Made by a program: the position numbers and the translations under genes | In this document: one piece after another, positions 1 through 64,000 of the stretch | How the letters are laid out: every line of letters starts with the position of its first letter | Numbering within the stretch: the stretch's first letter is position 1 | The notes under the pieces: generated by a model | What the model was told of the DNA's origin: nothing | Database searches by the model: none | What the model saw: the letters and a program-made list of their open reading frames with translations, nothing else | Assembly: GCA_963705885.1 (NCBI GenBank) | Contig: OY970120.1 | Span: forward strand, 3,497,676-3,561,675 | Direction of reading: 5' to 3' | Length of the DNA stretch: 64,000 bases | Source: an uncultured Actinomycetota bacterium | GTDB lineage: Bacteria; Actinomycetota; Actinomycetes; JACCUZ01

Positions 1-265
1 TGCGGACGAAGCCGTAGACCCCCTCGCCCATGTACTGCACCTTGGCGGGGACCAAGGTCGCCCGGCGCGACGCGAGGTAGAAGAACGCACCGATCACCAG
101 GGTCCCGAGCACGATGATCAGCATCGGCTTGGTGAAGAAGGTCCCGTCGCCGAAGAGCGGGGGGAACTCGAAGTCTCCCGGCCCGGGGGCGTTGAACTCC
201 TCCCCCTCGGCTGCCTGGGCGACGTTGACCAGGTGCAAGGCGTCTCCATCTCCGGCGCGGTGCAT
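1..265 (-). CDS. atpB: F0F1 ATP synthase subunit a (AtpB), N-terminal part; gene continues beyond window start
   Basis: Minus-strand translation from ATG at 265 gives MHRAGDGDALHLVNVAQAAEGEEFNAPGPGDFEFPPLFGDGTFFTKPMLIIVLGTLVIGAFFYLASRRATLVPAKVQYMGEGVYGFVR, which matches the AtpB N-terminus. It sits downstream of wecA and the small membrane genes, as in actinobacterial atp operons. Confidence 0.6.
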   Translation of the reverse strand, partial: MHRAGDGDALHLVNVAQAAEGEEFNAPGPGDFEFPPLFGDGTFFTKPMLIIVLGTLVIGAFFYLASRRATLVPAKVQYMGEGVYGFVR

Positions 266-284
266 CAGGTGTGTGCGAACTGCT

Positions 285-500
285 TCAGGATCGGGTCCTA
301 CCGTACCGGAGCCACACGATCGCGACTCCGGCGGCCGCCCCGCCGACGATGCCCACCGCGACGAAGCCCCGGGTGTCCAGCCAGCGGTCGACCAGCCAGC
401 CGATCCCGCCGTAGAGGATCACGCCACCGAGCAGGTAGCTGACCACCGCCCAGGCGTCGACCTCACGCGCCGGCGGGTCCTGCGGCGGCTCGTCCGACAT
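285..500 (-). CDS. small two-TM membrane protein, AtpI/AtpZ-like (putative ATP synthase protein I)
   Basis: 71-aa ORF with two hydrophobic helices (VVSYLLGGVILYGGIGWLV and FVAVGIVGGAAAGVAIVWL) located immediately upstream of atpB. Confidence 0.4.
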   Translation of the reverse strand: MSDEPPQDPPAREVDAWAVVSYLLGGVILYGGIGWLVDRWLDTRGFVAVGIVGGAAAGVAIVWLRYGRTRS

Positions 501-512
501 GGCCTGGCGACC

Positions 513-944
513 CTACCGGCGACCGGCGCCGGCCGGCTCGTCGGGCTCGACGACCATCGGCTTCCAGCGCAGCGCCGACCACACGGTGCCGATGGTCCAC
601 CCGGCGGCGCAGGCGATCACCGTCAGCCCCAGCACGTCCCGGTCCAGGTCGTCGGAGGAGTAGAAGACCCGGAAGGTGCCGAGCAGGATCGCGATGCGGG
701 CCGAGTAGAGCAGCAGCAGGAGCGCGGCCCCGGCCCCACGGTGCCCCCGCGCGGCCTGGGCGACGGGCAGCTGGCCCAGGACGAGGAACCCGAGGACGAG
801 ACCCAGCGCGACCAGCGCGGCCAGCAGGCCCGTGCGACCGACCGTCACGGCGGCGACCACGACGGACGCCACGCCGGTCACCAGGGTGAGGGTCACCGCC
901 CGACCGAGCAGAGTTCGCTCCGTGTGGGCGGCCCGGGACGTCAC
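513..944 (-). CDS. hypothetical membrane protein (Rv1303-like, between wecA and atp operon)
   Basis: C-terminal part of the 513..3173 frame (VTSRAAHTERTLLGRAVTLTLVTGVASVVVAAV...SALRWKPMVVEPDEPAGAGRR) is hydrophobic. GTG start overlaps the wecA stop (GTGA). Position matches the conserved TM protein preceding atpB in mycobacteria. Confidence 0.35.
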   Translation of the reverse strand: MTSRAAHTERTLLGRAVTLTLVTGVASVVVAAVTVGRTGLLAALVALGLVLGFLVLGQLPVAQAARGHRGAGAALLLLLYSARIAILLGTFRVFYSSDDLDRDVLGLTVIACAAGWTIGTVWSALRWKPMVVEPDEPAGAGRR

Positions 945-2095
945 GGCGTCCGCCCCCGACGCAGCCCGGTGAACGAGCCCTCCCCGCGCCGCAGCCGCGG
1001 GATGTTCATCGTCAGCAGCAGCGCCACCAGCGTCACGCTCGCGACGCTCGCCACGAGCGGCACCGTGTCGAGGAACGCGACCGCCACCCCGCCGAAGGCC
1101 AGGACCGCCGACCACAGGTACATCACCAGCACCGCGCGCGCGTGGGAGTGCCCGCGCTCCAGGAGGCGGTGGTGCAGGTGCTGCTTGTCGGGGGTGAACG
1201 GTGACCGGCCGGCCGCGGTGCGGCGCACGATCGCGAGGAGCATGTCGAGGAACGGCACGACCATCACGGCGAGCGGCAGCAGCAGCGGGACCAGGGCGGG
1301 CGCGATGTCCGTGCCCACGTCGTTGGGGTTCACCGAGCCGGTCAGCGTGATCGTGGTCGTCGCCAGCAGCAGCCCGATGAGCATCGACCCCGAGTCGCCC
1401 ATGAACACCCGCGCGGGGCTGAAGTTGTGGGGCAGGAACCCGACGCAGACCCCGACGAGCGCTGCCGCGACGACCCCCGCCGTGGTCGCCCGGAGCAGCC
1501 CCTCCTCGACGGTCAGCAGGTAGGAGAAGGCGAAGAACGCCGACGCCGCGATCGCCACGATGCCCGCCGCGAGACCGTCGAGCCCGTCCACGAAGTTCAC
1601 CGCGTTGATCGTCACGACGATCACCAGGATGGTCAGCACCGCGCCCTCGGGAGGGCCGAGCACCACCGCACCGGGCGCCTCGCCGGGCCCCTCGCTGCCC
1701 AGGCCGCCGAAGGGAAGGAACAGCATCTGCACGCCCTGCAGCACCATCACGCCGGCGGCGAGGACCTGGCCCGCGAGCTTGGTGACCGCGTCGAGCTCCC
1801 ACCGGTCGTCGGCGACGCCGAGCAGGCAGATGAGGACCGCACCGGACAGCACCGCGACGATGTCTCGGCTGTTGAGCCGCGGCCCCAGGAAGGGGAGGTT
1901 GTCCGAGACCAGCAGCGCGGCCCCGAAGCCGCCCATCATGGCGATGCCCCCGAGCCGGGGTGTGGGGATCGCGTGCACGTCCCTGTCCCGCACGGGCGTC
2001 ATCGCGCCCCAGCGGAGGGCGATGCGGCGGGCGACGGGGGTGAGCAGGTAGGTGACCGCGGCGGCCACCACCGCGGTGAGCAGGTACTCGCGCAC
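941..2095 (-). CDS. wecA: UDP-GlcNAc:undecaprenyl-phosphate GlcNAc-1-phosphate transferase (WecA/Rfe, glycosyltransferase family 4)
   Basis: 384-aa polytopic membrane protein (MREYLLTAVVAAAVTYLLTPVARRIALRWGAMTPVRDRDVHAIPTPRLGGIAMMGGF...DMLLAIVRRTAAGRSPFTPDKQHLHHRLL). MraY/WecA family motifs. Conserved position next to the atp operon. Confidence 0.8.
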   Translation of the reverse strand: MREYLLTAVVAAAVTYLLTPVARRIALRWGAMTPVRDRDVHAIPTPRLGGIAMMGGFGAALLVSDNLPFLGPRLNSRDIVAVLSGAVLICLLGVADDRWELDAVTKLAGQVLAAGVMVLQGVQMLFLPFGGLGSEGPGEAPGAVVLGPPEGAVLTILVIVVTINAVNFVDGLDGLAAGIVAIAASAFFAFSYLLTVEEGLLRATTAGVVAAALVGVCVGFLPHNFSPARVFMGDSGSMLIGLLLATTTITLTGSVNPNDVGTDIAPALVPLLLPLAVMVVPFLDMLLAIVRRTAAGRSPFTPDKQHLHHRLLERGHSHARAVLVMYLWSAVLAFGGVAVAFLDTVPLVASVASVTLVALLLTMNIPRLRRGEGSFTGLRRGRTP

Positions 2096-2107
2096 GTCTC
2101 TGCCGCG

Positions 2108-3394
2108 TCAGTCCGGACGCGGGTACGCCGGGTGGCGCCCGACCAGGGCGCCGACCGCGTCGGCCACCTCGCCCGCCGCCGAGCCGTCGGCGTCGCGCAC
2201 CGCCCGGCCGATGAGGCTCGCGACCTCCTTCATCGCCGTCTCGGTCATGCCCTGTGTGGTGACCGCCGGTGTGCCCACCCGGATGCCCGACGCCGTCATG
2301 GGCGGCTGCGGGTCGTAGGGGATCGCGTTCTTGTTCAGCGTGATCCTCGCCGCGTCGCAGCGCTGCTCCGCCTCCGCGCCGGTGACCCCGAGGTCCCGCA
2401 GGTCGAGCAGGGCGAGGTGCGTGTCGGTGCCGCCGGACACGGGACGCATGCCCTCGGCCTCGAGGGCGTGCGAGAGCGCCTGGGCGTTGGCGACCACCTG
2501 GTGGGCGTAGTCGCGGTAGGAGGGCTGGAGGCACTCGCGCAGCGCGACCGCCTTCGCCGCCACCGCGTGCATGAGAGGCCCGCCCTGCGAGAACGGGAAC
2601 ACCGCCTTGTCGATGCGCGCCGCCAGCTCGGGCCGGCAGACGACCATCCCGCCGCGGGGCCCGCGCAGCACCTTGTGCGTCGTGAACGTCACCACGTCGG
2701 CGTGCGGGACGGGCGACGGGATCGCGGCGCCGGCGACGAGCCCGATGAAGTGCGCCGCGTCGACCATCAGCCAGGCGCCGACCTCGTCGGCGATCTCGCG
2801 GAACCGGGCGAAGTCGATCAGCCGCGGGTAGGCGGTCGCGCCCGCGATGATCATCTTGGGCCGGTGCTCGAGCGCCAGGTCGCGCACCTCGTCGTAGTCG
2901 ATGAGCTCGGTGTCCCGGCGCACCGTGTAGGGCACCGGCCGGAACCAGGTGCCCGAGAAGCTGACCTTGCTGCCGTGGGTGAGGTGGCCCCCGTGCGGGA
3001 GCGACATGGCCAGCACGGTGTCGCCGGGCTGCACCAGGGCGGCGTAGGCCGCGAGGTTCGCGCTCGCGCCGGAGTGCGGCTGGAGGTTGACGTGGATGTC
3101 GGTGCCGGGCGGCGCGAAGAGCTCCTTGGCCCGCGCGATGCCGATGTCCTCGGCCTTGTCGACCTCCTGGCAACCGCCGTAGTAGCGGCGACCCGGGTAG
3201 CCCTCCGCGTACTTGTTGGACAGCGTGGAGCCGAGCGCGGCCAGCACGGCCGGAGAGGTGAGGTTCTCGCTGGCGATGAGCTGCAGGCCGCTGCGCAACC
3301 GGTCCAGCTCGCCGACCAGCACGTCGGCGATCTCCGGGTCCTCGTCCTGCAGGGCCTGGAAGTCAGGGCCCCAGAACGGCGTGGAGCGGCTCAT
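2108..3394 (-). CDS. glyA: serine hydroxymethyltransferase
   Basis: 428-aa ORF; IASENLTSPAVLAALGSTLSNKYAEGYPGRRYYGGC and TTHKVLRGPRGGMV (PLP-lysine region) are canonical SHMT. Confidence 0.95.
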   Translation of the reverse strand: MSRSTPFWGPDFQALQDEDPEIADVLVGELDRLRSGLQLIASENLTSPAVLAALGSTLSNKYAEGYPGRRYYGGCQEVDKAEDIGIARAKELFAPPGTDIHVNLQPHSGASANLAAYAALVQPGDTVLAMSLPHGGHLTHGSKVSFSGTWFRPVPYTVRRDTELIDYDEVRDLALEHRPKMIIAGATAYPRLIDFARFREIADEVGAWLMVDAAHFIGLVAGAAIPSPVPHADVVTFTTHKVLRGPRGGMVVCRPELAARIDKAVFPFSQGGPLMHAVAAKAVALRECLQPSYRDYAHQVVANAQALSHALEAEGMRPVSGGTDTHLALLDLRDLGVTGAEAEQRCDAARITLNKNAIPYDPQPPMTASGIRVGTPAVTTQGMTETAMKEVASLIGRAVRDADGSAAGEVADAVGALVGRHPAYPRPD

Positions 3395-4059
3395 GACGAG
3401 TCACTGTACGGCTCGGTGAGCAGGTCGGGCGCGACCGCGCGCAGCGTCTCCTCGCCGACCGCCCCCGCCCGCAGCAGGCGCGGCGCCTCGCCGGTGACGT
3501 CGACGATCGTCGAGGGCACCGGCTCGCCCGCCGCTCCCCCGTCGAGGTAGACCGACACGGCCTCCCCGAGCTGGTCCACCGCCTCGTCGGCCGTCGTGGC
3601 CGGCGGGCGGCCGGTGACGTTGGCGCTGCTGACCGCCATCGGCCCGGTGGCCTGCAGCAGCTCGATCGCCACGAGGTGCAGCGGCATCCGCACCGCGACG
3701 GTGCCGCCGGTGTCGCCGAGGTCCCACCGCAGCGACGGCTGGGCCCTGGCCACGAGGGTGAGGCCGCCCGGCCAGAAGGCGTCGACCAGGTCGCGGGCGG
3801 TCTGCGAGAGCCCGGTCGCGATGCCGTCGAGGGTGCGCGGGGAGCCCACGAGCACGGGCACGGGCATGTCACGGCCCCTGCCCTTGGCCGCGATCAGCCC
3901 GGCCACGGCCTCCGGCGAGAACGCGTCCGTGCCCAGCCCGTAGACCGTGTCGGTGGGCAGCACCACCAGCTCGCCGCGGCGGACCGCGTCGGCGGCCTGC
4001 TCGATGCCGACCGGGCGCTCCGAGGGCACCGACATGTCGAAGCGGCGGATCCAGCCCAT
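3391..4059 (-). CDS. tsaC: L-threonylcarbamoyladenylate synthase (TsaC/YrdC type)
   Basis: [47 protein letters not shown]...AVSSANVTGRPPATTADEAV is YrdC/Sua5 domain. ATG at 4059 has a GGGGGGA RBS 6-7 nt upstream; an alternative ATG lies at 4035. Overlaps the glyA start (ATGA). The ORF-track frame extends further upstream as a GC artefact. Confidence 0.8.
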   Translation of the reverse strand: MGWIRRFDMSVPSERPVGIEQAADAVRRGELVVLPTDTVYGLGTDAFSPEAVAGLIAAKGRGRDMPVPVLVGSPRTLDGIATGLSQTARDLVDAFWPGGLTLVARAQPSLRWDLGDTGGTVAVRMPLHLVAIELLQATGPMAVSSANVTGRPPATTADEAVDQLGEAVSVYLDGGAAGEPVPSTIVDVTGEAPRLLRAGAVGEETLRAVAPDLLTEPYSDSS

Positions 4060-4889
4060 CAGCGATCCCCCCGCACCGCGGTGACGAAGCGGTCGCGCCC
4101 CGCGAGGTCCGTGTGGTCGCGGATGCCGGTCCACCGCCCGGCCGCGACGAACACCGCCGGCGCCGCCTCGCCCTGCAGGTCCGCGTGCTCGACCACGACG
4201 AGACCTCCTGCCCGGAGCAGCCGGGCGGCGACCCGCTCGACCACCCGCACCGCGTCCAGCCCGTCCTCGCCCGACCACAGCGCAGCCGGGGGGTCGTGCT
4301 CCACCACTTCGGCGTCGCGGATCAGGGCGCCGACCGGGATGTAGGGCGGGTTGCTCACGACGACGTCGACCGAGCCGTCGAGCTCGCGGAAGGCACCGGC
4401 CATGTCGCCGCACACGAGGTCCACCGAGGTCCCCGCGCAGTTGCGGACCGCCCACGCGTGGGCTCGTGGGTCGGCCTCGACGGCGTGCACCGCGGCGGCC
4501 GGCACCTCCTGGGCGACGGACAGCGCGATCGCCCCGGACCCGGTGCAGAGGTCGACGACCACCGGTGCCGGCAGGTCGCGCGCGGCGGCGACGGCCGCCT
4601 CGGCCACCACCTCTGTCTCGGGACGCGGCACGAACACGCCGGGCCCGACCTCGAGCGTCAGGTGCCGGAAGTGCGCCCTGCCGGTGATGTGCTGGAGCGG
4701 CTCCCGGCCGGCCCGCCTCGCGACGTACGCCTCGAACTGCTCGCCGGGGTGGTCGTGGCGCCACAGCTCGCGCCGGTCGACGCCCAGCGAGAGGGCGGCG
4801 AGCTCCTCGGCGTCGAACCGCGGCGAGGGCACTCCCGCCTCGGTCAGCCGGTGGGTGGCCGACGCGATGCCCTCGCGCAGCCGGCTCAT
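4059..4889 (-). CDS. prmC: release factor glutamine N5-methyltransferase PrmC (HemK)
   Basis: 276 aa starting [15 protein letters not shown], with [13 protein letters not shown] (SAM motif) and VVSNPPYIP (NPPY). Overlaps the prfA stop (ATGA). Confidence 0.85.
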
Positions 4890-5956
4890 CGCGCCGAGGC
4901 CAGCTTGGCCTCGGTGTCCGCGTCGACGAGCGCCTGCACCACCGCGTCGAGGTCGCCGTCGAGGACCTGGTCGAGGTTGTGCGACTTGTAGTTCACCCGG
5001 TGGTCGGCGATGCGGTTCTCGGGGAAGTTGTAGGTCCGCACCCGCTCCGACCGGTCGACGGTGCGCACCTGGCTGCGCCGGGCGTCGGAGGCCTCCTGGT
5101 CGGCCTCCTCCTGGGCCGCGGCGAGCAGTCGGGCCCGCAGGATGCGCATCGCCTGCTCGCGGTTCTGCAGCTGGGACTTCTCGTTCTGGCAGGACGCCAC
5201 GACGCCGGTCGGGACGTGGGTGATCCGCACGGCCGAGTCGGTGGTGTTCACGCTCTGACCGCCGGGACCGGACGAGCGGTAGACGTCGATGCGCAGGTCG
5301 TTCGGGTCGATCGCGACGTCGACCTCCTCGGCCTCGGGCAGCACGAGCACCCCCGCGGCGCTGGTGTGGATGCGGCCCTGCGACTCGGTGACCGGGACGC
5401 GCTGCACACGATGCACCCCGCCCTCGTACTTCAGCCGCGCCCACACCCCGTGGCCTGGCGGGGGCGTGCCGCGGGACTTCACCGCGAGCTGGACGTCCTT
5501 GTAGCCGCCCATGTCGGTCTCGGTGGCCTCGAGGACCTCGGTCCGCCAGCCGACCCGCTCGGCGTAGCGCAGGTACATGCGCAGCAGGTCGCCCGCGAAC
5601 AGCGCGGACTCCTCGCCGCCCTCCCCCGCCTTGATCTCGACGATGACGTCCTTGTCGTCGTTCTCGTCGCGGGGCAGCAGGAGCATCCGCAGGCGCTCCT
5701 CCAGCTCGGCGCGGCGTGCCTCCATGACCGGCACCTCGGCCCGGAACGACTCGTCCTCGGTCGCGAGCTCGCGCGCCGTGGCGAGGTCCGCGGCCAGCAC
5801 CTGCAGGGCACGGTGCGCCTCGACCACGGGAGTCAGGGCGGCGTAGCGCTTGCCGAGCGCCCGGGCGCGCGCCTGGTCGCCGTGGACGGCGGGGTCGGCG
5901 AGCTCGACCTCGAGCCGTGCGTGCTCGGCGAGCAGCTCGGCCGGTGCCTCCAGCAC
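4886..5956 (-). CDS. prfA: peptide chain release factor 1
   Basis: GGQ motif ([26 protein letters not shown]). GTG start ([15 protein letters not shown]) preceded by GGAGAGGAG RBS. Confidence 0.9.
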
Positions 5957-6052
5957 GGCTGGCTCCTCTCCGTGACGACCCGCGACATGACGAACGACGA
6001 CAACGGCGCCGGCCCGCACCCGTGGGGGTGCGCGACCGACGCCGGTACCGAG

Positions 6053-6268
6053 CTACTTGCTGCCGGACTTGCCGAAGCGCTTCTCGAACCGGGCGACGCG
6101 GCCGCCGGTGTCGAGGATCTTCTGCTTGCCGGTGTAGAAGGGGTGGCACTGCGAGCAGACCTCGGCGTGGATGACGCCGTTCTTCGCGGTGCTGCGCGTC
6201 GTGAACGTGTTGCCACAGCTGCAGGTGGCTGTCGTCTCGACGTACTCCGGGTGGATGTCGGGCTTCAC
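6053..6268 (-). CDS. rpmE: 50S ribosomal protein L31 (Zn-ribbon C+ form)
   Basis: 71 aa: [69 protein letters not shown] start with AGGAG RBS. Confidence 0.9.
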
Positions 6269-6357
6269 TGGTGATCTCCTCGTGGTGTCGGTCGCCGGGT
6301 CGCCGGGCCTCGGACGGCAGGCGTGAACCGGAACCAGCGCGCCAGTCTGCCAGAGAC

Positions 6358-6389
6358 CGGGGCCTCCCTCACAACCCGACGGAGGCCCC
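6358..6389 (-). terminator. 9-bp perfect inverted repeat (GGGGCCTCC-n14-GGAGGCCCC) overlapping the stop of the HAD gene; candidate intrinsic terminator of the accessory operon, upstream of the rpmE promoter
   Basis: Inverted repeat read directly from the sequence; GC-rich stem, weak U tract. Confidence 0.35.
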
Positions 6390-7109
6390 ACGGTGTTCCC
6401 GCGCCGCGGGCAGGAGCGACAGGAGCAGCCCGGTGGCGGCGGCGAAGGAGCCGACCGTCCGCCAGGGCCGGTGGGGACCGTCCGGCTCGGCCGCGTACTC
6501 CCCGGTGAGGACACGCACCGGGTGGATGCCCACCGCCAGCGCCCCGGCCACGTCCTTGGCCGGCCGGTCGCCGACGTGGACGACCTGGCCCGCCGGCAGC
6601 CCCAGCAGGTCCAGGGCGCGGCGGAACGGCGCGGGGTGGGGCTTGCGCAGCGCGCGGCCGGCGGCCCCGTCGGCGACCAGCTCGTCGGAGACGACCACGG
6701 CCTGGAGCAGGCCACGGACGCCGAGCGCGTCGAGCTTGGCGTGCTGGATGCGGGGGTTGCCGTCCGTGACGCACACGACGGGCGCCCGGGCGGCGAGCGC
6801 GCTCAGCGCGTCGACCACGCCGGGGTACGGCGCGAGGCGCGACGGTGCGTGCCCCGCGAACGCGTCGACCAGGTCGGGCACGTGCCCGGCGGGGCCGCCC
6901 AGTTCGGCGAGCGCCCGGTCGATGATGCCGCCCCGGTCGGACCCGGCCGCGGCGGCCCGGTGCAGCGCCGCCAGCAGCTCGTCCTCGGGGAGCCCCAGCA
7001 GGCCCCCGCGGGCGGCGACCGCCCGCCAGGCGCCGGCCAGCCAGCGCTCCTGCGGGAACAGCGTGTCGTCCAGGTCGACGGTGACGCCCCGGACCGGAGC
7101 GCCGGTCAC
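6369..7109 (-). CDS. HAD-superfamily hydrolase/phosphatase
   Basis: [11 protein letters not shown] (DxD nucleophile motif) plus a C-terminal [11 protein letters not shown] motif. GTG start overlaps the wecB stop (GTGA). Confidence 0.7.
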
Positions 7110-8263
7110 CGGGCGGGCCCGGCGAGGGCCGGGGTCGGCTGCTGCCCGAGGCCGGGCTCGCGCGGGGCGAGCAGGTCGCGCACGGCCGGCTCGTCGAGCA
7201 CCTCGACGACCCGGTCGGCCGTGTGCCCGTCGCCGTAGGGGCAGGGCAGGCCGGCGACCCGCGCCAGGGCCGCGGGGTCGGTGAGCGCGTCGGCGGCCGC
7301 GAGCACCCGGTCGCGGTCGAGCCCGGTGAGGACCGCCGCCCCGCTGCGGACGCCCTCCCACCGCGGTGTCGTCGTGCGCATCACGACGACCGGGACGCCG
7401 AGCCAGGACGCCTCCTCCTGCAGCCCGCCGCTGTCGGTCACGGCCACCCGGCTCGCAGCCAGGGCCGCCAGCAGCGCGGGGTAGGGCAGCGGGTCGGTGC
7501 AGGTCACGCCTGGGGCGGCCGACAGGTCTGCGAGCAGGTCCTGCTCGGCGAGCCGGGCCCGGGTCCGCGGGTGCAGCGGGAAGAGCACGGGCCCGTGGCG
7601 CTCGCCGAGGTCCGCGACGAGCCGGGTCAGCTCCCGCAGCCGCACCGGGTCGTCGACGTTGGTGGCGCGGTGCGCCGTGACGAGCACGCCCCGTCGGTCG
7701 GCCGGCGGGACGGCCGGGACGCCGCGCAGGCGCAGCGTGTCGATGACGGGGTTGCCCACCACGCGCACCCGCTCGGCCGGGACCCCCTCGTCGGCCAGGA
7801 ACCGCGCGGCCAGGTCCGTCGGCGCGAGGTGCAGTGTCGCCAGGGCCGCGACCATCCGGCGGTTGCTCTCCTCCATCGAGGTCTCGTTGAATGACCGCAG
7901 GCCCGCCTCGAGGTGGGCCACCCCGACCCCGTGACGGCGGGCCGCCATGGCCATCAGAGGCGCGGTCCAGGTGTCGCCGAGCACGAGCACGAGGTCCGGC
8001 CGGTTCTCCCCGACCTCCTGGAAGGAGCGCGCGAGCAGCGCACCGACCCGCTCCCCCTCGGTCCCGGCCAGCTCCCAGACGGCGTCGGGTGCGAGCCCGA
8101 GGTCGGCGAACACCTGGCCGTACATCCCGGCGTCGACGTGTTGCCCGGTCGCGACGCACCGCACCCGGTGACCGCGGGCACGCAGGGCGCCGACGACGCC
8201 GGCCAGCTTGATGACCTCGGGCCTGGTCCCCACCGGGACCGTGATCCGCAGCGGCTGCGTCAT
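7106..8263 (-). CDS. wecB: UDP-N-acetylglucosamine 2-epimerase (non-hydrolysing)
   Basis: MTQPLRITVPVGTRPEVIKLAGVV...HLEAGLRSFN...VVGNPVIDTL are epimerase motifs. ATG overlaps the stop of the upstream ATP-grasp gene (ATGA). Confidence 0.85.
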   Translation of the reverse strand: MTQPLRITVPVGTRPEVIKLAGVVGALRARGHRVRCVATGQHVDAGMYGQVFADLGLAPDAVWELAGTEGERVGALLARSFQEVGENRPDLVLVLGDTWTAPLMAMAARRHGVGVAHLEAGLRSFNETSMEESNRRMVAALATLHLAPTDLAARFLADEGVPAERVRVVGNPVIDTLRLRGVPAVPPADRRGVLVTAHRATNVDDPVRLRELTRLVADLGERHGPVLFPLHPRTRARLAEQDLLADLSAAPGVTCTDPLPYPALLAALAASRVAVTDSGGLQEEASWLGVPVVVMRTTTPRWEGVRSGAAVLTGLDRDRVLAAADALTDPAALARVAGLPCPYGDGHTADRVVEVLDEPAVRDLLAPREPGLGQQPTPALAGPAR

Positions 8264-9756
8264 CCCTCGAAGACCTCGCTGAAGTGGCGCATCATCCGCA
8301 CCCCGGGTCGGGCGACGAGCCGCTCGGCACGCAGCGGCAGCCCCAGCACCGCCCGGAGGTACTCCTCCACCAGGTCCGCGCCGGAGGCGAGGCTGAGCGG
8401 CAGCCCGCCGGAGAACCTCGGGTTGACCTCGAGCACGACGACGCTGCCGTCGTCCTGCACGAACCCCTGCACGTTGGCCGGTCCGGTGATCTCCACGGCC
8501 TTCAGGGTCAGTGCCACGACGTTGGCGACCTCGTCGTGGAGGAACGTCTCGCCCAGGGTGGAGATGCCACCTCGGGTCGCGAGCCGCCACCGGGCCGCCG
8601 CGCCGGCGAGGTTGCCCGAGGGCCCGACCAGTGCGTCGCAGGTGAACTCGCGACCGGTCATCATGGTCTGGACGATCGGGTCGGGCACCACGCGCAGGGC
8701 GCTGGCCAGCTGCGCCCGCGTGGAGGCGGTCACCACGTCGCGCGAGCCGCGTCCGAAGCGGGGCTTGACGACCCACGGCCCCGGCACGCCCTCTGCGCTG
8801 CCGAGGCCGGTCGCGGGCGTCGGCACCCCGCTCGCCGCGAGGACGGTGTGGAACCGCCACTTGTCGGTGCAGCTCTCGACCGCGTCGAGGCTCGGGAACA
8901 TCGTGGCGACGCCGGCCTCCTCGAGGTAGTCCGCAGCAGGGACCAGCGCGGCGTACTCCTCGGCCACGGTGCAGACGATCGCCCTCGCCCTCGACACGGT
9001 CGCGAACCGCAGCAGCGCGGCGACGTACTGCGGGTCGGTGCGCATCGGCACGACGTGGTGCTCGTCGGCGAGGCGGAGCCCGACGGCCGACGGGTCGGCG
9101 TCGACGGCGAGGACGTGGTGCCCTCGCCCCCGCAGGGCGCGGATCACGGCCACACCGGCCGGGCCGCCCGCCCCCGTGACGAGGACCCGGACCGGGGACA
9201 GGCGCTCGGGGTCGGGGAGCGGCTCGTGCCGCTGTGCCGGCGCCGGGTCGGCGTCAGCAGGCTCGTGGACGTGGTCCTTGCGCGTGCGGAACTCCTCGGC
9301 CCGCGCCGGGTCCAGCGACGGCGGAGGGACGGCGCCGGCGACCCCGGGGAGCATCGGCGCCGTGGCCCCGCCGTTGCGGAGCTCTGGATGCTTCTCGGTG
9401 TGCGCCCGTGCCCACAGCCGGAGCTCGACGACGGCGCCGGTCGAGGCCGGCTCCCACTGCCGGCTCGCCACGGTGCGCACGACTGCGGACAGGACGGCGG
9501 GGTCGGACTCGGACCGGACCGCGCGCAGCAGCGCGGGTGCCGTGGAGGCCAGCCCCATCTCGCCGGCCTGCAGGACCGCCACCTCCCGGACCGCCGGGTC
9601 CGGGTCGCGGAGCCCCGCCGTCACGCCACGGCGCACGCGCAGGAGCCGGGCGAGCCGCCAGCACGCCGCGACCAGCAGTGCCGTGATGGCCACGAGCAGC
9701 GCGATGCCCAGGACCAGCGACTGCTGCTGGTCCGTCGTCACCGCGAGAACGTCCAC
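8260..9756 (-). CDS. membrane-anchored ATP-grasp ligase (N-terminal TM helix + HEAT-like repeats + C-terminal ATP-grasp/carboxylate-amine ligase fold)
   Basis: 498 aa from GTG (VDVLAVTTDQQQSLVLGIALLVAITALLVAACWRLARLL forms the TM anchor). REVAVLQAGEMGLASTAPALLRAV looks HEAT-like. C-terminal half (VRVLVTGAGGPAGVAVIRAL...VVKPRFGRGSRDVV...VVLEVNPRFSGG) has an ATP-grasp fold. GGAG RBS upstream of the GTG. Confidence 0.6.
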   Translation of the reverse strand: MDVLAVTTDQQQSLVLGIALLVAITALLVAACWRLARLLRVRRGVTAGLRDPDPAVREVAVLQAGEMGLASTAPALLRAVRSESDPAVLSAVVRTVASRQWEPASTGAVVELRLWARAHTEKHPELRNGGATAPMLPGVAGAVPPPSLDPARAEEFRTRKDHVHEPADADPAPAQRHEPLPDPERLSPVRVLVTGAGGPAGVAVIRALRGRGHHVLAVDADPSAVGLRLADEHHVVPMRTDPQYVAALLRFATVSRARAIVCTVAEEYAALVPAADYLEEAGVATMFPSLDAVESCTDKWRFHTVLAASGVPTPATGLGSAEGVPGPWVVKPRFGRGSRDVVTASTRAQLASALRVVPDPIVQTMMTGREFTCDALVGPSGNLAGAAARWRLATRGGISTLGETFLHDEVANVVALTLKAVEITGPANVQGFVQDDGSVVVLEVNPRFSGGLPLSLASGADLVEEYLRAVLGLPLRAERLVARPGVRMMRHFSEVFEG

Positions 9757-9788
9757 ACTGCTCCATTCGGATGAACAGGACGTCGCCT

Positions 9789-10325
9789 TTAGAGGACGTC
9801 GCTCACTCGGGCCGCTCGCGGCATGGGCGCCGTCGCGGTGGGGAGGAGGAGGTAGAGCATCAGGAAGAAGCCGACCAGCGTGTAGGCCAGGGCGAAGAAG
9901 GTGCCGATCCAGTCGTGGAAGAGCACGAGTGCGCCGCCGCCGAGCTCGTAGCCCGCCCACAGCGACATCGTGATGCGCAGCACGTTGCAGGCGAGGACCA
10001 GCGCGGCCGCGACCCCGACGGCGAACAGCCGCCGCGGCCAGGGCCCGGACAGGATGAAGAACCCTATGCAGGCGAGGGCGAGCACGGGGATCACCGCGGA
10101 GCAGTACGGCGTGAGCTGCGCCCGGAAGGCCTCCTGGTCCGGTGGCAGCAGCTGGAAGAACGTCTCGTTCACCACCGAGGCGCGGCCGCCGAACGGGCTC
10201 AGCAGGCCCATCACGAGCTCGGACTCGAGGCGGCGGACCGGGGCGTTGAGCAGGCGGAAGCCGCCCAGCGCCACCGCCAGCGCCAGGCCGAGGAAGCCGA
10301 AGACGACGAAGCGGCGCCGCGTCAT
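9789..10325 (-). CDS. exosortase/archaeosortase-family protein, short Gram-positive type (XrtG-like)
   Basis: 178-aa polytopic membrane protein with motifs of the exosortase family: Cys in LTPYCSAVIPV, N-x-x-R in LACNVLRITMSLW, downstream LFHDWIGTFFAL. ATG overlaps the GT2 stop (ATGA). Always-adjacent GT2 matches the XrtG neighbourhood as I recall it. Confidence 0.5.
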   Translation of the reverse strand: MTRRRFVVFGFLGLALAVALGGFRLLNAPVRRLESELVMGLLSPFGGRASVVNETFFQLLPPDQEAFRAQLTPYCSAVIPVLALACIGFFILSGPWPRRLFAVGVAAALVLACNVLRITMSLWAGYELGGGALVLFHDWIGTFFALAYTLVGFFLMLYLLLPTATAPMPRAARVSDVL

Positions 10326-11713
10326 CCGTGCACCCCCGCACCCGCCGGGCCTTCGGCACCCTCCAGTGCCGACCACGAGGAGCGGGCGGTCTTGACCCAC
10401 GCGTAGCGACGCCCGAGCAGGCCGTCCACCCACGCCTTGGTGCACACGAGCATGAACACGACGAAGATCGGGGTCATCCAGGCGATCGACCAGGCCGAGC
10501 GCCGGGGCGCCCTGCCGACCATCAGCCCGACCGCCAGCTCGCAGAAGGGGCCGGCGAAGAGCAGCGCGGCCAGCGGCAGCATCTCGAACAGCGTGACCTG
10601 CGGGCCGAGCCCGCCGATGCGCAGCACCGTCATCAGCAGCGTGACCGTGCACAGCACGGGCACGTGGTAGACGAGCAGGAAGAGCATCGTCTCGACCTTC
10701 TCCAGCGGGGCGAGCCGGGTGCTGCTCAGCACGTGCCGGCGGTAGTCGCGCCAGACCTGCTGGTGGCCGCGCGCCCAGCGGTAGCGCTGCTTGACGAACC
10801 GCCCGAGGGTCGTGGCCCCCTCCTCGGTGTCGACCGCAGTGATGTCGTAGCGCACCCGGTCACCCCGGAGCACGACCCGCAGCGTCAGGTCCGTGTCCTC
10901 GGTGACGCTGTCGACGTTCCAGCCGCCCAGCGCGCGCAGCGTGCTGGCCCGCACGGCGCAGTTGGCCCCGCCGTACGCCGGCAGCTCGAACAGCGCCTGA
11001 CGGCCGTACTCGTTGACGAGGTAGCCGGAGAAGTAGTCGATCGCGATCGACCGGGCCAGCTTCGACTGGATGGAGTTGCGCACGATGCACCGGCCCTGCA
11101 CGGCCGACACGCGGGGGTCCTGGAAGTGCCGGACCAGCCGCTCCACGACGTTGCGGCGGGGGATGTGGTCGGCGTCGAAGATCACGATGATCTCACCGCG
11201 GGCGATCGCCGCGGCGTCGTTGAGGGCGCCCGACTTCCCGCCGCCGGCACCCGCCGGCCGGTTGAGCACCGTGATGTGCCGCTCGCCGGCCGTCAACGAC
11301 GCGAGCAGCTCGCCGGTCCCGTCGGTGGACGCGTCGTCGACGAGGATGATCTCCAGCCGCGACCGCGGGTAGTGCAGCGCCCGCAGACCCCGCACGAGGT
11401 TGTCTGCGACCAGCGCCTCGTTGTGGCAGGCGACCAGGACCGACACGTTCGGGCGGTAGGCCAGGTCGACCTCCGCGACGTCGTAGAGGTCGCGCGGTGC
11501 CCAGCGCACCGCGGCTGAGGCGAACGCGACGTGGCGCAGGAAGAAGACGAGGAACGCGAGGTTGACCAGCACCGACGCGGTGATGATGGCCCGGTCGACG
11601 CCGGCGACGGCGACGAGAAGCGCTCCCGCACCGACGATCCACAGGAAGGTCCAGGGGGCGGCGTCGGCCTTCGCCCCGCTCGACGTGACGGTGGCGGTGT
11701 GCGCGGTGCTCAC
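10322..11713 (-). CDS. processive family-2 glycosyltransferase (cellulose/chitin/PNAG-synthase-like, membrane-embedded)
   Basis: N- and C-terminal TM helices flank a GT-A core with DDASTDGT, FDADH (DxD), VTEDTD and QRYRWARG (Q-x-x-R-W), the signature of processive beta-glycan synthases. GTG start overlaps the PIG-L stop. Confidence 0.75.
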   Translation of the reverse strand: MSTAHTATVTSSGAKADAAPWTFLWIVGAGALLVAVAGVDRAIITASVLVNLAFLVFFLRHVAFASAAVRWAPRDLYDVAEVDLAYRPNVSVLVACHNEALVADNLVRGLRALHYPRSRLEIILVDDASTDGTGELLASLTAGERHITVLNRPAGAGGGKSGALNDAAAIARGEIIVIFDADHIPRRNVVERLVRHFQDPRVSAVQGRCIVRNSIQSKLARSIAIDYFSGYLVNEYGRQALFELPAYGGANCAVRASTLRALGGWNVDSVTEDTDLTLRVVLRGDRVRYDITAVDTEEGATTLGRFVKQRYRWARGHQQVWRDYRRHVLSSTRLAPLEKVETMLFLLVYHVPVLCTVTLLMTVLRIGGLGPQVTLFEMLPLAALLFAGPFCELAVGLMVGRAPRRSAWSIAWMTPIFVVFMLVCTKAWVDGLLGRRYAWVKTARSSWSALEGAEGPAGAGVHG

Positions 11714-12435
11714 GGCAGGAGGCGCGTCAGGCCGGTGTTTCCGGACGGCTCCGCAGCGTCGGCGGCGTCGGCGGCCTCACGCTCCAGCTCCAGCAGCTCG
11801 TCGTCGATCTGGCGCGACGAGGACCCGTGGCCGATGTCCCACACGAAGCGCGGGCTCTCGAACGCCTCGGCGTAGCCCACCTTGGCGCGCGACCCCCAGT
11901 AGCGTGCGCCCACCTCGACGGCGTCCAGGTCGACCATCGGGCACTGCATCACCTGCGACCAGTGAGCCCGCAGCGCGGCGAGCTTGCCGGAGAGCGTCTG
12001 GTCGACCTCGACGAACACGGTCGGGTCGAACGAGGTGGTCGACGGCGACTGGTAGAAGAGGACGCGGGCCAGCCGTCGCCCCGCCGCGAGCGCGGCCTGC
12101 GAGGTCGCGACGTGGTCCTGGTGCGTGTCGTGCGGCGCGTGAGCGTAGATCACGTCGGCGCCCACCCGGGCGACGACCTCGTCAAGGGCGGCCACCGCTT
12201 CGGGGCCGTTGGTCACCCGACCGTCGCTGAAGGGGCCCCAGACCAGGTTCGCGCCGATGACCGCGGCGGCGGCCTCCTGCTCGCGGACGCGCGTGGTGAG
12301 CCCCTGCGGCCCGTGCTCGCCCGGCGTCATGACGAGCATCGTCACCTCGTCGCCGGCCGCGACGTGGCGGAGCAGCGCACCCGCGCAGCCGAGCTCGATG
12401 TCGTCGGGGTGGGCCCCGATCGCCAGCACCTTCAC
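11710..12435 (-). CDS. PIG-L/LmbE-family N-acetylglucosaminyl deacetylase
   Basis: VKVLAIGAHPDDIELGCAG...HDTHQDH are the Zn-binding motifs of the LmbE/PIG-L family. GTG start overlaps the stop of the upstream paralog (GTGA). Confidence 0.8.
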   Translation of the reverse strand: MKVLAIGAHPDDIELGCAGALLRHVAAGDEVTMLVMTPGEHGPQGLTTRVREQEAAAAVIGANLVWGPFSDGRVTNGPEAVAALDEVVARVGADVIYAHAPHDTHQDHVATSQAALAAGRRLARVLFYQSPSTTSFDPTVFVEVDQTLSGKLAALRAHWSQVMQCPMVDLDAVEVGARYWGSRAKVGYAEAFESPRFVWDIGHGSSSRQIDDELLELEREAADAADAAEPSGNTGLTRLLP

Positions 12436-12971
12436 GGCGTCACCACCAGGCGGCGGGGACGCGCGACGACCACGAGCAGGCCCGTCACGACAACGGCCAG
12501 GACGCCGAGGAGCAGCGCTCCGACGTTACCCACCTGCGACACCGGCTTCGTCGCACATCGGCGCAGGTCCTCCACCTCGTCGTCGTCGATCTCGACCTCG
12601 GCGGTCCGGTTGCCCAGGCGCCAGGACATCTCCTCGCTGCCCGAGGTCGTCACGAACGCGTTCGTGTGCCGCCCGGGGGCGAACACCGTGGGCTGACCCT
12701 GGTCGTCCCCCCCGGGTGACACCCGGTTGTGGCTTCCCACTGCGACGACGGCGGTGTCCGAGGTCGGGTTGTCCCAGCCCCAGACGATCGTGGTCGACCC
12801 CGTTCCGTTGCGCCAGTAGCACTCCGCCACCGGCTGCAGCTGCTTGCAGGTGCCCGAGCCCATGGGCGGGCACTCCACCATCGCCGCCGAGGCCGGGCGC
12901 GCGAGGAGGGCCGTCACGCCCATCAGCACCAGGACGATGACGACGGCGACGCGAGGCAGCAGGGCTGTCAC
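12432..12971 (-). CDS. small secreted protein, paralog B, with C-terminal tripartite sorting-signal-like region (KPVSQVGN + TM helix + RPRR)
   Basis: N-terminal signal peptide (…LLARPASA|AM). Mature ~110-aa Thr/Val-rich domain with conserved DDxGQPTVFxPG. C-terminus CATKPVSQVGNVGALLLGVLAVVVTGLLVVVARPRRLVVTP. Clear paralog of the adjacent upstream gene. Confidence 0.6.
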   Translation of the reverse strand: MTALLPRVAVVIVLVLMGVTALLARPASAAMVECPPMGSGTCKQLQPVAECYWRNGTGSTTIVWGWDNPTSDTAVVAVGSHNRVSPGGDDQGQPTVFAPGRHTNAFVTTSGSEEMSWRLGNRTAEVEIDDDEVEDLRRCATKPVSQVGNVGALLLGVLAVVVTGLLVVVARPRRLVVTP

Positions 12972-13507
12972 GCGGGCGCCCGACCAGTGCGACGACCGGG
13001 GCGCCCGGACAAGGCCAGCGCCCCCGCGACCGTGACGACGGCAGCGAAGGCCAGGACCGCGAGCGCGTTGCCCTCGGCCGGCACGGGCTTCTCGGAGCAG
13101 CTGGTGACGGAGGCCGCAAGCTGCACCTTGTTCCCGGTCAGCTCCCAGTCCGCACCCTTGTCGATGTCGCGCATCGTGACGGTGGGGGCCCAGACGTTGC
13201 GGCGGGTGCCCGGCAGGAAGACGGTCGGCTGTCCGAGGTCGTCCTTGACAGCCGCTGCGACGTTCGTGACCTTGTTCTCCCCGCCGACGGGCACCGTGAC
13301 CGTCGTGGCGTTCGTGCTCGTGACCCCGATGCTGACAGTGACCGTCCCGTCAGCGTTGAGGAAGTAGCAGTCGACGAACGGAGTCAGCGACTTCTTCGCG
13401 GCGTCGGCGGCAGACGCTCCGGGGGCCCAGAGCACCCCCAGGAGGGCGATCGCGAGCGCGGCGACGACCAGCCGAGCCGTCCGCGCGAGAACCAACGAGA
13501 CCCGCAT
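12968..13507 (-). CDS. small secreted protein, paralog A, with C-terminal tripartite sorting-signal-like region (KPVPAEGN + TM helix + RPGRR)
   Basis: Signal peptide (…LWAPGASA|AD). Shares CY(F/W)xNxxG(T/S)xT, DDxGQPTVFxPG, LxGN(K/R), C(S/A)xKPVxxxGN with paralog B. C-terminus [43 protein letters not shown]. Strong GGAGGA RBS. First gene of the operon. Confidence 0.6.
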
Positions 13508-13609
13508 CCTGCTCCTCCTGCACGGGACGCACCCCGGAGGCGCGTCGATACAGGAGATGTCTCGGCACGGTCCCGCGCCCGCTGAATGGGCCTCGCGGGC
13601 GATCGACCG

Positions 13610-13635
13610 GCCTGATCGGTGTAGCCCGATCAGGC
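13610..13635 (-). terminator. 10-bp perfect inverted repeat (GCCTGATCGG-tgtagc-CCGATCAGGC) 20 nt downstream of the rho stop; candidate terminator/attenuator between rho and the accessory operon
   Basis: Inverted repeat seen in the sequence; no U-tract. Confidence 0.3.
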
Positions 13636-13654
13636 GACGTCTGGGGGCAGGAGG

Positions 13655-15474
13655 TCAGTCCTCGTCGCTGCCGTTGCCGTTGCCGTTGCCAGGCACCGGC
13701 ATCGTCTGCTGGACCTGCATGAGGAACTCGGCGTTGCTCTTGGTCTTCTTCATCCGGTCGAGCAGCAGCTCGAGCGCCTGCTGGGTCTCCAGCGCGTGCA
13801 GCACGCGGCGCAGCTTCCAGGTGATCTGGAGCTCCTCGCGCGGCATGAGGATCTCCTCCTTGCGGGTGCCCGACGGGTCGACGTCGACGGCCGGGAAGAT
13901 CCGCTTGTCCGCGAGCTTGCGGTCGAGCTTGAGCTCCATGTTGCCGGTGCCCTTGAACTCCTCGAAGATCACCTCGTCCATGCGGGACCCGGTCTCGACC
14001 AGGGCGGTGGCGAGGATGGTCAGCGACCCGCCGTTCTCGATGTTGCGCGCCGCGCCGAAGAACCGCTTCGGCGGGTAGAGCGCCGTGGAGTCGACGCCTC
14101 CGGAGAGGATCCGGCCGCTGGCCGGTGCCGCGAGGTTGTACGCGCGGCCCAGCCGGGTGATCGAGTCGAGCAGGACCACCACGTCGTGACCCAGCTCGAC
14201 AAGACGCTTGGCACGCTCGATGGCGAGCTCGGCGACCATCGTGTGGTCCTCGGCCGGCCGGTCGAAGGTCGAGGCGATGACCTCGCCCTTCACCGACCGC
14301 TGCATGTCGGTGACCTCCTCCGGACGCTCGTCGACGAGCACGACCATGAGGTGGGTCTCGGGGTTGTTCTGGGTGATCGCGTTGGCGATCGCCTGCAGCA
14401 CCATCGTCTTGCCGGCCTTGGGCGGGGAGACGATCAGGCCACGCTGGCCCTTGCCGATCGGCGCCACGAGGTCGATGACCCGGGTCGTCAGCACGCTCGG
14501 GTCGGTCTCGAGCCGCAGCCGATCCTGCGGGTACAGCGGGGTCAGCTTGGTGAACTCCACCCGGCTGCGCGCCTGGTCGGGCTCGGCGCCGTTGACGGAG
14601 TCGAGGCGGACCAGCGCGTTGAACTTCTCCTTGCGCTCGCCCTCGTGCGGCTGTCGCACCGCGCCCGTGATCGCGTCGCCCTTGCGCAGCCCGCTGTTGC
14701 GGACCTGGGCGAGCGACACGTAGACGTCGTTGGGACCGGGCAGGTAGCCCGACGTCCGCACGAAGGCGTAGTTGTCGAGGATGTCGAGGATGCCGGCCAC
14801 CGGGACGAGGACGTCGTCCTCGCTGATCTCCGGGAGCGCGCCGTCGGCGTCGCCGGGCAGGCCGTCGCGGCCCCCGCGCCGGTTGCGGTTGCGGTCGCGG
14901 TAGCGCCCGCGCCGACGGCCGCGCCCACCGCGGCCGTCCTCGTCGTCGTCGCCGTCGCGCGGGCCCTGCTGCCGGTCGCCCTGCGGCCGGTCGCCCTGCG
15001 GCCGGTCGCCCTGCGGCCGGTCTGCTGCTGCTGCCGGTCGCCCTGCTGCCGGTCGCCCTGCTGCCGGTCGCCCTGCTGCCGGTCGCCCTGCGGCCGGTCC
15101 CGCTGCTGCCGGTCGCGCTGCGGGCGGTCGCGCTGCGGCCGGTCGCCCTCCTGCTGCTCGCCGCGCTGCTCCCGGGACGGCTGCTCCGCGGGCGCCGCGG
15201 TCTCGGCCGCCGGCGGCGACGCCTGTGCCGGGGCACCGGAGCCGCCGGACTGGCGCTCCTTGATGGCCTCGATGAGCTGGCCCTTGCGCATGCGCCCCGT
15301 GCCGCTGATGCCCAGCTCGGAGGCGAGCCCCTGGAGCTCGGCCAGGACCATGCCGGAGAGGCCGCCACCCGCCTTGCGCGCGGGCTTTCGGGCGGGCTTG
15401 GTCTCGGCCGTCCCGCCGTCGGCGGGCGCGTCCAGGAGTTCTGTGCTGTCGGACACTGACTGGTCCTTCCTCAT
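13655..15474 (-). CDS. rho: transcription termination factor Rho, with an apparent +2/-1 frameshift inside the RD/QG-rich repeat linker (~15017-15033)
   Basis: N-terminus ([21 protein letters not shown]...[37 protein letters not shown], Rho_N domain) is in the frame of ORF 14542..15828. RNA-binding and ATPase body (…[17 protein letters not shown]…[22 protein letters not shown]…) is in the frame of ORF 13655..15799. The frames meet at an irregular 17-nt unit (ccggtctgctgctgctg) within otherwise 15-nt tandem repeats (ccggtcgccctgc[g/t]g = [10 protein letters not shown]). Confidence 0.8.
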
Positions 15475-15856
15475 CGACGAGGTCCTCGGGTGCGTCCCCG
15501 TGGCCCCTGCCGTGCTCTGTCGGCTGCGGTCCGCCCAGGGGCCGGTCCGCGGTGCCCGTCTTCGTCTCGTCGAGACGTCCATCTGGAGGGGGAAATCGTT
15601 CACCCGACACGACCGTTGCGACGGCCCGCTCCGCGGTGATCCCCCCAGGCCTCGCCGACTCAGCGGCTGCGACGAACGCGCAGTCGTGGGGGGTGGGAGG
15701 CCACTGTCGTCCGAGGACGCCGGGCGCCGGAGCGCCCGAGATCGTGGCGGAGCACCGGGCCACTCGCGGTGGCGTCTGGTGCGATGCCGAGCGTAACACC
15801 CCCCACCGCCGGATCGTCCCGACCGCACGAATGGGCGCGCGCCGCGCCCCGCCCGC

Positions 15857-16762
15857 TCAGCCCGGGGTCACCCGTGCCTGCGCCCCGGCCCGGTCGATCG
15901 CCGGCCGATGGGTCGTCCAGCCCTCGGGCGCCTCGAGCCCGACAGGCTCCCCCGTGGTCAGGACCAGCACGCTGGGCCCGGCCCCGGAGACCGTGGCGGC
16001 CAGGCCCGAGGACCGCAGCCGTGTGACCAGTTCCGCCGTCGCCGGCATCGCGGCGGCCCGGTAGGCCTGGTGGAGCCGGTCCTCCGTCGCCGCCAGCAAC
16101 AGGTCAGGGCGTCGCGTCATGGCCTCGACGAGGAGGGCGGCCCTCCCCGCGGAGTGCGCGGCGTCGGCGTGCGGGACGGTGGCGGGCAGCAGCGCCCGCG
16201 CCGTGGAGGTCGACAGCTCCTCCTCAGGCACGAGCACCGCGACGCCCACCTCCGGCGACGGCTCGATGCGCGCCGCGTGCGCGGCGCCCCCGTCCGTCCA
16301 CGCGACGGTCAGCCCGCCCATCAGGGCGGCGGCGGCGTTGTCCGGGTGACCCTCGATCGCGCTCGCCAGGGCGAGCACGGCCTGCTCGTCCCGCTCCGCC
16401 GCGGCCAGCGCGCGACCGGCGAGGACCCCGGCCACCGCGGCGGCGGCGGAGGACCCCAGACCGCGCGCCTGCGGGACCCGGTTGGAGCACCAGATCGTCA
16501 GCGGCGCCCGCGGCAGGGCGAGGGCGTCGAGCGCTGCGTGGACCGCACGGACCACCAGGTGCGAGCCGTCGCGCGGGACGCTCGCGGCACCCTCGCCCTC
16601 GACGTGCACGGTGACCGGCGGTGCGGAGCCCGGCTCGACGCGGACGCGCACGTCGTCGTAGATCGCGAGCGCGAGGCCGAGCGAGTCGTAGCCGGGCCCG
16701 AGGTTGGCACTGGTGGCGGGGACCCGGACCGAGACCTCCGTCCCGGGTGCCAGGGTCACGAC
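15857..16762 (-). CDS. thrB: homoserine kinase
   Basis: [36 protein letters not shown] kinase motifs. GTG start chosen by homology; it overlaps the thrC 3' end. Confidence 0.8.
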
Positions 16763-17820
16763 CGGAGGCCGAGCGCGGCCGCTGCGGCCGGCGCGTCGGC
16801 GGGCACGGTGTCGCTGCGCACGTCCAGGCGCGAGAGCGCCGTCTCGGTGTCCTTGAGGCCGTTGCCGGTGACGGTGCACACGACCAGCTGGCCGGGCTCG
16901 AGCTCTCCCCGCTCGTGACACTGCAGCAGGCCGGCCACGGACGCGGCGCTGGCCGGCTCGACGAAGACCCCCTCGCGCGCCGAGAGCAGCCGTTGCGCGT
17001 CGAGGATCCGGTCGTCGCTCACGGCGTCGATGCGGCCCTTGGACTCCTCGCGGGCGGTCACCGCTCCGTCCCAGGACGCCGGGTCACCGATCCGGATGGC
17101 GGTGGCGACGGTGTCCGGGTTCGCCACGGGAGACCCGAGCACGAGCGGGGCGGCGCCCTCGGCCTGGAACCCCCACATCCGGGGGTGGGCGCACAGCCCG
17201 TCCGCCGCGTACTCGACGTAGCCCTTCCAGTACGCGGTGATGTTGCCCGCGTTGCCGACGGGCAGGCAGTGGACGTCCGGCGCCCGGCCCAGCACGTCGA
17301 CGACCTCGAACGCGGCGGTCTTCTGGCCCTCGATGCGGAACGGGTTCACCGAGTTCACCAGCGACACGGGGTAGAGGTCGGCGAGATCGCGGGCGAGTCG
17401 CAGGCACTCGTCGAAGCCGCCCTCGACCTGCAGCAGCCGCGCGTCGTGCACGAGCGCCTGGGCCATCTTCCCCGCCGCGATCCGGCCGTGGGGGACGAGG
17501 ACCACGCACTCCAGGCCGGCCTTCACGGCGTAGGCCGCGGCGGACGCGCTCGTGTTGCCCGTCGACGCGCAGATCACCGCGCCGACGGCTTCGCTCGCGG
17601 CCGAGGAGATCGCCACCGTCATGCCCCGGTCCTTGAACGAGCCGGTGGGGTTGGCCCCCTCGACCTTGAGGTGCACCTCGCACCCCGTCAGCCCGGAGAG
17701 GTGCCCGGCCCGGACCAGGGGGGTGCCGCCCTCGCCCAGGGTCACGACCGGCACGTCCGGGCCCAGCGGGAGCCGCGCCGCGTACTCGGCGACGACACCC
17801 CGCCAGAGCCGGGCGGTCAC
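16756..17820 (-). CDS. thrC: threonine synthase
   Basis: 354 aa; [23 protein letters not shown] is the PLP-lysine motif of threonine synthase. Confidence 0.9.
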
Positions 17821-19115
17821 TGGCCCTCCACCCGCATGACGCTCAGCACCCGCCGCACGACGTCGAGCCCCGCCAGCGTCTCCACCGTCGCGGAGAGCGC
17901 CGCGTCGGGCGCGTGGTGGGTGACGATGACGAGGACGGCGTCGTCCTCGCCGCGCTTCTCCTGGCGCACGGTCTCGATCGACACGTTGTGCTCGGCGAAG
18001 GCCGTCGCCACCCGGGCCAGCACGCCGGAGCGGTCGGCCACGTCGAGGCTGACGTGGTAGCGGGTCAGGGTCTCGCCGATCGGGCGCAGCCGGAGGTCGG
18101 CGTAGGCGGACTCACCGGGGCCGCGCCCGCCCGACACCTTGTGGCGCGCGACCGCGACGACGTCACCGAGCACGGCGCTCGCGGTGGGCGCCCCGCCGGC
18201 ACCCTGCCCGTAGAACATCAGCTCGCCGGCGGCCTCGCACTCGACGAACACGGCGTTGAAGGCTTCGCGGACGCCGGCCAGCGGGTGGGTGAGCGGGATC
18301 ATCGCAGGATGGGCACGCACCCCGACGGCCCGGCCGTCGTCGGAGAGCTCGGCGATGGCCAGCAGCTTGACCACGCACCCCATCTCGCGGGCGCTGGCCA
18401 CGTCGGCCGCCGTCACCTCGGTGATGCCCTCGCGATGCACGTCGGCCGCCGTGACGCGGGTGTGGAAGGCCAGCGCGGCGAGGATGGCGCCCTTGGCGGC
18501 CGCGTCGAAACCCTCGACGTCGGCGGTCGGGTCGGCCTCGGCGTAGCCGAGGGCCTGCGCCTCCTCCAGCGCCTCGGCGAACCCGGCGCCGCTCTCGGTC
18601 ATCCGCGTGAGCACGAAGTTCGTCGTGCCGTTGACGATGCCCAGGACGCGGCGCACCCGGTCGCCCGCCAGCGACTCGCGCAGCGGGCGCAGCAGCGGGA
18701 TCGCTCCGGCAACCGCGGCCTCGTAGTAGAGGTCCCCGCCGTGCTTGTCGGCGGCCTCGAACAGCGTGGCCCCGTCCTCGGCCAGCAGGGCCTTGTTGGC
18801 GGTGACCACCGACGCGCCGTGCTCGAGCGCGGACAGGATGAGCGCGCGGGCCGGCTCGATCCCTCCGATCACCTCGACCACGACGTCGATGTCGTCACGG
18901 GCGACCAGCGACTCGGCGTCGCCGGTGAACAGCGAGGGGTCGACCGGGAGATCGCCGCGCGCCCGCGAGGGGCGCCGCACCGCGATGCCGGCCAGCTCCA
19001 GAGGTCGCCCGACACGGGCCGCGAGATCGTCGGCGTGCGTCGAGAGCAGGCGGGCGACCTCGCTACCGACGACGCCGCACCCGAGAAGCGCGACCTTCAG
19101 CGCGGGTCCTGGCAT
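17817..19115 (-). CDS. hom: homoserine dehydrogenase (with C-terminal ACT domain)
   Basis: [24 protein letters not shown] (NAD-binding) and a C-terminal ACT-like region; hom-thrC-thrB order is conserved. Confidence 0.9.
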
Positions 19116-19184
19116 GAGCGCCAGCCTCTCAGACGGGACCCGCGGACGGAGGCTCCGACCGCGATCCGGCCGCCGCGCCGCCTC

Positions 19185-19835
19185 TCAGGGGGTGACGACG
19201 TGGATGTTGATGTCGTAGCGGCCGAGGCAGCCGGCCAGGCCGAGCCAGAGCACGAGGTACATCTCGAGACCGCGAGCCGACGAGATGCCGCCGAGGTCGC
19301 GGATGTTCTCCGCCGCCCAGCCCGTCTCCTGGAGCAGGGAGCGCACGGTCGCCTTGGCGTCGCCGTCGTCGCCGGCCATGAACACGTCGTGGCTGCCGGG
19401 CAGCGCGGCCGGGTCGACCATGACGGAGGCGGTGACGGTGTTCAGCGCCTTCACGACCCGCGCCTGGGGGAAGGTCCGCTGGATGCGCTCGGCGAGGCTG
19501 TCGTCACCGACCGGGTCTAGCAGGATCGGCGGGCCGTAGGCGGCGATCGGGTTGGCGACGTCCATCAGGACCTTTCCTGACAGGTTGTCCCGGCCCGCGG
19601 CCTCCAGGGCCACGAGGGAGCTCACGCCGGCGGTCGCGTTGACCACGACGTCGCCGTGGGCCGCTGCGTCGGCGAACGTGCCGGCCGTGCCTCGCCCACC
19701 GGTCCCACCCGCCCAGCCCACCGCCGCCGCGTTGTCGGCGGTGCGCGACCCCATGACCACGTCGTGGCCGAGCTCGACGAACCGGGTCGCCAGTGTCGTG
19801 CCGACCGTCCCCGTCCCGAGGACGCCGATGCGCAT
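19185..19835 (-). CDS. NADP oxidoreductase, coenzyme F420-dependent family (Npd-like Rossmann protein)
   Basis: [31 protein letters not shown] is a dinucleotide-binding fold; 216 aa. Confidence 0.6.
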   Translation of the reverse strand: MRIGVLGTGTVGTTLATRFVELGHDVVMGSRTADNAAAVGWAGGTGGRGTAGTFADAAAHGDVVVNATAGVSSLVALEAAGRDNLSGKVLMDVANPIAAYGPPILLDPVGDDSLAERIQRTFPQARVVKALNTVTASVMVDPAALPGSHDVFMAGDDGDAKATVRSLLQETGWAAENIRDLGGISSARGLEMYLVLWLGLAGCLGRYDINIHVVTP

Positions 19836-19875
19836 GAGCCCACCGTCCAGCGCCGGGCGCAGGTTGGCAAGGGCG

Positions 19876-21258
19876 TCAGCCGACGTCGAGCGCGTGGAGG
19901 TCCTCCACCGTCTCCCGGCGGACCAGGACCCGGGAGCCCTGCTCGCTCACCCCGACGACCGGTGGCCGCGGCACGTGGTTGTAGGTCGAGGCCATCGACC
20001 GGCAGTAGGCGCCGGTCGCCGCGACGGCGAGCAGGTCGCCGGGCGCCAGGTCTGCGGGGAGCCAGGCGTCCTTGACCACGACGTCGCCGCTCTCGCAGTG
20101 CTTGCCGACCACCCGGGCGAGCATCGGCGGCGCGTCGGACGACCGGGACGCGAGGGCCACGGTGTAGTCCGCGTCGTAGAGCGCGGTCCTGATGTTGTCG
20201 CTCATGCCGCCGTCGACCGACACGAAGGTCCGCAGCCCCTCGACCGGCTTGACGGTGCCCACCTCGTAGACCGTCACGGTCCCGGGTCCGACGATGCCGC
20301 GCCCGGGCTCGACGGCGAGCAAGGGCACCGGGAGGCCGTACGCCGCGCACTCGCGCTCGACGATGGCGATGATCGACCGGCCCATCTCGAGGACGTCGGC
20401 CGGGTCGTCGGCACTCGTGTAGGCGATGCCGAGGCCACCTCCCAGGTTGAGCTCGGGGAGCACGGCCCCCAGCTCGTCGCGCACCTGGGCGAGCAGTCCG
20501 ACGACACGGTGGGCTGCGACCTCGAAGCCACCCGCGTCGAAGATCTGCGAGCCGATGTGCGAGTGGAGCCCGACGAGCTCGAGCCCTGGCGCCGCCAGCA
20601 CCCGGCGCACTGCGTCCAGGGCGTCGCCTCCGGCGAGTGAGAAGCCGAACTTCTGGTCCTCGTGCGCGGTCGCGATGAACTCGTGCGTGTGCGCCTCCAC
20701 GCCGACCGTGGCCCGGACGAGGACGCGCTGGGTGATGCCGCGGGCCGTGCACAGGGCGGACAGGCGCTCGACCTCGTCGAGCGAGTCGACCACGACGCGT
20801 CCGACCCCCGCGTCGAGGGCGGCCTCCAGCTCGGCCACCGACTTGTTGTTGCCGTGCAGCAGCAGCCGGTCACCGGGGAAGCCGGCGCGGACGGCGACCG
20901 CCAGCTCTCCTCCCGTGCAGACGTCGAGGCCGAGCCCCTCCTCCTCGACCCACCGCGCGAGCCTCGTGCAGAGGAACGCTTTGGCCGCGTAGAACACCGA
21001 GGCCCGGCCGAAGGCCTCGCGGTAGTCGCGGCAGCGGCGCCGCAGGTCGGCCTCGTCGAGCAGGAAGACCGGCGAACCGTGCTCGGCCACCAGCGCCCGC
21101 ACGTCGTGGCCGCGCAGCAGCAGGTGCCCGGCGTCCGAGCGCTCAGCGCCGAGCGGCCACACGGCCGGGTCGAGCGCGCCGAGGTCGGCAGGGGGGCCTG
21201 CGTGCGAGGCCTCGTGGGCGAGCTCGCCGGACCGGGGACCGGCCGGGTGGACGCGCAC
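19876..21258 (-). CDS. lysA: diaminopimelate decarboxylase
   Basis: PLP fold-III decarboxylase (FYAAKAF...[10 protein letters not shown]...EPGRGIVGP...CESGDVV). GTG start (VRVHPAGP) chosen by homology. Confidence 0.85.
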
Positions 21259-21265
21259 CGCGCCG

Positions 21266-22918
21266 CTACATCCGCTCGGGCGCGGCGACGCCCAGCAGGC
21301 CCAGGCCGTTCGCCAGGACCACCCTGGTGGCCTCGACCAGCCACAGCCGCGCCCGGTGCAGGTCGGTGAGCTCCTCGTCGCCGCGCGGCAGCACCCGGCA
21401 GACGTCGTAGAAGCGGTGGTAGGTGCCCGCGAGCTCCTCGAGGTAGCGCGCCACGCGGTGCGGCTCGCGCAGCTCGGCCGCGGTCGCAACGACCCGCGGG
21501 TACTCGCCGAGCGCCCCTAGCAGCGCGCCCTCCCGGTCGTGGTCGAGCAGCTCCGGGTGGAGGTCGCCCCTGTCGATGTCCAGCTCGGCGGCGTTGCGCA
21601 GCAGGCTCGAGACCCGGGCGTGCGCGTACTGCACGTAGTAGACGGGGTTGTCGTTGGTGTGGCGCGCCCACAGGTCGAGGTCGAGGTCGATCGGCGAGTC
21701 GGTGGAGTAGCGCGCCAGGGCGTAGCGCGCGGCGTCGATGCCGATGGCGTCGACCATGTCGTCGAGCATGACGACGGTGCCGGCCCGCTTGCTCATGCGC
21801 ACCGGCTCGCCCTCGCGCACGAGGTTGACCATCTGCCCGATGAGCACCTCGAGCGTCTGGTCGGGGTCGTCGCCGAAGCAGGAGACCATCGCGCGGAGCC
21901 GGTTGACGTAGCCGTGGTGGTCGGCGCCCAGCATGATCACGACCTTGTCGAAGCCGCGCAGCCGCTTGTCGAGGTAGTAGGCGCAGTCGGCGAGGAAGTA
22001 GGTCGGTTCCCCGTTGCCACGGACGAGGACCCGGTCGCGGTCGTCGCCGGCGTCGGTCGTCCGGAGCCAGGTCGCGCCCTCCTGCTCGTAGGTGTGGCCC
22101 TGGTCGCGCAGCCGCGTCAGCGCCTCGTCGAGCTCGTTCTTGGTGTGCAGGTCCTTCTCGTTGAAGTAGACGTCGAAGCCGACCCCGAACTCCGTGAGCG
22201 AGGTCTTGATCTCGGAGAACATCAGGTCCACGCCCTCGACCCGGAAGCACTCCTGGGCCTCGGCGTCGGGCAGGGTCAGCACGTCGCTGCGGATCTTCAC
22301 GACTGCCTTCGCGATCTCGTCGACGTAGGCCCCGGCGTAGCCGTCCTCGGGCGTCGGCTCGCCCCGCGCCGCGGCGAGCAGCGAGCGGGCGAACCGGTCG
22401 ATCTGCGACCCGGCGTCGTTGAAGTAGTACTCGGTCGTCACGGCGGCGCCGCTGGCCGTGAGGAGCCGGGCGAGGGCGTCGCCGACGGCGGCCCACCGGA
22501 CGGCGCCGATGTGCACCGGGCCCGTGGGGTTCGCCGAGACGAACTCGAGGTTCACCTTCTGCCCGGACAGCAGCGTGTTGTGGCCGTACGACTCGCCGGC
22601 GTCCACGACCGTCCGGGCCAGCTCGCCCTGAGCGGCGGAGTCGAGCGTGATGTTGAGGAATCCCGGGCCCGCGACATCGACCTCGGCGATGCCCTCCGCG
22701 TCGCGCAGCCGGAGCGCGACGGCCTCCGCCACCTCGCGGGGCGGCCGCCCGGCGGGCTTGGCCAGCTGCAGCGCGACCGAGGTCGCGTAGTCACCGTGCT
22801 CCTTGACCTTGGGCCGCTCCACCCGCACCTCGTCGGGCACGGCGACGCTGAGGTCGCCCGAGTCGACGGCCGACTGCACGGCCGCCCGGACTGCGGAGGA
22901 GAGATCGGCCGGGGTCAC
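21266..22918 (-). CDS. argS: arginine--tRNA ligase
   Basis: 550 aa; HIGAVRW (HIGH-like) and MSKRAGTVV (KMSK) class-I motifs. Confidence 0.9.
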
Positions 22919-22940
22919 CTCGCCAGGCTATCGAGGCTGG

Positions 22941-23327
22941 TCAGCAGGCCGGTTGCTCGACCAGGTCGCGGACCGTGCGCACCAGGGTCGCGGGGTCGAA
23001 CGGCTTGGTGACGTAGGCGTCGACGCCCACGTCCTTGCCGCGCTGCACGTCGGCCTCCTGCGCGCAGGCCGTCACCATGGCGACCTTCAGGTGCTTCGTC
23101 CGGGGGTCGGCGCGCAGCTGCGCCACCGTCTCGAAGCCGTCCAGCCGCGGCATCCTGACGTCGATCGTGATGACGTCCGGCGCGGTCTCGACGACCTTGT
23201 CCAGCGCGTCGCGGCCGTCCACCGCGGTGACGACCTCGAAGCCTTCGAGCTCGAGGTTCACCGAGATGAGACTGCGGATGACGTCGCTGTCGTCGACCAC
23301 CAGGACCCGCCCGAGAGTGCCACCCAC
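22941..23327 (-). CDS. single-domain response regulator (CheY-like receiver only)
   Basis: 128 aa; VLVVDDSDVIRSL...ITIDVRMPRLDGFE...KPF are receiver-domain motifs; no output domain. Confidence 0.75.
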   Translation of the reverse strand: MGGTLGRVLVVDDSDVIRSLISVNLELEGFEVVTAVDGRDALDKVVETAPDVITIDVRMPRLDGFETVAQLRADPRTKHLKVAMVTACAQEADVQRGKDVGVDAYVTKPFDPATLVRTVRDLVEQPAC

Positions 23328-23398
23328 GGGCCGAGGCTACGGGGCGAACCGGCGGCGCGAAGGGCGTTCGACCGGCTGATAACCTCGGCTTTGCCCGG

Positions 23399-23471
23399 GC
23401 CCCCGTAGCTCAGGGGATAGAGCACCGCCCTCCGGAGGCGGTGGCGTAGGTTCGAATCCTACCGGGGGCGC
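23399..23471 (+). tRNA. tRNA-Arg (anticodon CCG)
   Basis: GCCCCCG acceptor stem, GTAGCTCAGGGGATAGAGCA D-arm, anticodon loop CTCCGGA (CCG), T-arm GGTTCGAATCC, 3' CGGGGGC; cloverleaf folds by eye. Confidence 0.8.
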
Positions 23472-23482
23472 CCCTGCGTACG

Positions 23483-24148
23483 GTGACCTCCGTGATCCGC
23501 CCCCTGGTCGCCCGTCTCTGGTTCGGCGCGACCGCGCTGGTCGTCGCGACGGGCGTCGTCGTGCAGGTCGTCGCCACCGCCCGGCTGGACCGTGGCTACT
23601 TCGACTCCGACGCGAGCCGGGTGGCGAACGTCTTCTGCTACTTCACGGTGCAGTCGAACCTCATCGTGATGGTGACCTGCGCGCTGCTCGCCGTACGGGT
23701 CCGCCGGACGCCGACCTGGCTGCGGGTGCTGCGCCTCGACGGTGTGGTGTGCATCGCGGTGACGTTCGCCGTCTTCCACCTCGCGCTGTCGTCGCTGCAA
23801 GACCTGGAGGGCCTTGCGCGGCTGGCCGACTTCCTGCTGCACACCGCGTCTCCCGTGCTGTGCGTGCTCGGCTGGCTGCTGTTCGGGCCGCGGGGGAAGA
23901 CGTCGTGGCGCGTCGTCGGGCTGTCGGTGGCGTTCCCGCTGCTGTGGCTCGCCTTCGCCCTGGTGCGCGGCCCGCTGGTCGGCGGCTTCTATCCCTACCC
24001 GTTCCTCGACGTGAGCGACCTCGGCTACCCGCGCGTGCTGCTCAACGCGACTGCCGTGGCCGCGCTGTTCCTCGCTCTCGCCGCCGGCGCCCACCTGCTC
24101 GACGTGCGGCTCGACACCGGACTGCGCGCGCGGTTCCGCAGACGCTGA
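23483..24148 (+). CDS. Pr6Pr-family integral membrane protein
   Basis: 221 aa with 6 predicted TM helices; FCYFTVQSNLIVMVTCALL matches the Pr6Pr/FAR-17a-like family. Confidence 0.5.
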   Translation: MTSVIRPLVARLWFGATALVVATGVVVQVVATARLDRGYFDSDASRVANVFCYFTVQSNLIVMVTCALLAVRVRRTPTWLRVLRLDGVVCIAVTFAVFHLALSSLQDLEGLARLADFLLHTASPVLCVLGWLLFGPRGKTSWRVVGLSVAFPLLWLAFALVRGPLVGGFYPYPFLDVSDLGYPRVLLNATAVAALFLALAAGAHLLDVRLDTGLRARFRRR

Positions 24149-24306
24149 GCCAGGTGCGGGCCCGCGACGGCAGCGGCCGGCGTGGAGACGCTGGCCGTGC
24201 CAGTTCCATGATCGGAGCCCGACCGTCGTGAGAGCGACCGGGCTCCGGCTCCATTCGACGTCGACCGACTGCCGAACGCGTCCGTGCGAACCTCCTCCAC
24301 CCGCCC

Positions 24307-24430
24307 GCCACAACCACTCATGCATGATCACCGGCGGTGGGAGGGGGCGCTGACCTGCAGGAACCCACGGCCGCAACCACTCGTGCATGATCACCGAGGA
24401 GAAGGGGGGAACGGGACGGCGATCGATGCC
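24307..24430. repeat. imperfect 62-nt tandem duplication containing the palindrome TCATGCATGA and a TGATCACC core, between convergent genes
   Basis: Unit 1 (24307-24368) GCCACAACCACTCATGCATGATCACCGGCGGTGGGAGGGGGCGC... versus unit 2 (24369-24430) GCCGCAACCACTCGTGCATGATCACCGAGGAGAAGGGGGGAAC... Confidence 0.5.
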
Positions 24431-24467
24431 AGGTCGCTGCCCGAGCGCGCGGGCTCCGGCGAACCGG

Positions 24468-25367
24468 TCAGGCGCGCAGGGCCGACGCCAGCCGCGCGAT
24501 GTCCTCCGACCCGACCCGGCAGCACCCACCGACGAAGCGCGCCCCGCGCGCGACCCACTCCTCCGCGGCGACCGGGTCGACGCCGGCGCCGTCACCGCCC
24601 CACGTCCGCGCCGCACCGTCCCAGCTCTCCCCGCTGTTCGGGTAGGCGACGGCGGGCTTCCCGCTCCTCTCCACGGCTGCGGACACAAGGTCGGCCACGT
24701 GCTCCGGCGCGGTGCAGTTCACGCCCACCGCGACCACGGCGTCGACCTCGCGCGCGAGCGAGAACACCCGGCCGGCGTCCTCGCCCCGGCGGGTGTGCGA
24801 GCGGTCGGCGCACGTCAGCGACAGCCACGCCCGGGTCCCGGCGGGCAGTGCCGACAGCAGGCCCAGGAGCACCGTCGCCTCCTGCTCGGACGGGATCGTC
24901 TCGACAGCCAGCAGGTCGGCGCCGGCGTCGGCGAGCACGTCCAGACGCCGGGCGTGGAAGTCGCGGAGGAACGCGTCCGTCACCCCGTAGTCACCGTGGT
25001 ACTCGGACCCGTCGGCCACCACGGCGCCGTAGGGGCCGACCGAGACGGCCACCTCGCGGCGTACGCCGTCGGTCGCCTCCGCCTCGTCCGCCGCCGACCG
25101 AGCGAGCGAGACGCTCGACCTCATGAGCGCCTCCGCCTGCGCCGCGGAGACGCCGGCCGCGGCATAGCCCTCGAAGCTCGCCTGGTAGCTCGCGGTCGTC
25201 GCCACCTGTGCCCCCGCCCGGAAGAAGGCGAGGTGCGTGTCCCGCACGGCCTGCGGGTCGTCGCGCAGCAACCGCGCCGACCAGAGGTCGTCGGAGAGGT
25301 CGTGGCCGCGCCGTTCGAGCTCGGTCGCCAGCCCGCCGTCGAGCAACGTCACCGGCACCGGAGGCAT
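24468..25367 (-). CDS. mmuM: homocysteine S-methyltransferase
   Basis: MPPVPVTLLDGGLATELERRG...GVNCTAPEHV...FVGGCCRVGSEDI are Zn-binding Cys motifs of the HMT family. ATG at 25367 preferred over the upstream GTG. Confidence 0.8.
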   Translation of the reverse strand: MPPVPVTLLDGGLATELERRGHDLSDDLWSARLLRDDPQAVRDTHLAFFRAGAQVATTASYQASFEGYAAAGVSAAQAEALMRSSVSLARSAADEAEATDGVRREVAVSVGPYGAVVADGSEYHGDYGVTDAFLRDFHARRLDVLADAGADLLAVETIPSEQEATVLLGLLSALPAGTRAWLSLTCADRSHTRRGEDAGRVFSLAREVDAVVAVGVNCTAPEHVADLVSAAVERSGKPAVAYPNSGESWDGAARTWGGDGAGVDPVAAEEWVARGARFVGGCCRVGSEDIARLASALRA

Positions 25368-25405
25368 GAGAACTGTGTACCCCACCGGCGGCTAGGGTCG
25401 CGGGC

Positions 25406-27103
25406 ATGACCACAGCGGCGGACCTCGTCACCCGGCACCAGGAGACCCTGCAGCGCGCGCTCACCGCGATCCGGGAGCGCACCTACTGGTCGGCCTACCC
25501 CGAGAACCTCAAGGCGTACGGCGAGGAGGGCACCCAGTCGGCCGCCGCCGGCAAGGAGGCCTTCGACGCCTACCTCGGCAAGCCGTTCCCGCTGCAGCAG
25601 GCCGGCACGGACGGCGAGGTCACCGGCGAGCGCTCGCCCTACGGCATCGACCTCGGCGTGACCTACCCCCACGCCGACCCCGACCGCCTGCTCGCGGCCG
25701 CCCGGAACGCGATCGCCGACTGGCGCGACGCCGGCCCCGACACCCGCGCGGGCGTCGTCCTCGAGGTGCTGCACCGCATCAACGCGCGCAGCCACGAGCT
25801 GGCGCAGGCCGTCATGCACACCTCGGGGCAGGGCTACGCCATGGCCTTCCAGGCCGGCGGGCCGCACGCGCAGGACCGCGCGCTGGAGGCGGTCGCCTAC
25901 TCGTACGCAGAGATGACCCGTCATGCCGGCGAGGCCGTCTGGGAGAAGCCGCAGGGCAAGCGCCCGCCGCAGCGGATGACGAAGAAGTTCACCGTCGTGC
26001 CCCGCGGCGTCGCCCTGGTGATCGGCTGCAACACGTTCCCGACGTGGAACTCCTACCCCGGCCTCTTCGCCAGCCTCGTCACCGGCAACGCCGTCGTCGT
26101 GAAGCCGCACCCGGGCGCGGTGCTGCCACTGGCCATCACGGTGGCGATCGCCCGCGAGGTGCTGACCGAGGCGGGCTTCGACGCCGACCTCGTCACGCTC
26201 GCCGCCGAGGGCCCGGGCGAGGGGCTCGCGAAGACCCTCGCCCTGCGACCCGAGGTGAAGGTCATCGACTACACGGGGTCGACCCCGTTCGGCACCTGGC
26301 TCGAGCAGAACGCCCACCAGGCCGCCGTGTTCACCGAGAAGGCAGGCGTCAACGTCGTCGTCGTCGACTCGACCGACGACTACAAGGGGATGCTCGCCAA
26401 CCTCGCCTTCTCGCTGTCCCTCTACAGCGGCCAGATGTGCACCACCCCGCAGAACCTGCTGGTCCCCCGCGACGGCATCACCGCCGACGGCGGGCACAAG
26501 AGCGTCGAGGAGCTCGCCGCCGACCTGGCCGGCGCCGTCGAGGGACTGCTCGGCGACGACGCCCGGGCGACCGCACTCCTGGGCGCCGTGGTCAACGACG
26601 CGGTCGTCGAGCGGCTGGAGAGCGCGCCCTCGTCCGGGACGGTCCTCCTCGCCTCGCGGTCGATCGCACACCCGGACTTCCCCGAGGCGCGCGTGCGCAC
26701 ACCGACCGTCGTCCGCGTCGACCGCGGCGACGAGGCCGTCTGGGGCCAGGAGTGCTTCGGGCCGGTGTCCTTCCTCGTGACGACGGACAGCACCACCGAC
26801 TCGCTGGCGCTCATGCGCGACTCGGTCGAGCAGCACGGCGCCATCACCGCCGCCGTCTACTCCACCGACGAGAAGGTGCTCGACGCCGCCGAGGAGGCGG
26901 CCGTGGAGTCGGGTGTCGCGCTCTCGTGCAACCTCACCGAGACGGTGTACGTCAACCAGTCGGCCGCCTTCTCCGACTTCCACGCGACCGGCGCGAACCC
27001 GGCTGCGAACTCGGCGCTGACCGACGCGGCGTACGTCGCGAGCCGGTTCCGCATCGTGCAGTCGCGCCGGCACCTCCCGGCTGAGTCCCCGGCACAGCCC
27101 TAG
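25406..27103 (+). CDS. aldehyde dehydrogenase-family protein, PaaN/PaaZ-like (phenylacetate pathway ring-opening ALDH-like)
   Basis: 565 aa, ALDH superfamily with catalytic Cys in SGQMCTTPQNLLV; N-terminal region resembles PaaN. Confidence 0.6.
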   Translation: MTTAADLVTRHQETLQRALTAIRERTYWSAYPENLKAYGEEGTQSAAAGKEAFDAYLGKPFPLQQAGTDGEVTGERSPYGIDLGVTYPHADPDRLLAAARNAIADWRDAGPDTRAGVVLEVLHRINARSHELAQAVMHTSGQGYAMAFQAGGPHAQDRALEAVAYSYAEMTRHAGEAVWEKPQGKRPPQRMTKKFTVVPRGVALVIGCNTFPTWNSYPGLFASLVTGNAVVVKPHPGAVLPLAITVAIAREVLTEAGFDADLVTLAAEGPGEGLAKTLALRPEVKVIDYTGSTPFGTWLEQNAHQAAVFTEKAGVNVVVVDSTDDYKGMLANLAFSLSLYSGQMCTTPQNLLVPRDGITADGGHKSVEELAADLAGAVEGLLGDDARATALLGAVVNDAVVERLESAPSSGTVLLASRSIAHPDFPEARVRTPTVVRVDRGDEAVWGQECFGPVSFLVTTDSTTDSLALMRDSVEQHGAITAAVYSTDEKVLDAAEEAAVESGVALSCNLTETVYVNQSAAFSDFHATGANPAANSALTDAAYVASRFRIVQSRRHLPAESPAQP

Positions 27104-27267
27104 GGCCACACCGGGTCCGTCGCTCCGTCCTTCGCCGGACCGACGGACGTTCGTCATGCGCTCGCAACGTTCTGCGGGCAGGGGCGAGAGAGAAACGCAC
27201 TGCGCGGTTTCCGCCGCCCGTGTGCGGGAACCGGCGCCCCCACGACAACGACCCCGGAGGTACTTCG

Positions 27268-28050
27268 ATGTCTGCACGATCCGTGCAAGCGGTCGACTGG
27301 CAGGGCGGCATTTCCGACGCCTGGACCACGATCGCCACGTTCATCCCCAAGCTGCTGTTCTTCTTCGTCGTCCTGCTCGTGGGCTGGCTGATCGCCAAGG
27401 CGGCCGCCAAGCTCACCGACGGCGTCCTCGAGCGGGTCGGTTTCGACAACGCCGTCGAGCGCGGCGGGATCAAGAAGGCGCTGGCCAAGAGCAAGTACGA
27501 CGCGTCGGACATGGTCGCCAAGCTCGTGAAGTACGCGATCATCCTGCTCACGCTCGTCATCGCGTTCAACGTGTTCGGGCCCAACCCGATCAGCGAGCTG
27601 CTGCAGGACGTCGTGGCGTTCCTGCCGAGGCTGATCGTCGCCATCGTCATCGTCGTGGTGGCCGCGGCCATCGCCAAGGCCGTCAAGGACCTCGTGCAGA
27701 ACATGCTCGGCGGTCTGTCCTACGGCAACGTGCTCGCCAACATCGCGTCGATCTTCATCCTGTTCCTGGGCGTGATCGCCGCGCTCAACCAGGTCGAGGT
27801 CGCCACGACGGTGACCACCCCGGTGCTCATCACGATCCTCGCGACCATCGGCGGCGTGATCGTCGTCGGCGCCGGCGGCGGCCTCATCCGTCCGATGCAG
27901 TCCCGTTGGGAGCAGTGGCTGACCAGCGCCGAGCGCGAGAAGGACACCATCAAGGCGGAGGTCAACCTGCGGAGCTCGCAGCGCGAGCCCGCCGGCGCCC
28001 CCTACGACGGCCGGGCCGGCGACCCGTCCCTGGAAACGCGTCAGCTCTGA
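27268..28050 (+). CDS. conserved membrane protein (mechanosensitive-channel-like TM helices; CmpX-like)
   Basis: ATG at 27268 with GGAGG RBS. Four TM helices and a charged C-terminal tail. Confidence 0.55.
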   Translation: MSARSVQAVDWQGGISDAWTTIATFIPKLLFFFVVLLVGWLIAKAAAKLTDGVLERVGFDNAVERGGIKKALAKSKYDASDMVAKLVKYAIILLTLVIAFNVFGPNPISELLQDVVAFLPRLIVAIVIVVVAAAIAKAVKDLVQNMLGGLSYGNVLANIASIFILFLGVIAALNQVEVATTVTTPVLITILATIGGVIVVGAGGGLIRPMQSRWEQWLTSAEREKDTIKAEVNLRSSQREPAGAPYDGRAGDPSLETRQL

Positions 28051-28086
28051 GCATCCGCACCCACCCCTAGATCAGAAGGGACAGAC

Positions 28087-28536
28087 ATGACCACCATCGA
28101 GCAGTCCGTAGAGGTATCCGTCCCGGTGAGCACCGCCTACAACCAGTGGACGCAGTTCGAGTCGTTCCCCGAGTTCATGGAGGGCGTCGACCGCATCGAG
28201 CAGACCGGCGACACCATGACGCACTGGGTCACCAGCATCGGCGGCGTGTCCCGGGAGTTCGACGCCAAGATCACCGAGCAGCACCCGGACGAGCGCGTCG
28301 CCTGGCGCACGGTCGACGAGCCGCACCAGGCGGGCGTCGTGACGTTCCACCGGCTGTCCGAGGACACCACGAAGGTCATGGTGCAGATGGACTTCGAGCC
28401 GGACGGGCTGGCCGAGCAGGCCGCCGACAAGCTGGGCATCGTGAAGCACCGGGTCAAGGGCGACCTCGACCGGTTCAAGGAGTACATCGAGAGCCGCGGC
28501 ACCGAGACCGGCGGGTGGCGCGGTGACGTGAGCTAG
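28087..28536 (+). CDS. SRPBCC (polyketide cyclase/dehydrase-like) family protein
   Basis: 149 aa; SVPVSTAYNQWTQFESFPEFMEGV matches the SRPBCC/Bet v1-like fold family. Confidence 0.6.
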   Translation: MTTIEQSVEVSVPVSTAYNQWTQFESFPEFMEGVDRIEQTGDTMTHWVTSIGGVSREFDAKITEQHPDERVAWRTVDEPHQAGVVTFHRLSEDTTKVMVQMDFEPDGLAEQAADKLGIVKHRVKGDLDRFKEYIESRGTETGGWRGDVS

Positions 28537-28552
28537 GAGGAGACTCCGCCTC

Positions 28553-29041
28553 ATGGCGGCCGGCAATCGGCGGGACGAGACTCCCGACGAGCAGGCCGAC
28601 CGCCAGTACAGCGAGCTGCTGCAGGAGCTGCGCGTCGCCCAGACCGGCGTGCAGCTCCTGTTCGCGTTCCTCCTGACGCTCGCGTTCACGCGGCGGTTCA
28701 CCCAGATCACCGACGGGCAGAAGTGGCTGTACGTGGCGACGCTGCTCGCGACCGGCGTCGCGGCCGCACTGCTCATCGGGCCGGTGCCCTTCCACCGGCA
28801 CGTGTTCCGCAAGGGACTCAAGCCTCGCCTGGTCTCGGTGACCGACCTGATGGCCCGGGGCGGCCTGGCGATGCTCGTCCTGGCGCTCAACGGGGGTGTG
28901 CTGCTGATCCTCGACGTCGTGCTGGGGCGTCCGGCGTCCTACGTCCTCGCCGCGCTGCTCCTCTCGGTCTTCGTCCTCCTCTGGTACGTCGTCCCGCGCA
29001 GCGTCTCGCTCCAGCCGCCGGAGGACCGACACGGAGTGTGA
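28553..29041 (+). CDS. hypothetical membrane protein
   Basis: 162 aa with 4 predicted TM segments; function not recognised. Confidence 0.4.
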   Translation: MAAGNRRDETPDEQADRQYSELLQELRVAQTGVQLLFAFLLTLAFTRRFTQITDGQKWLYVATLLATGVAAALLIGPVPFHRHVFRKGLKPRLVSVTDLMARGGLAMLVLALNGGVLLILDVVLGRPASYVLAALLLSVFVLLWYVVPRSVSLQPPEDRHGV

Positions 29042-29069
29042 CCGGCGCCAGCGCGGGTAGTCGGCCCAC

Positions 29070-29627
29070 ATGCCCAGCAGCGTCGTCCGGCTCGTCGCGC
29101 TCGACCACGACCGCATGCTGCGGCTGGCCCGGCGTGCCTGCTCCCCCGGTCCGAGCCAGGACCGGTGGCGCGACGAGCTCGTGCAGCTCCTGCGCGCGCA
29201 CGCGGCGGCCGAGGCCGAGGTCCTCGACGCCTCCGGGGTGGCGGAGCGGCTGCGGCCGGTCGACGACGAGGTCGCGACGGTCACCGACGCCCTCGCGTCC
29301 TCGGCGATCGGCGGGCCCGAGATGGGCTCGGCCTGTGAGCGGCTCGAGCGGCTGCTGCGAGTGCATGCCGACCTGCTCGCCGAGCAGGTGCTCGGCCCGC
29401 TCGAGGCGGCGGTCCCCCGCCGGGAGATCCGGCGGCTCGGCGGGGCCTACGAGACCCGCCGAGACGAGGCGCTGCGCGAGGCCGGCACCGACGAGCGCCC
29501 GCCGCGTCGGCTGGACCTTCCCCGGGCCGAGCTCTACGAGCTGGCCCGCCGGGCCGGCATCCAGGGCCGCTCGGCGATGAGCCGACGCGACCTCATCAGC
29601 GAGCTGCAGCGACGCCAGCGGCCGTGA
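29070..29627 (+). CDS. hypothetical protein with C-terminal Rho_N-like (SAP-like) domain
   Basis: C-terminus LYELARRAGIQGRSAMSRRDLISELQRRQ resembles the Rho N-terminal / SAP motif. Confidence 0.4.
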   Translation: MPSSVVRLVALDHDRMLRLARRACSPGPSQDRWRDELVQLLRAHAAAEAEVLDASGVAERLRPVDDEVATVTDALASSAIGGPEMGSACERLERLLRVHADLLAEQVLGPLEAAVPRREIRRLGGAYETRRDEALREAGTDERPPRRLDLPRAELYELARRAGIQGRSAMSRRDLISELQRRQRP

Positions 29628-29702
29628 GCGTCAAGTCGGCCGTGCGGCGAGCCGACGCTAGGTGGGAGACCCGTGTCGGGTGCCCAGCCACGAAGGACGT
29701 CC

Positions 29703-30992
29703 ATGCCACGCCGAGTGCCCGGCCGCGCCGTGCGCGGGCTCCTGGTGCTGCTCGTCCTCGCCCTGGCCGCCGCCCCAATCGCCCCGACGTACGCCGACGA
29801 CGATCCCGCGCAGATCGGCAGCACGGGGGTCGGCACCGATCTCGACGACGTCCTGAAGCAGGTCCGTGAGGAGCTGGCCGAGTCCAGCGAGGCGATGGTC
29901 CGAGCCGCCGCCGACCTCCGGCTCGCCGAGTCCGCCCTCCCGGGGGCGCAGCAGACCGCGGCGCACGCCGCCCGCCTCCTGGCGACCGCGAAGCGCCGCC
30001 AGGAGGAGGCCGCCCACCTGCGCGCGCAGGCCCAGGTCCGTCTCATCCTCAGCAACCAGCAGGCCGAGGCGTCCGCGGACCAGGTCGAGGAGCAGCAGGC
30101 CCGCCTCGGGCGTCTCGCCAGGGCCGCCTACCAGGCCGGCGGCTCGCTGGGCGAGGTGTCGATGCTGCTCGAGGCGCGCTCCCCGGCGGACTTCGCCGAG
30201 CGCCTCGTGTCCTGGCAGACCGTCGTCTCGTCGCAGCGTTCGGTGCTCTCCGACCTCGAGACGGTGCAGGAGTCCTTCGGCGACCGGACCCAGGGCCTGG
30301 AAGCGGTCCGCGATGCCCTGGCCAGCGCCGACGAGCGCGCCCAGCGCGAGCTCCGGGCGGTCGTCGAGCTCGAGCAGGAGGCCCGCGAGGCAGAGGCGAC
30401 GGTCGGCCGGCTCGTGGCCGCCCGCGAGGCGGCCCTCGCCGCGGCCCGGGCCGCCCAGGCCGACGACGACGCGGCGCGTGCCCGGCGCGACTCGGTGTCC
30501 GGCGAGCTGCAGTCCGAGCTGGCCGCCCAGGCCGGCCAGCAGCTCGGCCCCGAGGGCTCGCGCGACGGGTCGACGGTGCCCGCGAAGGCCGGAACCCTCG
30601 CCTGGCCGGTGCAGGGCAGGCTCTCCTCGCCGTTCGGGATGCGGGTGCACCCCATCACCGGCGTCTACAAGCTGCACACCGGCACCGACCTGGGCGCCCC
30701 GTGCGGCACCCCGGTGCGCGCCGCCCGGGACGGCGTCGTCACCGCAGCCGGGTGGAACAGCGCGTACGGCTGGCGGACCGTCGTCTCGCACGGCGTCGTC
30801 GACGGCGTGCTGCTCACCACGACGTACAACCACCAGGAGGGCCTCGGCGCCCAGGTGGGTGCGCGGGTCGGCACGGGCCAGGTCATCGGACGGGTGGGCT
30901 CGACCGGCTACTCCACCGGCTGCCACCTGCACTTCGAGCTCTACGTCAACTCGAGCCTGGTCGACCCCGAGCGCTGGCTGCCGGCCCACTGA
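29703..30992 (+). CDS. secreted M23-family metallopeptidase with N-terminal coiled-coil region
   Basis: Signal peptide MPRRVPGRAVRGLLVLLVLALAAAPIAPTYA, long Ala/Glu/Gln-rich coiled coil, C-terminal M23 domain (HTGTDLGAPCGTPVRA...GSTGYSTGCHLHFE). Confidence 0.8.
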   Translation: MPRRVPGRAVRGLLVLLVLALAAAPIAPTYADDDPAQIGSTGVGTDLDDVLKQVREELAESSEAMVRAAADLRLAESALPGAQQTAAHAARLLATAKRRQEEAAHLRAQAQVRLILSNQQAEASADQVEEQQARLGRLARAAYQAGGSLGEVSMLLEARSPADFAERLVSWQTVVSSQRSVLSDLETVQESFGDRTQGLEAVRDALASADERAQRELRAVVELEQEAREAEATVGRLVAAREAALAAARAAQADDDAARARRDSVSGELQSELAAQAGQQLGPEGSRDGSTVPAKAGTLAWPVQGRLSSPFGMRVHPITGVYKLHTGTDLGAPCGTPVRAARDGVVTAAGWNSAYGWRTVVSHGVVDGVLLTTTYNHQEGLGAQVGARVGTGQVIGRVGSTGYSTGCHLHFELYVNSSLVDPERWLPAH

Positions 30993-31686
30993 CGCGCGCG
31001 GGAGCGCCCAGTCCCGCAAGGTGCTCGCCGAAGCCGCGCGGTGCCCGCGCGTCGCACCGGGCGCTGGTCACGACGGGGATGCCGCCCGTGCGCACGACGC
31101 GGCGGTGGGCGAGGGCGGCCACGAGGGCCACGTCCTCGCCGTGGTCGAGCGCCGCGAACCCGCCCACCTGGACGTAGGCCTCGGCCCGCAGACCGGCGTT
31201 CGCGCCGTGGACGTGCGGGTGCCCATCCTCGGGCCGGTAGGCAGCTCGCCACTGGCTCGCGACCTGCGGCGGGTGCTGGGTCCAGTCGTCCACCTCGACG
31301 GTACCCAGCACCAGGTCGGCCCCGGACCCGGCCAGCGCCACCTGCCGGGCCAGCCAGTCAGCCGGCACCCGCGAGTCGGCGTCGGTCGTGGCGAGCCAGA
31401 GCGTCCCGAGGGCTGACGGCGGGTGCCCGGCGAGCACGTCGGCGAACCCGGCGGCACGGGCGGCACCGACGTTTCCCGCCACGACCGCCATCGCCCGCGC
31501 CCACGGCCGCGCGGCCACCACGTCGGCACTCGCGTCGTGGCACCGGTCGAGCACGACGAGGACCTCCACCGGCACTCCGTCGTGCTCCACCCGTTCGGCC
31601 GCCGTCCGCAGGGCGTCGAGACACCCCGGGAGCAGCTCCTCCTCGTCGCGGGCCGGCACCACCACGGCCACACCCGTGACGGTCAT
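30946..31686 (-). CDS. family-2 glycosyltransferase (small, non-processive type)
   Basis: MTVTGVAVVVPARDEEELL...LVVLDRCHDAS...TTDADS (DxD) is a GT-A fold. ATG overlaps the methyltransferase stop (ATGA). Confidence 0.7.
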   Translation of the reverse strand: MTVTGVAVVVPARDEEELLPGCLDALRTAAERVEHDGVPVEVLVVLDRCHDASADVVAARPWARAMAVVAGNVGAARAAGFADVLAGHPPSALGTLWLATTDADSRVPADWLARQVALAGSGADLVLGTVEVDDWTQHPPQVASQWRAAYRPEDGHPHVHGANAGLRAEAYVQVGGFAALDHGEDVALVAALAHRRVVRTGGIPVVTSARCDARAPRGFGEHLAGLGAPARVSGPAASARGRPGSS

Positions 31687-32288
31687 CCGACGAGCCCCTC
31701 GCGGCGTGCCACGGAGGCCGTCGAGCCCTTGGTCCACACGTCGAGCAGGAAGTCCTCCTCGACGTGGCCGACCGCCCGGACGAGGGCGGGACGAGCGCCC
31801 AGGGCGTCGTGCACGGCGTCACCGGTGCCCGGGTAGTCGGCGACCGGGTGCCGCCAGTGGCAGGCGAGCAGCGTGCCGCCGTCGGTCAACGACGCGACCG
31901 CGCGGTCGACGAGGATCGCCAGGTCGCCCGGGTCCAGGTAGTAGCCGATCTCGGAGAGCACGACCAGGTCGAAGCCGCCGGCGGGCCACTCCTGAGGCAC
32001 CCGCAGCCGGCGGACCGCGACGTGCCGGCGATCGCGCACCGCCGCGGACGCGGACGCCACCGCGCTCTCGTCGACGTCGGTGGCGACGAGCGCGTCGCAC
32101 CGGCCGGCCAGCAGGGTGGTCAGGGCGCCGACGGAGCAGCCCGGCTCGAACGCGCGGGTGTAGCGGGGCCGGGGCAGCGCCGCGAGGGTGAGCTCGCGCT
32201 TACGCCGCTCGTACCACCGCGACCGGAACCCCCAGGGGTCCTCGGACTCGGCGTACATCCGCTGGAAGTACTCGACCGGCAGCGTCAT
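31683..32288 (-). CDS. class I SAM-dependent methyltransferase
   Basis: 201 aa; AFEPGCSVGALTTLLAGRCDALVATDVDE is SAM-binding motif I. Overlaps the upstream PIG-L gene stop. Confidence 0.7.
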   Translation of the reverse strand: MTLPVEYFQRMYAESEDPWGFRSRWYERRKRELTLAALPRPRYTRAFEPGCSVGALTTLLAGRCDALVATDVDESAVASASAAVRDRRHVAVRRLRVPQEWPAGGFDLVVLSEIGYYLDPGDLAILVDRAVASLTDGGTLLACHWRHPVADYPGTGDAVHDALGARPALVRAVGHVEEDFLLDVWTKGSTASVARREGLVG

Positions 32289-32932
32289 CGCAGCACCACC
32301 TCGTGGTCGCGGGCGAAGTGCGCCAGGACCTGGGGTGGCAGGACGGGGCCGTCCACGGGGGCCGGACCCAACGGCTGCACCTGCGAGACGAAGCAGGCCA
32401 CGGCCGCGGCCTTGCGCTCGCGCGCCCCGGCGTCGAGGTCGAGGCGCCGGGCCCGCGACCAGGGCACCCGGTCGTCGCCGGGCCGGGCCCAGTGCCACAT
32501 CCAGACGGGGTACTCCAGCACCCTCGCGCAGACCGACCGGGCGGCGCGACCGCATGCCTCGTGGTCGGGGTGGCCGTCGCCGGACCACGGCGCGACGACG
32601 ACGTCGTCGGGGAGGACCACCTCGCGCAAGGCCTCGACCAGGTCGGCCTCGCGACCGGCGAGGCCGCCGTCGGGCAGCCCCAGGCGATGACCGGGCGCCT
32701 CGCCGGCGCCCAGCAGCGCGAGAGCCGCGGCCGACTCGGCCCGGCGCAGCGCGGCGAGCCGCCCCGGTGCCACCGCCGTGGACCCGACGTGCGAGGCCTC
32801 GCCGTCGGTCGCCCAGACGAAGCGCAGGTCGGCACCGGACGCGGCGAGAGCCACGACGAGACCACCGGCGCCGAGCACCTCGTCGTCGGGGTGCGCGGCC
32901 AGCACCACGACCCGAGGCCCGAGGTCGGTCAT
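32285..32932 (-). CDS. PIG-L/LmbE-family deacetylase
   Basis: RVVVLAAHPDDEVLGAGG...SGDGHPDHEA; second member of this family in the window. Confidence 0.75.
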   Translation of the reverse strand: MTDLGPRVVVLAAHPDDEVLGAGGLVVALAASGADLRFVWATDGEASHVGSTAVAPGRLAALRRAESAAALALLGAGEAPGHRLGLPDGGLAGREADLVEALREVVLPDDVVVAPWSGDGHPDHEACGRAARSVCARVLEYPVWMWHWARPGDDRVPWSRARRLDLDAGARERKAAAVACFVSQVQPLGPAPVDGPVLPPQVLAHFARDHEVVLR

Positions 32933-33012
32933 GTCCAGCCGAGGCCATTGCGCGCGCTCCGGCCACTGCGCCCAGCACTGCTCGTCGGTGCCGTGGCCCG
33001 GCCGAATCCCGG

Positions 33013-34032
33013 TCACCACGGCCAGGTCCCGGTCTCGAGCGCGCCGCGGCCGTGCTCCTCGAGGTCGCGCTCGGCGTGGCTCTGACGCAGGTAGAGGGTG
33101 AGGCCCGCGACAGCCCGCGCGTGGTCGAGGTCCATCGCCAGCGGCGCCGGGCCCAGAGCACGCCCGACGCGGTCCATGACCTCGACCGAGGTGCGTTCCA
33201 CCACGGCGCGCACCCGACCGGCGGTGCGCCGCGCGGTGCCCGCGGCGTCGGTCGGGTCGGCGTCGGCCGCGCGTGCCGCGTCGTCGAGCAGGCTCCCGGC
33301 CGCGGCCAGCGCGACGTCCACCGCACCCGCATGGGCCAGCGCGTGGGCGTGCAGCGGCCGCCGCGCGTGGGCGGCCGCGAGCGCCCCCGCGACCGCGGTC
33401 GCGCCACCGAGCCAGACGGCGGCCACCCCGACCGCGCCGTGCCAGAAGCCGGGCCGCTGCAGGTAGGCCTCCGGCCCGCCCACGGCCTCGGCCGGGTGGG
33501 CCTCGAACCGGACCGAGCGGCTGTCGCTGCCCGGCAGCGCCGGGGACGGCCAGGTGCCCTCGACCGGCCTCGCCGTCGAGCCGTCCAGGTCGACGGCGAA
33601 GAGCCGGTAGCCGTCGGCGGCGCCCGCCGTGACGAGCGCGTGGTCGCAGGTGCCGGCGCCGCTGCACCAGGGCTTGGTGCCGGTCAGCCGCCAGTCGCGA
33701 CCGTCCCGGGACGCCACGAGCGGGGCGGTGGGCGGGTTGGCCGCCCAGACGCCCCAGACGCCCGGTGCGGGGTCGCCGACGCCCAGGTCGGCGAGCACGG
33801 CGAGCGCGTCGGTGTGAGCCTCGACCAGCCGCGCGAGGTCGAGGTCCGCGGCCCCGATCGCCTGCAGCGCCGCGAACCGCTCTCCGGTGGAGCCGCGTCC
33901 AGGAAGCGGCAGGTCGAGGAAGTCCTTGTCATGCAGATCGTGGACCCAGCGCGCCGTGCGCTCCACCGGGTCGTCGAGGTCGGGGCGCAGGCCGGTGACC
34001 AGCTCGCGGGCATGACCGGCCGTGGGGTGCAT
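33013..34032 (-). CDS. acyl-CoA dehydrogenase-family protein
   Basis: 339 aa from ATG MHPTAGHAREL. Middle and C-terminal ACAD-like helical domains (WRLTGTKPWCSGAG...). Heads the 4-gene module. Confidence 0.55.
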   Translation of the reverse strand: MHPTAGHARELVTGLRPDLDDPVERTARWVHDLHDKDFLDLPLPGRGSTGERFAALQAIGAADLDLARLVEAHTDALAVLADLGVGDPAPGVWGVWAANPPTAPLVASRDGRDWRLTGTKPWCSGAGTCDHALVTAGAADGYRLFAVDLDGSTARPVEGTWPSPALPGSDSRSVRFEAHPAEAVGGPEAYLQRPGFWHGAVGVAAVWLGGATAVAGALAAAHARRPLHAHALAHAGAVDVALAAAGSLLDDAARAADADPTDAAGTARRTAGRVRAVVERTSVEVMDRVGRALGPAPLAMDLDHARAVAGLTLYLRQSHAERDLEEHGRGALETGTWPW

Positions 34033-34133
34033 GGCGGCTGCCCTACCCGCGTTCGGCCGGTCTACGTCCGGAAATCTTCCGGAACTGTCGTTCGTTGGAC
34101 AGATGACGAACAACACCGCACCCGAGGGACCGC

Positions 34134-35141
34134 ATGACGACACAGCCTCTGTCCCGTCCCGACTCCCCTGCCACGACTCCAGACGCCCACCCCGACATCC
34201 CCCGCGACATCCACGACGACGAGGTGGCCACCCCGGACCTGGTCCGGCTCTACCTCGACGAGATCGGCCGATCCCCGCTGCTCGACGCGGCGACCGAGGT
34301 CGACCTGGCCCAGCGCATCGAGGCCGGGCTCTACGCGCGCCACCTGCTCGACGGCCTCGGCCACCGGCGCGCGGTCAAGCTGCGCGCGGCCGGCAAGCTC
34401 GCCAGCTCCTCCGAGCTGGCCCGTCTCGCCGACGATGGCGAGACGGCCAAGCGCGCCTTCATCCGGGCGAACCTCCGACTCGTCGTGTCGCTCGCCCGGC
34501 GCTACAGCCGGGCGTCCATGCCGCTGCTGGACCTGATCCAGGAGGGCAACGTCGGCCTGGTCCGCGCCGTCGAGAAGTTCGACTACGCCCGCGGCTACAA
34601 GTTCTCGACGTACGCCACGTGGTGGATCCGCCAGTCCATCGGCCGGGCCATCGCCGAGCAGAGCCGCACCGTCCGGCTCCCGGTCCACCAGGTGGAGAAG
34701 CTCAGCCGCCTGGCGCGCACCCGGCGCGAGCTCGCCACCAGCCTCGGGCACGACCCCACCGACGAGGAGGTCGCCGAGGACATGGGCATCCCGCTGGACC
34801 AGGTGCAGCACCTCGACGCCATCTCGCGGACGCCGACCAGCCTCGACGCCCTCGTCGGCGACGACGGCGGCACGACACTGGGCGACCTCGTCGACGCCGC
34901 GGACCCGGGGCCCGAGGACCTCGTCGTCGACCGCGACACCAGAGCCGGCCTCGTGGGCATGGTCGACCGCCTCACCGAGCGCGAGGCCGAGGTCATCCGC
35001 TGCCGCTACGGGCTCGTCCCCGGACCGAAGCAGACCTACGAGCAGATCTCCGGACGCCTCGGCGTCTCGCGGGAACGGGTCCGCCAGATCGAGCGCGAGG
35101 CGCTGGAGCACCTGCGCGGCTGGGTCGACGAGTCCGCCTGA
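34134..35141 (+). CDS. RNA polymerase sigma-70 family factor, group 2 (SigB/HrdD-like)
   Basis: Region 1.2/2 (DLVRLYLDEIGRSPLLDAATEVDLAQRIEAGLYA...YKFSTYATWWIRQSI) and region 4 (ISGRLGVSRERVRQIEREAL). Confidence 0.85.
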   Translation: MTTQPLSRPDSPATTPDAHPDIPRDIHDDEVATPDLVRLYLDEIGRSPLLDAATEVDLAQRIEAGLYARHLLDGLGHRRAVKLRAAGKLASSSELARLADDGETAKRAFIRANLRLVVSLARRYSRASMPLLDLIQEGNVGLVRAVEKFDYARGYKFSTYATWWIRQSIGRAIAEQSRTVRLPVHQVEKLSRLARTRRELATSLGHDPTDEEVAEDMGIPLDQVQHLDAISRTPTSLDALVGDDGGTTLGDLVDAADPGPEDLVVDRDTRAGLVGMVDRLTEREAEVIRCRYGLVPGPKQTYEQISGRLGVSRERVRQIEREALEHLRGWVDESA

Positions 35142-35175
35142 CCTCGGTGTGCCCGTCCGTCGGGCACCGCGGGGG

Positions 35176-36723
35176 TCACTCCTCGAGCGCCTCGCGGCCG
35201 GCGGCGGTCGTCACCACCGGGCCGTGGTGAGGGCACCCCTCCATCGCGGGCCCGCCGACCGCGCAGTGGTGGAAGTGGTGGGCCTCCGCCTCGGCGGCCT
35301 GGGCCCGACCAGGCGTGCGGACCGTCAGCAGCGCGAGCGCCGCGCCGACGAGCAGCAGGACCGCAGAGACCGACATGGCGGTCCGGTAGGCGGGCAGCAG
35401 CCGCTCCGGGTCGGAATATGCCACGCCGTCCAGACCGGCGACCAGTGGCAGTGCCGCCACGGCCAACAGGCCGGCGACGCGCGCCACCGCGTTGTTGACC
35501 CCGCTGGCCAGGCCGGCGTGGCGCTCCGGCGCCGCGGCGAGCACGGTCGCCGTGAGCGGGGCCACGGTGAGAGCGAGCCCCAGCCCGAACAGCGACGCTG
35601 CCGGCAGCACGTCGCCCCAGTAGGACACGTCCTCGTCGAAGCGGCTCATCCAGAAGACGGCCAGACCCGCAAGGGCGGGCCCGACGGTCATCGGCAGCCT
35701 GGGCCCGATCCGGGTGGCGAGGGCCCCCGCCCGGGCCGAGAGCAGGAGCAGCAGCACGGTGACCGGCAGCAGGCCCGCCCCCGCCGCGATCGGCGAGAAG
35801 CCGGCCACGACCTGGAGCATCAGCACGAGGAAGAAGAAGACCCCGCTCAGGGCGCCGTAGACCGCGAACGTCACGGCGTTCGTGGCGCTGAACAGCCGCG
35901 AGGAGAAGATGCCCAGCGGCAGCATCGGCTCGCGGGCCCGGTCCTCCCGCAGCACGAAGGCCACGAGTGCGGCCACCCCGCCGACGAGGGAGACGAGCAC
36001 CATCGCCGCCCCGGGCCCGCTCTCCTGCCAGGCGATCAGCCCGTAGGTCAGCGCACCGAGCCCCGCCGCCCCGAGCACGGCGCCCAGCACGTCCAGGCTC
36101 GTCGATGCCTCGGGGTCGCGGCTCTCCGGGACGTGCCGGACGGCGACCACGACGACGACGGCGGCCACCGGCAGGTTGATGAGGAACACCCAGCGCCAGC
36201 CGGCGTTGTCCACGAGCCAGCCGCCGAGGAACGGGCCGAGCGCCCCGGCCAGGCCACCGAGCCCGCTCCAGGCGCCGATGGCGCGGGCCCGGTCCTCGGG
36301 ACGGAAGCTGGACTGCAGGATCGCGAGGCTGCCGGGCGTCAGCAGCGCGCCGCCCACCCCCTGCACGGCGCGGGCGACGGCGAGCGTCTCGATGTCCGGT
36401 GCGAGCCCGCAGGCGAGGGACGCCACCGCGAACCACACGACGCCGACGACGAAGATGCGCCGGCGCCCGAAGCGGTCACCCAGCGACCCGCCGAGCAGGA
36501 TCAGAGCGGCGAGGGTGAGCGTGTAGGCGTTGATCGTCCACTGCAGGCCGGAGATGTCGGCGTCGAGGTCGCGGCCTATGCGGGGCAGCGCGACGTTCAC
36601 GACCGTCGCGTCGAGGAAGGCCAGCCCCGAGCCGAGCACCGTGGCGAGCATCACCCACCGTGCCCGCGCCTCGCCGAACCGCAGCCGCGGCGACGGCTCC
36701 GCGGTCGGCGCGGCATCGGTCAT
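35176..36723 (-). CDS. MFS transporter, 14-TM drug:H+ antiporter (EmrB/QacA-like), with His/Cys-rich C-terminal tail
   Basis: 515 aa from ATG at 36723. MFS signature LGDRFGRRRIF. C-terminal tail AHHFHHCAVGGPAMEGCPHHGP. Confidence 0.8.
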   Translation of the reverse strand: MTDAAPTAEPSPRLRFGEARARWVMLATVLGSGLAFLDATVVNVALPRIGRDLDADISGLQWTINAYTLTLAALILLGGSLGDRFGRRRIFVVGVVWFAVASLACGLAPDIETLAVARAVQGVGGALLTPGSLAILQSSFRPEDRARAIGAWSGLGGLAGALGPFLGGWLVDNAGWRWVFLINLPVAAVVVVVAVRHVPESRDPEASTSLDVLGAVLGAAGLGALTYGLIAWQESGPGAAMVLVSLVGGVAALVAFVLREDRAREPMLPLGIFSSRLFSATNAVTFAVYGALSGVFFFLVLMLQVVAGFSPIAAGAGLLPVTVLLLLLSARAGALATRIGPRLPMTVGPALAGLAVFWMSRFDEDVSYWGDVLPAASLFGLGLALTVAPLTATVLAAAPERHAGLASGVNNAVARVAGLLAVAALPLVAGLDGVAYSDPERLLPAYRTAMSVSAVLLLVGAALALLTVRTPGRAQAAEAEAHHFHHCAVGGPAMEGCPHHGPVVTTAAGREALEE

Positions 36724-36966
36724 GACGGCATCCAACACCCGGTGGCGCACCGGCTGTGCCGCGGCTGGTGGACCCGCCTCGTGATCACCCCGCGTCATGG
36801 TCGGCGACCGTTGCGTGAGACACGACGCCCGACCGGCCGCGCCCTGGCCCGGAGTGACTACGGGCACCCCCCCAACGGGCGATTGTCGGGAGCCGCCGCA
36901 CGCCGGACAAAGGTGTGGGGAGCGTCGGCACGGCGCTAGCGGGCGGGGTTGGGGAGGGGCTTCGTG

Positions 36967-37626
36967 ATGGCCAGAATCCTGTGCATCGACGACGAGCTCG
37001 GGCTGCGCCGACTGCTCCGGAGGGTGCTCGAACCCGAGGGGCACATGGTGGCGACCGCACCCGACGCGATCACCGGACTCCGGCTGGCGTGCGACGAGAG
37101 CTGGGACCTGATCATCCTCGACCTGCTGCTCCCGGACCTGCCGGGGACCGCGGTCCTGGGCGTGCTCCTGGAGCGCAAGCCGGAGCAACGGGTCCTGGTG
37201 CTGTCCGCGCTCGGGGACACCGACTCGCGGGTCGCCTGCCTGGAACGCGGCGCGGTGGACTACATCAGCAAGCCGTTCGCGATCCGCGAGTTCACGGCGC
37301 GGGTGCGGTCGCGGCTGGCCGACCGGCCCCGGGCGGCGGGAGCGGTGATGGCCACGGCGGGGATCGAGCTGGACCTCGTGCGCCGGCGGGTCACCTGGTG
37401 CGGCCACTCGACAGAGCTCAGCCCCCGGGAGTTCCTCCTCGTCCAGCACCTCATGCAGCACTCCGGGTCGGTCTGCACGCGCGAGGAGCTGCTGCGGGAG
37501 GTCTGGGGATATGCGTTCGACCCGGGGAGCAACGTCGTCGACGTCACGGTCGGCCGGCTCCGGAACAAGCTGGGCGTGACGTTGATCGAGACCGTCCGCA
37601 ACGTCGGCTATGCCCTTGCGGTCTGA
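36967..37626 (+). CDS. OmpR-family two-component response regulator
   Basis: Receiver (MARILCIDDELGLRRLL...LILDLLLPDLPG) plus winged-helix output (LSPREFLLVQHLM...VDVTVGRLRNKL). Confidence 0.85.
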   Translation: MARILCIDDELGLRRLLRRVLEPEGHMVATAPDAITGLRLACDESWDLIILDLLLPDLPGTAVLGVLLERKPEQRVLVLSALGDTDSRVACLERGAVDYISKPFAIREFTARVRSRLADRPRAAGAVMATAGIELDLVRRRVTWCGHSTELSPREFLLVQHLMQHSGSVCTREELLREVWGYAFDPGSNVVDVTVGRLRNKLGVTLIETVRNVGYALAV

Positions 37627-38722
37627 CCGGGCCGGGGGTCCCGGCCGCGGCTTGGGTCGCGGGGTGGACGTCGGCTTCGCGCTGACCGCACTTCTCCTGC
37701 TCGCCGCCATGGTCGCCCTGGACGGAGCGGCGACGGTTCCCTACCACGTCATGTTCGTCGTGTTCGCCGCCGTCTATGGCTACCGGACCTGGCCCCTGCC
37801 CGTCACGGTCCTCGTCCTCGGCGCCGTGATCCTCTCGACGGGCTCGGTCCTGTTCGCCGACTGGAGGGCCGGGGAGATCCCGGGGGACGAGCTGTTCGAG
37901 ATCGTGCTGATGCCACTGATCGTCGGCGCGATGATCTGGCACGCCCGGCGCAGGGTCGTTGCGCAGCAGCAGGTCGAGCTCCTCATGCAGCAGGAACGCG
38001 AGGCCCGGGTTCGCGAGCACGAGTTCGCCCGCGACACCTCGCACGCCCTGCGCACTCCTCTCACGATCGCGAGGGGTCACATCGAGCTGCTGCACGAGTC
38101 CGCCCGGGACGACGGGGTGCGTGCCGACGCAGAGGTGGCGCTCGCGGAGCTCGACCGTCTCGACCGCATGGCGAGCCGCCTGCTCGCCATCGCCGAGCTC
38201 GAGCGACCCGACACCCTCAGCGTCCGTCCGGTCGATGTCGCGGCGCTCGTGCGCGAGACACATGCACGCTGGGCCGCATCCGTGGCACGACGGTGGTCCC
38301 TGGACTGCCCCGAGACCCTCAGGGCACCGGTGGATGACGACGTGCTGCGCGCGGTGCTGGACGCGCTCATCGAGAACGCCGTGAAGGTCACCAGCCCGCA
38401 CGAGCGTGTGCGCGTCGTGTGCAGGCCGACCGCGGCGGCCGTGCTGGTCGCCGTCGAGGACGGCGGGCCGGGCATCGCGCCCGCCGACGCGCCGTTCGTC
38501 TTCGACCGCTTCTGGCGTAGCTCGCAGAAGCGGCAGGGGAGCGGTCTCGGCCTGTCCTTCGTGCGGGCGGCGGTCGAGGCGCACGGCGGCACGGTGCAGC
38601 TCGGCAGCTCGGCCGAGGGCGGTGCGGCCATCGGCTGCCTCCTGCCACGAGGTCCCGCGGGCGTACCGGGCCAGGCCAGGTCCCCCGACGCCACCCGCAC
38701 CGGCGTCCCCGTCGCGCCCTGA
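37610..38722 (+). CDS. sensor histidine kinase (two TM, HisKA + HATPase_c)
   Basis: H-box EFARDTSHALRTPLT, G-boxes DGGPGIA and GSGLGLSFV; overlaps the RR gene by 17 nt. Confidence 0.85.
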   Translation: MPLRSDRAGGPGRGLGRGVDVGFALTALLLLAAMVALDGAATVPYHVMFVVFAAVYGYRTWPLPVTVLVLGAVILSTGSVLFADWRAGEIPGDELFEIVLMPLIVGAMIWHARRRVVAQQQVELLMQQEREARVREHEFARDTSHALRTPLTIARGHIELLHESARDDGVRADAEVALAELDRLDRMASRLLAIAELERPDTLSVRPVDVAALVRETHARWAASVARRWSLDCPETLRAPVDDDVLRAVLDALIENAVKVTSPHERVRVVCRPTAAAVLVAVEDGGPGIAPADAPFVFDRFWRSSQKRQGSGLGLSFVRAAVEAHGGTVQLGSSAEGGAAIGCLLPRGPAGVPGQARSPDATRTGVPVAP

Positions 38723-38757
38723 GCGGGGGCAGCCGGCTCGCGTGGTCGAATGCGCGG

Positions 38758-39159
38758 GTGAGCGCGGGCTACTCGGGGACACCGCTGCCGCGCAAGCTGG
38801 GCATCGCGCGGGGACAGCGGGTGCTGCTGGTCGCGGCTCCGGACGGCTTCGACCTGGGGCCGCTGCCGGAGGTCGAGGTGCACCGCCGGGCGGGCCGGCT
38901 GCCGTACGACGTCGTGCTGGCGTTCCTGCGCGACCGGCGCACGCTGGAGCGCCGCCTCGACGGGCTGCGCCTGCGGGTCGTGCCGGACGGCGGGCTGTGG
39001 CTCGCGTGGCCCAAGCGGTCCAGCGGCGTGGCCACGGACCTCGACGAGAACGTGCTGCGTGACCTCGTGCTGCCGACCGGGCTCGTCGACAACAAGGTCT
39101 GCGCCGTGGACGACACGTGGTCGGCCCTGCGGTTCGTCGTCCGCCTGCGCGACCGCTGA
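38758..39159 (+). CDS. hypothetical protein (DUF3052-like)
   Basis: 133-aa ORF with GTG start; conserved-looking region LGIARGQRVLLVAAPDGFD. Confidence 0.4.
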   Translation: MSAGYSGTPLPRKLGIARGQRVLLVAAPDGFDLGPLPEVEVHRRAGRLPYDVVLAFLRDRRTLERRLDGLRLRVVPDGGLWLAWPKRSSGVATDLDENVLRDLVLPTGLVDNKVCAVDDTWSALRFVVRLRDR

Positions 39160-39184
39160 CCGGGCACCTGGCACGATCGGGACC

Positions 39185-39631
39185 GTGCGCAAGGTCCTCG
39201 TCCTGCTCGCGCTCGCCTGGGTCGCCGTGACGATCGCGGCCGCCGGAGTCGCCGTGGACCACGAGGTGCCCCACGACCTGTCGTTCCTGGGCGACCCTGG
39301 CGACCCGGACCGGGTCGGAGAGGACTGGCTGTTCGACTGGGGCACCGGCCTGGCGCCGCCTCTCGCGGCGGCCGCGGCCGGTGTGGTGCTGGCCGTGACG
39401 AGCAGCCTCGACGGGACGGTCGGCCGGCTGGCGGCGTTCCTCCTCGGCCTGCTCGGCGGCCTCTCGGTGATCTACACCCTGGCGAACGAGGTCACCGGCG
39501 ACCTGCTGGTCGGGGACGGCGGGGAGCCGGTCGAGTCCGCCCTGGTGGCGGCGACGCTGGCGCTGGCCACGCTCCTGACGCTGGCGGGTTTCGCCACCTG
39601 GCTCACGGCACCCCGGGAGCGCTACCCCTGA
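39185..39631 (+). CDS. hypothetical membrane protein
   Basis: GTG start VRKVLVLLALAWVAVTIAAAGV; 4 predicted TM helices. Confidence 0.4.
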   Translation: MRKVLVLLALAWVAVTIAAAGVAVDHEVPHDLSFLGDPGDPDRVGEDWLFDWGTGLAPPLAAAAAGVVLAVTSSLDGTVGRLAAFLLGLLGGLSVIYTLANEVTGDLLVGDGGEPVESALVAATLALATLLTLAGFATWLTAPRERYP

Positions 39632-39635
39632 GAGG

Positions 39636-41140
39636 TCACCCGCGGACCCGCAGGGCGCGCAGCGACCCCGGGCCGAGGACCGTGACCCGCACGTGGCGGG
39701 CCGGCCGGTCGAGGAGGTCGTAGGTCTCGAAGGCACCCGTTCGCCCGCTGCTCACGCCGCCGCGCGCCCTCGACCAGCGGCGCCCGTCCACCGACGTGGC
39801 GACGCGGAATCGCACGGCGCGGCCCGCGCCGCCGACCCAGCGCAGCGAGACCGCGCTCACCCGGCGGAGCCCCCCGAGGTCGGCCCGCGCGCGCCCGGAC
39901 CGGCCGGTGCTCGTGCGCGCCGGCAGCACCGGCCGGTCCGAGGGCAGCAGCTGAGCGCGCAGCAGCGCCTCCAGCAGGTAGTGGTCGCCGTAGGTCACCC
40001 CGGCGTCGGGGTAGCGCGCGTCGTGGCGGCCGTGCAGCAGGACGGCCCGCGACCCGGTGCCCCGTGCCAGGTAGCGCGGGCCCGCGAGCGAGCGCAGGGT
40101 GCGCAGCCCCGCCCGGGCGAACGTCGCGCGGCGCGCCGGGTCGGGGTCCACCCGCGCGAGCTCGAGCAGGCCGGAGGCGAGCACCGACCCGGCCGTCGTG
40201 TCACGCGTGCGGTCGCCGGTCGCGGCGGCGTCGTAGTCCCAGAACGGCACCCCGTCGCGCGGCGAGTGCGCGACCGCGAAGTCCGCCGTGCGCCGAGCGG
40301 CGTCGAGCAGCCGCGCGTCGCGCGAGTCGCGGTAGGCCCCGGTGAAGCCGTAGACAGCCCAGGCGTGCCCCCGCGCCCAGGTCGACGTGTCGTGCAGGCC
40401 CTGCACCGTGCCCTTCCAGACCGGCCCGCCGGTGTCCTCGTCGAAGCGGACGACGTGCGTCGTGCTGCCATCGGGCCGGACGTGCTCCCTCGCCGTCGTC
40501 AGCGCGTGCTGCACCGCCATGTCGTGCCAGTCGGGACGCCCGGCGCTGCGAGCGGCGGAGAAGAGCAGCTCGAGGTTGACCAGGTTGTCGACGATCACGC
40601 TGACCCGGCCGGGCGGGCCGTCCCAGCTGCGGATCGCCCCGACCCGGGCACCCAGCGGCTCGCCAGCGACGCGGCCGCGCGCACCGTGACCGCCTCGTGG
40701 TCCGCTCTGCCGGTGAGGCGCGCGCCCCGTCCGAAGCTGGTCTGCAGCAGGAAGCCGAGGTCGTGGGTGGAGGTGTCGTCAGCGCGCACCCGCAGCGGCG
40801 CCTGGCGGGACGCGGCCCGCCGTGCCCAGACCGGCCGGCCGGTCGCCTCGTAGGCCATCCAGAGCCGGCCGGGGTAGAAGCCGGCCAGCCAGCCGCTCGT
40901 GTCGCTCGTGCGCCAGCGGGTGCTCCCGACCGCGACGGTCGGGAAGCGCCCCGTGCGCAGCCGACGGTCGGTGCGGGCCAGCTGCCGGAGGGCGAACTGG
41001 CGCGCCTCGCGGAGCAGCACCTCGTCGCGGGCCTCCCGCGGCCGGGCCTGGGCCACCGGCTGTGCCGACCCGGCGAGCGCCAGCACGGCGAGAACCGCGA
41101 CCGCGGCGAGCCGCCGCCGTGCTTCCCCGTGACCAGTCAT
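39636..41140 (-). pseudogene. glycoside hydrolase family 88 (unsaturated glucuronyl hydrolase) split by a frameshift near a G-run (~40640-40660)
   Basis: N-terminal part (MTGHGEARRRLAAVAVLAVLALAGS signal peptide ... WLAGFYPGRLWMAYEATG ... ASLASRW) is in the frame of ORF 40595..41713. C-terminal part (...AIRSWDGPPGRVSVIVDNLVNLELLF...WARGHAWAVYGFTG...) is in the frame of ORF 39636..40598. The junction lies in tcgggg. Confidence 0.6.
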
Positions 41141-41286
41141 GGCGCCCCGACGGTACCTGCCACGCCGCCGGTGACCGGTGGTTTCACCGGCTCTGACGCG
41201 ACCAGGATGGGCGACTAGGCTGGTCGGGCCTGCCGCACCGCCGCGACCATGACCGAGAACAGCAGGGGAAGAGGGCGATCCACGCC

Positions 41287-44200
41287 GTGTCAGAGCCGAC
41301 ACCGTCATCGGGCCAGGGCAGCCGGACGCATACCGGCTTCGGACCCAACGAGTGGCTCGTCGACGAGCTCTACCAGCAGTACCTGCAGGACAAGAACGCC
41401 GTCGACAAGGCCTGGTGGGACTTCTTCGAGGACTACCGGCCCGCCGACCAGTCCAGCCTGCGGGCCAACGGCGGGGAGTCGCGCCAGACGGCGGGCGAGG
41501 AGACCCCGACCCCCGCACCGCCCGCGCCGGCCGACCCCGCCCCGGTGAGTCGGGCCGACGGGCCGCCGCCGGTCGAGAAGACCGCGCCGGAGGAGACCGC
41601 GCCGGAGAAGGCCGCCGCCGAGAGGCCGGCTGCCGCGCCGGCCGAGAAGCCCGCGGCGACCAAGCCGTCCGACCCGCCGTCCGCCCAGGCGTCCGAGAAG
41701 GCCGCGACCTCACAGCCGGAGCCCGTCCGGCTCAAGGGCCCGGCGGCCCGGGTCGTCGCGAACATGCAGACCAGCCTGAGCGTCCCGACGGCGACCAGCG
41801 TCCGCGCCGTCCCCGCGAAGCTGCTCATCGACAACCGCACGGTGATCAACAACGCGCTGCAGCGCGGCCGGGGCGGCAAGGTCTCCTTCACCCACCTGAT
41901 CGGCTACGCCGTCGTGAAGGCCCTGGCCGTCATGCCGGAGATGAACCGCGGCTTCATCGAGGTCGACGGCAAGCCGGCGGTCACCCAGCCGGAGCACGTG
42001 AACTTCGGGCTGGCCATCGACGTCCAGAAGTCCGACGGCTCACGGACGCTGCTCGTGCCGTCGATCAAGGCCTCCGACGAGATGGACTTCTCCGGGTTCT
42101 GGGCCGCGTACGAGGACATCGTGCGGCGAGCGCGCAACAACAAGCTCACCGCCGACGACTTCGTCGGCACGACGATCAGCCTCACCAACCCGGGCACGAT
42201 CGGGACCGTCCACTCCGTGCCGCGCCTGATGGTCGGCCAGGGCACGATCATCGGCGTCGGCGCCATGGAATACCCCGCCGAGTACCAGGGTGCCGCCCCC
42301 GAGACGCTGTCCCGGCTCGCGGTCAGCAAGACCATGACGCTGACCTCGACCTACGACCACCGCATCATCCAGGGCGCGCAGTCCGGCGACTTCCTGCGCC
42401 GCATCCACGGGCTGCTGCTGGGCGAGGACGGCTTCTACGACGAGGTGTTCCGCGCGCTGCGCATCCCGTACGAGCCCATCCGCTGGGTGCGCGACATCCC
42501 GGCCTCGCACGAGGAGGACGTCGCCAAGCAGGCGAGGGTGCAGGAGCTCATCCACGCCTACCGCGTGCGCGGCCACCTGATGGCCGACACCGACCCGCTG
42601 GAGTTCCGCCAGCGCTCGCACCCTGACCTCGACGTCATCACCCACGGCCTCACCCTGTGGGACCTCGACCGCGAGTTCGCCACCGGCGGCTTCGGCGGTG
42701 AGCCGATGGCCACGCTGCGCAAGATCCTCGGCGTGCTGCGCGAGTCGTACTGCCGGCGCATCGGCATCGAGTACATGCACATCCAGGACCCCGAGGAGCG
42801 TCGCTGGATCCAGGAGCGCGTCGAGGTCCCGTTCGCCAAGCCGAACCGCGAGGACCAGCTCACGATCCTGCGTCGGCTCAACGCCGCCGAGGCGTTCGAG
42901 ACGTTCCTGCAGACGAAGTACGTCGGCCAGAAGCGGTTCTCCCTCGAGGGCGGCGAGGCGGTCATCCCGCTGCTCGACGAGGTGATGACCAGCGCGGCCG
43001 AGGCCGGGCTCGACGAGGTCACCATCGGCATGCCGCACCGCGGCCGCCTCAACGTCCTGGCCAACCTCGCCGGCAAGAGCTACGGGCAGATCTTCCGCGA
43101 GTTCGAGGGCAACCAGGACCCGCGCTCGGTCCAGGGGTCCGGCGACGTGAAGTACCACCTCGGCACCGAGGGCGAGTTCACGGCGCCCGACGGGAGCAAG
43201 ACGAAGGTCTACCTCGCCGCGAACCCCTCGCACCTCGAGGCGGTCAACCCGGTGCTCGAGGGCATCACCCGAGCGAAGCAGGACCGCATCAACAAGGGCG
43301 AGAGCGGCTTCACGGTGCTGCCGGTCCTGCTGCACGGCGACGCGGCCTTCGCCGGCCAGGGGGTCGTGGCCGAGACCCTGAACCTCTCCCAGCTGCGCGG
43401 CTACCGCACCGGCGGCACCGTCCACGTCATCGTGAACAACCAGGTCGGCTTCACCACGTCACCGGCCGCCTCGCGGTCGTCGTTCTACTGCACCGACGTG
43501 GCGCGAATGATCCAGGCGCCGATCTTCCACGTCAACGGCGACGACCCCGAGGCGTGCGTCCGCGTCGCCAAGCTCGCTTTCGAGTACCGCCAGGCGTTCA
43601 AGAAGGACGTCGTCGTCGACCTGGTGTGCTACCGCCGGCGCGGCCACAACGAGGGCGACGACCCGTCGATGACCCAGCCGCTGATGTACCGCCTGATCGA
43701 GGGCAAGCGATCGGTGCGCAAGATCTACACCGAGTCCCTCATCGGTCGCGGCGACATCTCGGTCGAGGAGGCCGAGCAGGCGCTGCGCGACTACCAGGGC
43801 CAGCTGGAGCGCGTCTTCACCGAGACCCGCGAGGCGACCACCGCCCCGGCGGACGAGAGCACCGGCGAGGGCATCGAGGCGCCGTCGGAGCAGAAGGCGT
43901 CGGTCGGGTCGGCGCGCGCCACAGCGGTCGACCTCGAGGTGATCAAGCGCATCGCAGACGCGCACGTCACGATGCCCGACGGCTTCACCGTGCACCCCAA
44001 GCTGATGCCGCTGCTGCAGAAGCGCGCGGCGATGGCCTCCGAGGGTGGCATCGACTGGGCGATGGGCGAGCTGTTCGCCTTCGGCTCCCTGCTCCTGGAG
44101 GGCAAGCCGATCCGGCTGGCGGGTCAGGACAGCCGCCGCGGAACGTTCGTGCAGCGCCACGCCGTGCTCACCGACAAGGCCACCGGTGACGAGTGGATGC

Positions 44201-45096
44201 CGCTGGCCCACCTCGACGAGGGCCAGGCCCGGTTCTGGATCTACGACTCCCTGCTGTCCGAGTTCGCGGCGATGGGCTTCGAGTACGGCTACTCCGTCGC
44301 ACGACCCGACGCCCTCGTGCTCTGGGAGGGGCAGTTCGGCGACTTCTTCAACGGGGCGCAGACGATCATCGACGAGTTCATCTCGTCCTCGGAGCAGAAG
44401 TGGGGCCAGCGCTCCTCGGTCGTGCTGCTGCTGCCGCACGGCTTCGAGGGCCAGGGCCCCGACCACTCCTCCGGCCGCATCGAGCGCTTCCTGCAGATGT
44501 GCGCCGAGGACAACATGACCGTGGCGCACCCGTCGAGCCCGGCGTCGTACTTCCACCTGCTGCGCGAGCACGCCTACCGCGAGCCGCGCCGGCCGCTGGT
44601 CGTGTTCACGCCGAAGTCGATGCTGCGCCTGAAGGCCGCGGCCTCGCCGGTCGAGGACTTCACGAGCGGCACGTTCCGCCCGGTCATCTCCGAGACCGTG
44701 GACGGCATCGACCCGGCCGGTGTGCGCCGGGTGCTGCTGTGCTCGGGCAAGGTCTACTACGACCTGCTCGCCGAGCGGGCCAAGCAGGCTGCGGGCGGGC
44801 AGGGTGCGCAGGCCGCCCAGGTCGCGATCCTGCGGGTCGAGCAGCTCGCGCCACTGCCCGGCCGCGAGGTCGCCGAGGCGGTCGCCGCCTACCCGCAGGC
44901 CGAGCTGATGTGGGTGCAGGAGGAGCCGGCCAACCAGGGGCCGTGGCCGTTCATGGCCCTCAACCTGCCGGCGCACCTGTCGGGCCGCCAGCTCGTCTGC
45001 GTGTCGCGGACCGCGTCGGCCTCCCCCGCGACCGGGTCGCACAAGAAGCACGACGCCGAGCAGCGCGCGCTGGTCGAGCGCGCGCTGGCGCTCTGA
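41287..45096 (+). CDS. kgd: multifunctional 2-oxoglutarate dehydrogenase E1 with fused N-terminal E2 succinyltransferase domain (Kgd/OdhA type)
   Basis: 1269 aa; N-terminal E2 catalytic domain (…[14 protein letters not shown]) followed by TPP-dependent E1 (…GQDSRRGTF…). GTG start with GGGGAAGAGGG upstream. Confidence 0.9.
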
Positions 45097-45110
45097 CCGC
45101 GGCGCGGCCG

Positions 45111-45287
45111 ATGTACTTCACCGACCGCGGGATCGAGGAGCTCGAGTCCCGCCGCGGCGACGAGCAGGTGAGCGTCGCCTGGCTGGCGTCGCGGCTGCAG
45201 GAGTTCGTCGACCTCAACCCCGACTTCGAGGTCCCGGTCGAGCGCCTGGCCACCTGGCTCGCCCGCCTCGACGACGAGGACGACTGA
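45111..45287 (+). CDS. small conserved hypothetical protein (58 aa)
   Basis: MYFTDRGIEELESRRGDEQVSVAWLASRLQEFVDLNPDFEVPVERLATWLARLDDEDD; acidic, directly downstream of kgd; weak RBS. Confidence 0.4.
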   Translation: MYFTDRGIEELESRRGDEQVSVAWLASRLQEFVDLNPDFEVPVERLATWLARLDDEDD

Positions 45288-45309
45288 CGGGCGGTCGACC
45301 CCTCCCCGC

Positions 45310-45370
45310 GAAATGATCACGCGAGCGTGATCATTTCCGCCCGAGCGCGGCGAATACGGCGCGCTCGGGC
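45310..45370. repeat. REP-like two-hairpin element, copy A (GAAATGATCACGC-ga-GCGTGATCATTTC followed by GCCCGAGCGCG-n10-CGCGCTCGGGC)
   Basis: ~80% identical over ~60 nt to the element at 54194-54260; 3' of the kgd-small-ORF unit, so may act as a terminator. Confidence 0.55.
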
Positions 45371-45480
45371 ACCAGTCAGCGCGGTCGGGGCCGACGTCCA
45401 CGGGGCCGTCGAGGGGTCGTCGAGGTCGGGTCGGCAGGCGCGGACCGGGTCGCCGGATCGTCTGGGTGCTTGACATCTGC

Positions 45481-45522
45481 AAGACGCGATATATCGTCTC
45501 TCTCAAGACGCGATACATCGTG
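45481..45522 (+). promoter_or_regulatory. two 17-nt direct repeats AAGACGCGATA(T/C)ATCGT, each containing a CGATATATCG-type palindrome, between a TTGACA hexamer (45470) and the RBS of the DUF4097 gene; candidate PadR autoregulatory operator
   Basis: Repeats read directly from the sequence, 25 nt apart, immediately upstream of AGGAGAAGAGCC-ATG. Confidence 0.4.
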
Positions 45523-45536
45523 ATAGGAGAAGAGCC

Positions 45537-46346
45537 ATGCAGGAGTGGCGCATCGAGCAGCCGCAGTCGATCGACGTCGAGGGCGTCCGACGACTCGAGG
45601 TCCGGATGATCGGCGGCAGCGTCGACGTCGTCGGGCGCACGGAGGACGCCGACGCCGGCGCCGCCCAGGTCGAGGTCACCAAGGTCTCCGGCCCCCTCGT
45701 CGTGACCCTGAAGGACGGTGTCCTCTCGGTCCACCACGAGCGCCTGACCTGGGGCGGGCTGCTCGACTGGGTCAGCAACCGCCGCGCGGACGCCGTCGTG
45801 TCGGTGTCCGTGCCGGCCGACTGCCCGGTCGAGCTCGGCGTCGTGTCGGCCGACGCCGTGGTCTCGGGCATCGCGGCCGACCGCACCGCCGTGAAGAGCG
45901 TCTCGGGGGACGTGACCCTGGACGGCGTGCGCTCGGACATCTCCGCCCAGACGGTCAGCGGCGACCTCGAGACCCGCGAGCTCGGCGGGAGCCTCAGCTT
46001 CCGGACGGTGTCCGGCGACCTCACGGTCGTCAAGGGCGAGAGCGACACGGTCACGGCCGAGACCGTCTCGGGCGACCTCACGCTGGACCTCGACCTGCGC
46101 CCCGGAGGCCGCATCGACTGCACCAGCGTCTCGGGGGACGTGACGGTGCGGATGCCGGAGACCACGGGCCTGCGGGTCGAGGCGAGGACGATGAGCGGCT
46201 CGCTGGACAGTGCCTTCGACGGCGTGACCACCGACCGCCGGCCGGGCTCGTCGAAGATGACGGGGCAGGTGGGCGCGGGTGACGGGCGGCTGACCGCCAA
46301 GACCGTGTCCGGCGACGTCACCCTGCTGCGGAGGACGCCGGCATGA
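45537..46346 (+). CDS. DUF4097-family protein (putative beta-helical adhesin-like repeats, VSGD repeats)
   Basis: 269 aa with repeated SGDV/VSGDLT motifs; first gene of the pair with PadR. Confidence 0.6.
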   Translation: MQEWRIEQPQSIDVEGVRRLEVRMIGGSVDVVGRTEDADAGAAQVEVTKVSGPLVVTLKDGVLSVHHERLTWGGLLDWVSNRRADAVVSVSVPADCPVELGVVSADAVVSGIAADRTAVKSVSGDVTLDGVRSDISAQTVSGDLETRELGGSLSFRTVSGDLTVVKGESDTVTAETVSGDLTLDLDLRPGGRIDCTSVSGDVTVRMPETTGLRVEARTMSGSLDSAFDGVTTDRRPGSSKMTGQVGAGDGRLTAKTVSGDVTLLRRTPA

Positions 46347-46942
46347 GCCCGGTGTTCGGGCACGGCCGGCTCCGGCTGTACCTGCTCAAGCTGCTCGACG
46401 AGAGCCCCCGCCACGGCTACGACGTGATCCGCGAGCTCGAGGACCGCTTCATGGGCCTCTACTCCCCCAGCGCCGGCACGGTCTACCCACGGCTGGCGCG
46501 GCTGGAGGCCGAGGGCCTCGTCGAGCACGAGGTCACCGAGGGCCGCAAGGTCTACCGGATCACCGACGCGGGCCGCGCCGAGCTCGGCGACCGGCGGGAC
46601 GACCTCGACGACCTGGAGCAGGAGATCGCTGGCTCGGTGCGCGACCTCGCGACCGAGATCCGGTCGGAGGTCCGCGGGTCCGTGCGGGACCTGCAGGCCG
46701 AGCTGAGGACCGCGGCCAAGGACGTACGACGGGAGCGCCGCCATGCGGCCCGCGAGGCTCGACAGGCCGGCCGGTACGGCAGCCACCCCCACCAGGACGA
46801 GGTCGACGCGACGCTCGACTGGTTCCGCTCCGAGGTCCGCGCCATGACCCGTGGCCGCCGGCTCACCGCGGTGGACGTCGCCGAGGTGCGCTCGGTGCTG
46901 CAGCGCACCCTCGACGACGTCCGCCGGCTGGTGAGCGGCTAG
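46343..46942 (+). CDS. PadR-family transcriptional regulator with extended C-terminal coiled region
   Basis: LYLLKLLDESPRHGYDVIRELEDRFMGLYSPSAGTVYPRLARLEAEGLV is a PadR winged helix; ATGA overlap with the upstream gene. Confidence 0.8.
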   Translation: MSPVFGHGRLRLYLLKLLDESPRHGYDVIRELEDRFMGLYSPSAGTVYPRLARLEAEGLVEHEVTEGRKVYRITDAGRAELGDRRDDLDDLEQEIAGSVRDLATEIRSEVRGSVRDLQAELRTAAKDVRRERRHAAREARQAGRYGSHPHQDEVDATLDWFRSEVRAMTRGRRLTAVDVAEVRSVLQRTLDDVRRLVSG

Positions 46943-48012
46943 AACCGGATCTTGAGGATCCGGCCCGACTTCAGCGGCGGGGCTTCCTCGCCGCCCGGGC
47001 TGCCGTCACGGTCGGCCACGCTCCACGCGGCGACGTAGACGTTGCGGTCGCGGTCGACCGCGATGCCGGCCGGCAACGGCACGGCCACCGTGTCGCGACC
47101 CCCCGCGGTCACCTTGACGACCTGGCCGAAGCCCTTCTTGCCACCGAAGAGCTCGGAGACGTACAGCACGCCGAAGCGGTCGACGGCCACACCGGTGATG
47201 CCGGTGAACCCGGTCCAGGCGCGCAGCCGGTCACCGTTGCGGTTGAACTGCACGACCTTCGCCTTGCCCTTGCGCTCGCTGCCCAGGCCGCCCACGTAGA
47301 TGTTGCCGCGCGAGTCCTCGGCCAGCGAGGTCGGGACGAACTCCGGCTTCCCCTTGCGCGGCGTCCACTCGTGGAACACGCTGCGCCGCCCGGTGCGCGG
47401 GTCGACCGAGATGACCGAGTTGCCCGCGGCGTCGGCGACGAGCACACGGCGGCTCGACTGCAGGGCCAGCGTCGCGTAGGGGTTGCTCTCGACCTGCTTG
47501 CCGTCCGGGTTGTGCTTCTCCTCGAACTTCGCGATGTTCGCCAGCTGCGAGGTCTTCCCGTAGCGCGACCGGAGCAGCCAGCCCGACTGCTTGCCCGCCG
47601 GGAAGTCCGGCGACTCCGGCGCACCCGTCGTGACGATGGTGAACAGGCTCCGTCCGCGGACGTCTGCCCCGTCGGCACCGACGGCGAAGGACCCGTCCGG
47701 CGCACCGACGGAGAACAGGCCGCGCAGCAGCACCGTCGGGCGCACCTTCTCGGCCGCTGCCGGGTTGCGGATCAGGGAGACCGAGCCGGTCGCGCCGACA
47801 CAGCCCTCCTCCGAGCAGGTCGGCCCGCCGCGGCCGGCCTCGGCGACGACGAGCGATCCGGACTTCTCGTCCCAGGACAGCTGGCGGGGGTTGTCGAGCC
47901 CCTTGGCGACGACGGTCGCCCTCGGCGCCGCCGAGGCGGCCGGTGCGGTCGTCATCAGCCCGGTCACGGCGAGCCCGGTCACGGCCACGAGGGCAGTCAG
48001 AGGTCTGTGCAT
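46939..48012 (-). CDS. secreted ScyD/ScyE-family beta-propeller protein
   Basis: Signal peptide MHRPLTALVAVTGLAVTGLMTTAPAASA, then a propeller-like region ending …GRILKIRF. ATG chosen at 48012. Confidence 0.6.
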   Translation of the reverse strand: MHRPLTALVAVTGLAVTGLMTTAPAASAAPRATVVAKGLDNPRQLSWDEKSGSLVVAEAGRGGPTCSEEGCVGATGSVSLIRNPAAAEKVRPTVLLRGLFSVGAPDGSFAVGADGADVRGRSLFTIVTTGAPESPDFPAGKQSGWLLRSRYGKTSQLANIAKFEEKHNPDGKQVESNPYATLALQSSRRVLVADAAGNSVISVDPRTGRRSVFHEWTPRKGKPEFVPTSLAEDSRGNIYVGGLGSERKGKAKVVQFNRNGDRLRAWTGFTGITGVAVDRFGVLYVSELFGGKKGFGQVVKVTAGGRDTVAVPLPAGIAVDRDRNVYVAAWSVADRDGSPGGEEAPPLKSGRILKIRF

Positions 48013-48135
48013 GTGCGTCCTTCTTCCCCGTCGAGAGTCCAGCGGTCCGGAGGACCGATCGGGGCAGATGATCACAGCGTCACAGGGTCGTGAGGAATAG
48101 CCCGATCGGGCCATTCGCACCGCCCACGGCACCGC

Positions 48136-49170
48136 TCAGGCAGTGGCGGGCGCGTCGTCCACCGGCGTCGGCCCGGCGTGCTCGGACAGCCAGCCCGGCA
48201 CCCCGTCGCCGAACGCCTCGCGACCGACGGCAGTCGCCTCCAGCAGCGCCCGGCGGTAGCAGTCGGCGCGCAGGACCGTGCCCACCCGCAGCGCGAGCCC
48301 GCAGGCCTCCTCCAGCATCGCGCGGTCGTGGTCACCGGTCCACGGCTCGAGGTAGGCGTCGCGCAGCCGCAGCAGCCCCTTGGAGCCGTACGTCCAGCCC
48401 GTCCTGTCCGCGACGACGCGCAGCGTCACCAGCAGCGTCCCGAACGGGTGCCCGACCACCGAGTCCCCCCAGTCGAAGACCCGCAACGAGCCGCCCGGTG
48501 CCTGCGGGGCGAAGACGTTGTTGTCGTGCAGGTCGTCGTGCTGGACCGTCGCCGGGATGCCGGAGTGCTCCAGGTCCCGGCACATCGTCGCGAACTCCGG
48601 ACCGCAGGCCAGCAGCTCGGCGTACTGCGCCTCGCTGAGCCCCTTCGCGTCGCCGACCATCACGAGCGAGCGGTCGGCGAGGAGGGCGTCGCGGACCGCC
48701 ACGAGCCGGTCGGGGCGCCGGTCGGGCGTGCCCACCGCGAGCAGCTCATCGACGTACGGCTCGAGGGTCCGCTGCATGGCGGCGTACTCGACGAGCAGCC
48801 GCTCCCACATGGCGGGCTCGGCGGCCTCGCTCCCGATCTCGCGCAACGTGGGCCCACCGTCGGGCAGCAGCATCCAGGCGCGGTCGGCGTCCACCGCGAC
48901 CGGCGCGAGCGTGTGCCCGGGTGCGCGGCGGGCGAGCACCTCGAGCAGGCCGGCCTCGTGCGCGACGCCCGTCGCGTTGGCCTTGAACCAGAACGTCCCT
49001 GCGCCGGTTTGCACCCGCACCAGCACCGACCACGGCGTCACGCGGGTCGTCTCGTCCCTCTCCACACGGACACCGCGCTCGGCCAGCCGGGCCACGACCC
49101 AGGCCCGCGCCTCCCGCAGCCAGGTCCCGTCGAGCCAGCCCGGCCCACCGGCGACGATCTCGGTGGCCAC
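48136..49170 (-). CDS. aminoglycoside/choline-kinase-like phosphotransferase (APH family)
   Basis: 344 aa; catalytic motif VQHDDLHDNNVF and DFGD-like VFDWGDSVVGHP. Confidence 0.7.
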   Translation of the reverse strand: MATEIVAGGPGWLDGTWLREARAWVVARLAERGVRVERDETTRVTPWSVLVRVQTGAGTFWFKANATGVAHEAGLLEVLARRAPGHTLAPVAVDADRAWMLLPDGGPTLREIGSEAAEPAMWERLLVEYAAMQRTLEPYVDELLAVGTPDRRPDRLVAVRDALLADRSLVMVGDAKGLSEAQYAELLACGPEFATMCRDLEHSGIPATVQHDDLHDNNVFAPQAPGGSLRVFDWGDSVVGHPFGTLLVTLRVVADRTGWTYGSKGLLRLRDAYLEPWTGDHDRAMLEEACGLALRVGTVLRADCYRRALLEATAVGREAFGDGVPGWLSEHAGPTPVDDAPATA

Positions 49171-49173
49171 GCG

Positions 49174-50145
49174 TCAGGCCGGACGGGTGAGGACGACCTT
49201 GCCGAAGACGTCGCCCCCGGCCAGCCGGCGGAAGCCCTCGGCCACGTCCTCGAGCGGCAGCACCGAGTCGACAACCGGCCGCAGACCGGTGACGGACATC
49301 AGCCGCACCAGCCTCTCCAGCTCGTCGCGCGTGCCCATGGTCGACCCGACGACCCGCAGCTGCAGGAAGAAGACACGGCGAAGGTCGGTCACGGCCTCGT
49401 GTCCCCCGGTCGCGCCGCTGACGACGACGGTGCCGCCCTGCGTGAGCGACCTCAGGCTGTGCTCCCAGGTCGCCGCACCAACCGTCTCCATCACGGCGTC
49501 GACCCGCTCGGGCAGCCGGGCGCCGGACTCGAACGCCTGGTCGGCTCCCAGCTCGAGCGACCTCGCGCGCTTGGACTCGTCACGGCTGGTCACCCACATC
49601 CGAACCCCCGCCGCCTTGCCGAGGGCCACCAGCGCCGTGGCCACCCCGCCTCCCGCACCCTGCACCAGGACGGTCCACCCGGGCCGCGCTCCGGCCTGGG
49701 TGAAGAGCATGCGGTACGCCGTGAGCCACGCAGTCGGGAGACAGGACGCCTCCTCGAAGCTCAGCTCGGCAGGCTTGGGCACGAGGTTGCGGCGCGGGAC
49801 CTGGACCCGGTCGGCCAGCGTGCCGTCGTACCTCTCGGAGAGCAGCGACCGCCGGGGGTCCAGCGTCTCGTCGCCGCGGAAGTCGGGGTCGCCGACGACC
49901 GCGTGGACGACCACCTCGTTGCCGTCCTCGTCGATGCCTGCACCGTCGCAGCCCAGAACCATCGGCAGGCGGTCGGCCGTGAGGCCCACACCACGCAGGC
50001 TCCACAGGTCGTGGTGGTTCAGCGACGCCGCCCGCAGGCGGACCGTGGCCCACCCCTCACGCGGATGCGGGTCCGGGTGGTCGCCGACCTGCAGACCGGA
50101 CAGCGGGTCGTCGGCGTCGAGACGGACGGCGGTCGCGGCGAGCAT
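49174..50145 (-). CDS. zinc-type alcohol dehydrogenase / quinone oxidoreductase (MDR superfamily)
   Basis: 323 aa; GxGxxG-like VLVQGAGGGVATALVAL Rossmann fold plus an N-terminal GroES-like domain. Confidence 0.75.
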   Translation of the reverse strand: MLAATAVRLDADDPLSGLQVGDHPDPHPREGWATVRLRAASLNHHDLWSLRGVGLTADRLPMVLGCDGAGIDEDGNEVVVHAVVGDPDFRGDETLDPRRSLLSERYDGTLADRVQVPRRNLVPKPAELSFEEASCLPTAWLTAYRMLFTQAGARPGWTVLVQGAGGGVATALVALGKAAGVRMWVTSRDESKRARSLELGADQAFESGARLPERVDAVMETVGAATWEHSLRSLTQGGTVVVSGATGGHEAVTDLRRVFFLQLRVVGSTMGTRDELERLVRLMSVTGLRPVVDSVLPLEDVAEGFRRLAGGDVFGKVVLTRPA

Positions 50146-50156
50146 GGCCGGACCCT

Positions 50157-50226
50157 ACCCAGCCCCCCGATCGACCCAGCCCCCGAGTCGACCCAGCCCC
50201 CGATCGACCCAGCCGCCGAGTCGACC
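50157..50226. repeat. four tandem 16-17-nt repeats (CCCAGCCCCCGA[T/G][T/C]CGA) ending in the CACGTG-containing palindrome CCACGTGG, located 12 nt upstream of the ADH start codon (5' UTR/promoter region)
   Basis: Tandem periodicity read directly from the sequence. Confidence 0.6.
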
Positions 50227-50287
50227 ACGTGGGGTAGGCGGGGGCGGGCGACACGAGGCGGCGCGGCCTGCTGTCGCCCGCCCAAGC

Positions 50288-50370
50288 CTGTTGCGGCCCC
50301 TGTTGCGGCCCCGGTGGCGCCCGGTTGCGGCCCCTGTTGCGGTGCCTGGCGCGATGCCCGGTGCGACGTG
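50288..50370. repeat. about seven degenerate tandem 12-nt repeats (CCTGTTGCGGCC-like)
   Basis: Periodic CC(T/G)GTTGCGG(C/T)(C/G)C units; intergenic between malic enzyme and the ADH gene. Confidence 0.55.
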
Positions 50371-50381
50371 TGAGGCCGGGG

Positions 50382-51584
<1,203 letters not shown>

Positions 51585-51721
51585 CTCCGGCGTCCTCCTC
51601 GCTCGACTGGTGCGCCGGACGGCGTACGGGATGGCGTACGGCGAACGGCTTGCGATGCGGGGGTTGCCCGAAGGGGGCAGTGTGGCACACGAGGGCGCGG
51701 CGAACTGCGCCGCACCGAGCG

Positions 51722-52621
51722 TCAGGCGATGGCGAGCTCGATGTCGGCGTGGCGTCGCCCCGGCACCGCCGAGGTCACGCGGGCCTCGTCGAGCACCGTG
51801 TCGAGCGGCAGGGTCATGCAGCGGATCGAGCCGCCGCCCTTGTGCAGCTCGCTCACGTCGACGGTCTCGACGGCGAAGCCCCACGTCTCGAGCTGCCGGG
51901 CGACGCGCGGCGGCGTGCCCCGCGGCATCACGACGACGTCACCGACGACGACCGAGTTGGCGCAGAAGGTGAACGCCTCCCGCTCGTCGATGACCAGCGG
52001 CTGCGGGACGAGCCCCGCCACGGTCGCCCGGCCGGCCGCGTCCCATGCACTCGGCGCGACGATGGCGCGGGTCTCGTCGAGCGGGCAGAAGCTCAGGTCC
52101 AGGTGGTAGAGGGACGGGTGCACGACCCCGACCGACGCGACGCGTACGCCCAGCTCGCGGGAGAGCACACCGTGGGCGGCCCGGTCGGTGCGCGGTCCGT
52201 CCGCGACGAGCAGCGAGTCGCCGTAGAGGAACGCGTCGCCCGCCTCGAACGCGCCGACGCCGTAGTCCGCGAGGCGCGTCGTGCGCAGCCCGGCCTCGCC
52301 GAACCACCACTCCGCGGCCTCCGCCTCCGGCCGGCGCTGGTCGTAGCGGAAGTTGGTCACCGCGACGTGGTCGCCGTCGACGAGCCCGTAGTTCATGGCG
52401 TAGACCATGTCGGGCGTGCCCGGCTGCTGGGCGATGCGCTCGACGGTCGCCCCCGCCCGCTCGATCGTCGCCGCGAGGTGGTCCCACTGCGCCAGCGCAC
52501 GCTCGGGGTCGACGGGCGAGTCGACGTCCATCCAGGGGTTGATCGCGTAGTCGACCCGGAAGTGCTCGGGACGGCACATCAGGTAGCGCCGGCCCCACGA
52601 CAGCGGACGGATCTCGGTCAC
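51722..52621 (-). CDS. amidinotransferase-superfamily protein (DDAH / arginine deiminase-like)
   Basis: GTG start (VTEIRPLSWGRRYLMCRPEHFRVDYAINPWMD) preceded by AGGTGAGGAG RBS. C-terminal catalytic Cys in GGGSIRCMTLPL. Confidence 0.7.
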   Translation of the reverse strand: MTEIRPLSWGRRYLMCRPEHFRVDYAINPWMDVDSPVDPERALAQWDHLAATIERAGATVERIAQQPGTPDMVYAMNYGLVDGDHVAVTNFRYDQRRPEAEAAEWWFGEAGLRTTRLADYGVGAFEAGDAFLYGDSLLVADGPRTDRAAHGVLSRELGVRVASVGVVHPSLYHLDLSFCPLDETRAIVAPSAWDAAGRATVAGLVPQPLVIDEREAFTFCANSVVVGDVVVMPRGTPPRVARQLETWGFAVETVDVSELHKGGGSIRCMTLPLDTVLDEARVTSAVPGRRHADIELAIA

Positions 52622-52640
52622 GACGCTCCTCACCTCGATT

Positions 52641-52675
52641 GCCGGATTGTCTGACAAAAATTGTCGGACAACCGG
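52641..52675. promoter_or_regulatory. tandem pair of GntR-consensus palindromes TTGTCTGACAA-aaa-TTGTCGGACAA flanked by GCCGG/CCGG, in the divergent region between the amidinotransferase gene and the GntR regulator gene
   Basis: Each 11-mer is a perfect T.GT...AC.A palindrome; location fits an autoregulated divergent operator. Confidence 0.6.
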
Positions 52676-52709
52676 AGTGTGAGGCCTGGGCTCCGCTAGT
52701 GTCAAGCGC

Positions 52710-53363
52710 GTGGTCGACGTGCCCGTGATCGACCGGTCGAGCACCACCGACCGTGTGGCCGGCGCGCTGCGCGATCTGCTCTTCGCCGGCGACCTCTCCC
52801 CTGGCGAGCCGCTGCGCGAGGTGACCCTCGCCGAGAGCTTCTCGGTGGCGCGGTCCACCGTCCGCGAGGCGCTGCAGGTCCTCACGACCGAGGGGCTGGT
52901 CACCCGCCAGCCGAACAAGGGCGTCACCGTCACCGAGCTGACCGAGCGCGACATCGCGGAGATCTTCGAGGCTCGGCTGGTGCTCGAGAGCGCGGGAGTC
53001 CGGGCAGGGGCCGCGGGCGCCGACCTGGCACCGGCCGCGACGGCCCTGGCCACCTATGCCGAGGCCGCCGTCGCCGACGACGCCGTCGTCGCGACCCAGT
53101 CACACCTCGAGTTCCACACCTCGTTGGTCGCACTGCTCGGCAACTCCCGGCTCGTCGCGGGCGCCGACGGGCTCACCGCCGACCTGCGGCTGGCCCTGGC
53201 CTCCGTGGAGCGGCAGCGCCGCAACGCGCGCCAGCAGGTGGCCGACCACCGCCGCCTGCTGACCCTCATGCGCTCCGGCGACGAGTCGGGCGCGATCGCC
53301 GAGCTCGAGGCGCACCTCGCCGCGGCGCGGGTCTCGGTCACCGAGCGCGTGCACGGCGCCTGA
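52710..53363 (+). CDS. GntR-family transcriptional regulator (FadR/FCD C-terminal domain)
   Basis: N-terminal wHTH (LAESFSVARSTVREALQVLTTEGLV) plus an all-helical FCD-like C-domain. Confidence 0.8.
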   Translation: MVDVPVIDRSSTTDRVAGALRDLLFAGDLSPGEPLREVTLAESFSVARSTVREALQVLTTEGLVTRQPNKGVTVTELTERDIAEIFEARLVLESAGVRAGAAGADLAPAATALATYAEAAVADDAVVATQSHLEFHTSLVALLGNSRLVAGADGLTADLRLALASVERQRRNARQQVADHRRLLTLMRSGDESGAIAELEAHLAAARVSVTERVHGA

Positions 53364-53667
53364 GCGGCCACAGCCGCGCGACCACGGTGGCGAGCACGTC
53401 GGCCGGGGGCACCGGGCCGGCCGACCACGAGTCGACCCCCTCGACCGGGTTGTCGCGCTGGACCCACCACCCGTCCTGGTCGCGGTGGACGGCCCGCTTC
53501 ACCGACAGCGGCCGTCCGGGCCAGCGCACGACGACCATCCGGCCGGGCACGGGCCGCGCCCCCCAGCGGACGAGCAGGTGGTCGCCGTCGTGCAGCGTCG
53601 GCTCCATGGACCGCCCCCGGACGACGACCCGACCGAGCGCGAACCGCTGCACTGTGACACCCCTCAC
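53338..53667 (-). CDS. sodX: nickel-type superoxide dismutase maturation protease SodX (S26 signal-peptidase-like)
   Basis: MEPTLHDGDHLLVRW...VKRAV is an S26-like Ser/Lys protease. Divergent from sodN. Start is either GTG at 53667 or the internal ATG at 53607. 3' end overlaps the GntR gene by 26 nt (convergent). Confidence 0.65.
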   Translation of the reverse strand: MRGVTVQRFALGRVVVRGRSMEPTLHDGDHLLVRWGARPVPGRMVVVRWPGRPLSVKRAVHRDQDGWWVQRDNPVEGVDSWSAGPVPPADVLATVVARLWPLRRRARAR

Positions 53668-53760
53668 TCACCGTCCGGGCGCGCATGGGTCCCCTGGGGA
53701 GGGGTACCGGCCCGGAGTAGTGTCCTCCGGAGACTCAGCGTTCGAGGAAGGGACCGTCCA

Positions 53761-54162
53761 GTGCTGTCGCGTCTGTTCACCCCGAAGACCGTCGTCCACG
53801 CCCACTGCGACCTGCCGTGCGGCGTCTACGACCCGGCCCAGGCCCGCATCGAGGCCGAGTCGGTCAAGATGATCATCCAGAAGGCCGGCGAGAACGACGA
53901 CGCGGACTTCCGCACCCGGGCGGTCCTCATCAAGGAGCAGCGGGCCGAGCTGGTCAAGCACCACCTGTGGGTCCTGTGGACCGACTACTTCAAGCCGCCG
54001 CACTTCGAGAAGTACCCCGAGCTGCACCAGCTCTTCAACGAGGCGACCAAGCTGGCCGGGGCCGCCGGCGCCAAGGGCTCGATGGACGCCGACGCCGCCC
54101 AGAAGCTGCTCGACAAGATCGCCGAGATCGACAAGATCTTCTGGGAGACCAAGCAGGCCTGA
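53761..54162 (+). CDS. sodN: nickel-containing superoxide dismutase precursor
   Basis: GTG start VLSRLFTPKTVVHA followed by the Ni-hook HCDLPCGVYDPA. GAGGAAGGGA RBS. Confidence 0.9.
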   Translation: MLSRLFTPKTVVHAHCDLPCGVYDPAQARIEAESVKMIIQKAGENDDADFRTRAVLIKEQRAELVKHHLWVLWTDYFKPPHFEKYPELHQLFNEATKLAGAAGAKGSMDADAAQKLLDKIAEIDKIFWETKQA

Positions 54163-54193
54163 CCCGTCGCTCGTACCAACCGGACGCCCGCCC

Positions 54194-54282
54194 GGAATGA
54201 TCACGCTCGCGTGATCGTTGACGCCCGACCGCGACGAATTCGGCGCGTTCGGTGACAACTGATCACGCGAGCGTGATCAGTT
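54194..54282. repeat. REP-like element copy B: two hairpins of the TGATCACGC-nn-GCGTGATCA type (54194-54219 and 54257-54282) flanking a degenerate second hairpin; 3' of sodN and upstream of bioD
   Basis: B1 GGAATGATCACGCTCGCGTGATCGTT and B2 AACTGATCACGCGAGCGTGATCAGTT; B1 plus following 40 nt aligns with copy A at 45310. Confidence 0.55.
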
Positions 54283-54316
54283 CGGCCCGATGGCGACACG
54301 GTGAGGAGGCGCTGAC

Positions 54317-55039
54317 GTGAGCGTGCTGGTCGTCAGCGGGACGGGCACCGGGGTCGGCAAGACGGTCGTCACCGCTGCCGTCGCCGCCCTCGCGGCGGCC
54401 CGCGGGACGGCCGTCGCGGTCGTCAAGCCCGCGCAGACCGGGGTGGGCCCCGGCGAGCCGGGCGACCTCGAGGACGTACGCCGGCTCGCGGGGGTCACCG
54501 ACCTGCACGAGCACGCCCGCTTCCCGGACCCGCTGTCCCCGGCCGCCGCGGCACGCCGCTCCGGGCTCCCCTGCGTCGACCTGCACGAGAGCGCGCGGCG
54601 GGTGCGCGAGCTCGCGCAGGACCGCGGCCTGGTGCTCGTCGAGGGCGCGGGTGGCCTCCTCGTGCGGTACGACGAGGACGGCGCGACGGTCGCGGACCTC
54701 GCCCGGGACCTGGCGGCGCCGGTGCTGGTCGTTGCGGAGCCCTCCCTGGGCACCCTCAACCACACGGCGCTGACGCTCGAGGCGATGGCCCACCGCGGGG
54801 TCGCCCTGGCCGGGCTGGTGCTCGGCTCCTGGCCGGAGCGGCCGGACCTTGCCTGCCGCAGCAACGTCCGCGACCTCCAGATGCTCGCCGCGCGCCCGCT
54901 GTCCGGCGCGCTGCGCGCCGGAGCCGGTGACCTGCCGGCCCACGAGTTCCTGCTCGCGGCCCGCGACGGGCTGGGGCCCGGGCTGGGCGGCGCCTTCGAT
55001 GCGGCAGACTTCCGCCGTGCCCACGCCACCGCAGACTGA
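54317..55039 (+). CDS. bioD: dethiobiotin synthetase
   Basis: [23 protein letters not shown]-loop; 240 aa. Confidence 0.9.
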
Positions 55040-56048
55040 GCCCGCCCTCGACACGATCGACATCCTCGACGTCGCCCGCGCGCAGGTCCTCGAGGGCGGC
55101 CGGGGCCTCGACGAGTCGCAGGTGCTCTCGGTCCTCGAGCTGCCCGACGATTCCCTGCCCGACCTGCTCGCCCTCGCCCACGAGGTGCGGCTGCGGTGGT
55201 GCGGCCCGGAGGTCGAGGTCGAGGGCATCGTGTCGGTCAAGACCGGCGGGTGCCCCGAGGACTGCCACTTCTGCTCGCAGTCCGGCCTGTTCTCCTCACC
55301 GGTGCGCGCGGCGTGGCTCGACATCCCCTCGCTGGTGAAGGCCGCGCAGGAGACGGCTGCCACCGGCGCCACCGAGTTCTGCATCGTGGCGGCGGTCCGT
55401 GGCCCGGACGAGCGCCTGATGGCCCAGATGCGTGAGGGGGTCGCGGCGATCCGCAAGGCTGTCGACATCAACGTGGCCGCCTCCCTCGGCATGCTCACGC
55501 AGGAGCAGGTCGACGCGCTGGCGGAGATGGGCGTGCACCGCTACAACCACAACCTCGAGACCGCCCGCTCGTACTTCCCGCAGGTCGTCACCACGCACAC
55601 CTGGGAGGAGCGCTGGTCGACGCTGTCGATGGTCCGCGACGCCGGCATGGAGGTCTGCTGCGGCGGCATCGTCGGCATGGGCGAGACGCTGCAGCAGCGG
55701 GCGGAGTTCGCCGCCCAGCTCGGCGAGCTCGGGCCGGACGAGGTGCCGCTGAACTTCCTCAACCCCCGCCCCGGCACGCCGTTCGGCGACCTGCCGGTGA
55801 TGGCGGGACCGGACGCGCTACGGACCATCGCGGCGTTCCGGCTGGCGCTGCCGCGCACGATCCTGCGATACGCCGGCGGGCGCGAGATCACCCTCGGCGA
55901 CCTCGGCACCCGTGAGGGCATGCTGGGCGGCATCAACGCTGTCATCGTCGGCAACTACCTCACGACGCTCGGCCGGTCGCCGGACGAGGACCTCGGCCTG
56001 CTCGGCGACCTCGGCATGCCGGTGAAGGCGCTCTCGCAGACCATCTGA
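54999..56048 (+). CDS. bioB: biotin synthase (radical SAM)
   Basis: [11 protein letters not shown] radical-SAM cluster motif; start uncertain (ATG 54999 or GTG 55017) and overlaps the bioD 3' end. Confidence 0.85.
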
Positions 56049-56138
56049 GGCCGGTCGAGCGCGCGCAAACGGTTTCGTAACGGCACAGATCGGGATAATC
56101 TCCGGGCCGACTCGTCCCACCGGCCCCCGGAGGCACCC

Positions 56139-56399
56139 GTGACCGTGCACGAGCCCGACCGACCCGAGACGCGGCCCGACGGCGCGGTCGCCGAGGGCAC
56201 GCGGCGCGCGGAGCGCTCCGACCACAGCCACTGGAACTGGCTGCTCGTCCTCCCCCTGCTCGCGACGCTGTTCCCGCCGCTGTACAACCGGGAGAGCCCG
56301 CGGTTCTTCGACATCCCGTTCTTCTACTGGTACCAGCTGGCCGCCATCGCCATCGGCGTGACCGCAACGCTCGTCGTGTTCCGCCGGACGAGGGGCTGA
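56139..56399 (+). CDS. DUF3311-like small membrane protein associated with SSS transporters
   Basis: 86 aa, two TM helices; such small proteins commonly precede sodium:solute symporter genes. Confidence 0.5.
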   Translation: MTVHEPDRPETRPDGAVAEGTRRAERSDHSHWNWLLVLPLLATLFPPLYNRESPRFFDIPFFYWYQLAAIAIGVTATLVVFRRTRG

Positions 56400-56404
56400 G
56401 CGCG

Positions 56405-58042
56405 ATGTTCGACGACGTCGACGCGGTCGAGATGACGGTCTTCACCATCCTGTTCGTCGCCGTGAGCGTGCTGGGGTTCGTGGCCGCCCGCTGGCGCCGC
56501 GCCGACGACCTCGAGCACCTGGACGAGTGGGGCCTCGGGGGTCGCAACTTCGGCGCCTGGATCACCTGGTTCCTGCTCGGCGGCGACCTCTACACCGCCT
56601 ACACGTTCGTCGCCGTCCCGGCGCTCGTCTTCGGCGCCGGCGCGATCGGGTTCTTCGCCGTGCCCTACACGATCGTCGTCTACCCCATCGTGTTCCTCGT
56701 GCTGATCCGCCTGTGGTCGGTCTCTCACGTGCACGGGTTCGTCACCCCCGCCGACTTCGTCCGGGCCCGGCACGGGTCGTCCACGCTGGCCCTGCTCGTC
56801 GCCGTCACCGGCATCGTCGCCACGATGCCCTACATCGCGCTCCAGCTCGTCGGCATCGAGGCCGTCCTCAAGGCCATGGGCGTCACCGGCCACGTGCCGA
56901 TCATCGTGGCGTTCACGATCCTCGCGGCCTACACCTACAACTCCGGCCTGCGCGCACCCGCGCTGATCGCGTTCGTCAAGGACACGCTGATCTACCTGGT
57001 CATCATCGTCGCCGTCATCGTCATCCCCTACAAGCTCGGGGGCTGGGACGAGATCTTCGGCGCGGCGGAGGCGAAGTTCAGCGAGTCGCCCAACCCGGGT
57101 GACGGCGTGCTGCTGGCCGGACCGTCACAGCTGCAGTACGCCACGCTGGCCTTCGGGTCCGCGCTGGCTCTCTTCCTCTACCCGCACTCGGTGACCGCGG
57201 TGCTCGCGTCCCGCGACCGGAACGTCATCAAGCGCAACATGGCCGCGCTGCCCGCCTACAGCTTCATCCTCGGGCTGCTGGCGCTGCTGGGCTACATGGC
57301 CATCAAGGCCGGCGTCACCCCCATCACGGACGACGCCGGCAAGGCCGACAGCAACACGATCGTGCCTCTGCTGTTCGACCAGATGTTCCCGAGCTGGTTC
57401 GCCGGCGTCGCGTTCGCCGCGATCGGCATCGGCGCGCTCGTCCCGGCCGCCATCATGTCGATCGCCGCGGCGAACCTGTGGACCCGCAACATCTACAAGG
57501 AGTACCTCAACAAGGACGCGACGCCCAAGCAGGAGGCCCGCAGCAGCAAGCTGGCCTCGCTCGTGGTGAAGGTGGGCGCCCTGCTCGCGATCCTCGCTCT
57601 CGACCCGCAGTTCTCCATCGACCTGCAGCTCATCGGCGGCATCATCATCCTGCAGACGCTGCCGGCAGTCGCGCTGGGCCTCTACACCCGGTGGTTCCAC
57701 CGCTGGGCGCTCATCGGCGGCTGGGCCACCGGGATGCTGGTGGGCTTCCTCACGACCTACCAGATCCAGCAGAAGCTCTTCAACGCCGACGGCACCATCA
57801 CCATCGTCAAGGAGCACTTCGGCGGCTCGGGCTTCCCGCTGGAGAAGCTCGGCCTCGACACGACATGGTCCATCTACGCAGGCTTCCTCGCGCTGGTCGC
57901 CAACCTCGCGGTCTGCGCGATCGCCACGGTGGTGCTGCGTGCGATGAAGGTGCCCGACGGCGTGGACGCGACCAAGCCCGACGAGTACTTCGCCGACCAG
58001 GGTGACCCGCGGCTGCGCGACATCCCCGAGGTGGTGCACTGA
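56405..58042 (+). CDS. sodium:solute symporter (SSS family)
   Basis: 545 aa, ~13 TM helices, SSS topology and motifs (GGRNFGAWITWF...); substrate unknown. Confidence 0.8.
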   Translation: MFDDVDAVEMTVFTILFVAVSVLGFVAARWRRADDLEHLDEWGLGGRNFGAWITWFLLGGDLYTAYTFVAVPALVFGAGAIGFFAVPYTIVVYPIVFLVLIRLWSVSHVHGFVTPADFVRARHGSSTLALLVAVTGIVATMPYIALQLVGIEAVLKAMGVTGHVPIIVAFTILAAYTYNSGLRAPALIAFVKDTLIYLVIIVAVIVIPYKLGGWDEIFGAAEAKFSESPNPGDGVLLAGPSQLQYATLAFGSALALFLYPHSVTAVLASRDRNVIKRNMAALPAYSFILGLLALLGYMAIKAGVTPITDDAGKADSNTIVPLLFDQMFPSWFAGVAFAAIGIGALVPAAIMSIAAANLWTRNIYKEYLNKDATPKQEARSSKLASLVVKVGALLAILALDPQFSIDLQLIGGIIILQTLPAVALGLYTRWFHRWALIGGWATGMLVGFLTTYQIQQKLFNADGTITIVKEHFGGSGFPLEKLGLDTTWSIYAGFLALVANLAVCAIATVVLRAMKVPDGVDATKPDEYFADQGDPRLRDIPEVVH

Positions 58043-58063
58043 CGCCGATGCCGCCCGGCTAGG

Positions 58064-59719
58064 TTGCAGCCCATGGTCGAGGGGCACGGCGGCGACCATG
58101 CCGTCGCGGTTGCGCGCGCACACGGTGTCGACACGATGTTCACCCTCTCGGGCGCGCACGTCTTCCCGATGTACGACGGTGCCGTGACCGCGGACCCGCC
58201 GATGCGGATCGTCGACGTGCGGCACGAGCAGACCGCGGTGTTCGCGGCCGAGGCCACGGCCAAGCTGACCCGGCGGCCCGGCCTGGCGGTGCTGACAGCG
58301 GGGCCCGGCGTCACCAACGGCGTGAGCGCGGTGACAACCGCCCACTTCAACGGCTCGCCCGTGCTCGTGGTCGGCGGGCGCGCCCCTGCCTTCCGGTGGG
58401 GGGCGGGCAGCCTCCAGGAGCTCGACCACCCGCCGCTGCTCGCGCCCGTCACCAAGCTGGCGACGACCGTCGCGTCGGTCGAGCAGATCCCCGCCGCGTT
58501 CGACGAGGCGCTGTCGACCGCGACGGCCCCGCACCGCGGCCCGGTGTTCCTCGACGTGCCGATGGACCAGCTGTTCAGCCGGGCGGACGTCGAGCTGCCC
58601 GCACCGCCGGTGCGGGAGCGGGCAGCGCCCGACGCCGACGCGGTCGCCGAGGTCGCGCGGCTGCTCGCCGCGGCCGAGCGCCCCGTGCTCGTCCTGGGCT
58701 CCGACGTGTGGACCGACGGGGCCGAGCAGGAGGCCCGTCGCCTGGCCGAGACCGCGGGGGTGCCGGTCGTCACCAACGGCATGGGGCGCGGCATCCTCCC
58801 CGCCGGCCACCCGCTGCTCGTGACCCGGGCCCGCGGGCCCGCCTTCGGCGGCGCCGACCTGGTCGTGGTCGTCGGTGTGCCGCTGGACTTCCGCCTCGGC
58901 TTCGGGTCGTTCGGCGGCAAGGACGGCGCCGAGCCCGCGCGGGTCGTGCACCTCGCCGACTCTCCCGGGCAGGTCGCCAAGCACGTGACGCCGGCCGCCT
59001 CCGCCGCGGGCGACCTGGGCCTGCTGCTCGACGCCGTGTGCCAGGCGTGGGCCGGGTCCGCGCGCCGGGCCGCGTACGAGCCCTGGGTCCGCACCCTGCA
59101 GGAGCACGCGCGCACGGCGGTGGCGAGCGACCGCGAGCTGCTCTCGAGCGACGCCGACCCGGTGCACCCGGCGCGCGTCTACGGCGAGCTCGTGCCGCGG
59201 CTCGCCGACGACGCGGTCGTCATCGGCGACGGCGGGGACTTCGTGTCCTTCGCGGGGAAGTACGTCGAGCCGCGCGGACCGGGCGGGTGGCTCGATCCCG
59301 GGCCGTTCGGCTGCCTCGGCACCGGCCTCGGCTACGCGATCGGGGCCCGCCTCGCCCGGCCCTCGGCGCAGGTCGTGCTCCTGCTCGGCGACGGCGCGGC
59401 AGGGTTCTCGCTGATGGACGTCGACACGCTCGTGCGCCACGGCCTGCCGGTCGTGATGGTGATGGGCAACAACGGCGGCTGGGGGCTGGAGAAGCACCCG
59501 ATGCGGTTCCTCTACGGCTACGACGTCGCCGCCGACCTCGCGCCGCAGACCCGCTACGACGAGGTCGTGCGCGCCCTCGGCGGCGCGGGCGAGCTCGTGA
59601 CGCGGGCGCGGGACGTCGGCCCGGCACTGGACCGCGCCTTCGCCGCCGGCGTGCCCTACCTGGTCAACGTCGCGACCGACCCTGAGGTCGCCTACCCCCG
59701 CAGCACCAACCTGGCCTGA
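58064..59719 (+). CDS. thiamine-pyrophosphate-dependent enzyme (acetolactate synthase large-subunit-like)
   Basis: 551 aa; N-terminal TPP-PYR domain (TLSGAHVFPMYDG) and C-terminal TPP-binding GDGAAGFS...NNGGWG motif. Confidence 0.75.
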   Translation: MQPMVEGHGGDHAVAVARAHGVDTMFTLSGAHVFPMYDGAVTADPPMRIVDVRHEQTAVFAAEATAKLTRRPGLAVLTAGPGVTNGVSAVTTAHFNGSPVLVVGGRAPAFRWGAGSLQELDHPPLLAPVTKLATTVASVEQIPAAFDEALSTATAPHRGPVFLDVPMDQLFSRADVELPAPPVRERAAPDADAVAEVARLLAAAERPVLVLGSDVWTDGAEQEARRLAETAGVPVVTNGMGRGILPAGHPLLVTRARGPAFGGADLVVVVGVPLDFRLGFGSFGGKDGAEPARVVHLADSPGQVAKHVTPAASAAGDLGLLLDAVCQAWAGSARRAAYEPWVRTLQEHARTAVASDRELLSSDADPVHPARVYGELVPRLADDAVVIGDGGDFVSFAGKYVEPRGPGGWLDPGPFGCLGTGLGYAIGARLARPSAQVVLLLGDGAAGFSLMDVDTLVRHGLPVVMVMGNNGGWGLEKHPMRFLYGYDVAADLAPQTRYDEVVRALGGAGELVTRARDVGPALDRAFAAGVPYLVNVATDPEVAYPRSTNLA

Positions 59720-59727
59720 GCCGGCCC

Positions 59728-60534
59728 TCAGGCACGACGGGCGAGCGCGCGGCTGAGGCCGCTACCGACCAGCACCAGCAGGTGCAGGACCCACAGCCAG
59801 AGGGCGACGGCCACCACGGCACCGACGGCGACCTGGCCGCCGAAGGGCAGCCCCAGGTCGAGCGGGATCGCCAGGAAGAGCACGAAGCCCTGGATGAACC
59901 CCGACACGAACGACGCCGTGACGGTGCCGGCGAGCAGCGCCACGCGCCAGGGTGGACGGTGCGGGGCCAGCGCGCGGTAGACGTAGGCCAGCGGCGGGGT
60001 GAGCAGCACCCAGTCCAGGCACAGCGCCACGTAGACGGCGAGCGCCCCCGGCCAGAAGCCGTCGTCGGTCAGCCCGGCGAGCAGCGGCGCCGTGACCAGC
60101 ACGGCGCAGGCCATCAGCGGCGTGAGCGCGAGCAGCGGCACGATGCGCAGGCGGCCGCGCCAGCCGATGTAGGCCTCGTCGTGGTCCTCGAGCCGGACGA
60201 AGGCGCGCCGCAGGCCCTCGCCGTAGAGCGTCGCGGGCACCAGCGCCACAAGCGCCGTCAGCCAGCCGAGCCCGGCGCCGGCCTCGACCAGGTCGACGAC
60301 GAGCGCCGGAGCACCGAGGCCGTCGGGCAGCGCGGCGGCGACGTCACGGCCCCGTCGCTCCACCCGGTCGGCCCCGAGCAGGAACCGGCTCAGCCAGAGG
60401 GCCACCAGCGTCGTGGGCAGCAGCGCGATGCCGCCGTAGAACGTGAGCCCACCGGCGTAGAGCGCCACGTCGTGGCCCCTCATGTCGGCGGTCACCGCGC
60501 GGGCGAGCGACCGCAGCGCCGGGAGGCGGGGCAC
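59728..60534 (-). CDS. YihY/BrkB-family membrane protein
   Basis: ALYAGGLTFYGGIALLPTTL motif plus 6 TM helices; start uncertain (ATG 60483 or upstream GTG). Confidence 0.6.
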   Translation of the reverse strand: MPRLPALRSLARAVTADMRGHDVALYAGGLTFYGGIALLPTTLVALWLSRFLLGADRVERRGRDVAAALPDGLGAPALVVDLVEAGAGLGWLTALVALVPATLYGEGLRRAFVRLEDHDEAYIGWRGRLRIVPLLALTPLMACAVLVTAPLLAGLTDDGFWPGALAVYVALCLDWVLLTPPLAYVYRALAPHRPPWRVALLAGTVTASFVSGFIQGFVLFLAIPLDLGLPFGGQVAVGAVVAVALWLWVLHLLVLVGSGLSRALARRA

Positions 60535-60542
60535 GCGGACGG

Positions 60543-61499
60543 TCAGCTCGCGACGGTGCCGGTGAACGTGCGGCGGTAGGCCTGCGGCGTCGTGCCGACC
60601 CGGCGCGTGAAGTGGTGACGCAGCACCGACGCGCTGCCGAAGCCCACGAGGTCGGCCACGGACTCGACCGGGGTCGCGGTCTCCTCGAGCAGCCGCTGGG
60701 CGTGCAGGATGCGCTGGTCGGTGAGCCAGTGGTGCGGCGTCGTGCCCGTCTCGGCGCGGAACCGGCGGGCGAACGTCCGCGGGGACAGGTGTGCGCGGGC
60801 GGCCAGCTGGTCGACCGGCATCTCGTCCCGCAGGTGCTCCTGCATCCACTGCAGCGTGCCGGCCAGCGTGTCGACCTCGCACGGCACCGGCTGGTCGATG
60901 AACTGCCGCTGGCCGCCGTCGCGGTGCGGCGGCACGACCATGCGCCGCGCGAGCAGGTTGGCCGCCCGGGCGCCGAACTCCTTGCGCACCAGGTGCAGCG
61001 ACGCGTCGATGCCGGCCGCGGTGCCGGCGCTGGTCAGCACGTTGCCGTCCTCGACGTAGAGCACGTCCGGGTCGACGAGCGCGGTCGGCACCCGCTCCTG
61101 CAGCTCGGCGGCGTGCCGCCAGTGGGTCGTGCAGCGACGCCCGTCGAGAAGGCCCGCCTCGGCGAGCAGGAAGGCACCGGTGCAGACGCTGAGCAGCCAG
61201 GCGCCGCGGTCGTGCGCGGCGCGCAGCTGCTCGAGCAGGGCCTCGGGTGCGGGGCCCACCACGTCCATGGCGGGCACCGCGACGAGGTCGGCGTCGGCGA
61301 GCACGTCGAAGCCGTGCGGGACGTCGAGGGAGAAGCCGGACCCCGTCGGCACCGGGCCGGGGACGTCGGTGGCCAGCCGGAAGTCGAACGAGGGCAGCAG
61401 CGGCTCGTCGGGGCGCTCGCTGCCGAACACCTCGGTGAGCACCCCGAGCTCGAACAGCGACACCCGGCCGATCACCGGGACAGCGACGGTTCGGATCAC
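60543..61499 (-). CDS. AraC-family transcriptional regulator with N-terminal DJ-1/PfpI-like domain (GlxA type)
   Basis: N-terminal class-I glutamine-amidotransferase-like fold with LSVCTGAFLLA; C-terminal double HTH (…TFARRFRAETGTTPHHWL…). Confidence 0.8.
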   Translation of the reverse strand: MIRTVAVPVIGRVSLFELGVLTEVFGSERPDEPLLPSFDFRLATDVPGPVPTGSGFSLDVPHGFDVLADADLVAVPAMDVVGPAPEALLEQLRAAHDRGAWLLSVCTGAFLLAEAGLLDGRRCTTHWRHAAELQERVPTALVDPDVLYVEDGNVLTSAGTAAGIDASLHLVRKEFGARAANLLARRMVVPPHRDGGQRQFIDQPVPCEVDTLAGTLQWMQEHLRDEMPVDQLAARAHLSPRTFARRFRAETGTTPHHWLTDQRILHAQRLLEETATPVESVADLVGFGSASVLRHHFTRRVGTTPQAYRRTFTGTVAS

Positions 61500-61581
61500 G
61501 GCCGTAGTATGGCAGGAAGTTGATGCATGTTGTCAATACTGCCACTGGTGGCGGGAACTTGCCAGGCGCATAGTTACTGCC

Positions 61582-61740
61582 ATGACCTACTTCCTCGTCC
61601 TCATCGCCGCCCTCGTCGCCGTCGAGATCGTCGCCGGAGTCCGCACCCTGCGCTCCGGTCGCCCGAGCTCCCCGCCGTCGAGCCACCCCGACTGGAGCGG
61701 AGGGCGCCTCCCGTCGGTGCCCTACGCGCTGCGTCACTGA
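61582..61740 (+). CDS. small hypothetical membrane protein (52 aa)
   Basis: MTYFLVLIAALVAVEIVAGVRTLRSGRPSSPPSSHPDWSGGRLPSVPYALRH; preceded by a relatively AT-rich, promoter-like stretch; no obvious RBS. Confidence 0.3.
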   Translation: MTYFLVLIAALVAVEIVAGVRTLRSGRPSSPPSSHPDWSGGRLPSVPYALRH

Positions 61741-61769
61741 CCCCGCGCCGCACCTCGTAGGCTCGGCGG

Positions 61770-62258
61770 GTGATCGTCCGACCCGCCGAGCCCCGCGAGG
61801 TGGGGGCGGTCGGGCTGCTCACGCTCGCGGCCTACACGGCGGACGGCTTCCTCACCCCCGAGGACCCCTACGCCGGCGAGCTGCTCGCCGCCGACGAGCG
61901 GGCCAGCGCGGCCGACCTGGTCGTGGCCGTCGCCCACGACGGGACGCTCCTCGGCACCGTCACGTTCGCCCTCCCCGAGTCACCCTGGGCCGAGATCTCC
62001 CGACCGGGTGAGGCGGAGTTCCGGATGCTGGCGGTCGCCCCCGAGGCCCGGGGACGCGGCATCGGTGGCGCGTTGGCGCAGTGGTGCGTCGACCGGGCCC
62101 GCGAGCAGGGCTGCACCGCGGTCGTGCTCAGCTCGCTGCCGGAGATGCACACGGCCCACCGGATCTACGAGCGGATGGGCTTCGCCCGCGCGCCCGAGCG
62201 CGACTGGTGGCCGACGGAGGACACGCGCCTCGTGGCGTACGTCCTCGACCTCGTCTGA
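61770..62258 (+). CDS. GNAT-family N-acetyltransferase
   Basis: [22 protein letters not shown] is the acetyl-CoA binding motif A. Confidence 0.8.
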
Positions 62259-62272
62259 GCGCGGTGCTCCGG

Positions 62273-62659
62273 TCACAGGCGCGCGATGAACCGGTCACGC
62301 TCGACCATCACCCGCGTCACCTGGCCTCTCGCCACGACCGCGGTGCCGTCTGGCGACGCGTGCTCCGCGACGACATCGAAGCGCAGCAGCCGGCCATCGA
62401 CGTGGACGAGGTCGGCCCGGACCGTCACGGCTGCGCCGACCGGGCTCCCCCGCTCGTGGGCCAGCTCGACACGGGTGCCCACCGTCGTGCGCGCCGGAGC
62501 GATCTCGCCGTCGAGCGCGCGGACAGTCGCCTCCTCGCACCAGGCGAGCAGGCGTGGGGTGCCGAGGACGTCGAGGTCGCCGCTGCCGAGCGCGCGCGCC
62601 GTGTCGTCGGGCGCGACCTCGTGGTGCACGCTCGCGCTCAGCCCGGGCTCGATCGGCAC
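62273..62659 (-). CDS. hotdog-fold thioesterase-family protein
   Basis: 128 aa; length and hydrophobic-core pattern consistent with the PaaI/YbgC-like 4HBT fold. Confidence 0.55.
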
Positions 62660-62677
62660 CGGGCTAGCCTACGGACC

Positions 62678-62860
62678 GTGGACGAGCGCTACTGCGACCA
62701 GTGCGGGGAGCCGGCCGGCGACCACGCCGCCTGCGCCGCCCGCCGGTCGCTGGAGCCGCCGCGCTACTGCGCGCGGTGCCGCCGGCGGATGGTCGTGCAG
62801 GTGCTCCCGCGCGGCTGGACCGCGCGGTGCAGCGAGCACGGCGTGCTCACCGGCGCCTGA
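62678..62860 (+). CDS. small Cys-rich (putative zinc-ribbon) protein, 60 aa
   Basis: [60 protein letters not shown]; CxxC...CxxC...C arrangement; GTG start. Confidence 0.35.
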
Positions 62861-62862
62861 GG

Positions 62863-63987
62863 TCAGGCGACCAGCCCGAGGCGGCGCAGCTCGACGGTGA
62901 GGTCGTGCGGGTTCGTCGAGGCGGCCATCGCACCCTCGAGGGTGATGACCCCGTCGCGGATGAGGGCCACGAGGTGCTGGTCGAAGGTCTGCATGCCGTA
63001 GTAGGCGCCTTCCTTGATCAGCTCGCCGATGGTGGCGGTCTTGTCGGGGTCGGCGATCGCGTCGGCGATGCGGCCGGTGGCGACGCAGATCTCCATGGCG
63101 ACGCACCGGCCCTGGCCGTCGGCACGGGGCACCAGACGCTGGCAGATGATGCCGCGCAGCGCGCCGGCCAGCGACAGCCGGACCTGCTTCTGCTCGTGCG
63201 GCGGGAAGAAGTCGATGACGCGGGTGATGGTCTCCGCGGCGTCGGTGGTGTGCAGCGTCGACATGACGAAGTGGCCGGTCTCGGACGCGGCCAGGGCGGC
63301 CTTCACCGTCTCGTGGTCGCGCATCTCGCCGACGAGGATGACGTCGGGGTCCTGGCGCATGGCGGCGCGCAGCGCCACGGCGAAGTCGGCGGTGTCGAGC
63401 CGCACCTCGCGCTGGTTGATCATCGAGAGCTTGTCGAAGTGCAGGACCTCGATCGGGTCCTCGATCGTGACGACGTGGACCTCGCGGTTGTTGTTGACGT
63501 GGTCGATCATGCCGGCCAGCGTCGTCGTCTTGCCGGAGCCGGTCGGTCCGGTGACGAGCACGAGGCCGCGCGGCTCCATCGCGAGAGCGCTCAGCACGGG
63601 CGGCAGGCCGAGGTCGTCGAGCGGGATGGCGCCCACGCTCACCCGGCGGAAGACCATGCCGGCCGACCCGCGGGAGCGGAACGCGTTCACCCGGAAGCGG
63701 CCGAGCCCGGGAACGGAGTAGGCGAAGTCGGCCTCGTTGCTGCGCGAGAACTCCTCGACGAGGTCGTCGCGCAGCACCTCGCTGACCATGTGCTCGGTGT
63801 CGGTGGGCGTGAGGTTCGGCGCCTGCAGCTTGCGCAGGCGGCCGTCGATGCGCACCCGCGGTGGCGACCCCACCTTGATGTGCAGGTCCGACCCGCCGAC
63901 CTCACTGAGGGCCCGCAGGAAGGGCACGACAGACTGGGGCTGCTCCGATCCGCTCACGACAGAGGTTTCGGGCGACCGGGAGCACAC
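62863..63987 (-). CDS. pilT: type IV pilus twitching-motility ATPase PilT
   Basis: Walker A GPTGSGKTTT, Asp box, and PilT-specific AIRNLIRE-like GALRGIICQRLV region; 374 aa. Confidence 0.85.
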   Translation of the reverse strand: MCSRSPETSVVSGSEQPQSVVPFLRALSEVGGSDLHIKVGSPPRVRIDGRLRKLQAPNLTPTDTEHMVSEVLRDDLVEEFSRSNEADFAYSVPGLGRFRVNAFRSRGSAGMVFRRVSVGAIPLDDLGLPPVLSALAMEPRGLVLVTGPTGSGKTTTLAGMIDHVNNNREVHVVTIEDPIEVLHFDKLSMINQREVRLDTADFAVALRAAMRQDPDVILVGEMRDHETVKAALAASETGHFVMSTLHTTDAAETITRVIDFFPPHEQKQVRLSLAGALRGIICQRLVPRADGQGRCVAMEICVATGRIADAIADPDKTATIGELIKEGAYYGMQTFDQHLVALIRDGVITLEGAMAASTNPHDLTVELRRLGLVA

Positions 63988-64000
63988 CTTGAGGGCGGAT

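What the first reader, a model, noticed from the sequence alone, without database searches (positions are those of the whole stretch)
6269..13654. The XrtG-like operon occupies the rho-rpmE junction of an otherwise conserved synteny block
The flanks reproduce the conserved order argS-lysA-hom-thrC-thrB-rho | rpmE-prfA-prmC-tsaC-wecA-atp, which is contiguous in mycobacteria as far as I recall. The 7.1 kb cluster sits exactly at the rho/rpmE boundary, bounded by inverted-repeat hairpins at 13610-13635 and 6358-6389, so it looks like an accessory insertion. A second lineage-specific addition is the F420-type reductase gene between lysA and hom. No integrase or tRNA flanks the cluster, so the mechanism of acquisition is unclear.
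Basis: partly seen in the sequence, partly recalled or inferred. Interest (0 to 1): 0.55.

Follow-up and report, generated by a model that had tools for sequence, protein, structure and literature searches.

The report
Swappable exosortase surface-glycan cassette, rho–rpmE
Between the housekeeping genes rho and rpmE this soil actinobacterium carries an eight-gene cassette that probably trims two small secreted proteins and attaches them to an amino-sugar surface polymer. The cassette is old in its lineage, but a close relative holds a different cassette of the same general kind at the same spot.

Summary
A 7.1 kb, eight-gene, minus-strand operon (6369-13507) fills the interval between the rho stop codon and the rpmE leader, and both hairpins exist.

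The label "XrtG-like" is wrong. The 178-aa exosortase passes only the general exosortase signature and reaches no named subfamily. XrtS is nearest (51 of 145 bits); XrtG scores E=0.04.

The cassette encodes:
- two paralogous secreted beta-sandwich proteins with an unmodelled C-terminal signal, C-x-(T/S)-K-P-V-(P/S)-x-x-G, then a membrane helix and an Arg cluster;
- a PIG-L deacetylase, a cellulose-synthase-like GT2, and the exosortase;
- a membrane-anchored HEAT/ATP-grasp ligase, which is fused to the exosortase in distant relatives;
- WecB and a HAD hydrolase.

"Accessory insertion" is half right. None of 111 other actinobacterial loci has the cassette. A close relative (flanks 88-96% identical) holds a different exosortase/NodC cassette, with breakpoints at the rho stop and the L31 leader. 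Yet the same cassette sits downstream of rho in nine lineages, divergence tracks the housekeeping genes, and composition is native. It is therefore an old cassette in a swappable slot, not a recent island.

The most likely function is anchoring of proteins to an amino-sugar glycan. That is inferred, not shown.

The parts
13655..15799 (-). rho (left conserved flank). The ORF is 714 aa and includes a variable N-terminal low-complexity region.
   Evidence: TIGR00767 scores 644.6 bits against a cut-off of 509. Homology to L095 runs to window 13653, 2 nt past the stop.
13611..13634 (-). Stem-loop about 20 nt after the rho stop, with a 10-bp stem. It lies inside the cassette-specific DNA and is probably the rho terminator or an attenuator ahead of the operon.
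   Evidence: Fold result (z = -2.4). It is not conserved in L095. There is no T-tract.
12968..13507 (-). g1: a 179-aa secreted protein. It has a signal peptide, an all-beta domain, and a C-terminal signal [11 protein letters not shown] followed by a membrane helix and an Arg-rich tail. It is a putative exosortase substrate.
   Evidence: Translation, alignments, C-terminal signal list. No Pfam or NCBIfam hit.
12432..12971 (-). g2: a 179-aa paralogue of g1 (about 30% identical) with the C-terminal signal CATKPVSQVGN, a membrane helix and ARPRR.
   Evidence: The AlphaFold2 model has pLDDT 90 and shows a beta-sandwich between a signal helix and a membrane helix. No PDB match has E<0.01.
11710..12435 (-). 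g3: a PIG-L/LmbE-family de-N-acetylase with no predicted membrane segment (241 aa).
   Evidence: PF02585 scores 86 bits. The best NCBIfam hit is BshB1 at 89.7 bits, below its cut-off of 182.5. PDB relatives are TT1542, diacetylchitobiose deacetylase and BshB. No membrane segment is predicted.
10322..11713 (-). g4: a membrane-embedded, cellulose-synthase-like family-2 glycosyltransferase (463 aa). It carries DxD, TED and QRYRW motifs and predicted membrane helices at both ends.
   Evidence: Pfam GT2 families. PgaC scores 127.7 bits, below its cut-off of 422. PDB relatives are 6yv7, BcsA and hyaluronan synthase.
9789..10325 (-). g5: a short (178-aa, 4-TM) exosortase-family protein with Cys75, Arg117 and His137.
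   Evidence: TIGR04178 scores 40.6 bits (cut-off 23) and PF09721 29.6 bits (cut-off 25.7). C75, N114, R117 and H137 are invariant in 22 homologues. XrtS scores 51 of 145 bits; XrtG has E=0.04.
8260..9756 (-). g6: a 498-aa protein with an N-terminal membrane anchor, a HEAT-like region and an ATP-grasp ligase domain.
   Evidence: PF15632, PF02655 and PF13646. PRK12767-type models score 169 bits, below cut-off. The closest PDB entry is 2pn1. Natural exosortase-ATP-grasp fusions exist in relatives.
7106..8263 (-). g7: WecB, the non-hydrolysing UDP-GlcNAc 2-epimerase (385 aa).
   Evidence: TIGR00236 scores 252.5 bits against a cut-off of 210. PF02350 scores 289.8 bits.
6369..7109 (-). g8: a HAD-superfamily hydrolase, a putative phosphatase (246 aa).
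   Evidence: PF00702 scores 76 bits. TIGR02253 scores 85 bits, below cut-off.
6359..6389 (-). Stem-loop spanning the g8 stop codon. It is the likely operon terminator and lies at the right edge of the variable segment.
   Evidence: Fold result (z = -1.6). It is not conserved in L095 or L096.
6290..6337 (-). L31-Actinobacteria ribosomal-protein leader. It marks the start of the conserved right flank.
   Evidence: Rfam RF03158 scores 51.1 bits against a gathering score of 35. Homology to L095 is solid from about 6352.
6053..6268 (-). rpmE (ribosomal protein L31, 71 aa, Zn-ribbon type).
   Evidence: Sequence. PF01197 on the same DNA. It is 100% identical to rpmE of L095 and L096.
19185..19835 (-). 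F420_oxidored-family gene between lysA and hom.
   Evidence: PF03807. It is present in L085, L086 and L130 and absent in L084, L087, L088, L089 and L128.

Best explanation
The interval is a self-contained exosortase protein-sorting and amino-sugar glycan cassette. It sits in a recombination-permissive slot between two housekeeping transcription units: the end of rho, and the L31 leader with rpmE.

**Shown**
- Eight translationally coupled genes.
- Two paralogous secreted beta-sandwich proteins. Each ends in a conserved tripartite signal: C-x-(T/S)-K-P-V-(P/S)-x-(V/I)-G-(S/N), a membrane helix and an Arg cluster.
- A short exosortase with an invariant Cys/Arg/His triad.
- A processive-type membrane GT2.
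- A WecB epimerase, a PIG-L de-N-acetylase, a membrane-tethered ATP-grasp ligase and a HAD hydrolase.

**Inferred mechanism**
1. WecB and the GT2 build an N-acetylhexosamine glycan or glycolipid at the membrane.
2. PIG-L removes an N-acetyl group. The ATP-grasp ligase then re-acylates the free amine, probably with an amino acid. The HAD enzyme may remove a phosphate from an intermediate.
3. The exosortase cleaves the TKPVP signal of g1 and g2 after export. As a transpeptidase, it joins the new C-terminus to the amine of that modified sugar, which fixes the proteins to the surface polymer.

**Evolution**
The cassette is old and vertically kept in a Sporichthyaceae / Acidothermus-like / Frankiales-like set of lineages. 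It always follows rho, with a variable number of substrate genes (0 to 3). Whole cassettes can nevertheless be exchanged at this slot, most simply by homologous recombination in the conserved flanks, as happens at capsule and O-antigen loci.
For: **Gene model and families.**

**Substrates.**
- g1 and g2 are homologous over their full length and share the signal.
- The signal is conserved in 51 family members: C, P and V are invariant and K is present in at least 90%.
- The substrate family travels with the enzyme core. There are 1-3 copies next to it in L084, L085, L087 and L130. One copy lies on the opposite strand where the core sits at another locus (L090; hmmsearch E=4e-22).

**Exosortase.** The catalytic triad is invariant.

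**Link between exosortase and ATP-grasp.** At least six independent 50%-identity representatives are natural exosortase-HEAT-ATP-grasp fusions.

**GT2.** It carries the QxxRW, TED and DxD motifs and resembles BcsA, hyaluronan synthase and PgaC.

**Chemical precedent.** In the type IX system, cargo C-termini are amide-linked to a sugar made by a deacetylase (VimE) plus an amino-acid transferase (VimA). VimA matches the PEP-CTERM-associated FemAB family. The authors proposed the same kind of acceptor for exosortases (PMC7468200).

**Age and position.**
- The cassette lies downstream of rho in the window, L084, L085, L087, L088, L089, L092, L128 and L130.
- Protein identities fall in step with housekeeping identities.
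- The carriers form two clades, each with 50/50 bootstrap support.
- GC is 0.742 against 0.734-0.738 in the flanks. GC3 is 0.90-0.97, as in the flanks.

**Swapping.**
- L095 and L096 have 88-96% identical flanks and an unrelated 6.05 kb cassette, with sharp breakpoints.
- Unrelated cargo occupies the slot in 26 of 56 other actinobacterial loci.
Against: - No biochemical step is demonstrated. No exosortase has a chemically defined product.
- PIG-L, ATP-grasp and HAD appear to be cytoplasmic, while the exosortase active site is predicted to face outward. The modified sugar would therefore have to be made inside and exported.
- The substrate of every enzyme is unknown. All sub-family HMM scores are below cut-off except WecB.
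- L088, L089, L092 and L128 have the enzyme core but no adjacent substrate gene, so the pairing is not obligatory in cis. A stand-alone substrate homologue does exist in Acidothermaceae B102.
- The two carrier clades were recovered as sisters in only 7 of 50 bootstraps of a three-gene NJ tree. A single ancestral origin therefore cannot be separated from ancient transfer into the same slot.
Confidence: 0.6

Rival explanations
1. The cluster is a recently acquired accessory island that inserted at the rho/rpmE boundary of this genome by an unknown mechanism.
For: - The cluster is absent from 80 broadly sampled actinobacterial rho loci and from 31 metagenome loci.
- A close relative lacks it and carries something else at the same place.
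- The slot often holds lineage-specific cargo.
Against: - The same cassette, in the same order, follows rho in nine lineages. These include a clade as distant as thrC 67% / prfA 72-75%.
- Cassette protein identity tracks housekeeping identity.
- GC, GC3 and codon usage are native.
- There is no integrase, tRNA or repeat.
- The parsimonious reading of L095 is that its lineage replaced the ancestral cassette, not that the window gained one.
Confidence: 0.12
2. The exosortase only removes the C-terminal anchor, or swaps it for a lipid as archaeosortase ArtA does. The sugar enzymes make a separate exopolysaccharide matrix. Proteins and polymer are then co-regulated but not covalently joined.
For: - Exosortases are typically embedded in EPS loci without a known covalent link (PMC1569441, listed; Haft 2023 preprint).
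- ArtA-dependent lipid attachment is documented.
- The GT2 resembles self-exporting polymer synthases.
Against: - This view does not explain why a membrane-tethered ATP-grasp ligase is repeatedly fused to this exosortase type.
- It does not explain why a cytoplasmic de-N-acetylase and a HAD hydrolase are invariant members of the six-gene core.
Confidence: 0.25
3. The enzyme core makes a small soluble or membrane glycoside of the mycothiol or bacillithiol type, using a glycosyltransferase, a phosphatase, a PIG-L deacetylase and an ATP-dependent ligase. The exosortase-like protein and the small secreted proteins would be unrelated neighbours.
For: - The enzyme set parallels MshA/MshA2/MshB/MshC and BshA/BshB/BshC (pathway knowledge from memory).
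- The best NCBIfam hit of g3 is BshB1.
Against: - BshB1 is far below its cut-off (89.7 against 182.5).
- The transferase is a multi-TM GT2 with QxxRW, not a soluble GT4.
- The ligase is fused to the exosortase in relatives.
- Substrate genes move with the core to a different locus.
Confidence: 0.05

Closest known systems
XrtG / Firmicu-CTERM system of Firmicutes
   Same: It is a monoderm host with a short exosortase encoded next to its own C-terminal-signal protein and family-2 glycosyltransferases. The composition is as described for L. plantarum in PMC12854382.
   Different: - The XrtG model scores E=0.04, 13.8 bits against a cut-off of 102.75.
- The XrtG-associated GT model scores 56 against 364.
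- The signal is TKPVP-type, not Firmicu-CTERM.
- The window adds PIG-L, ATP-grasp, WecB and HAD.
Exosortase S (NCBIfam NF033767)
   Same: It is the best-scoring named subfamily. It aligns end to end (residues 11-158 to model positions 3-153 of 155) and has a similar short length.
   Different: It scores 51.1 bits against a cut-off of 145. Ten sampled members of the wider family score 29-39 bits or give no hit at E<=1e-5. The partner genes of XrtS could not be inspected here.
PEP-CTERM / XrtA (EpsH) exopolysaccharide loci
   Same: - Both have a tripartite C-terminal signal: a motif abutting a membrane helix, then a basic tail.
- Both have a Cys/Arg/His exosortase and sit in a sugar-polymer locus.
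- Many such loci also hold a deacetylase plus an amino-acid-transferring enzyme of the FemAB-like TIGR03019 family (PMC7468200).
   Different: - The host is a monoderm with no outer membrane.
- The exosortase is a 4-TM short form, not the 8-TM EpsH.
- There is no PEP motif.
- The deacetylase is PIG-L rather than CE4, and the ligase is ATP-grasp rather than FemAB-like.
- There are 0-3 substrates rather than dozens.
Type IX secretion PorU sortase with the Wbp/Vim linking sugar
   Same: This is a works-like analogy. A cysteine transpeptidase joins the cleaved cargo C-terminus to the amine of an amino-acid-modified, de-N-acetylated sugar in a surface glycan.
   Different: The protein families are entirely different, the host is a diderm, and attachment occurs at the outer membrane. 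The analogy is inferred for the window and not shown.
Capsule / O-antigen cassette loci flanked by conserved genes (e.g. pneumococcal cps between dexB and aliA; from memory)
   Same: Alternative, non-homologous surface-polymer cassettes occupy one chromosomal slot between conserved genes. The homology breakpoints are sharp and no mobility genes are present.
   Different: The slot lies between rho and a ribosomal-protein leader. Only two cassette types have been seen so far, and exchange by flank recombination is inferred rather than observed.

Membership tests
Exosortase/archaeosortase superfamily | Match to the family signature models above their cut-offs | tested here: met
   TIGR04178 scores 40.6 bits (cut-off 23). 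PF09721 scores 29.6 bits (cut-off 25.7).
Exosortase/archaeosortase superfamily | Conserved Cys, Arg and His putative catalytic triad in a polytopic membrane protein | tested here: met
   C75, R117 and H137 (plus N114) are invariant in 22 homologues down to 56% identity. Four hydrophobic segments are predicted.
Exosortase/archaeosortase superfamily | Cognate proteins with a tripartite C-terminal sorting signal | tested here: met
   g1, g2 and 49 relatives carry C-x-(T/S)KPV(P/S)-x-x-G, a membrane helix and an Arg cluster. They are adjacent to the exosortase in five lineages and move with it to another locus in L090.
Exosortase/archaeosortase superfamily | Signal-dependent cleavage or transpeptidation | not testable with these tools
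   This needs mass spectrometry of processed g1 and g2 with and without g5.
XrtG system | Exosortase reaches the TIGR03110 cut-off | tested here: not met
   13.8 bits, E=0.04, cut-off 102.75.
XrtG system | Associated glycosyltransferase of family TIGR03111 | tested here: not met
   56.2 bits against a cut-off of 363.95.
XrtG system | Firmicu-CTERM substrate | tested here: not met
   g1 and g2 match no NCBIfam sorting-domain model. At E<=1, g2 has no hit and g1 has only spurious threonine-dehydratase hits.
Exosortase S (XrtS) | NF033767 cut-off | tested here: not met
   51.1 bits against 145.
PNAG synthase operon (pgaABCD / icaADBC) | PgaC/IcaA equivalog score, with a CE4 deacetylase partner | tested here: not met
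   TIGR03937 scores 127.7 bits against 422.3. The deacetylase present is PIG-L, not CE4.
Mobile genomic island | Integrase or recombinase, a tRNA or att target, and flanking direct repeats | tested here: not met
   There are no repeats at the borders. The nearest tRNA is 10 kb away. All neighbouring genes are housekeeping genes.
Mobile genomic island | Composition differing from the host genome | tested here: not met
   GC is 0.742 against 0.734-0.738. GC3 is 0.90-0.97. Codon-usage scores are within the range of the reference genes, except g1, which is similar to rho.
Mobile genomic island | Presence/absence polymorphism among close relatives | tested here: met
   L095 and L096 have identical rpmE and flanks 88-96% identical, but carry a different cassette. 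Only one such relative lineage was found.
Bacillithiol/mycothiol-type pathway | BshB or MshB equivalog deacetylase | tested here: not met
   BshB1 scores 89.7 against 182.5. Mca scores 21 against 277.

The most novel reading that the evidence does not exclude
This compact actinobacterial cassette encodes a complete, previously undescribed protein-to-glycan anchoring pathway. PIG-L and an exosortase-coupled ATP-grasp ligase make an N-aminoacyl-hexosamine 'linking sugar' on a GT2-made polymer. The short exosortase then transpeptidates TKPVP-CTERM proteins onto it. This would be a monoderm counterpart of GPI anchoring and of T9SS attachment to A-LPS. The rho|rpmE slot would behave as a serotype-like locus where alternative exosortase cassettes are exchanged.
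Probability: 0.3. Interest if true: 0.8.

Novelty: new variant of a known kind. Interest (0 to 1): 0.55.

Why it matters
**An open question.** The chemical product of exosortases is still unknown. This covers what the cleaved C-terminus is attached to and whether the step is a transpeptidation.

**Why this cassette is a useful test case.**
- It has eight genes in a monoderm host.
- It has one to three small beta-sandwich substrates and a sharply defined signal.
- It has an explicit pair of enzymes that could create an amine acceptor, a de-N-acetylase and an ATP-grasp ligase.
- In relatives the ligase is physically fused to the exosortase.

These features give a concrete hypothesis that can be tested by mass spectrometry.

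**Annotation.** The cassette adds a sizeable unclassified exosortase clade (186 representatives at E<=1e-10). It also adds a sorting signal that current annotation libraries label only as 'exosortase/archaeosortase family protein' and 'hypothetical protein'.

**Genome evolution.** The gap between rho and the L31 leader is a general landing slot in Actinomycetota. Whole surface-structure cassettes can be exchanged there between species without mobile-element genes.

Tried and rejected
1. **Longest-ORF gene model.** The six-gene model was rejected. The GC3 frame plot shows eight genes. The long N-terminal extensions of the 'HAD' and 'ATP-grasp' ORFs are out-of-frame artefacts.
2. **Intrinsic terminator and sigma-70 promoter scans.** These were uninformative in 74% GC DNA. 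There was one terminator-like site inside g5 and no promoters.
3. **Search for att-like repeats.** Only chance-level GC-rich matches were found.
4. **rho-anchored scan of GTDB genomes.** It was still useful as a negative set.
5. **prmC-anchored metagenome scan.** It gave mostly short contigs from moderately distant relatives, and none was informative about close-relative polymorphism.
6. **First phylogeny script.** It timed out and was redone with numpy. The three-gene NJ tree does not resolve whether the two carrier clades are sisters.
7. **Taxonomy from cluster members.** No names were returned.
8. **Fold search of the substrate model.** The PDB search gave only generic Ig-like hits. The AFDB library was unavailable.
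9. **Profile search for distant exosortase relatives with names.** It returned only the same tight family.
10. **Literature.** The Haft 2012 paper could not be retrieved. Searches found no paper linking exosortase with ATP-grasp or with these actinobacterial lineages.
11. **The beta-propeller gene next to the cassette in L128.** It was checked as a possible alternative substrate and rejected, because it has neither a signal peptide nor a C-terminal signal.


Full report
**1. What is in the interval**

The window is about 73% GC, so longest-ORF lists mislead. A GC3 phase plot and start-codon inspection resolve eight minus-strand genes between rho (13655-15799) and rpmE (6053-6268).

| Gene | Coordinates | Product |
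|---|---|---|
| g1 | 12968-13507 | secreted protein with C-terminal signal |
| g2 | 12432-12971 | paralogue of g1 |
| g3 | 11710-12435 | PIG-L deacetylase |
| g4 | 10322-11713 | membrane GT2 |
| g5 | 9789-10325 | exosortase |
| g6 | 8260-9756 | HEAT/ATP-grasp ligase |
| g7 | 7106-8263 | WecB |
| g8 | 6369-7109 | HAD hydrolase |

Six of the seven junctions are 4-nt start/stop overlaps, so this is one translationally coupled operon. Independent gene calls on identical public contigs give the same model.

- The first (13611-13634) follows the rho stop.
- The second (6359-6389) encloses the g8 stop codon.
- They are unrelated to each other, and no border repeats exist.

Rfam places the L31-Actinobacteria leader at 6290-6337 (51.1 bits against 35). 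The cassette therefore ends just before rpmE's own cis-regulatory element.

**2. What the genes are**

- **g5** passes the general exosortase/archaeosortase signature (TIGR04178, 40.6 bits against 23) but no subfamily model. XrtS scores 51 of 145 bits and XrtG has E=0.04. In 22 homologues down to 56% identity, C75, N114, R117 and H137 are invariant, as is a C-terminal tail PRAARVSDVL.
- **g1 and g2** have no Pfam or NCBIfam match. They are homologous to each other. Each has a signal peptide, a confidently predicted beta-sandwich of roughly 110 residues (pLDDT 90) and a tripartite C-terminal signal. No PDB fold match has E<0.01.
- **The signal.** Across 51 family members it reads C-x-(T/S)-K-P-V-(P/S)-x-(V/I)-G-(S/N), then about 20 hydrophobic residues, then R-(P/R)-R-R.
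- **g4** is a multi-TM family-2 transferase with DxD, TED and QRYRW motifs. Its nearest relatives are PgaC, NodC, BcsA and hyaluronan synthase, and all sub-family scores are below cut-off.
- **g7** is a bona fide non-hydrolysing UDP-GlcNAc 2-epimerase (252 bits against 210).
- **g3** is a PIG-L/LmbE de-N-acetylase with no predicted membrane segment.
- **g6** is a single-pass membrane protein with a HEAT-like region and a PRK12767-type ATP-grasp domain.
- **g8** is a HAD hydrolase.

**3. The exosortase and the ATP-grasp ligase belong together**

An exhaustive profile search finds 186 representatives at E<=1e-10.
- The window's own family collapses to three representatives.
- Beyond it lies a continuum of 165-210-aa short exosortases. 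None of ten sampled reaches any named Xrt cut-off.
- At least six representatives are natural fusions. They have exosortase at the N-terminus, a conserved linker, a HEAT-like segment recognisably like that of g6 (…RQWEP…LRLWARAW…), and ATP-grasp at the C-terminus.

This is Rosetta-stone evidence that g5 and g6 act together.

**4. Distribution and position**

- *Broad sample.* In 80 actinobacterial rho loci, no g1-g8 homologue occurs near rho.
- *Gap sizes.* Of 56 loci with both rho and rpmE, 23 have a gap under 400 bp and 26 have 1-3.6 kb of unrelated cargo.
- *What the cargo is:*
  - trypsin-FG-GAP plus an LCP protein in Streptomyces;
  - lactate permease plus a beta-lactamase-family protein in Nocardiopsis;
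  - a two-component pair in Nocardioides tweenelious and several MAGs;
  - TetR plus an AMP-ligase in mycobacteria.
- *Conclusion.* The junction is a general landing slot.
- *Carriers.* The exosortase family has 147-182 close members. The only named ones are Sporichthyaceae, 'Acidothermus sp.', Frankiales and unclassified Actinomycetota MAGs.
- *Context.* Look-ups show the same six-gene core directly downstream of rho in eight further lineages: L084, L085, L087, L088, L089, L092, L128 and L130. rpmE follows wherever the contig extends.
- *Variation among carriers.* There are 0-3 substrate genes in front of the core. Extra genes are occasionally present: three in L092 and one in L128.
- *The exception.* One Frankiales MAG (L090) has the core between glnD and ffh, with a substrate gene on the opposite strand.
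- *Stand-alone substrate.* A substrate homologue alone occurs in Acidothermaceae B102.

**5. Old or new?**

Cassette protein identities fall together with the housekeeping identities.

| Comparison with the window | thrC | prfA | GT2 | PIG-L | Exosortase |
|---|---|---|---|---|---|
| L084 / L087 | ~80% | ~90% | 82-84% | 80-86% | 70-77% |
| L088 / L089 | 67% | 72-75% | 73% | 61-63% | 56-60% |

- The carriers form two clades, each with 50/50 bootstrap support.
- The second clade is as far from the window as Streptomyces is.
- The two clades are not resolved as sisters (7/50).
- GC (0.742 against 0.734-0.738), GC3 and codon usage match the flanks.
- There are no mobility genes, tRNA or att repeats.

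This argues against recent acquisition.

**6. The slot is exchangeable**

An exact-sequence look-up of the window's rpmE protein found L095 and L096.
- Their flanking proteins are 88-100% identical to the window's (rho 80%).
- Nucleotide identity stays at 95-96% in the rho core and 91.5% around rpmE, right up to the slot.
- The 6.05 kb between rho and rpmE is nevertheless unrelated.

The L095 cassette encodes:
- a 178-aa secreted protein ending in VPEVP, a membrane helix and RRRR (PEP-CTERM-like);
- a 627-aa full-length exosortase;
- a NodC-like GT2 fused to a receiver domain (381 bits to NodC, below its cut-off of 550);
- a response regulator;
- a GAF histidine kinase.

Homology ends 2 nt after the rho stop and resumes between 6403 and 6352, just before the L31 leader. 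More distant relatives carry the window-type cassette. The parsimonious reading is therefore replacement in the L095 lineage, most simply by recombination in the conserved flanks, as at capsule and O-antigen loci. Both cassette types pair an exosortase and its substrate with a HexNAc-polymer synthase.

**7. Mechanism**

*Shown.* The architecture, the conserved signal, the catalytic triad, the co-migration of substrates with the core, and the exosortase-ATP-grasp fusions.

*Inferred.*
- WecB and the GT2 supply a HexNAc glycan.
- PIG-L exposes an amine.
- The ATP-grasp enzyme acylates that amine, probably with an amino acid.
- The HAD enzyme may dephosphorylate an intermediate. An ATP-grasp plus HAD pairing of this kind is, from memory, known from Campylobacter capsule amidation.
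- The exosortase joins the cleaved C-terminus of g1 and g2 to the resulting amine.

*Precedent.* The closest precedent is the T9SS linking sugar. There a deacetylase (VimE) and an amino-acid transferase (VimA) create 2-N-seryl or 2-N-glycyl sugars, and cargo C-termini are amide-bonded to them. VimA is related to the PEP-CTERM-associated FemAB family. Those authors explicitly suggested that exosortases use an amino-acid-modified sugar (PMC7468200).

*Confidence.*
- About 0.8 that this is an exosortase sorting plus amino-sugar glycan cassette.
- About 0.75 for the evolutionary reading.
- About 0.3 for the specific aminoacyl-sugar acceptor.

**8. Comparison with known systems and verdict**

The cassette is a member of the exosortase superfamily. 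It is not a member of XrtG, XrtS or any other modelled subfamily (see the membership table).

It works like the XrtG/Firmicu-CTERM and PEP-CTERM/EPS systems. It differs in three ways:
- an unmodelled signal;
- the short 4-TM enzyme;
- PIG-L and ATP-grasp in place of the CE4 and FemAB-like partners.

It is best classed as a new variant of a known kind.

The locus is a variable slot. However, this cassette is an old resident of that slot rather than a recent insertion, and it is not XrtG.

**Limits**
- Deep phylogeny is unresolved.
- No biochemical step has been tested.

Noticed in passing
L095:3811-9865 (and L096:1-3966): A close relative carries an alternative cassette in the same slot. It encodes a PEP-CTERM-like 178-aa protein (…VPEVP, a membrane helix, RRRR), a 627-aa exosortase that reaches no named subfamily cut-off, a NodC-like GT2 fused to a receiver domain, a stand-alone receiver and a GAF histidine kinase. 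This looks like a two-component-regulated chitooligosaccharide/exosortase system.
   Followed up: partly
window 6290-6337 (-): The L31-Actinobacteria ribosomal-protein leader (RF03158, 51.1 bits) lies directly upstream of rpmE. It marks where conservation with relatives resumes.
   Followed up: yes
window 14841-15716 (rho N-terminal region): The N-terminal low-complexity part of rho (Arg/Asp/Gly/Glu-rich) is indel-ridden between the window and L095, at 50-64% identity with about 100 gap columns per 300 nt. The catalytic core is 95-96% identical. Public gene calls start rho at different codons (531 aa against a 714-aa ORF).
   Followed up: partly
window 2108-3394 (-) and 19185-19835 (-): glyA (SHMT), between tsaC and the wecA-like GT4, and the F420_oxidored gene, between lysA and hom, are both variable. 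Both are present in the window and L085. L095 has glyA and L130 has the F420 gene; in each case the other position lies off the contig. Both are absent in L084, L087, L088, L089 and L128. This 'conserved' block therefore has several small variable slots.
   Followed up: partly
P0247, P0261, P0266, P0292, P0295, P0296 (representative library): These are natural single-polypeptide fusions of a short exosortase with a HEAT-like linker and an ATP-grasp ligase. They share a conserved linker motif (…RAEQD.(Y/F)GRHTARRP..W.RPG.GYR…). Several JGI entries name the 178-aa exosortases 'carbamoyl-phosphate synthase large subunit', probably because of such fusions.
   Followed up: partly
L090:5083-11839: In one Frankiales MAG the six-gene core lies between glnD and ffh, which is another junction of conserved housekeeping genes. 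Its substrate gene is on the opposite strand.
   Followed up: partly
L064:11137-21137, L059:10749-16802, L020, L032: In Jatrophihabitans-like MAGs and in Dactylosporangium, no rpmE or prfA lies within 10 kb downstream of rho (about 6 kb in L059, where the contig ends). In L064 and L059, ORFs that look like sugar ABC-transporter components by eye follow rho instead. The rho-rpmE linkage is therefore broken, or widely separated, in some lineages.
   Followed up: no
L019, L024, L027, L028, L035-L037, L039-L041, L043, L045, L050, L053, L054, L077: In Microbacteriaceae, Micrococcaceae, Brevibacterium and related loci, rho is followed directly by prfA with no rpmE. The gaps range from -14 to 347 bp.
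   Followed up: no
window 12432-13507 (g1, g2) and family alignment A3: Two cysteines are invariant in the substrate family. These are C51 and C139 in g2 numbering, and C139 lies four residues before KPV. They may form a disulfide. Alternatively, the second may be a modification site, as in the Cys-containing MYXO-CTERM-type signals.
   Followed up: no

What the first reader, a model, noticed from the sequence alone, without database searches (positions are those of the whole stretch)
6369..13507. Accessory operon between rho and rpmE: candidate Gram-positive exosortase (XrtG-like) sorting system encoded with its own putative substrates
Nine co-directional minus-strand genes, most overlapping by 4 nt (GTGA/ATGA), implying translational coupling. 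Encoded proteins are two paralogous small secreted proteins, a PIG-L deacetylase, a processive GT2 with the QxxRW motif, a 178-aa exosortase-family membrane protein (Cys in YCSAV, N-x-x-R in ACNVLRI, HDWIG), a membrane-anchored ATP-grasp ligase, WecB and a HAD phosphatase. Both paralogs end in a tripartite sequence: conserved motif C(S/A)xKPVxxxGN, then a TM helix, then an Arg cluster (RPRR / RPGRR). This is the architecture of PEP-CTERM/PGF-CTERM sorting signals, though the motif itself differs from them. As far as I recall, XrtG-type exosortases are reported only with an adjacent GT2 and without identified targets. Here candidate targets sit in the same operon, together with enzymes that could make an amine-bearing acceptor (GT2 polymerises HexNAc and PIG-L deacetylates it to a free amine) and an ATP-dependent amide-forming ligase. 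Working hypothesis: the proteins are cleaved at the KPV...GN signal and amide-linked to a partially deacetylated poly-HexNAc glycan.
Basis: partly seen in the sequence, partly recalled or inferred. Interest (0 to 1): 0.9.

Follow-up and report, generated by a model that had tools for sequence, protein, structure and literature searches.

The report
Actinobacterial exosortase operon with own substrates
Eight overlapping genes between rho and rpmE encode a small exosortase-type membrane enzyme from an unnamed subfamily, two secreted proteins carrying a new C-terminal sorting tag, and sugar-modifying enzymes that could make the molecule the proteins get attached to; this is a new variant of a known kind of system and a good place to find out what exosortases attach proteins to.

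Summary
There are eight genes, not nine (window 6369-13507, minus strand), and six of the seven junctions are 4-nt overlaps.

The 178-aa protein belongs to the exosortase/archaeosortase family. It passes TIGR04178 and PF09721, and its Cys75, Arg117 and His137 are invariant. It is not XrtG (13.8 bits against a cutoff of 102.75) and it reaches no named subfamily cutoff; XrtS is nearest at 51 against 145.

The cassette PIG-L, GT2, Xrt, ATP-grasp, WecB, HAD is colinear in 30 of 30 related species genomes. It persists in a wider clade at 26-44% Xrt identity. In that clade Xrt occurs fused to the ATP-grasp ligase, and in two contigs also to WecB.

The two paralogs are Ig-like secreted proteins. Their tail (C-x-[ST]-K-P-V-P-x-x-G-N, then a TM helix, then an Arg cluster) is the best-conserved part of the family. 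Copies encoded far from the operon carry it too. Unrelated proteins next to wider-clade cassettes carry a related [VILM]-P-x-G tail.

Best reading: a dedicated exosortase sorting system whose acceptor is built by the co-encoded enzymes. The acceptor chemistry is inferred only.

This is a new variant of a known kind; interest about 0.65.

The parts
12968..13507 (-). parA: 179-aa secreted Ig-like protein and candidate exosortase substrate. It has a Sec-type signal peptide ending ASA/AD and a mature domain of about 100 aa with two invariant Cys.
12971..13099 (-). parA C-terminal tripartite tail: C137[10 protein letters not shown], a hydrophobic helix, then GRPGRRTGR.
   Evidence: K, P and V are at least 90% conserved in a family whose mean column identity is 36%. 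Tally over 84 clusters.
12432..12971 (-). parB: 179-aa paralog of parA (about 32% identity) with four Cys in the mature part; candidate substrate.
12435..12557 (-). parB C-terminal tripartite tail: C139-A-T-K-P-V-S-Q-V-G-N, a hydrophobic helix, then RPRR.
11710..12435 (-). PIG-L/LmbE-family de-N-acetylase (AHPDD, HxDH), predicted cytoplasmic.
   Evidence: PF02585 at 86 bits. BshB1 model 89.7 against a cutoff of 182.5, so not an equivalog. Nearest solved structures are TT1542, diacetylchitobiose deacetylase and BshB1. No TM or signal peptide.
10322..11713 (-). Membrane-integrated GT2 of the cellulose-synthase-like/PgaC type (QRYRW), with 2 N-terminal and 3 C-terminal predicted TM helices.
   Evidence: Pfam GT2 models. 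PgaC/IcaA 127.7 against 422, XrtP-associated GT 78 against 520, XrtG-associated GT 56 against 364. Nearest solved structures are 6yv7, BcsA and hyaluronan synthase. TM prediction.
9789..10325 (-). 178-aa mini-exosortase of an unnamed clade, with 4 predicted TM helices, N and C termini inside, and Cys75/Arg117/His137 near the outer face.
   Evidence: TIGR04178 at 40.6 bits (cutoff 23) and PF09721 at 29.6 (cutoff 25.7). Invariant C75, N114, R117, H137. The same residues are conserved in 81 relatives at 26-44% identity. AF2 pLDDT 87, pTM 0.80.
8260..9756 (-). ATP-grasp ligase with an N-out/C-in TM anchor (residues 14-32), a HEAT-like segment and a cytoplasmic ATP-grasp domain; partner of Xrt.
   Evidence: PF15632, PF02655 and PF13646. 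PRK12767-like, below cutoff. Found fused to Xrt in P0260, P0271, P0275, P0302, P0309 and P0311 and in L084/L092. Nearest solved structure is the uncharacterised 2pn1.
7106..8263 (-). WecB/MnaA, a non-hydrolysing UDP-GlcNAc 2-epimerase (makes UDP-ManNAc).
   Evidence: TIGR00236 at 252.5 bits against a cutoff of 210.15. PF02350.
6369..7109 (-). HAD-superfamily phosphatase (DLDDT motif), last gene of the unit.
   Evidence: PF00702 and PF13419. TIGR02253 at 85 against 170.

Best explanation
This is a dedicated exosortase-type protein-sorting system of Actinomycetota.

Proposed sequence of events:
1. ParA and ParB are exported through Sec and fold as small disulfide-braced Ig-like domains.
2. They are held transiently in the membrane by their C-terminal helix and Arg cluster.
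3. The 4-TM mini-exosortase, whose Cys75/Arg117/His137 sit at the outer face of the membrane, recognises the juxtamembrane motif (K-P-V-P-x-x-G-N). It cleaves there and transfers the new C-terminus to an amine-bearing acceptor.
4. The rest of the operon builds that acceptor on the cytoplasmic face. WecB supplies UDP-ManNAc. PIG-L removes an N-acetyl group to expose a sugar amine. The membrane-tethered ATP-grasp ligase, which is physically coupled to Xrt, forms an amide on it, most simply by adding an amino acid that offers a free alpha-amine. HAD removes a phosphate. The synthase-like GT2 assembles and/or exports the glycoconjugate.

What is shown: family membership of each enzyme, conservation of the cassette, the Xrt/ATP-grasp(/WecB) fusions, and conservation and distribution of the tail.

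What is inferred: cleavage, transpeptidation, the order of the enzymatic steps and the identity of the acceptor.
For: **Enzyme**
- It passes the exosortase/archaeosortase signature models above cutoff.
- C75, N114, R117 and H137 are invariant in 29 close homologs. R117 and H137 are invariant and C75 is at least 90% conserved in 81 relatives down to 26% identity. Of these 81, 80 pass TIGR04178.
[quoted passage not shown] In ArtA, Cys173 and Arg214 are essential, 41 residues apart (PMC9263693); the spacing here is 42.

**Cassette**
- PIG-L, GT2, Xrt, ATP-grasp, WecB and HAD are colinear in 30 of 30 species-level genomes.
- GT2, Xrt, ATP-grasp, WecB and HAD (plus PIG-L in most) are kept in metagenome loci of the wider clade.

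**Coupling**
- Six protein clusters, each a separate 50%-identity representative, are Xrt + linker + HEAT-like + ATP-grasp in one chain with no extra TM.
- L084 and L092 carry one uninterrupted ORF encoding Xrt + ATP-grasp + WecB.

**Substrates**
- 1-3 par genes sit directly upstream of PIG-L in most loci.
- The tail is conserved in 84 clusters: K 76, P 83, V 81 and P 75 of 84. The rest of the protein is about 25-35% identical.
- The cultured Acidothermaceae bacterium B102 has an operon-adjacent copy plus two remote copies with the same tail.
- The Acidothermus MAG JAIMAI01 has no adjacent copy but has a remote one.
- Next to wider-clade cassettes, at least five mutually unrelated secreted proteins carry [VILM]-P-x(1-2)-G-x-x-G + TM + Arg. 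The background rate of that pattern is 7.4%.

**Chemical precedent**
- T9SS cargo is amide-linked to a 2-N-seryl or 2-N-glycyl sugar made by a deacetylase (VimE) followed by an aminoacyl transferase (VimA). XrtA loci carry homologs of both (PMC7468200).
Against: - No experiment exists for any member of this clade.
- The invariant Cys of the tail probably closes a disulfide. Part of the 'motif' may therefore be the structural end of the Ig-like domain rather than a recognition element.
- Within the narrow clade all tail-bearing proteins are homologous. There the tail could simply be inherited with the domain.
- The wider-clade motif was defined after looking, and it is short.
- Genome-wide co-occurrence could not be computed.
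- The substrate of the ATP-grasp, the role of HAD and the product of GT2 are unknown. The nearest characterised relatives are distant.
- Some protein-level fusions come from short assemblies. Only L084 and L092 were checked at the DNA level.
Confidence: 0.6

Rival explanations
1. The C-terminal helix plus Arg cluster is an ordinary stop-transfer anchor. ParA and ParB stay as type-I membrane proteins, for example as extracytoplasmic accessory subunits of the GT2 synthase (compare the small partners of PNAG synthases). The Xrt-like protein acts on something else.
For: - All tail-bearing proteins of the narrow clade are homologs, so the motif could be part of the fold. The invariant Cys is paired with an N-terminal Cys.
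- Four loci have no adjacent par gene.
- No cleavage data exist.
Against: - K-P-V-P is more conserved than the domain it follows.
- Remote paralogs keep the tail.
- Unrelated secreted proteins next to wider-clade cassettes carry a related motif in the same position.
- A conserved Cys/Arg/His enzyme from a family known only for processing such tails is always present.
Confidence: 0.15
2. The Xrt-like protein is mainly a membrane scaffold or glycan-handling subunit of a GT2/ATP-grasp/WecB glycopolymer machine. Protein sorting is not its main role.
For: - Fusions to the cytoplasmic ATP-grasp and WecB.
- The GT2, Xrt, ATP-grasp, WecB, HAD core is more constant than the presence of adjacent par genes.
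Against: - The Cys/Arg/His positions typical of catalytic exosortases are kept across the whole clade.
- Candidate substrates with tripartite tails recur beside the cassette.
- Fusion fits equally well with coupling acceptor synthesis to transfer.
Confidence: 0.12
3. One reading: an XrtG-type enzyme links the proteins to a partially de-N-acetylated poly-HexNAc polymer, with PIG-L deacetylating the polymer.
For: - The GT2 is most similar to PgaC/IcaA among named families.
- A deacetylase and an amide-forming ligase are present.
Against: - It is not XrtG.
- PIG-L has no export signal and the ATP-grasp domain is cytoplasmic, so neither can act on an extruded polymer.
- PNAG systems use secreted CE4 deacetylases, not PIG-L (established knowledge).
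- WecB points to a ManNAc-derived unit.
Confidence: 0.08
4. The tails are processed by a different enzyme, such as a class E/F sortase or an Rce1-like 'myxosortase' acting on Cys-containing signals. Adjacency to Xrt would then be coincidental.
For: - One subclass tail scores 15.4 against a cutoff of 15.9 on the LPXTG-anchor model.
- Cys-containing tripartite signals are handled by myxosortases in other phyla.
Against: - The LPXTG hit covers only the TM and Arg part, and no LPXTG or LAXTG motif is present.
- No such protease is encoded in the cassette.
- Adjacency to Xrt is conserved across clades.
Confidence: 0.05

Closest known systems
XrtG system of Firmicutes (Firmicu-CTERM protein + XrtG + XrtG-associated GT2s; TIGR03110/TIGR03111)
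   Same: It is a Gram-positive host with a small exosortase encoded next to a GT2 and next to its own tail-bearing target. That makes it a dedicated system of one enzyme and few targets (PMC12854382).
   Different: - The XrtG model scores 13.8 against 102.75 and the partner GT model 56 against 364.
- The tail does not match any NCBIfam CTERM model.
- The present cassette adds PIG-L, ATP-grasp, WecB and HAD, and shows Xrt/ATP-grasp fusions.
- The host phylum is Actinomycetota.
Exosortase S (NF033767) and other mini-exosortases (XrtP, XrtR, XrtX, XrtK)
   Same: Similar size (about 155-180 aa) and the same core. XrtS is the best-scoring named subfamily, aligned over nearly the full length (11-158 to 3-153 of 155).
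   Different: The window protein scores 51 bits against a cutoff of 145. None of the 81 wider-clade relatives does better than E = 9.5e-15. This is a separate, unnamed clade.
PEP-CTERM/XrtA (EpsH) systems
   Same: - The same enzyme family.
- A tripartite signal with a proline-containing motif.
- Embedded in glycan-biosynthesis loci.
- XrtA loci carry a deacetylase plus an amide-forming aminoacyl transferase (FemAB-like).
   Different: - XrtA has about 8 TM helices and many targets per genome, in diderm hosts.
- The deacetylase (CE4) and the ligase (FemAB-like) are not homologous to the PIG-L and ATP-grasp found here.
- No PEP motif is present.
Archaeosortase A / PGF-CTERM
   Same: A homologous enzyme. 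Cys and Arg are essential with the same spacing (41 against 42 residues). An amine-bearing acceptor is implicated (lipid attachment; involvement of PssA/PssD homologs).
   Different: Archaeal host, lipid acceptor, a different motif, and no co-encoded glycan enzymes.
T9SS PorU sortase with the Wbp/Vim linking sugar
   Same: The proposed logic is the same. An N-acetyl sugar is deacetylated and then aminoacylated, and the protein C-terminus is amide-linked to that amino acid. In T. forsythia the sugar is manno-configured and a predicted epimerase acts in the pathway (PMC7468200).
   Different: The sortase is unrelated (PorU), as are the enzymes (CE4 VimE, GNAT/FemAB-like VimA), and the host is a diderm. 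The resemblance is functional analogy only.

Membership tests
Exosortase/archaeosortase family (TIGR04178, PF09721) | Match to the family signature HMMs above the curated cutoff | tested here: met
   TIGR04178 at 40.6 bits against 23; PF09721 at 29.6 against 25.7. 80 of 81 wider-clade relatives also match TIGR04178.
Exosortase/archaeosortase family (TIGR04178, PF09721) | Nearly invariant Cys, Arg and His (the suspected catalytic triad) | tested here: met
   C75, R117 and H137 are invariant in 29 sequences. R117 and H137 are invariant and C75 is at least 90% conserved in 81 sequences at 26-44% identity. The triad is as stated by Haft. The Cys-Arg spacing is 42, against 41 in ArtA.
Exosortase/archaeosortase family (TIGR04178, PF09721) | Polytopic integral membrane protein with the active site at the outer face | tested here: inconclusive
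   Four hydrophobic helices and a positive-inside pattern place C75, R117 and H137 toward the outside. Three-dimensional proximity could not be measured, and no solved homolog exists.
Exosortase/archaeosortase family (TIGR04178, PF09721) | Co-occurring proteins with a tripartite C-terminal signal (motif, TM helix, basic cluster) | tested here: met
   Adjacent in most of the 30 loci, and remote copies exist in B102 and JAIMAI01. Whole-genome co-occurrence across many genomes was not computable.
Exosortase/archaeosortase family (TIGR04178, PF09721) | Removal of the C-terminal helix from the target, dependent on the enzyme | not testable with these tools
   Needs genetics and mass spectrometry.
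XrtG (TIGR03110) system | XrtG HMM above cutoff | tested here: not met
   13.8 bits against 102.75.
XrtG (TIGR03110) system | Partner glycosyltransferase TIGR03111 above cutoff | tested here: not met
   56.2 bits against 363.95.
XrtG (TIGR03110) system | Firmicu-CTERM target | tested here: not met
   No CTERM model of NCBIfam matches five representative tails at E up to 10. HMMER's filters may drop very weak hits.
Exosortase S (NF033767) | HMM above cutoff | tested here: not met
   51.1 bits against 145. The best among 81 relatives is E = 9.5e-15.
PEP-CTERM / LPXTG sorting signals | Signature motif (PEP or LPXTG) before the TM helix | tested here: not met
   No PEP-CTERM hit. The LPXTG model scores 15.4 against 15.9 for one tail, and it aligns only to the TM and Arg part. 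The motif tally shows K-P-V-P-x-x-G.
PgaC/IcaA PNAG synthase (TIGR03937) | Equivalog HMM above cutoff | tested here: not met
   127.7 bits against 422.3. Membership of the general GT2 and cellulose-synthase-like group is met through Pfam and through PDB relatives.
WecB non-hydrolysing UDP-GlcNAc 2-epimerase (TIGR00236) | Equivalog HMM above cutoff | tested here: met
   252.5 bits against 210.15.
BshB1/MshB thiol-pathway deacetylases | Equivalog HMM above cutoff | tested here: not met
   BshB1 at 89.7 against 182.5; MshB at 17.9 against 224. Only the PIG-L superfamily is met.

The most novel reading that the evidence does not exclude
The cassette is a self-contained glycoconjugate-anchoring pathway in monoderm Actinomycetota, loosely comparable to GPI anchoring in logic. 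A ManNAc-derived sugar is de-N-acetylated by PIG-L and aminoacylated (or otherwise amidated) by the Xrt-tethered ATP-grasp ligase. After export by the GT2, this sugar is the nucleophile that the exosortase uses to accept the cleaved protein C-terminus. The Xrt/ATP-grasp(/WecB) fusions would then show that exosortases are physically coupled to synthesis of their acceptor. That would identify, for the first time, the acceptor class of a bacterial exosortase.
Probability: 0.25. Interest if true: 0.85.

Novelty: new variant of a known kind. Interest (0 to 1): 0.65.

Why it matters
What bacterial exosortases attach their substrates to is still unknown. This system may make that question answerable, for four reasons.
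- It is compact: eight genes that include the enzyme, two small single-domain substrates and a short list of candidate acceptor-building enzymes.
- The host has one membrane.
- At least one cultured genome carries it (Acidothermaceae bacterium B102).
- The natural fusions tie Xrt to an ATP-dependent amide ligase and to a UDP-GlcNAc 2-epimerase. That gives a concrete, testable hypothesis for the acceptor chemistry.

The finding also adds to the catalogue of C-terminal sorting systems: an unnamed exosortase clade, a new sorting signal (K-P-V-P-x-x-G-N, more generally [VILM]-P-x-G), and a new family of small Ig-like surface proteins. It places such a system in high-GC Gram-positive soil and peat bacteria.

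Tried and rejected
- Searching the AlphaFold database by fold was not possible; the library was absent.
It was redone with database hits.
- NCBIfam CTERM models did not match the tails.
- Literature searches for XrtS or 'exosortase S' and for exosortase with ATP-grasp found nothing relevant. Haft 2012 is not held.
- The first profile search for par homologs was saturated by low-complexity words from the signal peptide and TM (8000-candidate limit). It was repeated with mature domains only.
- The metagenome scan with the 81-sequence alignment failed because the alignment was too diverse. It was repeated with 14 sequences.
- My first fusion test picked the longest ORF in any frame and gave false 'FUSED' calls. 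A frame-aware test replaced it and left only L084 and L092 as DNA-verified fusions.
- Organism names for the wider clade were mostly unavailable. Only Acidimicrobiia and Nanopelagicales could be named.
- Recent horizontal acquisition was considered and rejected. GC and GC3 match the neighbouring genes, and the position between rho and rpmE is shared by most related genomes.

Full report
**1. What is in the window**

The interval 6369-13507 holds eight co-directional minus-strand genes between rho and rpmE:
- parA 12968-13507
- parB 12432-12971
- a PIG-L deacetylase 11710-12435
- a GT2 10322-11713
- a 178-aa exosortase-like protein 9789-10325
- an ATP-grasp protein 8260-9756
- WecB 7106-8263
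- a HAD phosphatase 6369-7109

Six of the seven junctions are 4-nt start/stop overlaps (GTGA or ATGA). The Xrt to ATP-grasp junction is a 32-nt spacer with a GGAG. GC3 is 0.90-0.97 throughout, the same as in rho and rpmE. An independent gene call on the identical public contig gives the same products.

rpmE is preceded by the Rfam L31-Actinobacteria leader at 6290-6337. The unit therefore ends at HAD and contains eight genes, not nine.

**2. The enzyme**

The 178-aa protein passes the exosortase/archaeosortase signature TIGR04178 (40.6 bits, cutoff 23) and Pfam PF09721 (29.6, cutoff 25.7). It reaches no subfamily cutoff: XrtS scores 51.1 against 145, XrtP 19.5 against 200 and XrtG 13.8 against 102.75.

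It has 147 close relatives (clusters at 90% identity), nearly all of 177-178 aa. Where a source names the organism, the names are Sporichthyaceae, Acidothermus, Frankiales or Actinomycetota. In 29 of them C75 (TPYCS), N114, R117 (CNVLRI) and H137 (LFHDW) are invariant, as is the C-terminal tail PRAARVSDVL.

A profile search of 1.84 billion representatives found 305 relatives, 183 of them at E up to 1e-10. In 81 of these, at 26-44% identity, R117 and H137 remain invariant and C75 is at least 90% conserved. Eighty of the 81 pass TIGR04178, and none approaches the XrtS cutoff. This is therefore a distinct, unnamed exosortase clade.

[quoted passage not shown] In ArtA, Cys173 and Arg214 are essential; their spacing of 41 residues matches the 42 found here.

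The AF2 model (pLDDT 87, pTM 0.80) has four long helices and a beta-hairpin. Hydropathy and charge place both termini inside and the three residues toward the outer face. No solved structure resembles it.

**3. Conservation of the cassette**

In 30 species-level genomes the order PIG-L, GT2, Xrt, ATP-grasp, WecB, HAD is kept without exception. In most it lies between rho and rpmE. This is a vertically inherited lineage trait, not a recent insertion.

Metagenome loci of the wider clade (GC 63-75%) keep GT2, Xrt, ATP-grasp, WecB and HAD. PIG-L is usually adjacent but sometimes inverted or placed after HAD.

**4. Fusions**

Among the wider-clade representatives, P0260, P0271, P0275, P0302, P0309 and P0311 are single chains. 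Each consists of the Xrt domain, a conserved linker (ERAEQD..GRHTARRP..WARPGLGYR), a HEAT-like segment and an ATP-grasp domain, with no additional TM.

The window's separate ATP-grasp protein has the same HEAT-like segment (..DPAVLSAVVRTVASRQWEP..LRLWA) behind its own N-out/C-in anchor. The ligase domain is therefore cytoplasmic in both arrangements.

A frame-aware check at the DNA level showed that most loci keep separate genes. L084 and L092, however, carry one open frame (1213 codons in L084) that encodes Xrt, ATP-grasp and WecB.

These fusions are the strongest new evidence that the exosortase works together with the ligase and the epimerase. I found no paper that links exosortases with ATP-grasp enzymes.

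**5. The candidate substrates**

ParA and ParB have Sec-type signal peptides and a mature domain of about 100 aa with invariant Cys near each end. The predicted fold is an Ig-like beta-sandwich (pLDDT 84), with only generic Ig/FN3 matches. There is no Pfam or NCBIfam hit.

One to three homologs lie directly upstream of PIG-L in most of the 30 loci. The family is small: 84 clusters, and where a source names the organism the names are Acidothermaceae, Acidothermus or Frankiales. One marginal hit (E = 5e-5, without the tail) is labelled Longimicrobiales.

The tail is the best-conserved feature of the family. Over 84 clusters the tally is C 84, K 76, P 83, V 81 and P 75, then [VI]-x-[GAS]-[NS], about 18-20 hydrophobic residues and an Arg cluster. 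K, P and V are at least 90% conserved in an alignment whose mean column identity is 36%.

The tail is not tied to the operon:
- Acidothermaceae bacterium B102 has an operon-adjacent copy plus two remote ones, at 1.56 and 5.21 Mb.
- The Acidothermus MAG JAIMAI01 has no room for a par gene in its cassette, but encodes one on another contig.

Next to wider-clade cassettes, secreted proteins from at least five mutually unrelated groups end in [VILM]-P-x(1-2)-G-x-x-G + TM + Arg cluster. That pattern precedes only 7.4% of comparable TM-plus-basic segments in the same DNA.

These are the attributes Haft lists for tripartite sorting signals and for dedicated systems. No existing CTERM model matches the tails.

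**6. Proposed mechanism**

Shown: the family assignments, the topology predictions, the synteny, the fusions and the behaviour of the tail.

Inferred: Xrt cleaves at or near K-P-V-P-x-x-G-N and transfers the protein to an amine.

PIG-L has no export signal and the ATP-grasp domain is cytoplasmic. The acceptor must therefore be prepared inside the cell. The proposed steps are:
1. WecB makes UDP-ManNAc (an equivalog-level assignment).
2. PIG-L exposes a sugar amine.
3. The ATP-grasp ligase forms an amide on it.
4. HAD removes a phosphate.
5. The cellulose-synthase-like GT2 assembles and/or exports the product. It has 2 + 3 predicted TM helices, and its nearest solved relatives are 6yv7, BcsA and hyaluronan synthase.

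The closest chemical precedent is the T9SS linking sugar. There a deacetylase (VimE) and an aminoacyl transferase (VimA) make a 2-N-seryl or 2-N-glycyl sugar, and the cargo C-terminus is amide-bonded to it. XrtA loci carry homologs of both enzymes. PIG-L and ATP-grasp would be non-homologous analogues of these.

My estimates are about 0.9 for exosortase-family membership, about 0.7 for the par proteins being substrates, and about 0.25-0.3 for an aminoacylated or amine sugar as the acceptor.

**7. Comparison with known systems and novelty**

The nearest known arrangement is the XrtG system of Firmicutes.

The present system fails every XrtG membership test. It differs in phylum, in signal and in having the PIG-L, ATP-grasp, WecB and HAD module with fusions. 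I classify it as a new variant of a known kind.

Its value is that it offers a compact, monoderm and partly culturable system in which the unresolved acceptor of bacterial exosortases could be identified.

Noticed in passing
window 6290-6337 (-): Rfam L31-Actinobacteria ribosomal protein leader (RF03158, 51 bits against a gathering score of 35) lies between the HAD stop and the rpmE start. rpmE is therefore regulated separately and is not part of the operon.
   Followed up: partly
window about 13620-13650 (-), just after the rho stop: Perfect 9-bp inverted repeat CCTGATCGG-GCTACA-CCGATCAGG without a T-run. It may be a rho-gene terminator or attenuator ahead of the parA Shine-Dalgarno (GGAGGAG).
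   Followed up: no
window about 14700-15250 (-), N-terminal part of rho: The Rho ORF contains a long low-complexity insertion with PAAGR and [10 protein letters not shown] repeats and an RGG-rich stretch, as in other actinobacterial Rho proteins.
   Followed up: no
window 23399-23470 (+): A tRNA gene (Rfam RF00005, 69 bits).
   Followed up: no
L084 9809-13450 (+) and L092 85-3261 (+): A single uninterrupted ORF encodes the Xrt-like domain, ATP-grasp and UDP-GlcNAc 2-epimerase together, a triple fusion, in two fen/peat metagenome contigs.
   Followed up: partly
Xrt-like protein residues 169-178 (window 9792-9821, -): The cytoplasmic C-terminal tail PRAARVSDVL is invariant across the narrow clade. 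In fused relatives it is replaced by the linker ERAEQD..GRHTARRP. It may be a docking peptide for the HEAT-like segment of the ATP-grasp protein.
   Followed up: no
L008, L009, L012, L027, L028, L030 (MFD MAG loci): Several cassette genes, including par, GT2 and Xrt, appear split over frames in these long-read MAGs. Sequencing indels are more likely than pseudogenes, but this was not resolved.
   Followed up: no
hits P0005, P0086, P0107, P0108, P0117, P0219, P0220: JGI/IMG names some stand-alone Xrt-like proteins of about 176-194 aa 'carbamoyl-phosphate synthase large subunit'. The name was probably transferred from the Xrt/ATP-grasp fusion proteins and is a misannotation.
   Followed up: partly
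L070 1432-7702: One wider-clade locus carries four neighbouring genes for secreted proteins with a C-terminal TM and Arg tail. One is a 525-aa protein and one is a Ser/Pro/Ala-rich 373-aa protein. This suggests a one-to-many substrate set in some lineages.
   Followed up: no
window 3391-6019 (-): The downstream neighbourhood is the usual actinobacterial rpmE, prfA, prmC, Sua5/TsaC-like block, and thrB lies upstream of rho (15857-16921). The cassette is inserted into a conserved housekeeping region.
   Followed up: no

Follow-up and report, generated by a model that had tools for sequence, protein, structure and literature searches.

The question raised by this locus is whether an actinobacterial rho gene is truly divided between two reading frames or whether the division was produced during the reconstruction of its sequence. 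The window (the whole stretch of DNA that was analysed, 64 kb in length) contains a single copy of rho, which is read on the minus strand from a GTG codon at position 15456 to a stop codon at 13655-13657 and which occupies two reading frames. A Shine-Dalgarno-like sequence, GAGGAAGGA, can be read directly at 15464..15472 (minus strand), 7 nt 5' of the start codon.

The rho gene and its tandem array

The 5' part of the gene (15022..15456, minus strand) encodes, from the GTG codon at 15456 onwards, the Rho_N domain, the start of the disordered, low-complexity linker and a tandem array up to the motif QQGDR-QQQQ (translated as MSDSTELLD...Rho_N...QQGDRQQQQ). Its N-terminus matches those of the intact relatives P0001, P0002 and P0005. 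The 3' part (13655..15021, minus strand) is in the -1 frame and encodes the remaining array, an RG-rich linker, the OB fold and the RecA-type ATPase (translated as DRPQGDR...OB fold...ATPase). The Rho_N helix bundle (PF07498) was detected by Pfam only in the first frame, at 15247..15360 on the minus strand (45 bits, E-value 1.1e-11, cutoff 24.9; residues 39-76 in the translation of window:14542-15474:-). The Rho_RNA_bind OB fold (PF07497; 14576..14800, minus strand; 91.8 bits, residues 334-408) and the RecA-type ATPase domain ATP-synt_ab (PF00006; 13871..14485, minus strand; 90 bits, residues 439-643) were detected only in the second frame, the residue numbers being those of the 714-aa ORF 13655..15799. 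Both the Walker A (PPKAGKT) and the Walker B motifs are intact in the translation of the ATPase. The passage from the N-terminal frame to the frame of the body requires a shift of -1 (or +2). As assembled, Rho is not encoded by a single ORF, the frames of Rho_N and of the body differing by -1 with a junction at 15017-15033. The original prediction that rho lies in two frames meeting at a 17-nt unit is thus borne out by translation and by the Pfam matches.

The tandem array (14972..15138, minus strand) is composed of 15-nt units encoding (P/Q)Q(G/R)DR and is located in the N-terminal insertion domain (NID), between Rho_N and the OB fold. When it is split at the ends ACCGG or ACCGC, we obtain eleven exact 15-nt units and one irregular 17-nt unit, CAGCAGCAGCAGACCGG (15033..15017, minus strand), which is the site of the frame change and the reverse complement of the sequence ccggtctgctgctgctg that had been pointed out originally. 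This unit is found at the border between a run of identical QQGDR units and a run of PQGDR units. Tandem Repeats Finder (TRF) reports the array at 14963-15162 (period 15, 13.2 copies, score 277). It is by this score the strongest tandem repeat of the 64-kb window and therefore not a chance feature. No single contiguous deletion or small insertion was found that turns a regular array into the sequence of the window. The only solutions by a single insertion are trivial, i.e. a whole novel block of 17 or 32 nt.

The order of the domains is the one known from the Rho proteins of M. tuberculosis (PDB 7oqh) and Micrococcus luteus, with a Rho_N helix bundle, a disordered insert rich in Arg, Asp, Gly and Gln, an OB fold and a RecA ATPase. 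Such NIDs are common in the high-GC Actinobacteria, where they are disordered and functionally important (PMC8828861). Contrary to the described NID-containing Rho proteins, the insert of the window is derived from an unusually regular 15-nt array with a copy number that is variable among close relatives, and the gene is not one ORF as assembled. A canonical Rho whose NID is encoded by repeats in variable number is in itself a protein of an already known kind.

The sequence of the junction bears on a first explanation, according to which full-length Rho would be produced by programmed recoding at the CAG run, either by -1 ribosomal frameshifting or by transcriptional slippage. Both frames are open through the junction, and a -1 shift in CAGCAGCAGCAG-A would give QQQQ-DRPQGDR, which is a plausible linker. 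However, the junction (CGG followed by four CAG codons and by ACC GGC) contains no slippery heptamer of the form X XXY YYZ, a Gln tRNA on CAG is unable to re-pair in the -1 frame (GCA), and no A/T homopolymer is present at the site for transcriptional slippage. Furthermore, the fold of the 121 nt that start at the junction is no more stable than those of shuffled sequences (minimum free energy -56.3 kcal/mol, mean of the shuffles -58.3 kcal/mol, z = +0.61), and at least the same stability is reached by 152 of the 200 shuffles.

Comparison with the same species and with short-read relatives

A protein search using the minimally repaired Rho as query found no intact Rho protein from the same species. 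In this search we detected a 90%-identity cluster of truncated products without Rho_N (P0010, P0122 and P0123), the bodies of which are 100% identical to the rho body of the window. The DNA was traced for two members of the cluster, P0010 and P0122, which correspond to the loci L081 (ENA ERZ25039516, contig_39194, 54 kb) and L082 (ENA ERZ25039498, contig_3093, 834 kb). Over 7.6 kb, these loci are 99.57% and 99.74% identical to the window, respectively. They come from separate ENA metagenome assemblies of different samples, with Flye-style contig_N names. An exact look-up of the neighbouring threonine synthase recovered the 834-kb sister contig and one contig of more than 1 Mb, with no short-read assembly among the matches, and a 38-nt anchor that is specific for the species and lies downstream of the array had 0 matches in the JGI metagenomes, which thus provide no independent short-read copy. 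A GC3 frame plot of the whole window was also tried. Gene boundaries and frame breaks were inseparable in it without homology, and the comparison with the sister contig was used instead.

In L081 and L082, rho is also broken inside the array, by a lesion that is different from that of the window. This lesion is a 16-nt unit, CCAGCAGGGCGACCGG, situated about 60 nt upstream of the break of the window, at a site where the window has the correct 15-nt unit CCGCAGGGCGACCGG (near 15092). Conversely, two regular 15-nt units are present in L081 and L082 at the site of the 17-mer (CAGCAGGGCGACCGG or CAGCAGCACGACCGG; in L081 they encode QQGDR-QQHDR), and the window is 13 nt shorter there. The lesion of the window thus does not recur at its position in the separate assemblies of this species, and the two lesions occupy the opposite ends of the identical QQGDR run. 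An ancestral 21-nt unit from which GCCC would have been lost, as had been suggested, finds no support, the sister assemblies having plain 15-nt units at this place and one more unit overall.

The window and L082 are comparable over about 12.2 kb, with about 10 SNPs and 14 indel columns, all 14 of which are inside the array. Relative to L082, the MAFFT alignment contains two gaps of 9 and 4 nt. With the 1 nt at 15092, the net difference amounts to 14 nt, a length that is not divisible by 3 and does not correspond to a whole unit. Outside the array the consensus sequences of the window and of L082 appear accurate, with no other indel differences in 12 kb. An error, if there is one, is therefore highly local. 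When compared with both other assemblies, L081 has two more indels of one base each. One is an additional A around codon 12 of rho (locus position 2816, window ~15421). The other is a base missing from the PIG-L gene (locus position 6499, window ~11752), and it alters the length of the called PIG-L protein (235 versus 241 aa). These indels are consistent with a consensus of lower coverage and lower accuracy.

Concerning the relatives assembled from short reads, rho is intact in L084 (k141 naming), L085 and L086 (both JGI), with 2, 4 and 8 clean in-frame 15-nt units, respectively. The comparison of unit count and frame with close relatives, which had been proposed as a check, thus gives whole units in every case, in agreement with replication slippage, by which a 15-nt array changes its length in entire units. 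Across the relatives the copy number takes the values 2, 4, 8 and about 12 units, and it also varies between assemblies of the same species.

These comparisons add to what the junction says of recoding. The two-frame layout is not conserved: rho is in a single frame in the closest relatives, and in the sister assemblies a shift of +1 would have to take place about 60 nt upstream, against a -1 shift in the window. Programmed frameshifting had been left open at the outset; given the lack of a heptamer and of a structure and the opposite shift in the sister assemblies, it can largely be set aside, and we consider recoding of either type to be barely credible.

The variation of the unit number could also be taken as the sign of a contingency locus, in which slippage in the array would switch Rho on and off. 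The array has in common with the contingency loci of Neisseria and Haemophilus that it is a coding tandem repeat of variable copy number observed in an out-of-frame state. The repeat units of contingency loci are not multiples of 3, and slippage by whole units toggles the frame. In the window, by contrast, the frame is broken by a partial unit, and the repeats have lengths of 15 nt and 3 nt (CAG). Both lengths are multiples of 3, whole-unit slippage preserves the frame and therefore cannot toggle it. In addition, all short-read relatives are in frame at any copy number, and the lesions are partial units rather than products of slippage. On the arithmetic of the unit lengths, phase variation by slippage in the CTG tract, another mechanism that had been kept open, is largely dismissed and would be highly improbable here.

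No stop codons and no further indels were found in either half of rho in the window. Comparison with the relatives assembled from short reads gives dN/dS values of 0.09-0.10 for the body and of about 0.3 for the N-terminal part, which is mostly disordered. The insertion of one base at the junction gives a Rho of 600 aa. This repaired protein matches TIGR00767 with 664 bits (cutoff 509) over profile positions 6-414 of 415 and NF006886 with 599 bits (cutoff 315). It aligns with M. tuberculosis Rho (7oqh) over residues 11-587 (E-value 4e-205), where the array coincides with the N-terminal insertion domain. The signs expected of a pseudogene, namely additional disabling mutations or relaxed selection, are thus lacking, and such a state of the gene is still compatible with a very recent event.

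The main rival to a consensus artefact is a genuine and recent frameshift in the sampled population, rho being then either a very recent pseudogene or a gene expressed as two pieces. One piece would consist of Rho_N and the linker. The other, with the OB fold and the ATPase, would be translated from a start codon inside the gene, e.g. the GTG of the 381-aa protein P0123. The break is present in the deposited sequence, rho is broken in all three assemblies of the species with a lesion shared by two of them, and both frames are open over a long stretch, neither product being cut at once. A family of paralogues consisting only of the body is known in NCBIfam (NF041509, "Rho, short form" or Rho2, 360 aa), and P0123, with its OB fold and ATPase, would resemble this architecture. 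However, the body of the window (repaired residues 220-582, window ~13700-14800) scores 577 bits, which is below the short-form cutoff of 628 and well above the cutoff of canonical Rho, and, contrary to NF041509, it has an intact Rho_N immediately upstream. The genuine mutation would also require that the frame had been broken at least twice, independently, within one stretch of 180 nt, in strains separated by about 1 SNP per kb and in a gene that is otherwise undamaged. The lesion of +2/-13 nt needs at least two events and does not resemble the products of replication slippage.

Also in favour of a genuine mutation, Rho is dispensable in some Gram-positive bacteria. The original view that it is essential in most actinobacteria does not, to our knowledge, extend to the whole phylum. 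The part of this view that stands is its essentiality in M. tuberculosis and M. luteus, which is documented (PMC8828861).

Frame breaks and assembly technology

For each actinobacterial rho locus that was retrieved, the frames of Rho_N and of the body were compared. In the set of GTDB species representatives, both domains were detected in 58 rho loci, and the frames are discordant only in L031, L053 and L059, which are all MAGs of the Microflora Danica (MFD) project. Discordance thus concerns 3 of 10 MFD MAGs versus none of the 48 isolates and other MAGs (Fisher test, p = 0.0039). The 20 metagenome contigs that were added (JGI, SPAdes naming) contain no discordant locus. For the combined 78 other actinobacterial loci, the proportions are 3/10 in MFD and 0/68 in the remaining ones (p = 0.0016). 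A fourth discordant rho was detected in L087, which belongs to another species and comes from ERZ25039504, an assembly of the same accession block with a Flye-style contig name. This locus encodes P0107, a protein without Rho_N from the first protein search. Each of the four additional breaks falls within, or at the border of, a short tandem array in the linker, composed of KPRDE units in L031 (break at ~4277-4341), GGQ units in L053 (~4229-4311), RENGA units in L059 (~4605-4670) and DRDRQ units in L087 (~2598-2726). This class of lesion therefore follows the assembly technology and not the phylogeny.

The MFD MAGs are Nanopore-only and were obtained with Flye (--meta --nano-hq) followed by one round of Medaka (PMC12313526). 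The error check of their authors was directed to low coding density, low coverage, low GC and long homopolymers (PMC12313526). A local error in an array of a 73%-GC genome would escape flagging. From the naming of the contigs and the proximity of the accessions, we infer that ERZ25039498, ERZ25039504 and ERZ25039516 also belong to the MFD project. The window itself was most likely sequenced on the Nanopore platform, with long reads only.

Residual indels in Nanopore-only assemblies are reported chiefly from homopolymers (Sereika et al. 2022, PMC9262707; PMC12313526). The lesion of the window has in common with them a frame-breaking error of 1-2 nt in an otherwise accurate consensus, with no polishing by short reads. 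In contrast to the published cases, it is situated in a short-period repeat at 73% GC and not in a homopolymer or a low-GC genome. A motif-specific basecalling error (e.g. at CCGG) was considered as well. The same GACCGG-CCGCAG junction is right three times in the same contigs, and the broken arrays of the other species have no common motif. An error of this type is therefore unlikely.

From these sequence comparisons, we consider it very probable that the break in rho is a consensus artefact of a long-read-only metagenome assembly, located inside the 15-nt array. The indel or assembly error associated with the repeat, which was the preferred explanation of the original prediction, is in this way supported both by the sister assemblies and by the technology control. 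One observation stands against it: the identical 16-nt lesion is found in both L081 and L082, which come from different samples, along with a linked SNP at 15198, and this is the pattern expected of a real inherited allele. The shared lesion would also fit an alignment artefact that recurs, from one assembly to the other, at the edge of the same run.

Breaks of this kind occur only in Nanopore-only assemblies and in none of the 68 loci from isolates and short-read data, and a genuine mutation would require independent events in four other species as well. A real frameshift in the sampled population is for these reasons unlikely. A wider form of the same idea is that the partial-unit lesions are real and that NID arrays are hot spots of out-of-frame indels in wild soil actinobacteria. 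We hold this to be very unlikely. In that case, natural populations would repeatedly carry split or inactivated alleles of rho, giving a fragment with Rho_N and linker and a Rho reduced to its body from an internal start. Only long reads would reveal these alleles, to which culture-based and short-read data would be systematically blind. If the break were real, against the evidence, a central transcription factor would be inactivated or split again and again in nature.

Under a consensus artefact, the failure may be explained as follows. The array contains an identical QQGDR run, and the number of whole units would differ among cells and strains. Reads of unlike copy number, or reads aligned ambiguously, would push the gaps to the ends of the perfect run, where column-wise polishing would then retain part of a unit and leave a 17-mer. 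The 17-nt unit would thus have been made by the long-read-only consensus itself, most likely with Nanopore reads, Flye and Medaka. Column-wise consensus over reads of mixed length or ambiguous alignment would likewise account for the other partial units, and copy-number heterogeneity in the population probably aggravates the error. The true array is probably in frame and has four or five QQGDR units here, which would give a Rho of about 599-604 aa. As far as can be judged from the sequence, the locus is very probably an ordinary functional actinobacterial rho with an array-encoded disordered insertion domain.

The biological weight of the break is thus small, a normal rho with a repeat-encoded disordered insertion domain being known in actinobacterial Rho. 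The break has its value as a warning, because Nanopore-only MAGs from soil can contain partial-unit errors in short-period coding repeats while their surroundings are essentially perfect. About one third of the surveyed Nanopore-only actinobacterial rho genes are broken in this way. The gene callers then produce truncated or chimeric "Rho" proteins (P0010, P0122, P0123 and P0107) that enter the protein databases, and the breaks in the arrays could be misread as signs of recoding or of an important gene turning into a pseudogene. Before pseudogenisation or recoding is claimed in long-read-only MAGs, coding tandem repeats should be checked at the level of the reads.

Neighbourhood of rho and other features of the window

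The gene order hom-thrC-thrB-rho is found at this locus, as in M. tuberculosis. Between the stop codon of thrB and the start of rho, about 400 nt (15457-15856) contain no convincing ORF and gave no match in Rfam. Long rho leaders serve the autoregulation of Rho in other bacteria, and by analogy this region could be a candidate for a long rho leader. At the Rfam gathering threshold, the only matches in the window are the L31-Actinobacteria leader (51 bits; 6290-6337, minus strand), upstream of rpmE, and a tRNA (23399-23470, plus strand).

A block of about 7 kb (6369-13507, minus strand) separates rho from the L31 leader and from rpmE-prfA, whereas in L087 the genes rpmE-prfA-prmC come directly after rho. 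The block contains two tandem paralogues of 179 aa (12968-13507 and 12432-12971, overlapping by 4 nt), each with a signal peptide, a C-terminal hydrophobic segment and an Arg-rich tail, and without any match in Pfam. It also encodes a PIG-L deacetylase, a GT2 glycosyltransferase, a protein with HEAT and ATP-grasp domains, a UDP-GlcNAc 2-epimerase and a HAD hydrolase. An Exosortase_EpsH gene is present in the corresponding block of L084 and L086, and because of this the 179-aa paralogues may be candidate sorting substrates.

The other tandem arrays of the window were considered as additional sites of error. The array at 41575 is included in an intact 1269-aa ORF similar to 2-oxoglutarate dehydrogenase and is uninformative. 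The arrays in the interval 50157-50342 are intergenic and equally uninformative. They comprise two adjacent arrays, 50157-50226 (period of 17/33 nt) and 50287-50342 (period of 12/22 nt), and they are flanked by two minus-strand ORFs, one resembling a zinc-type dehydrogenase and the other malic enzyme.
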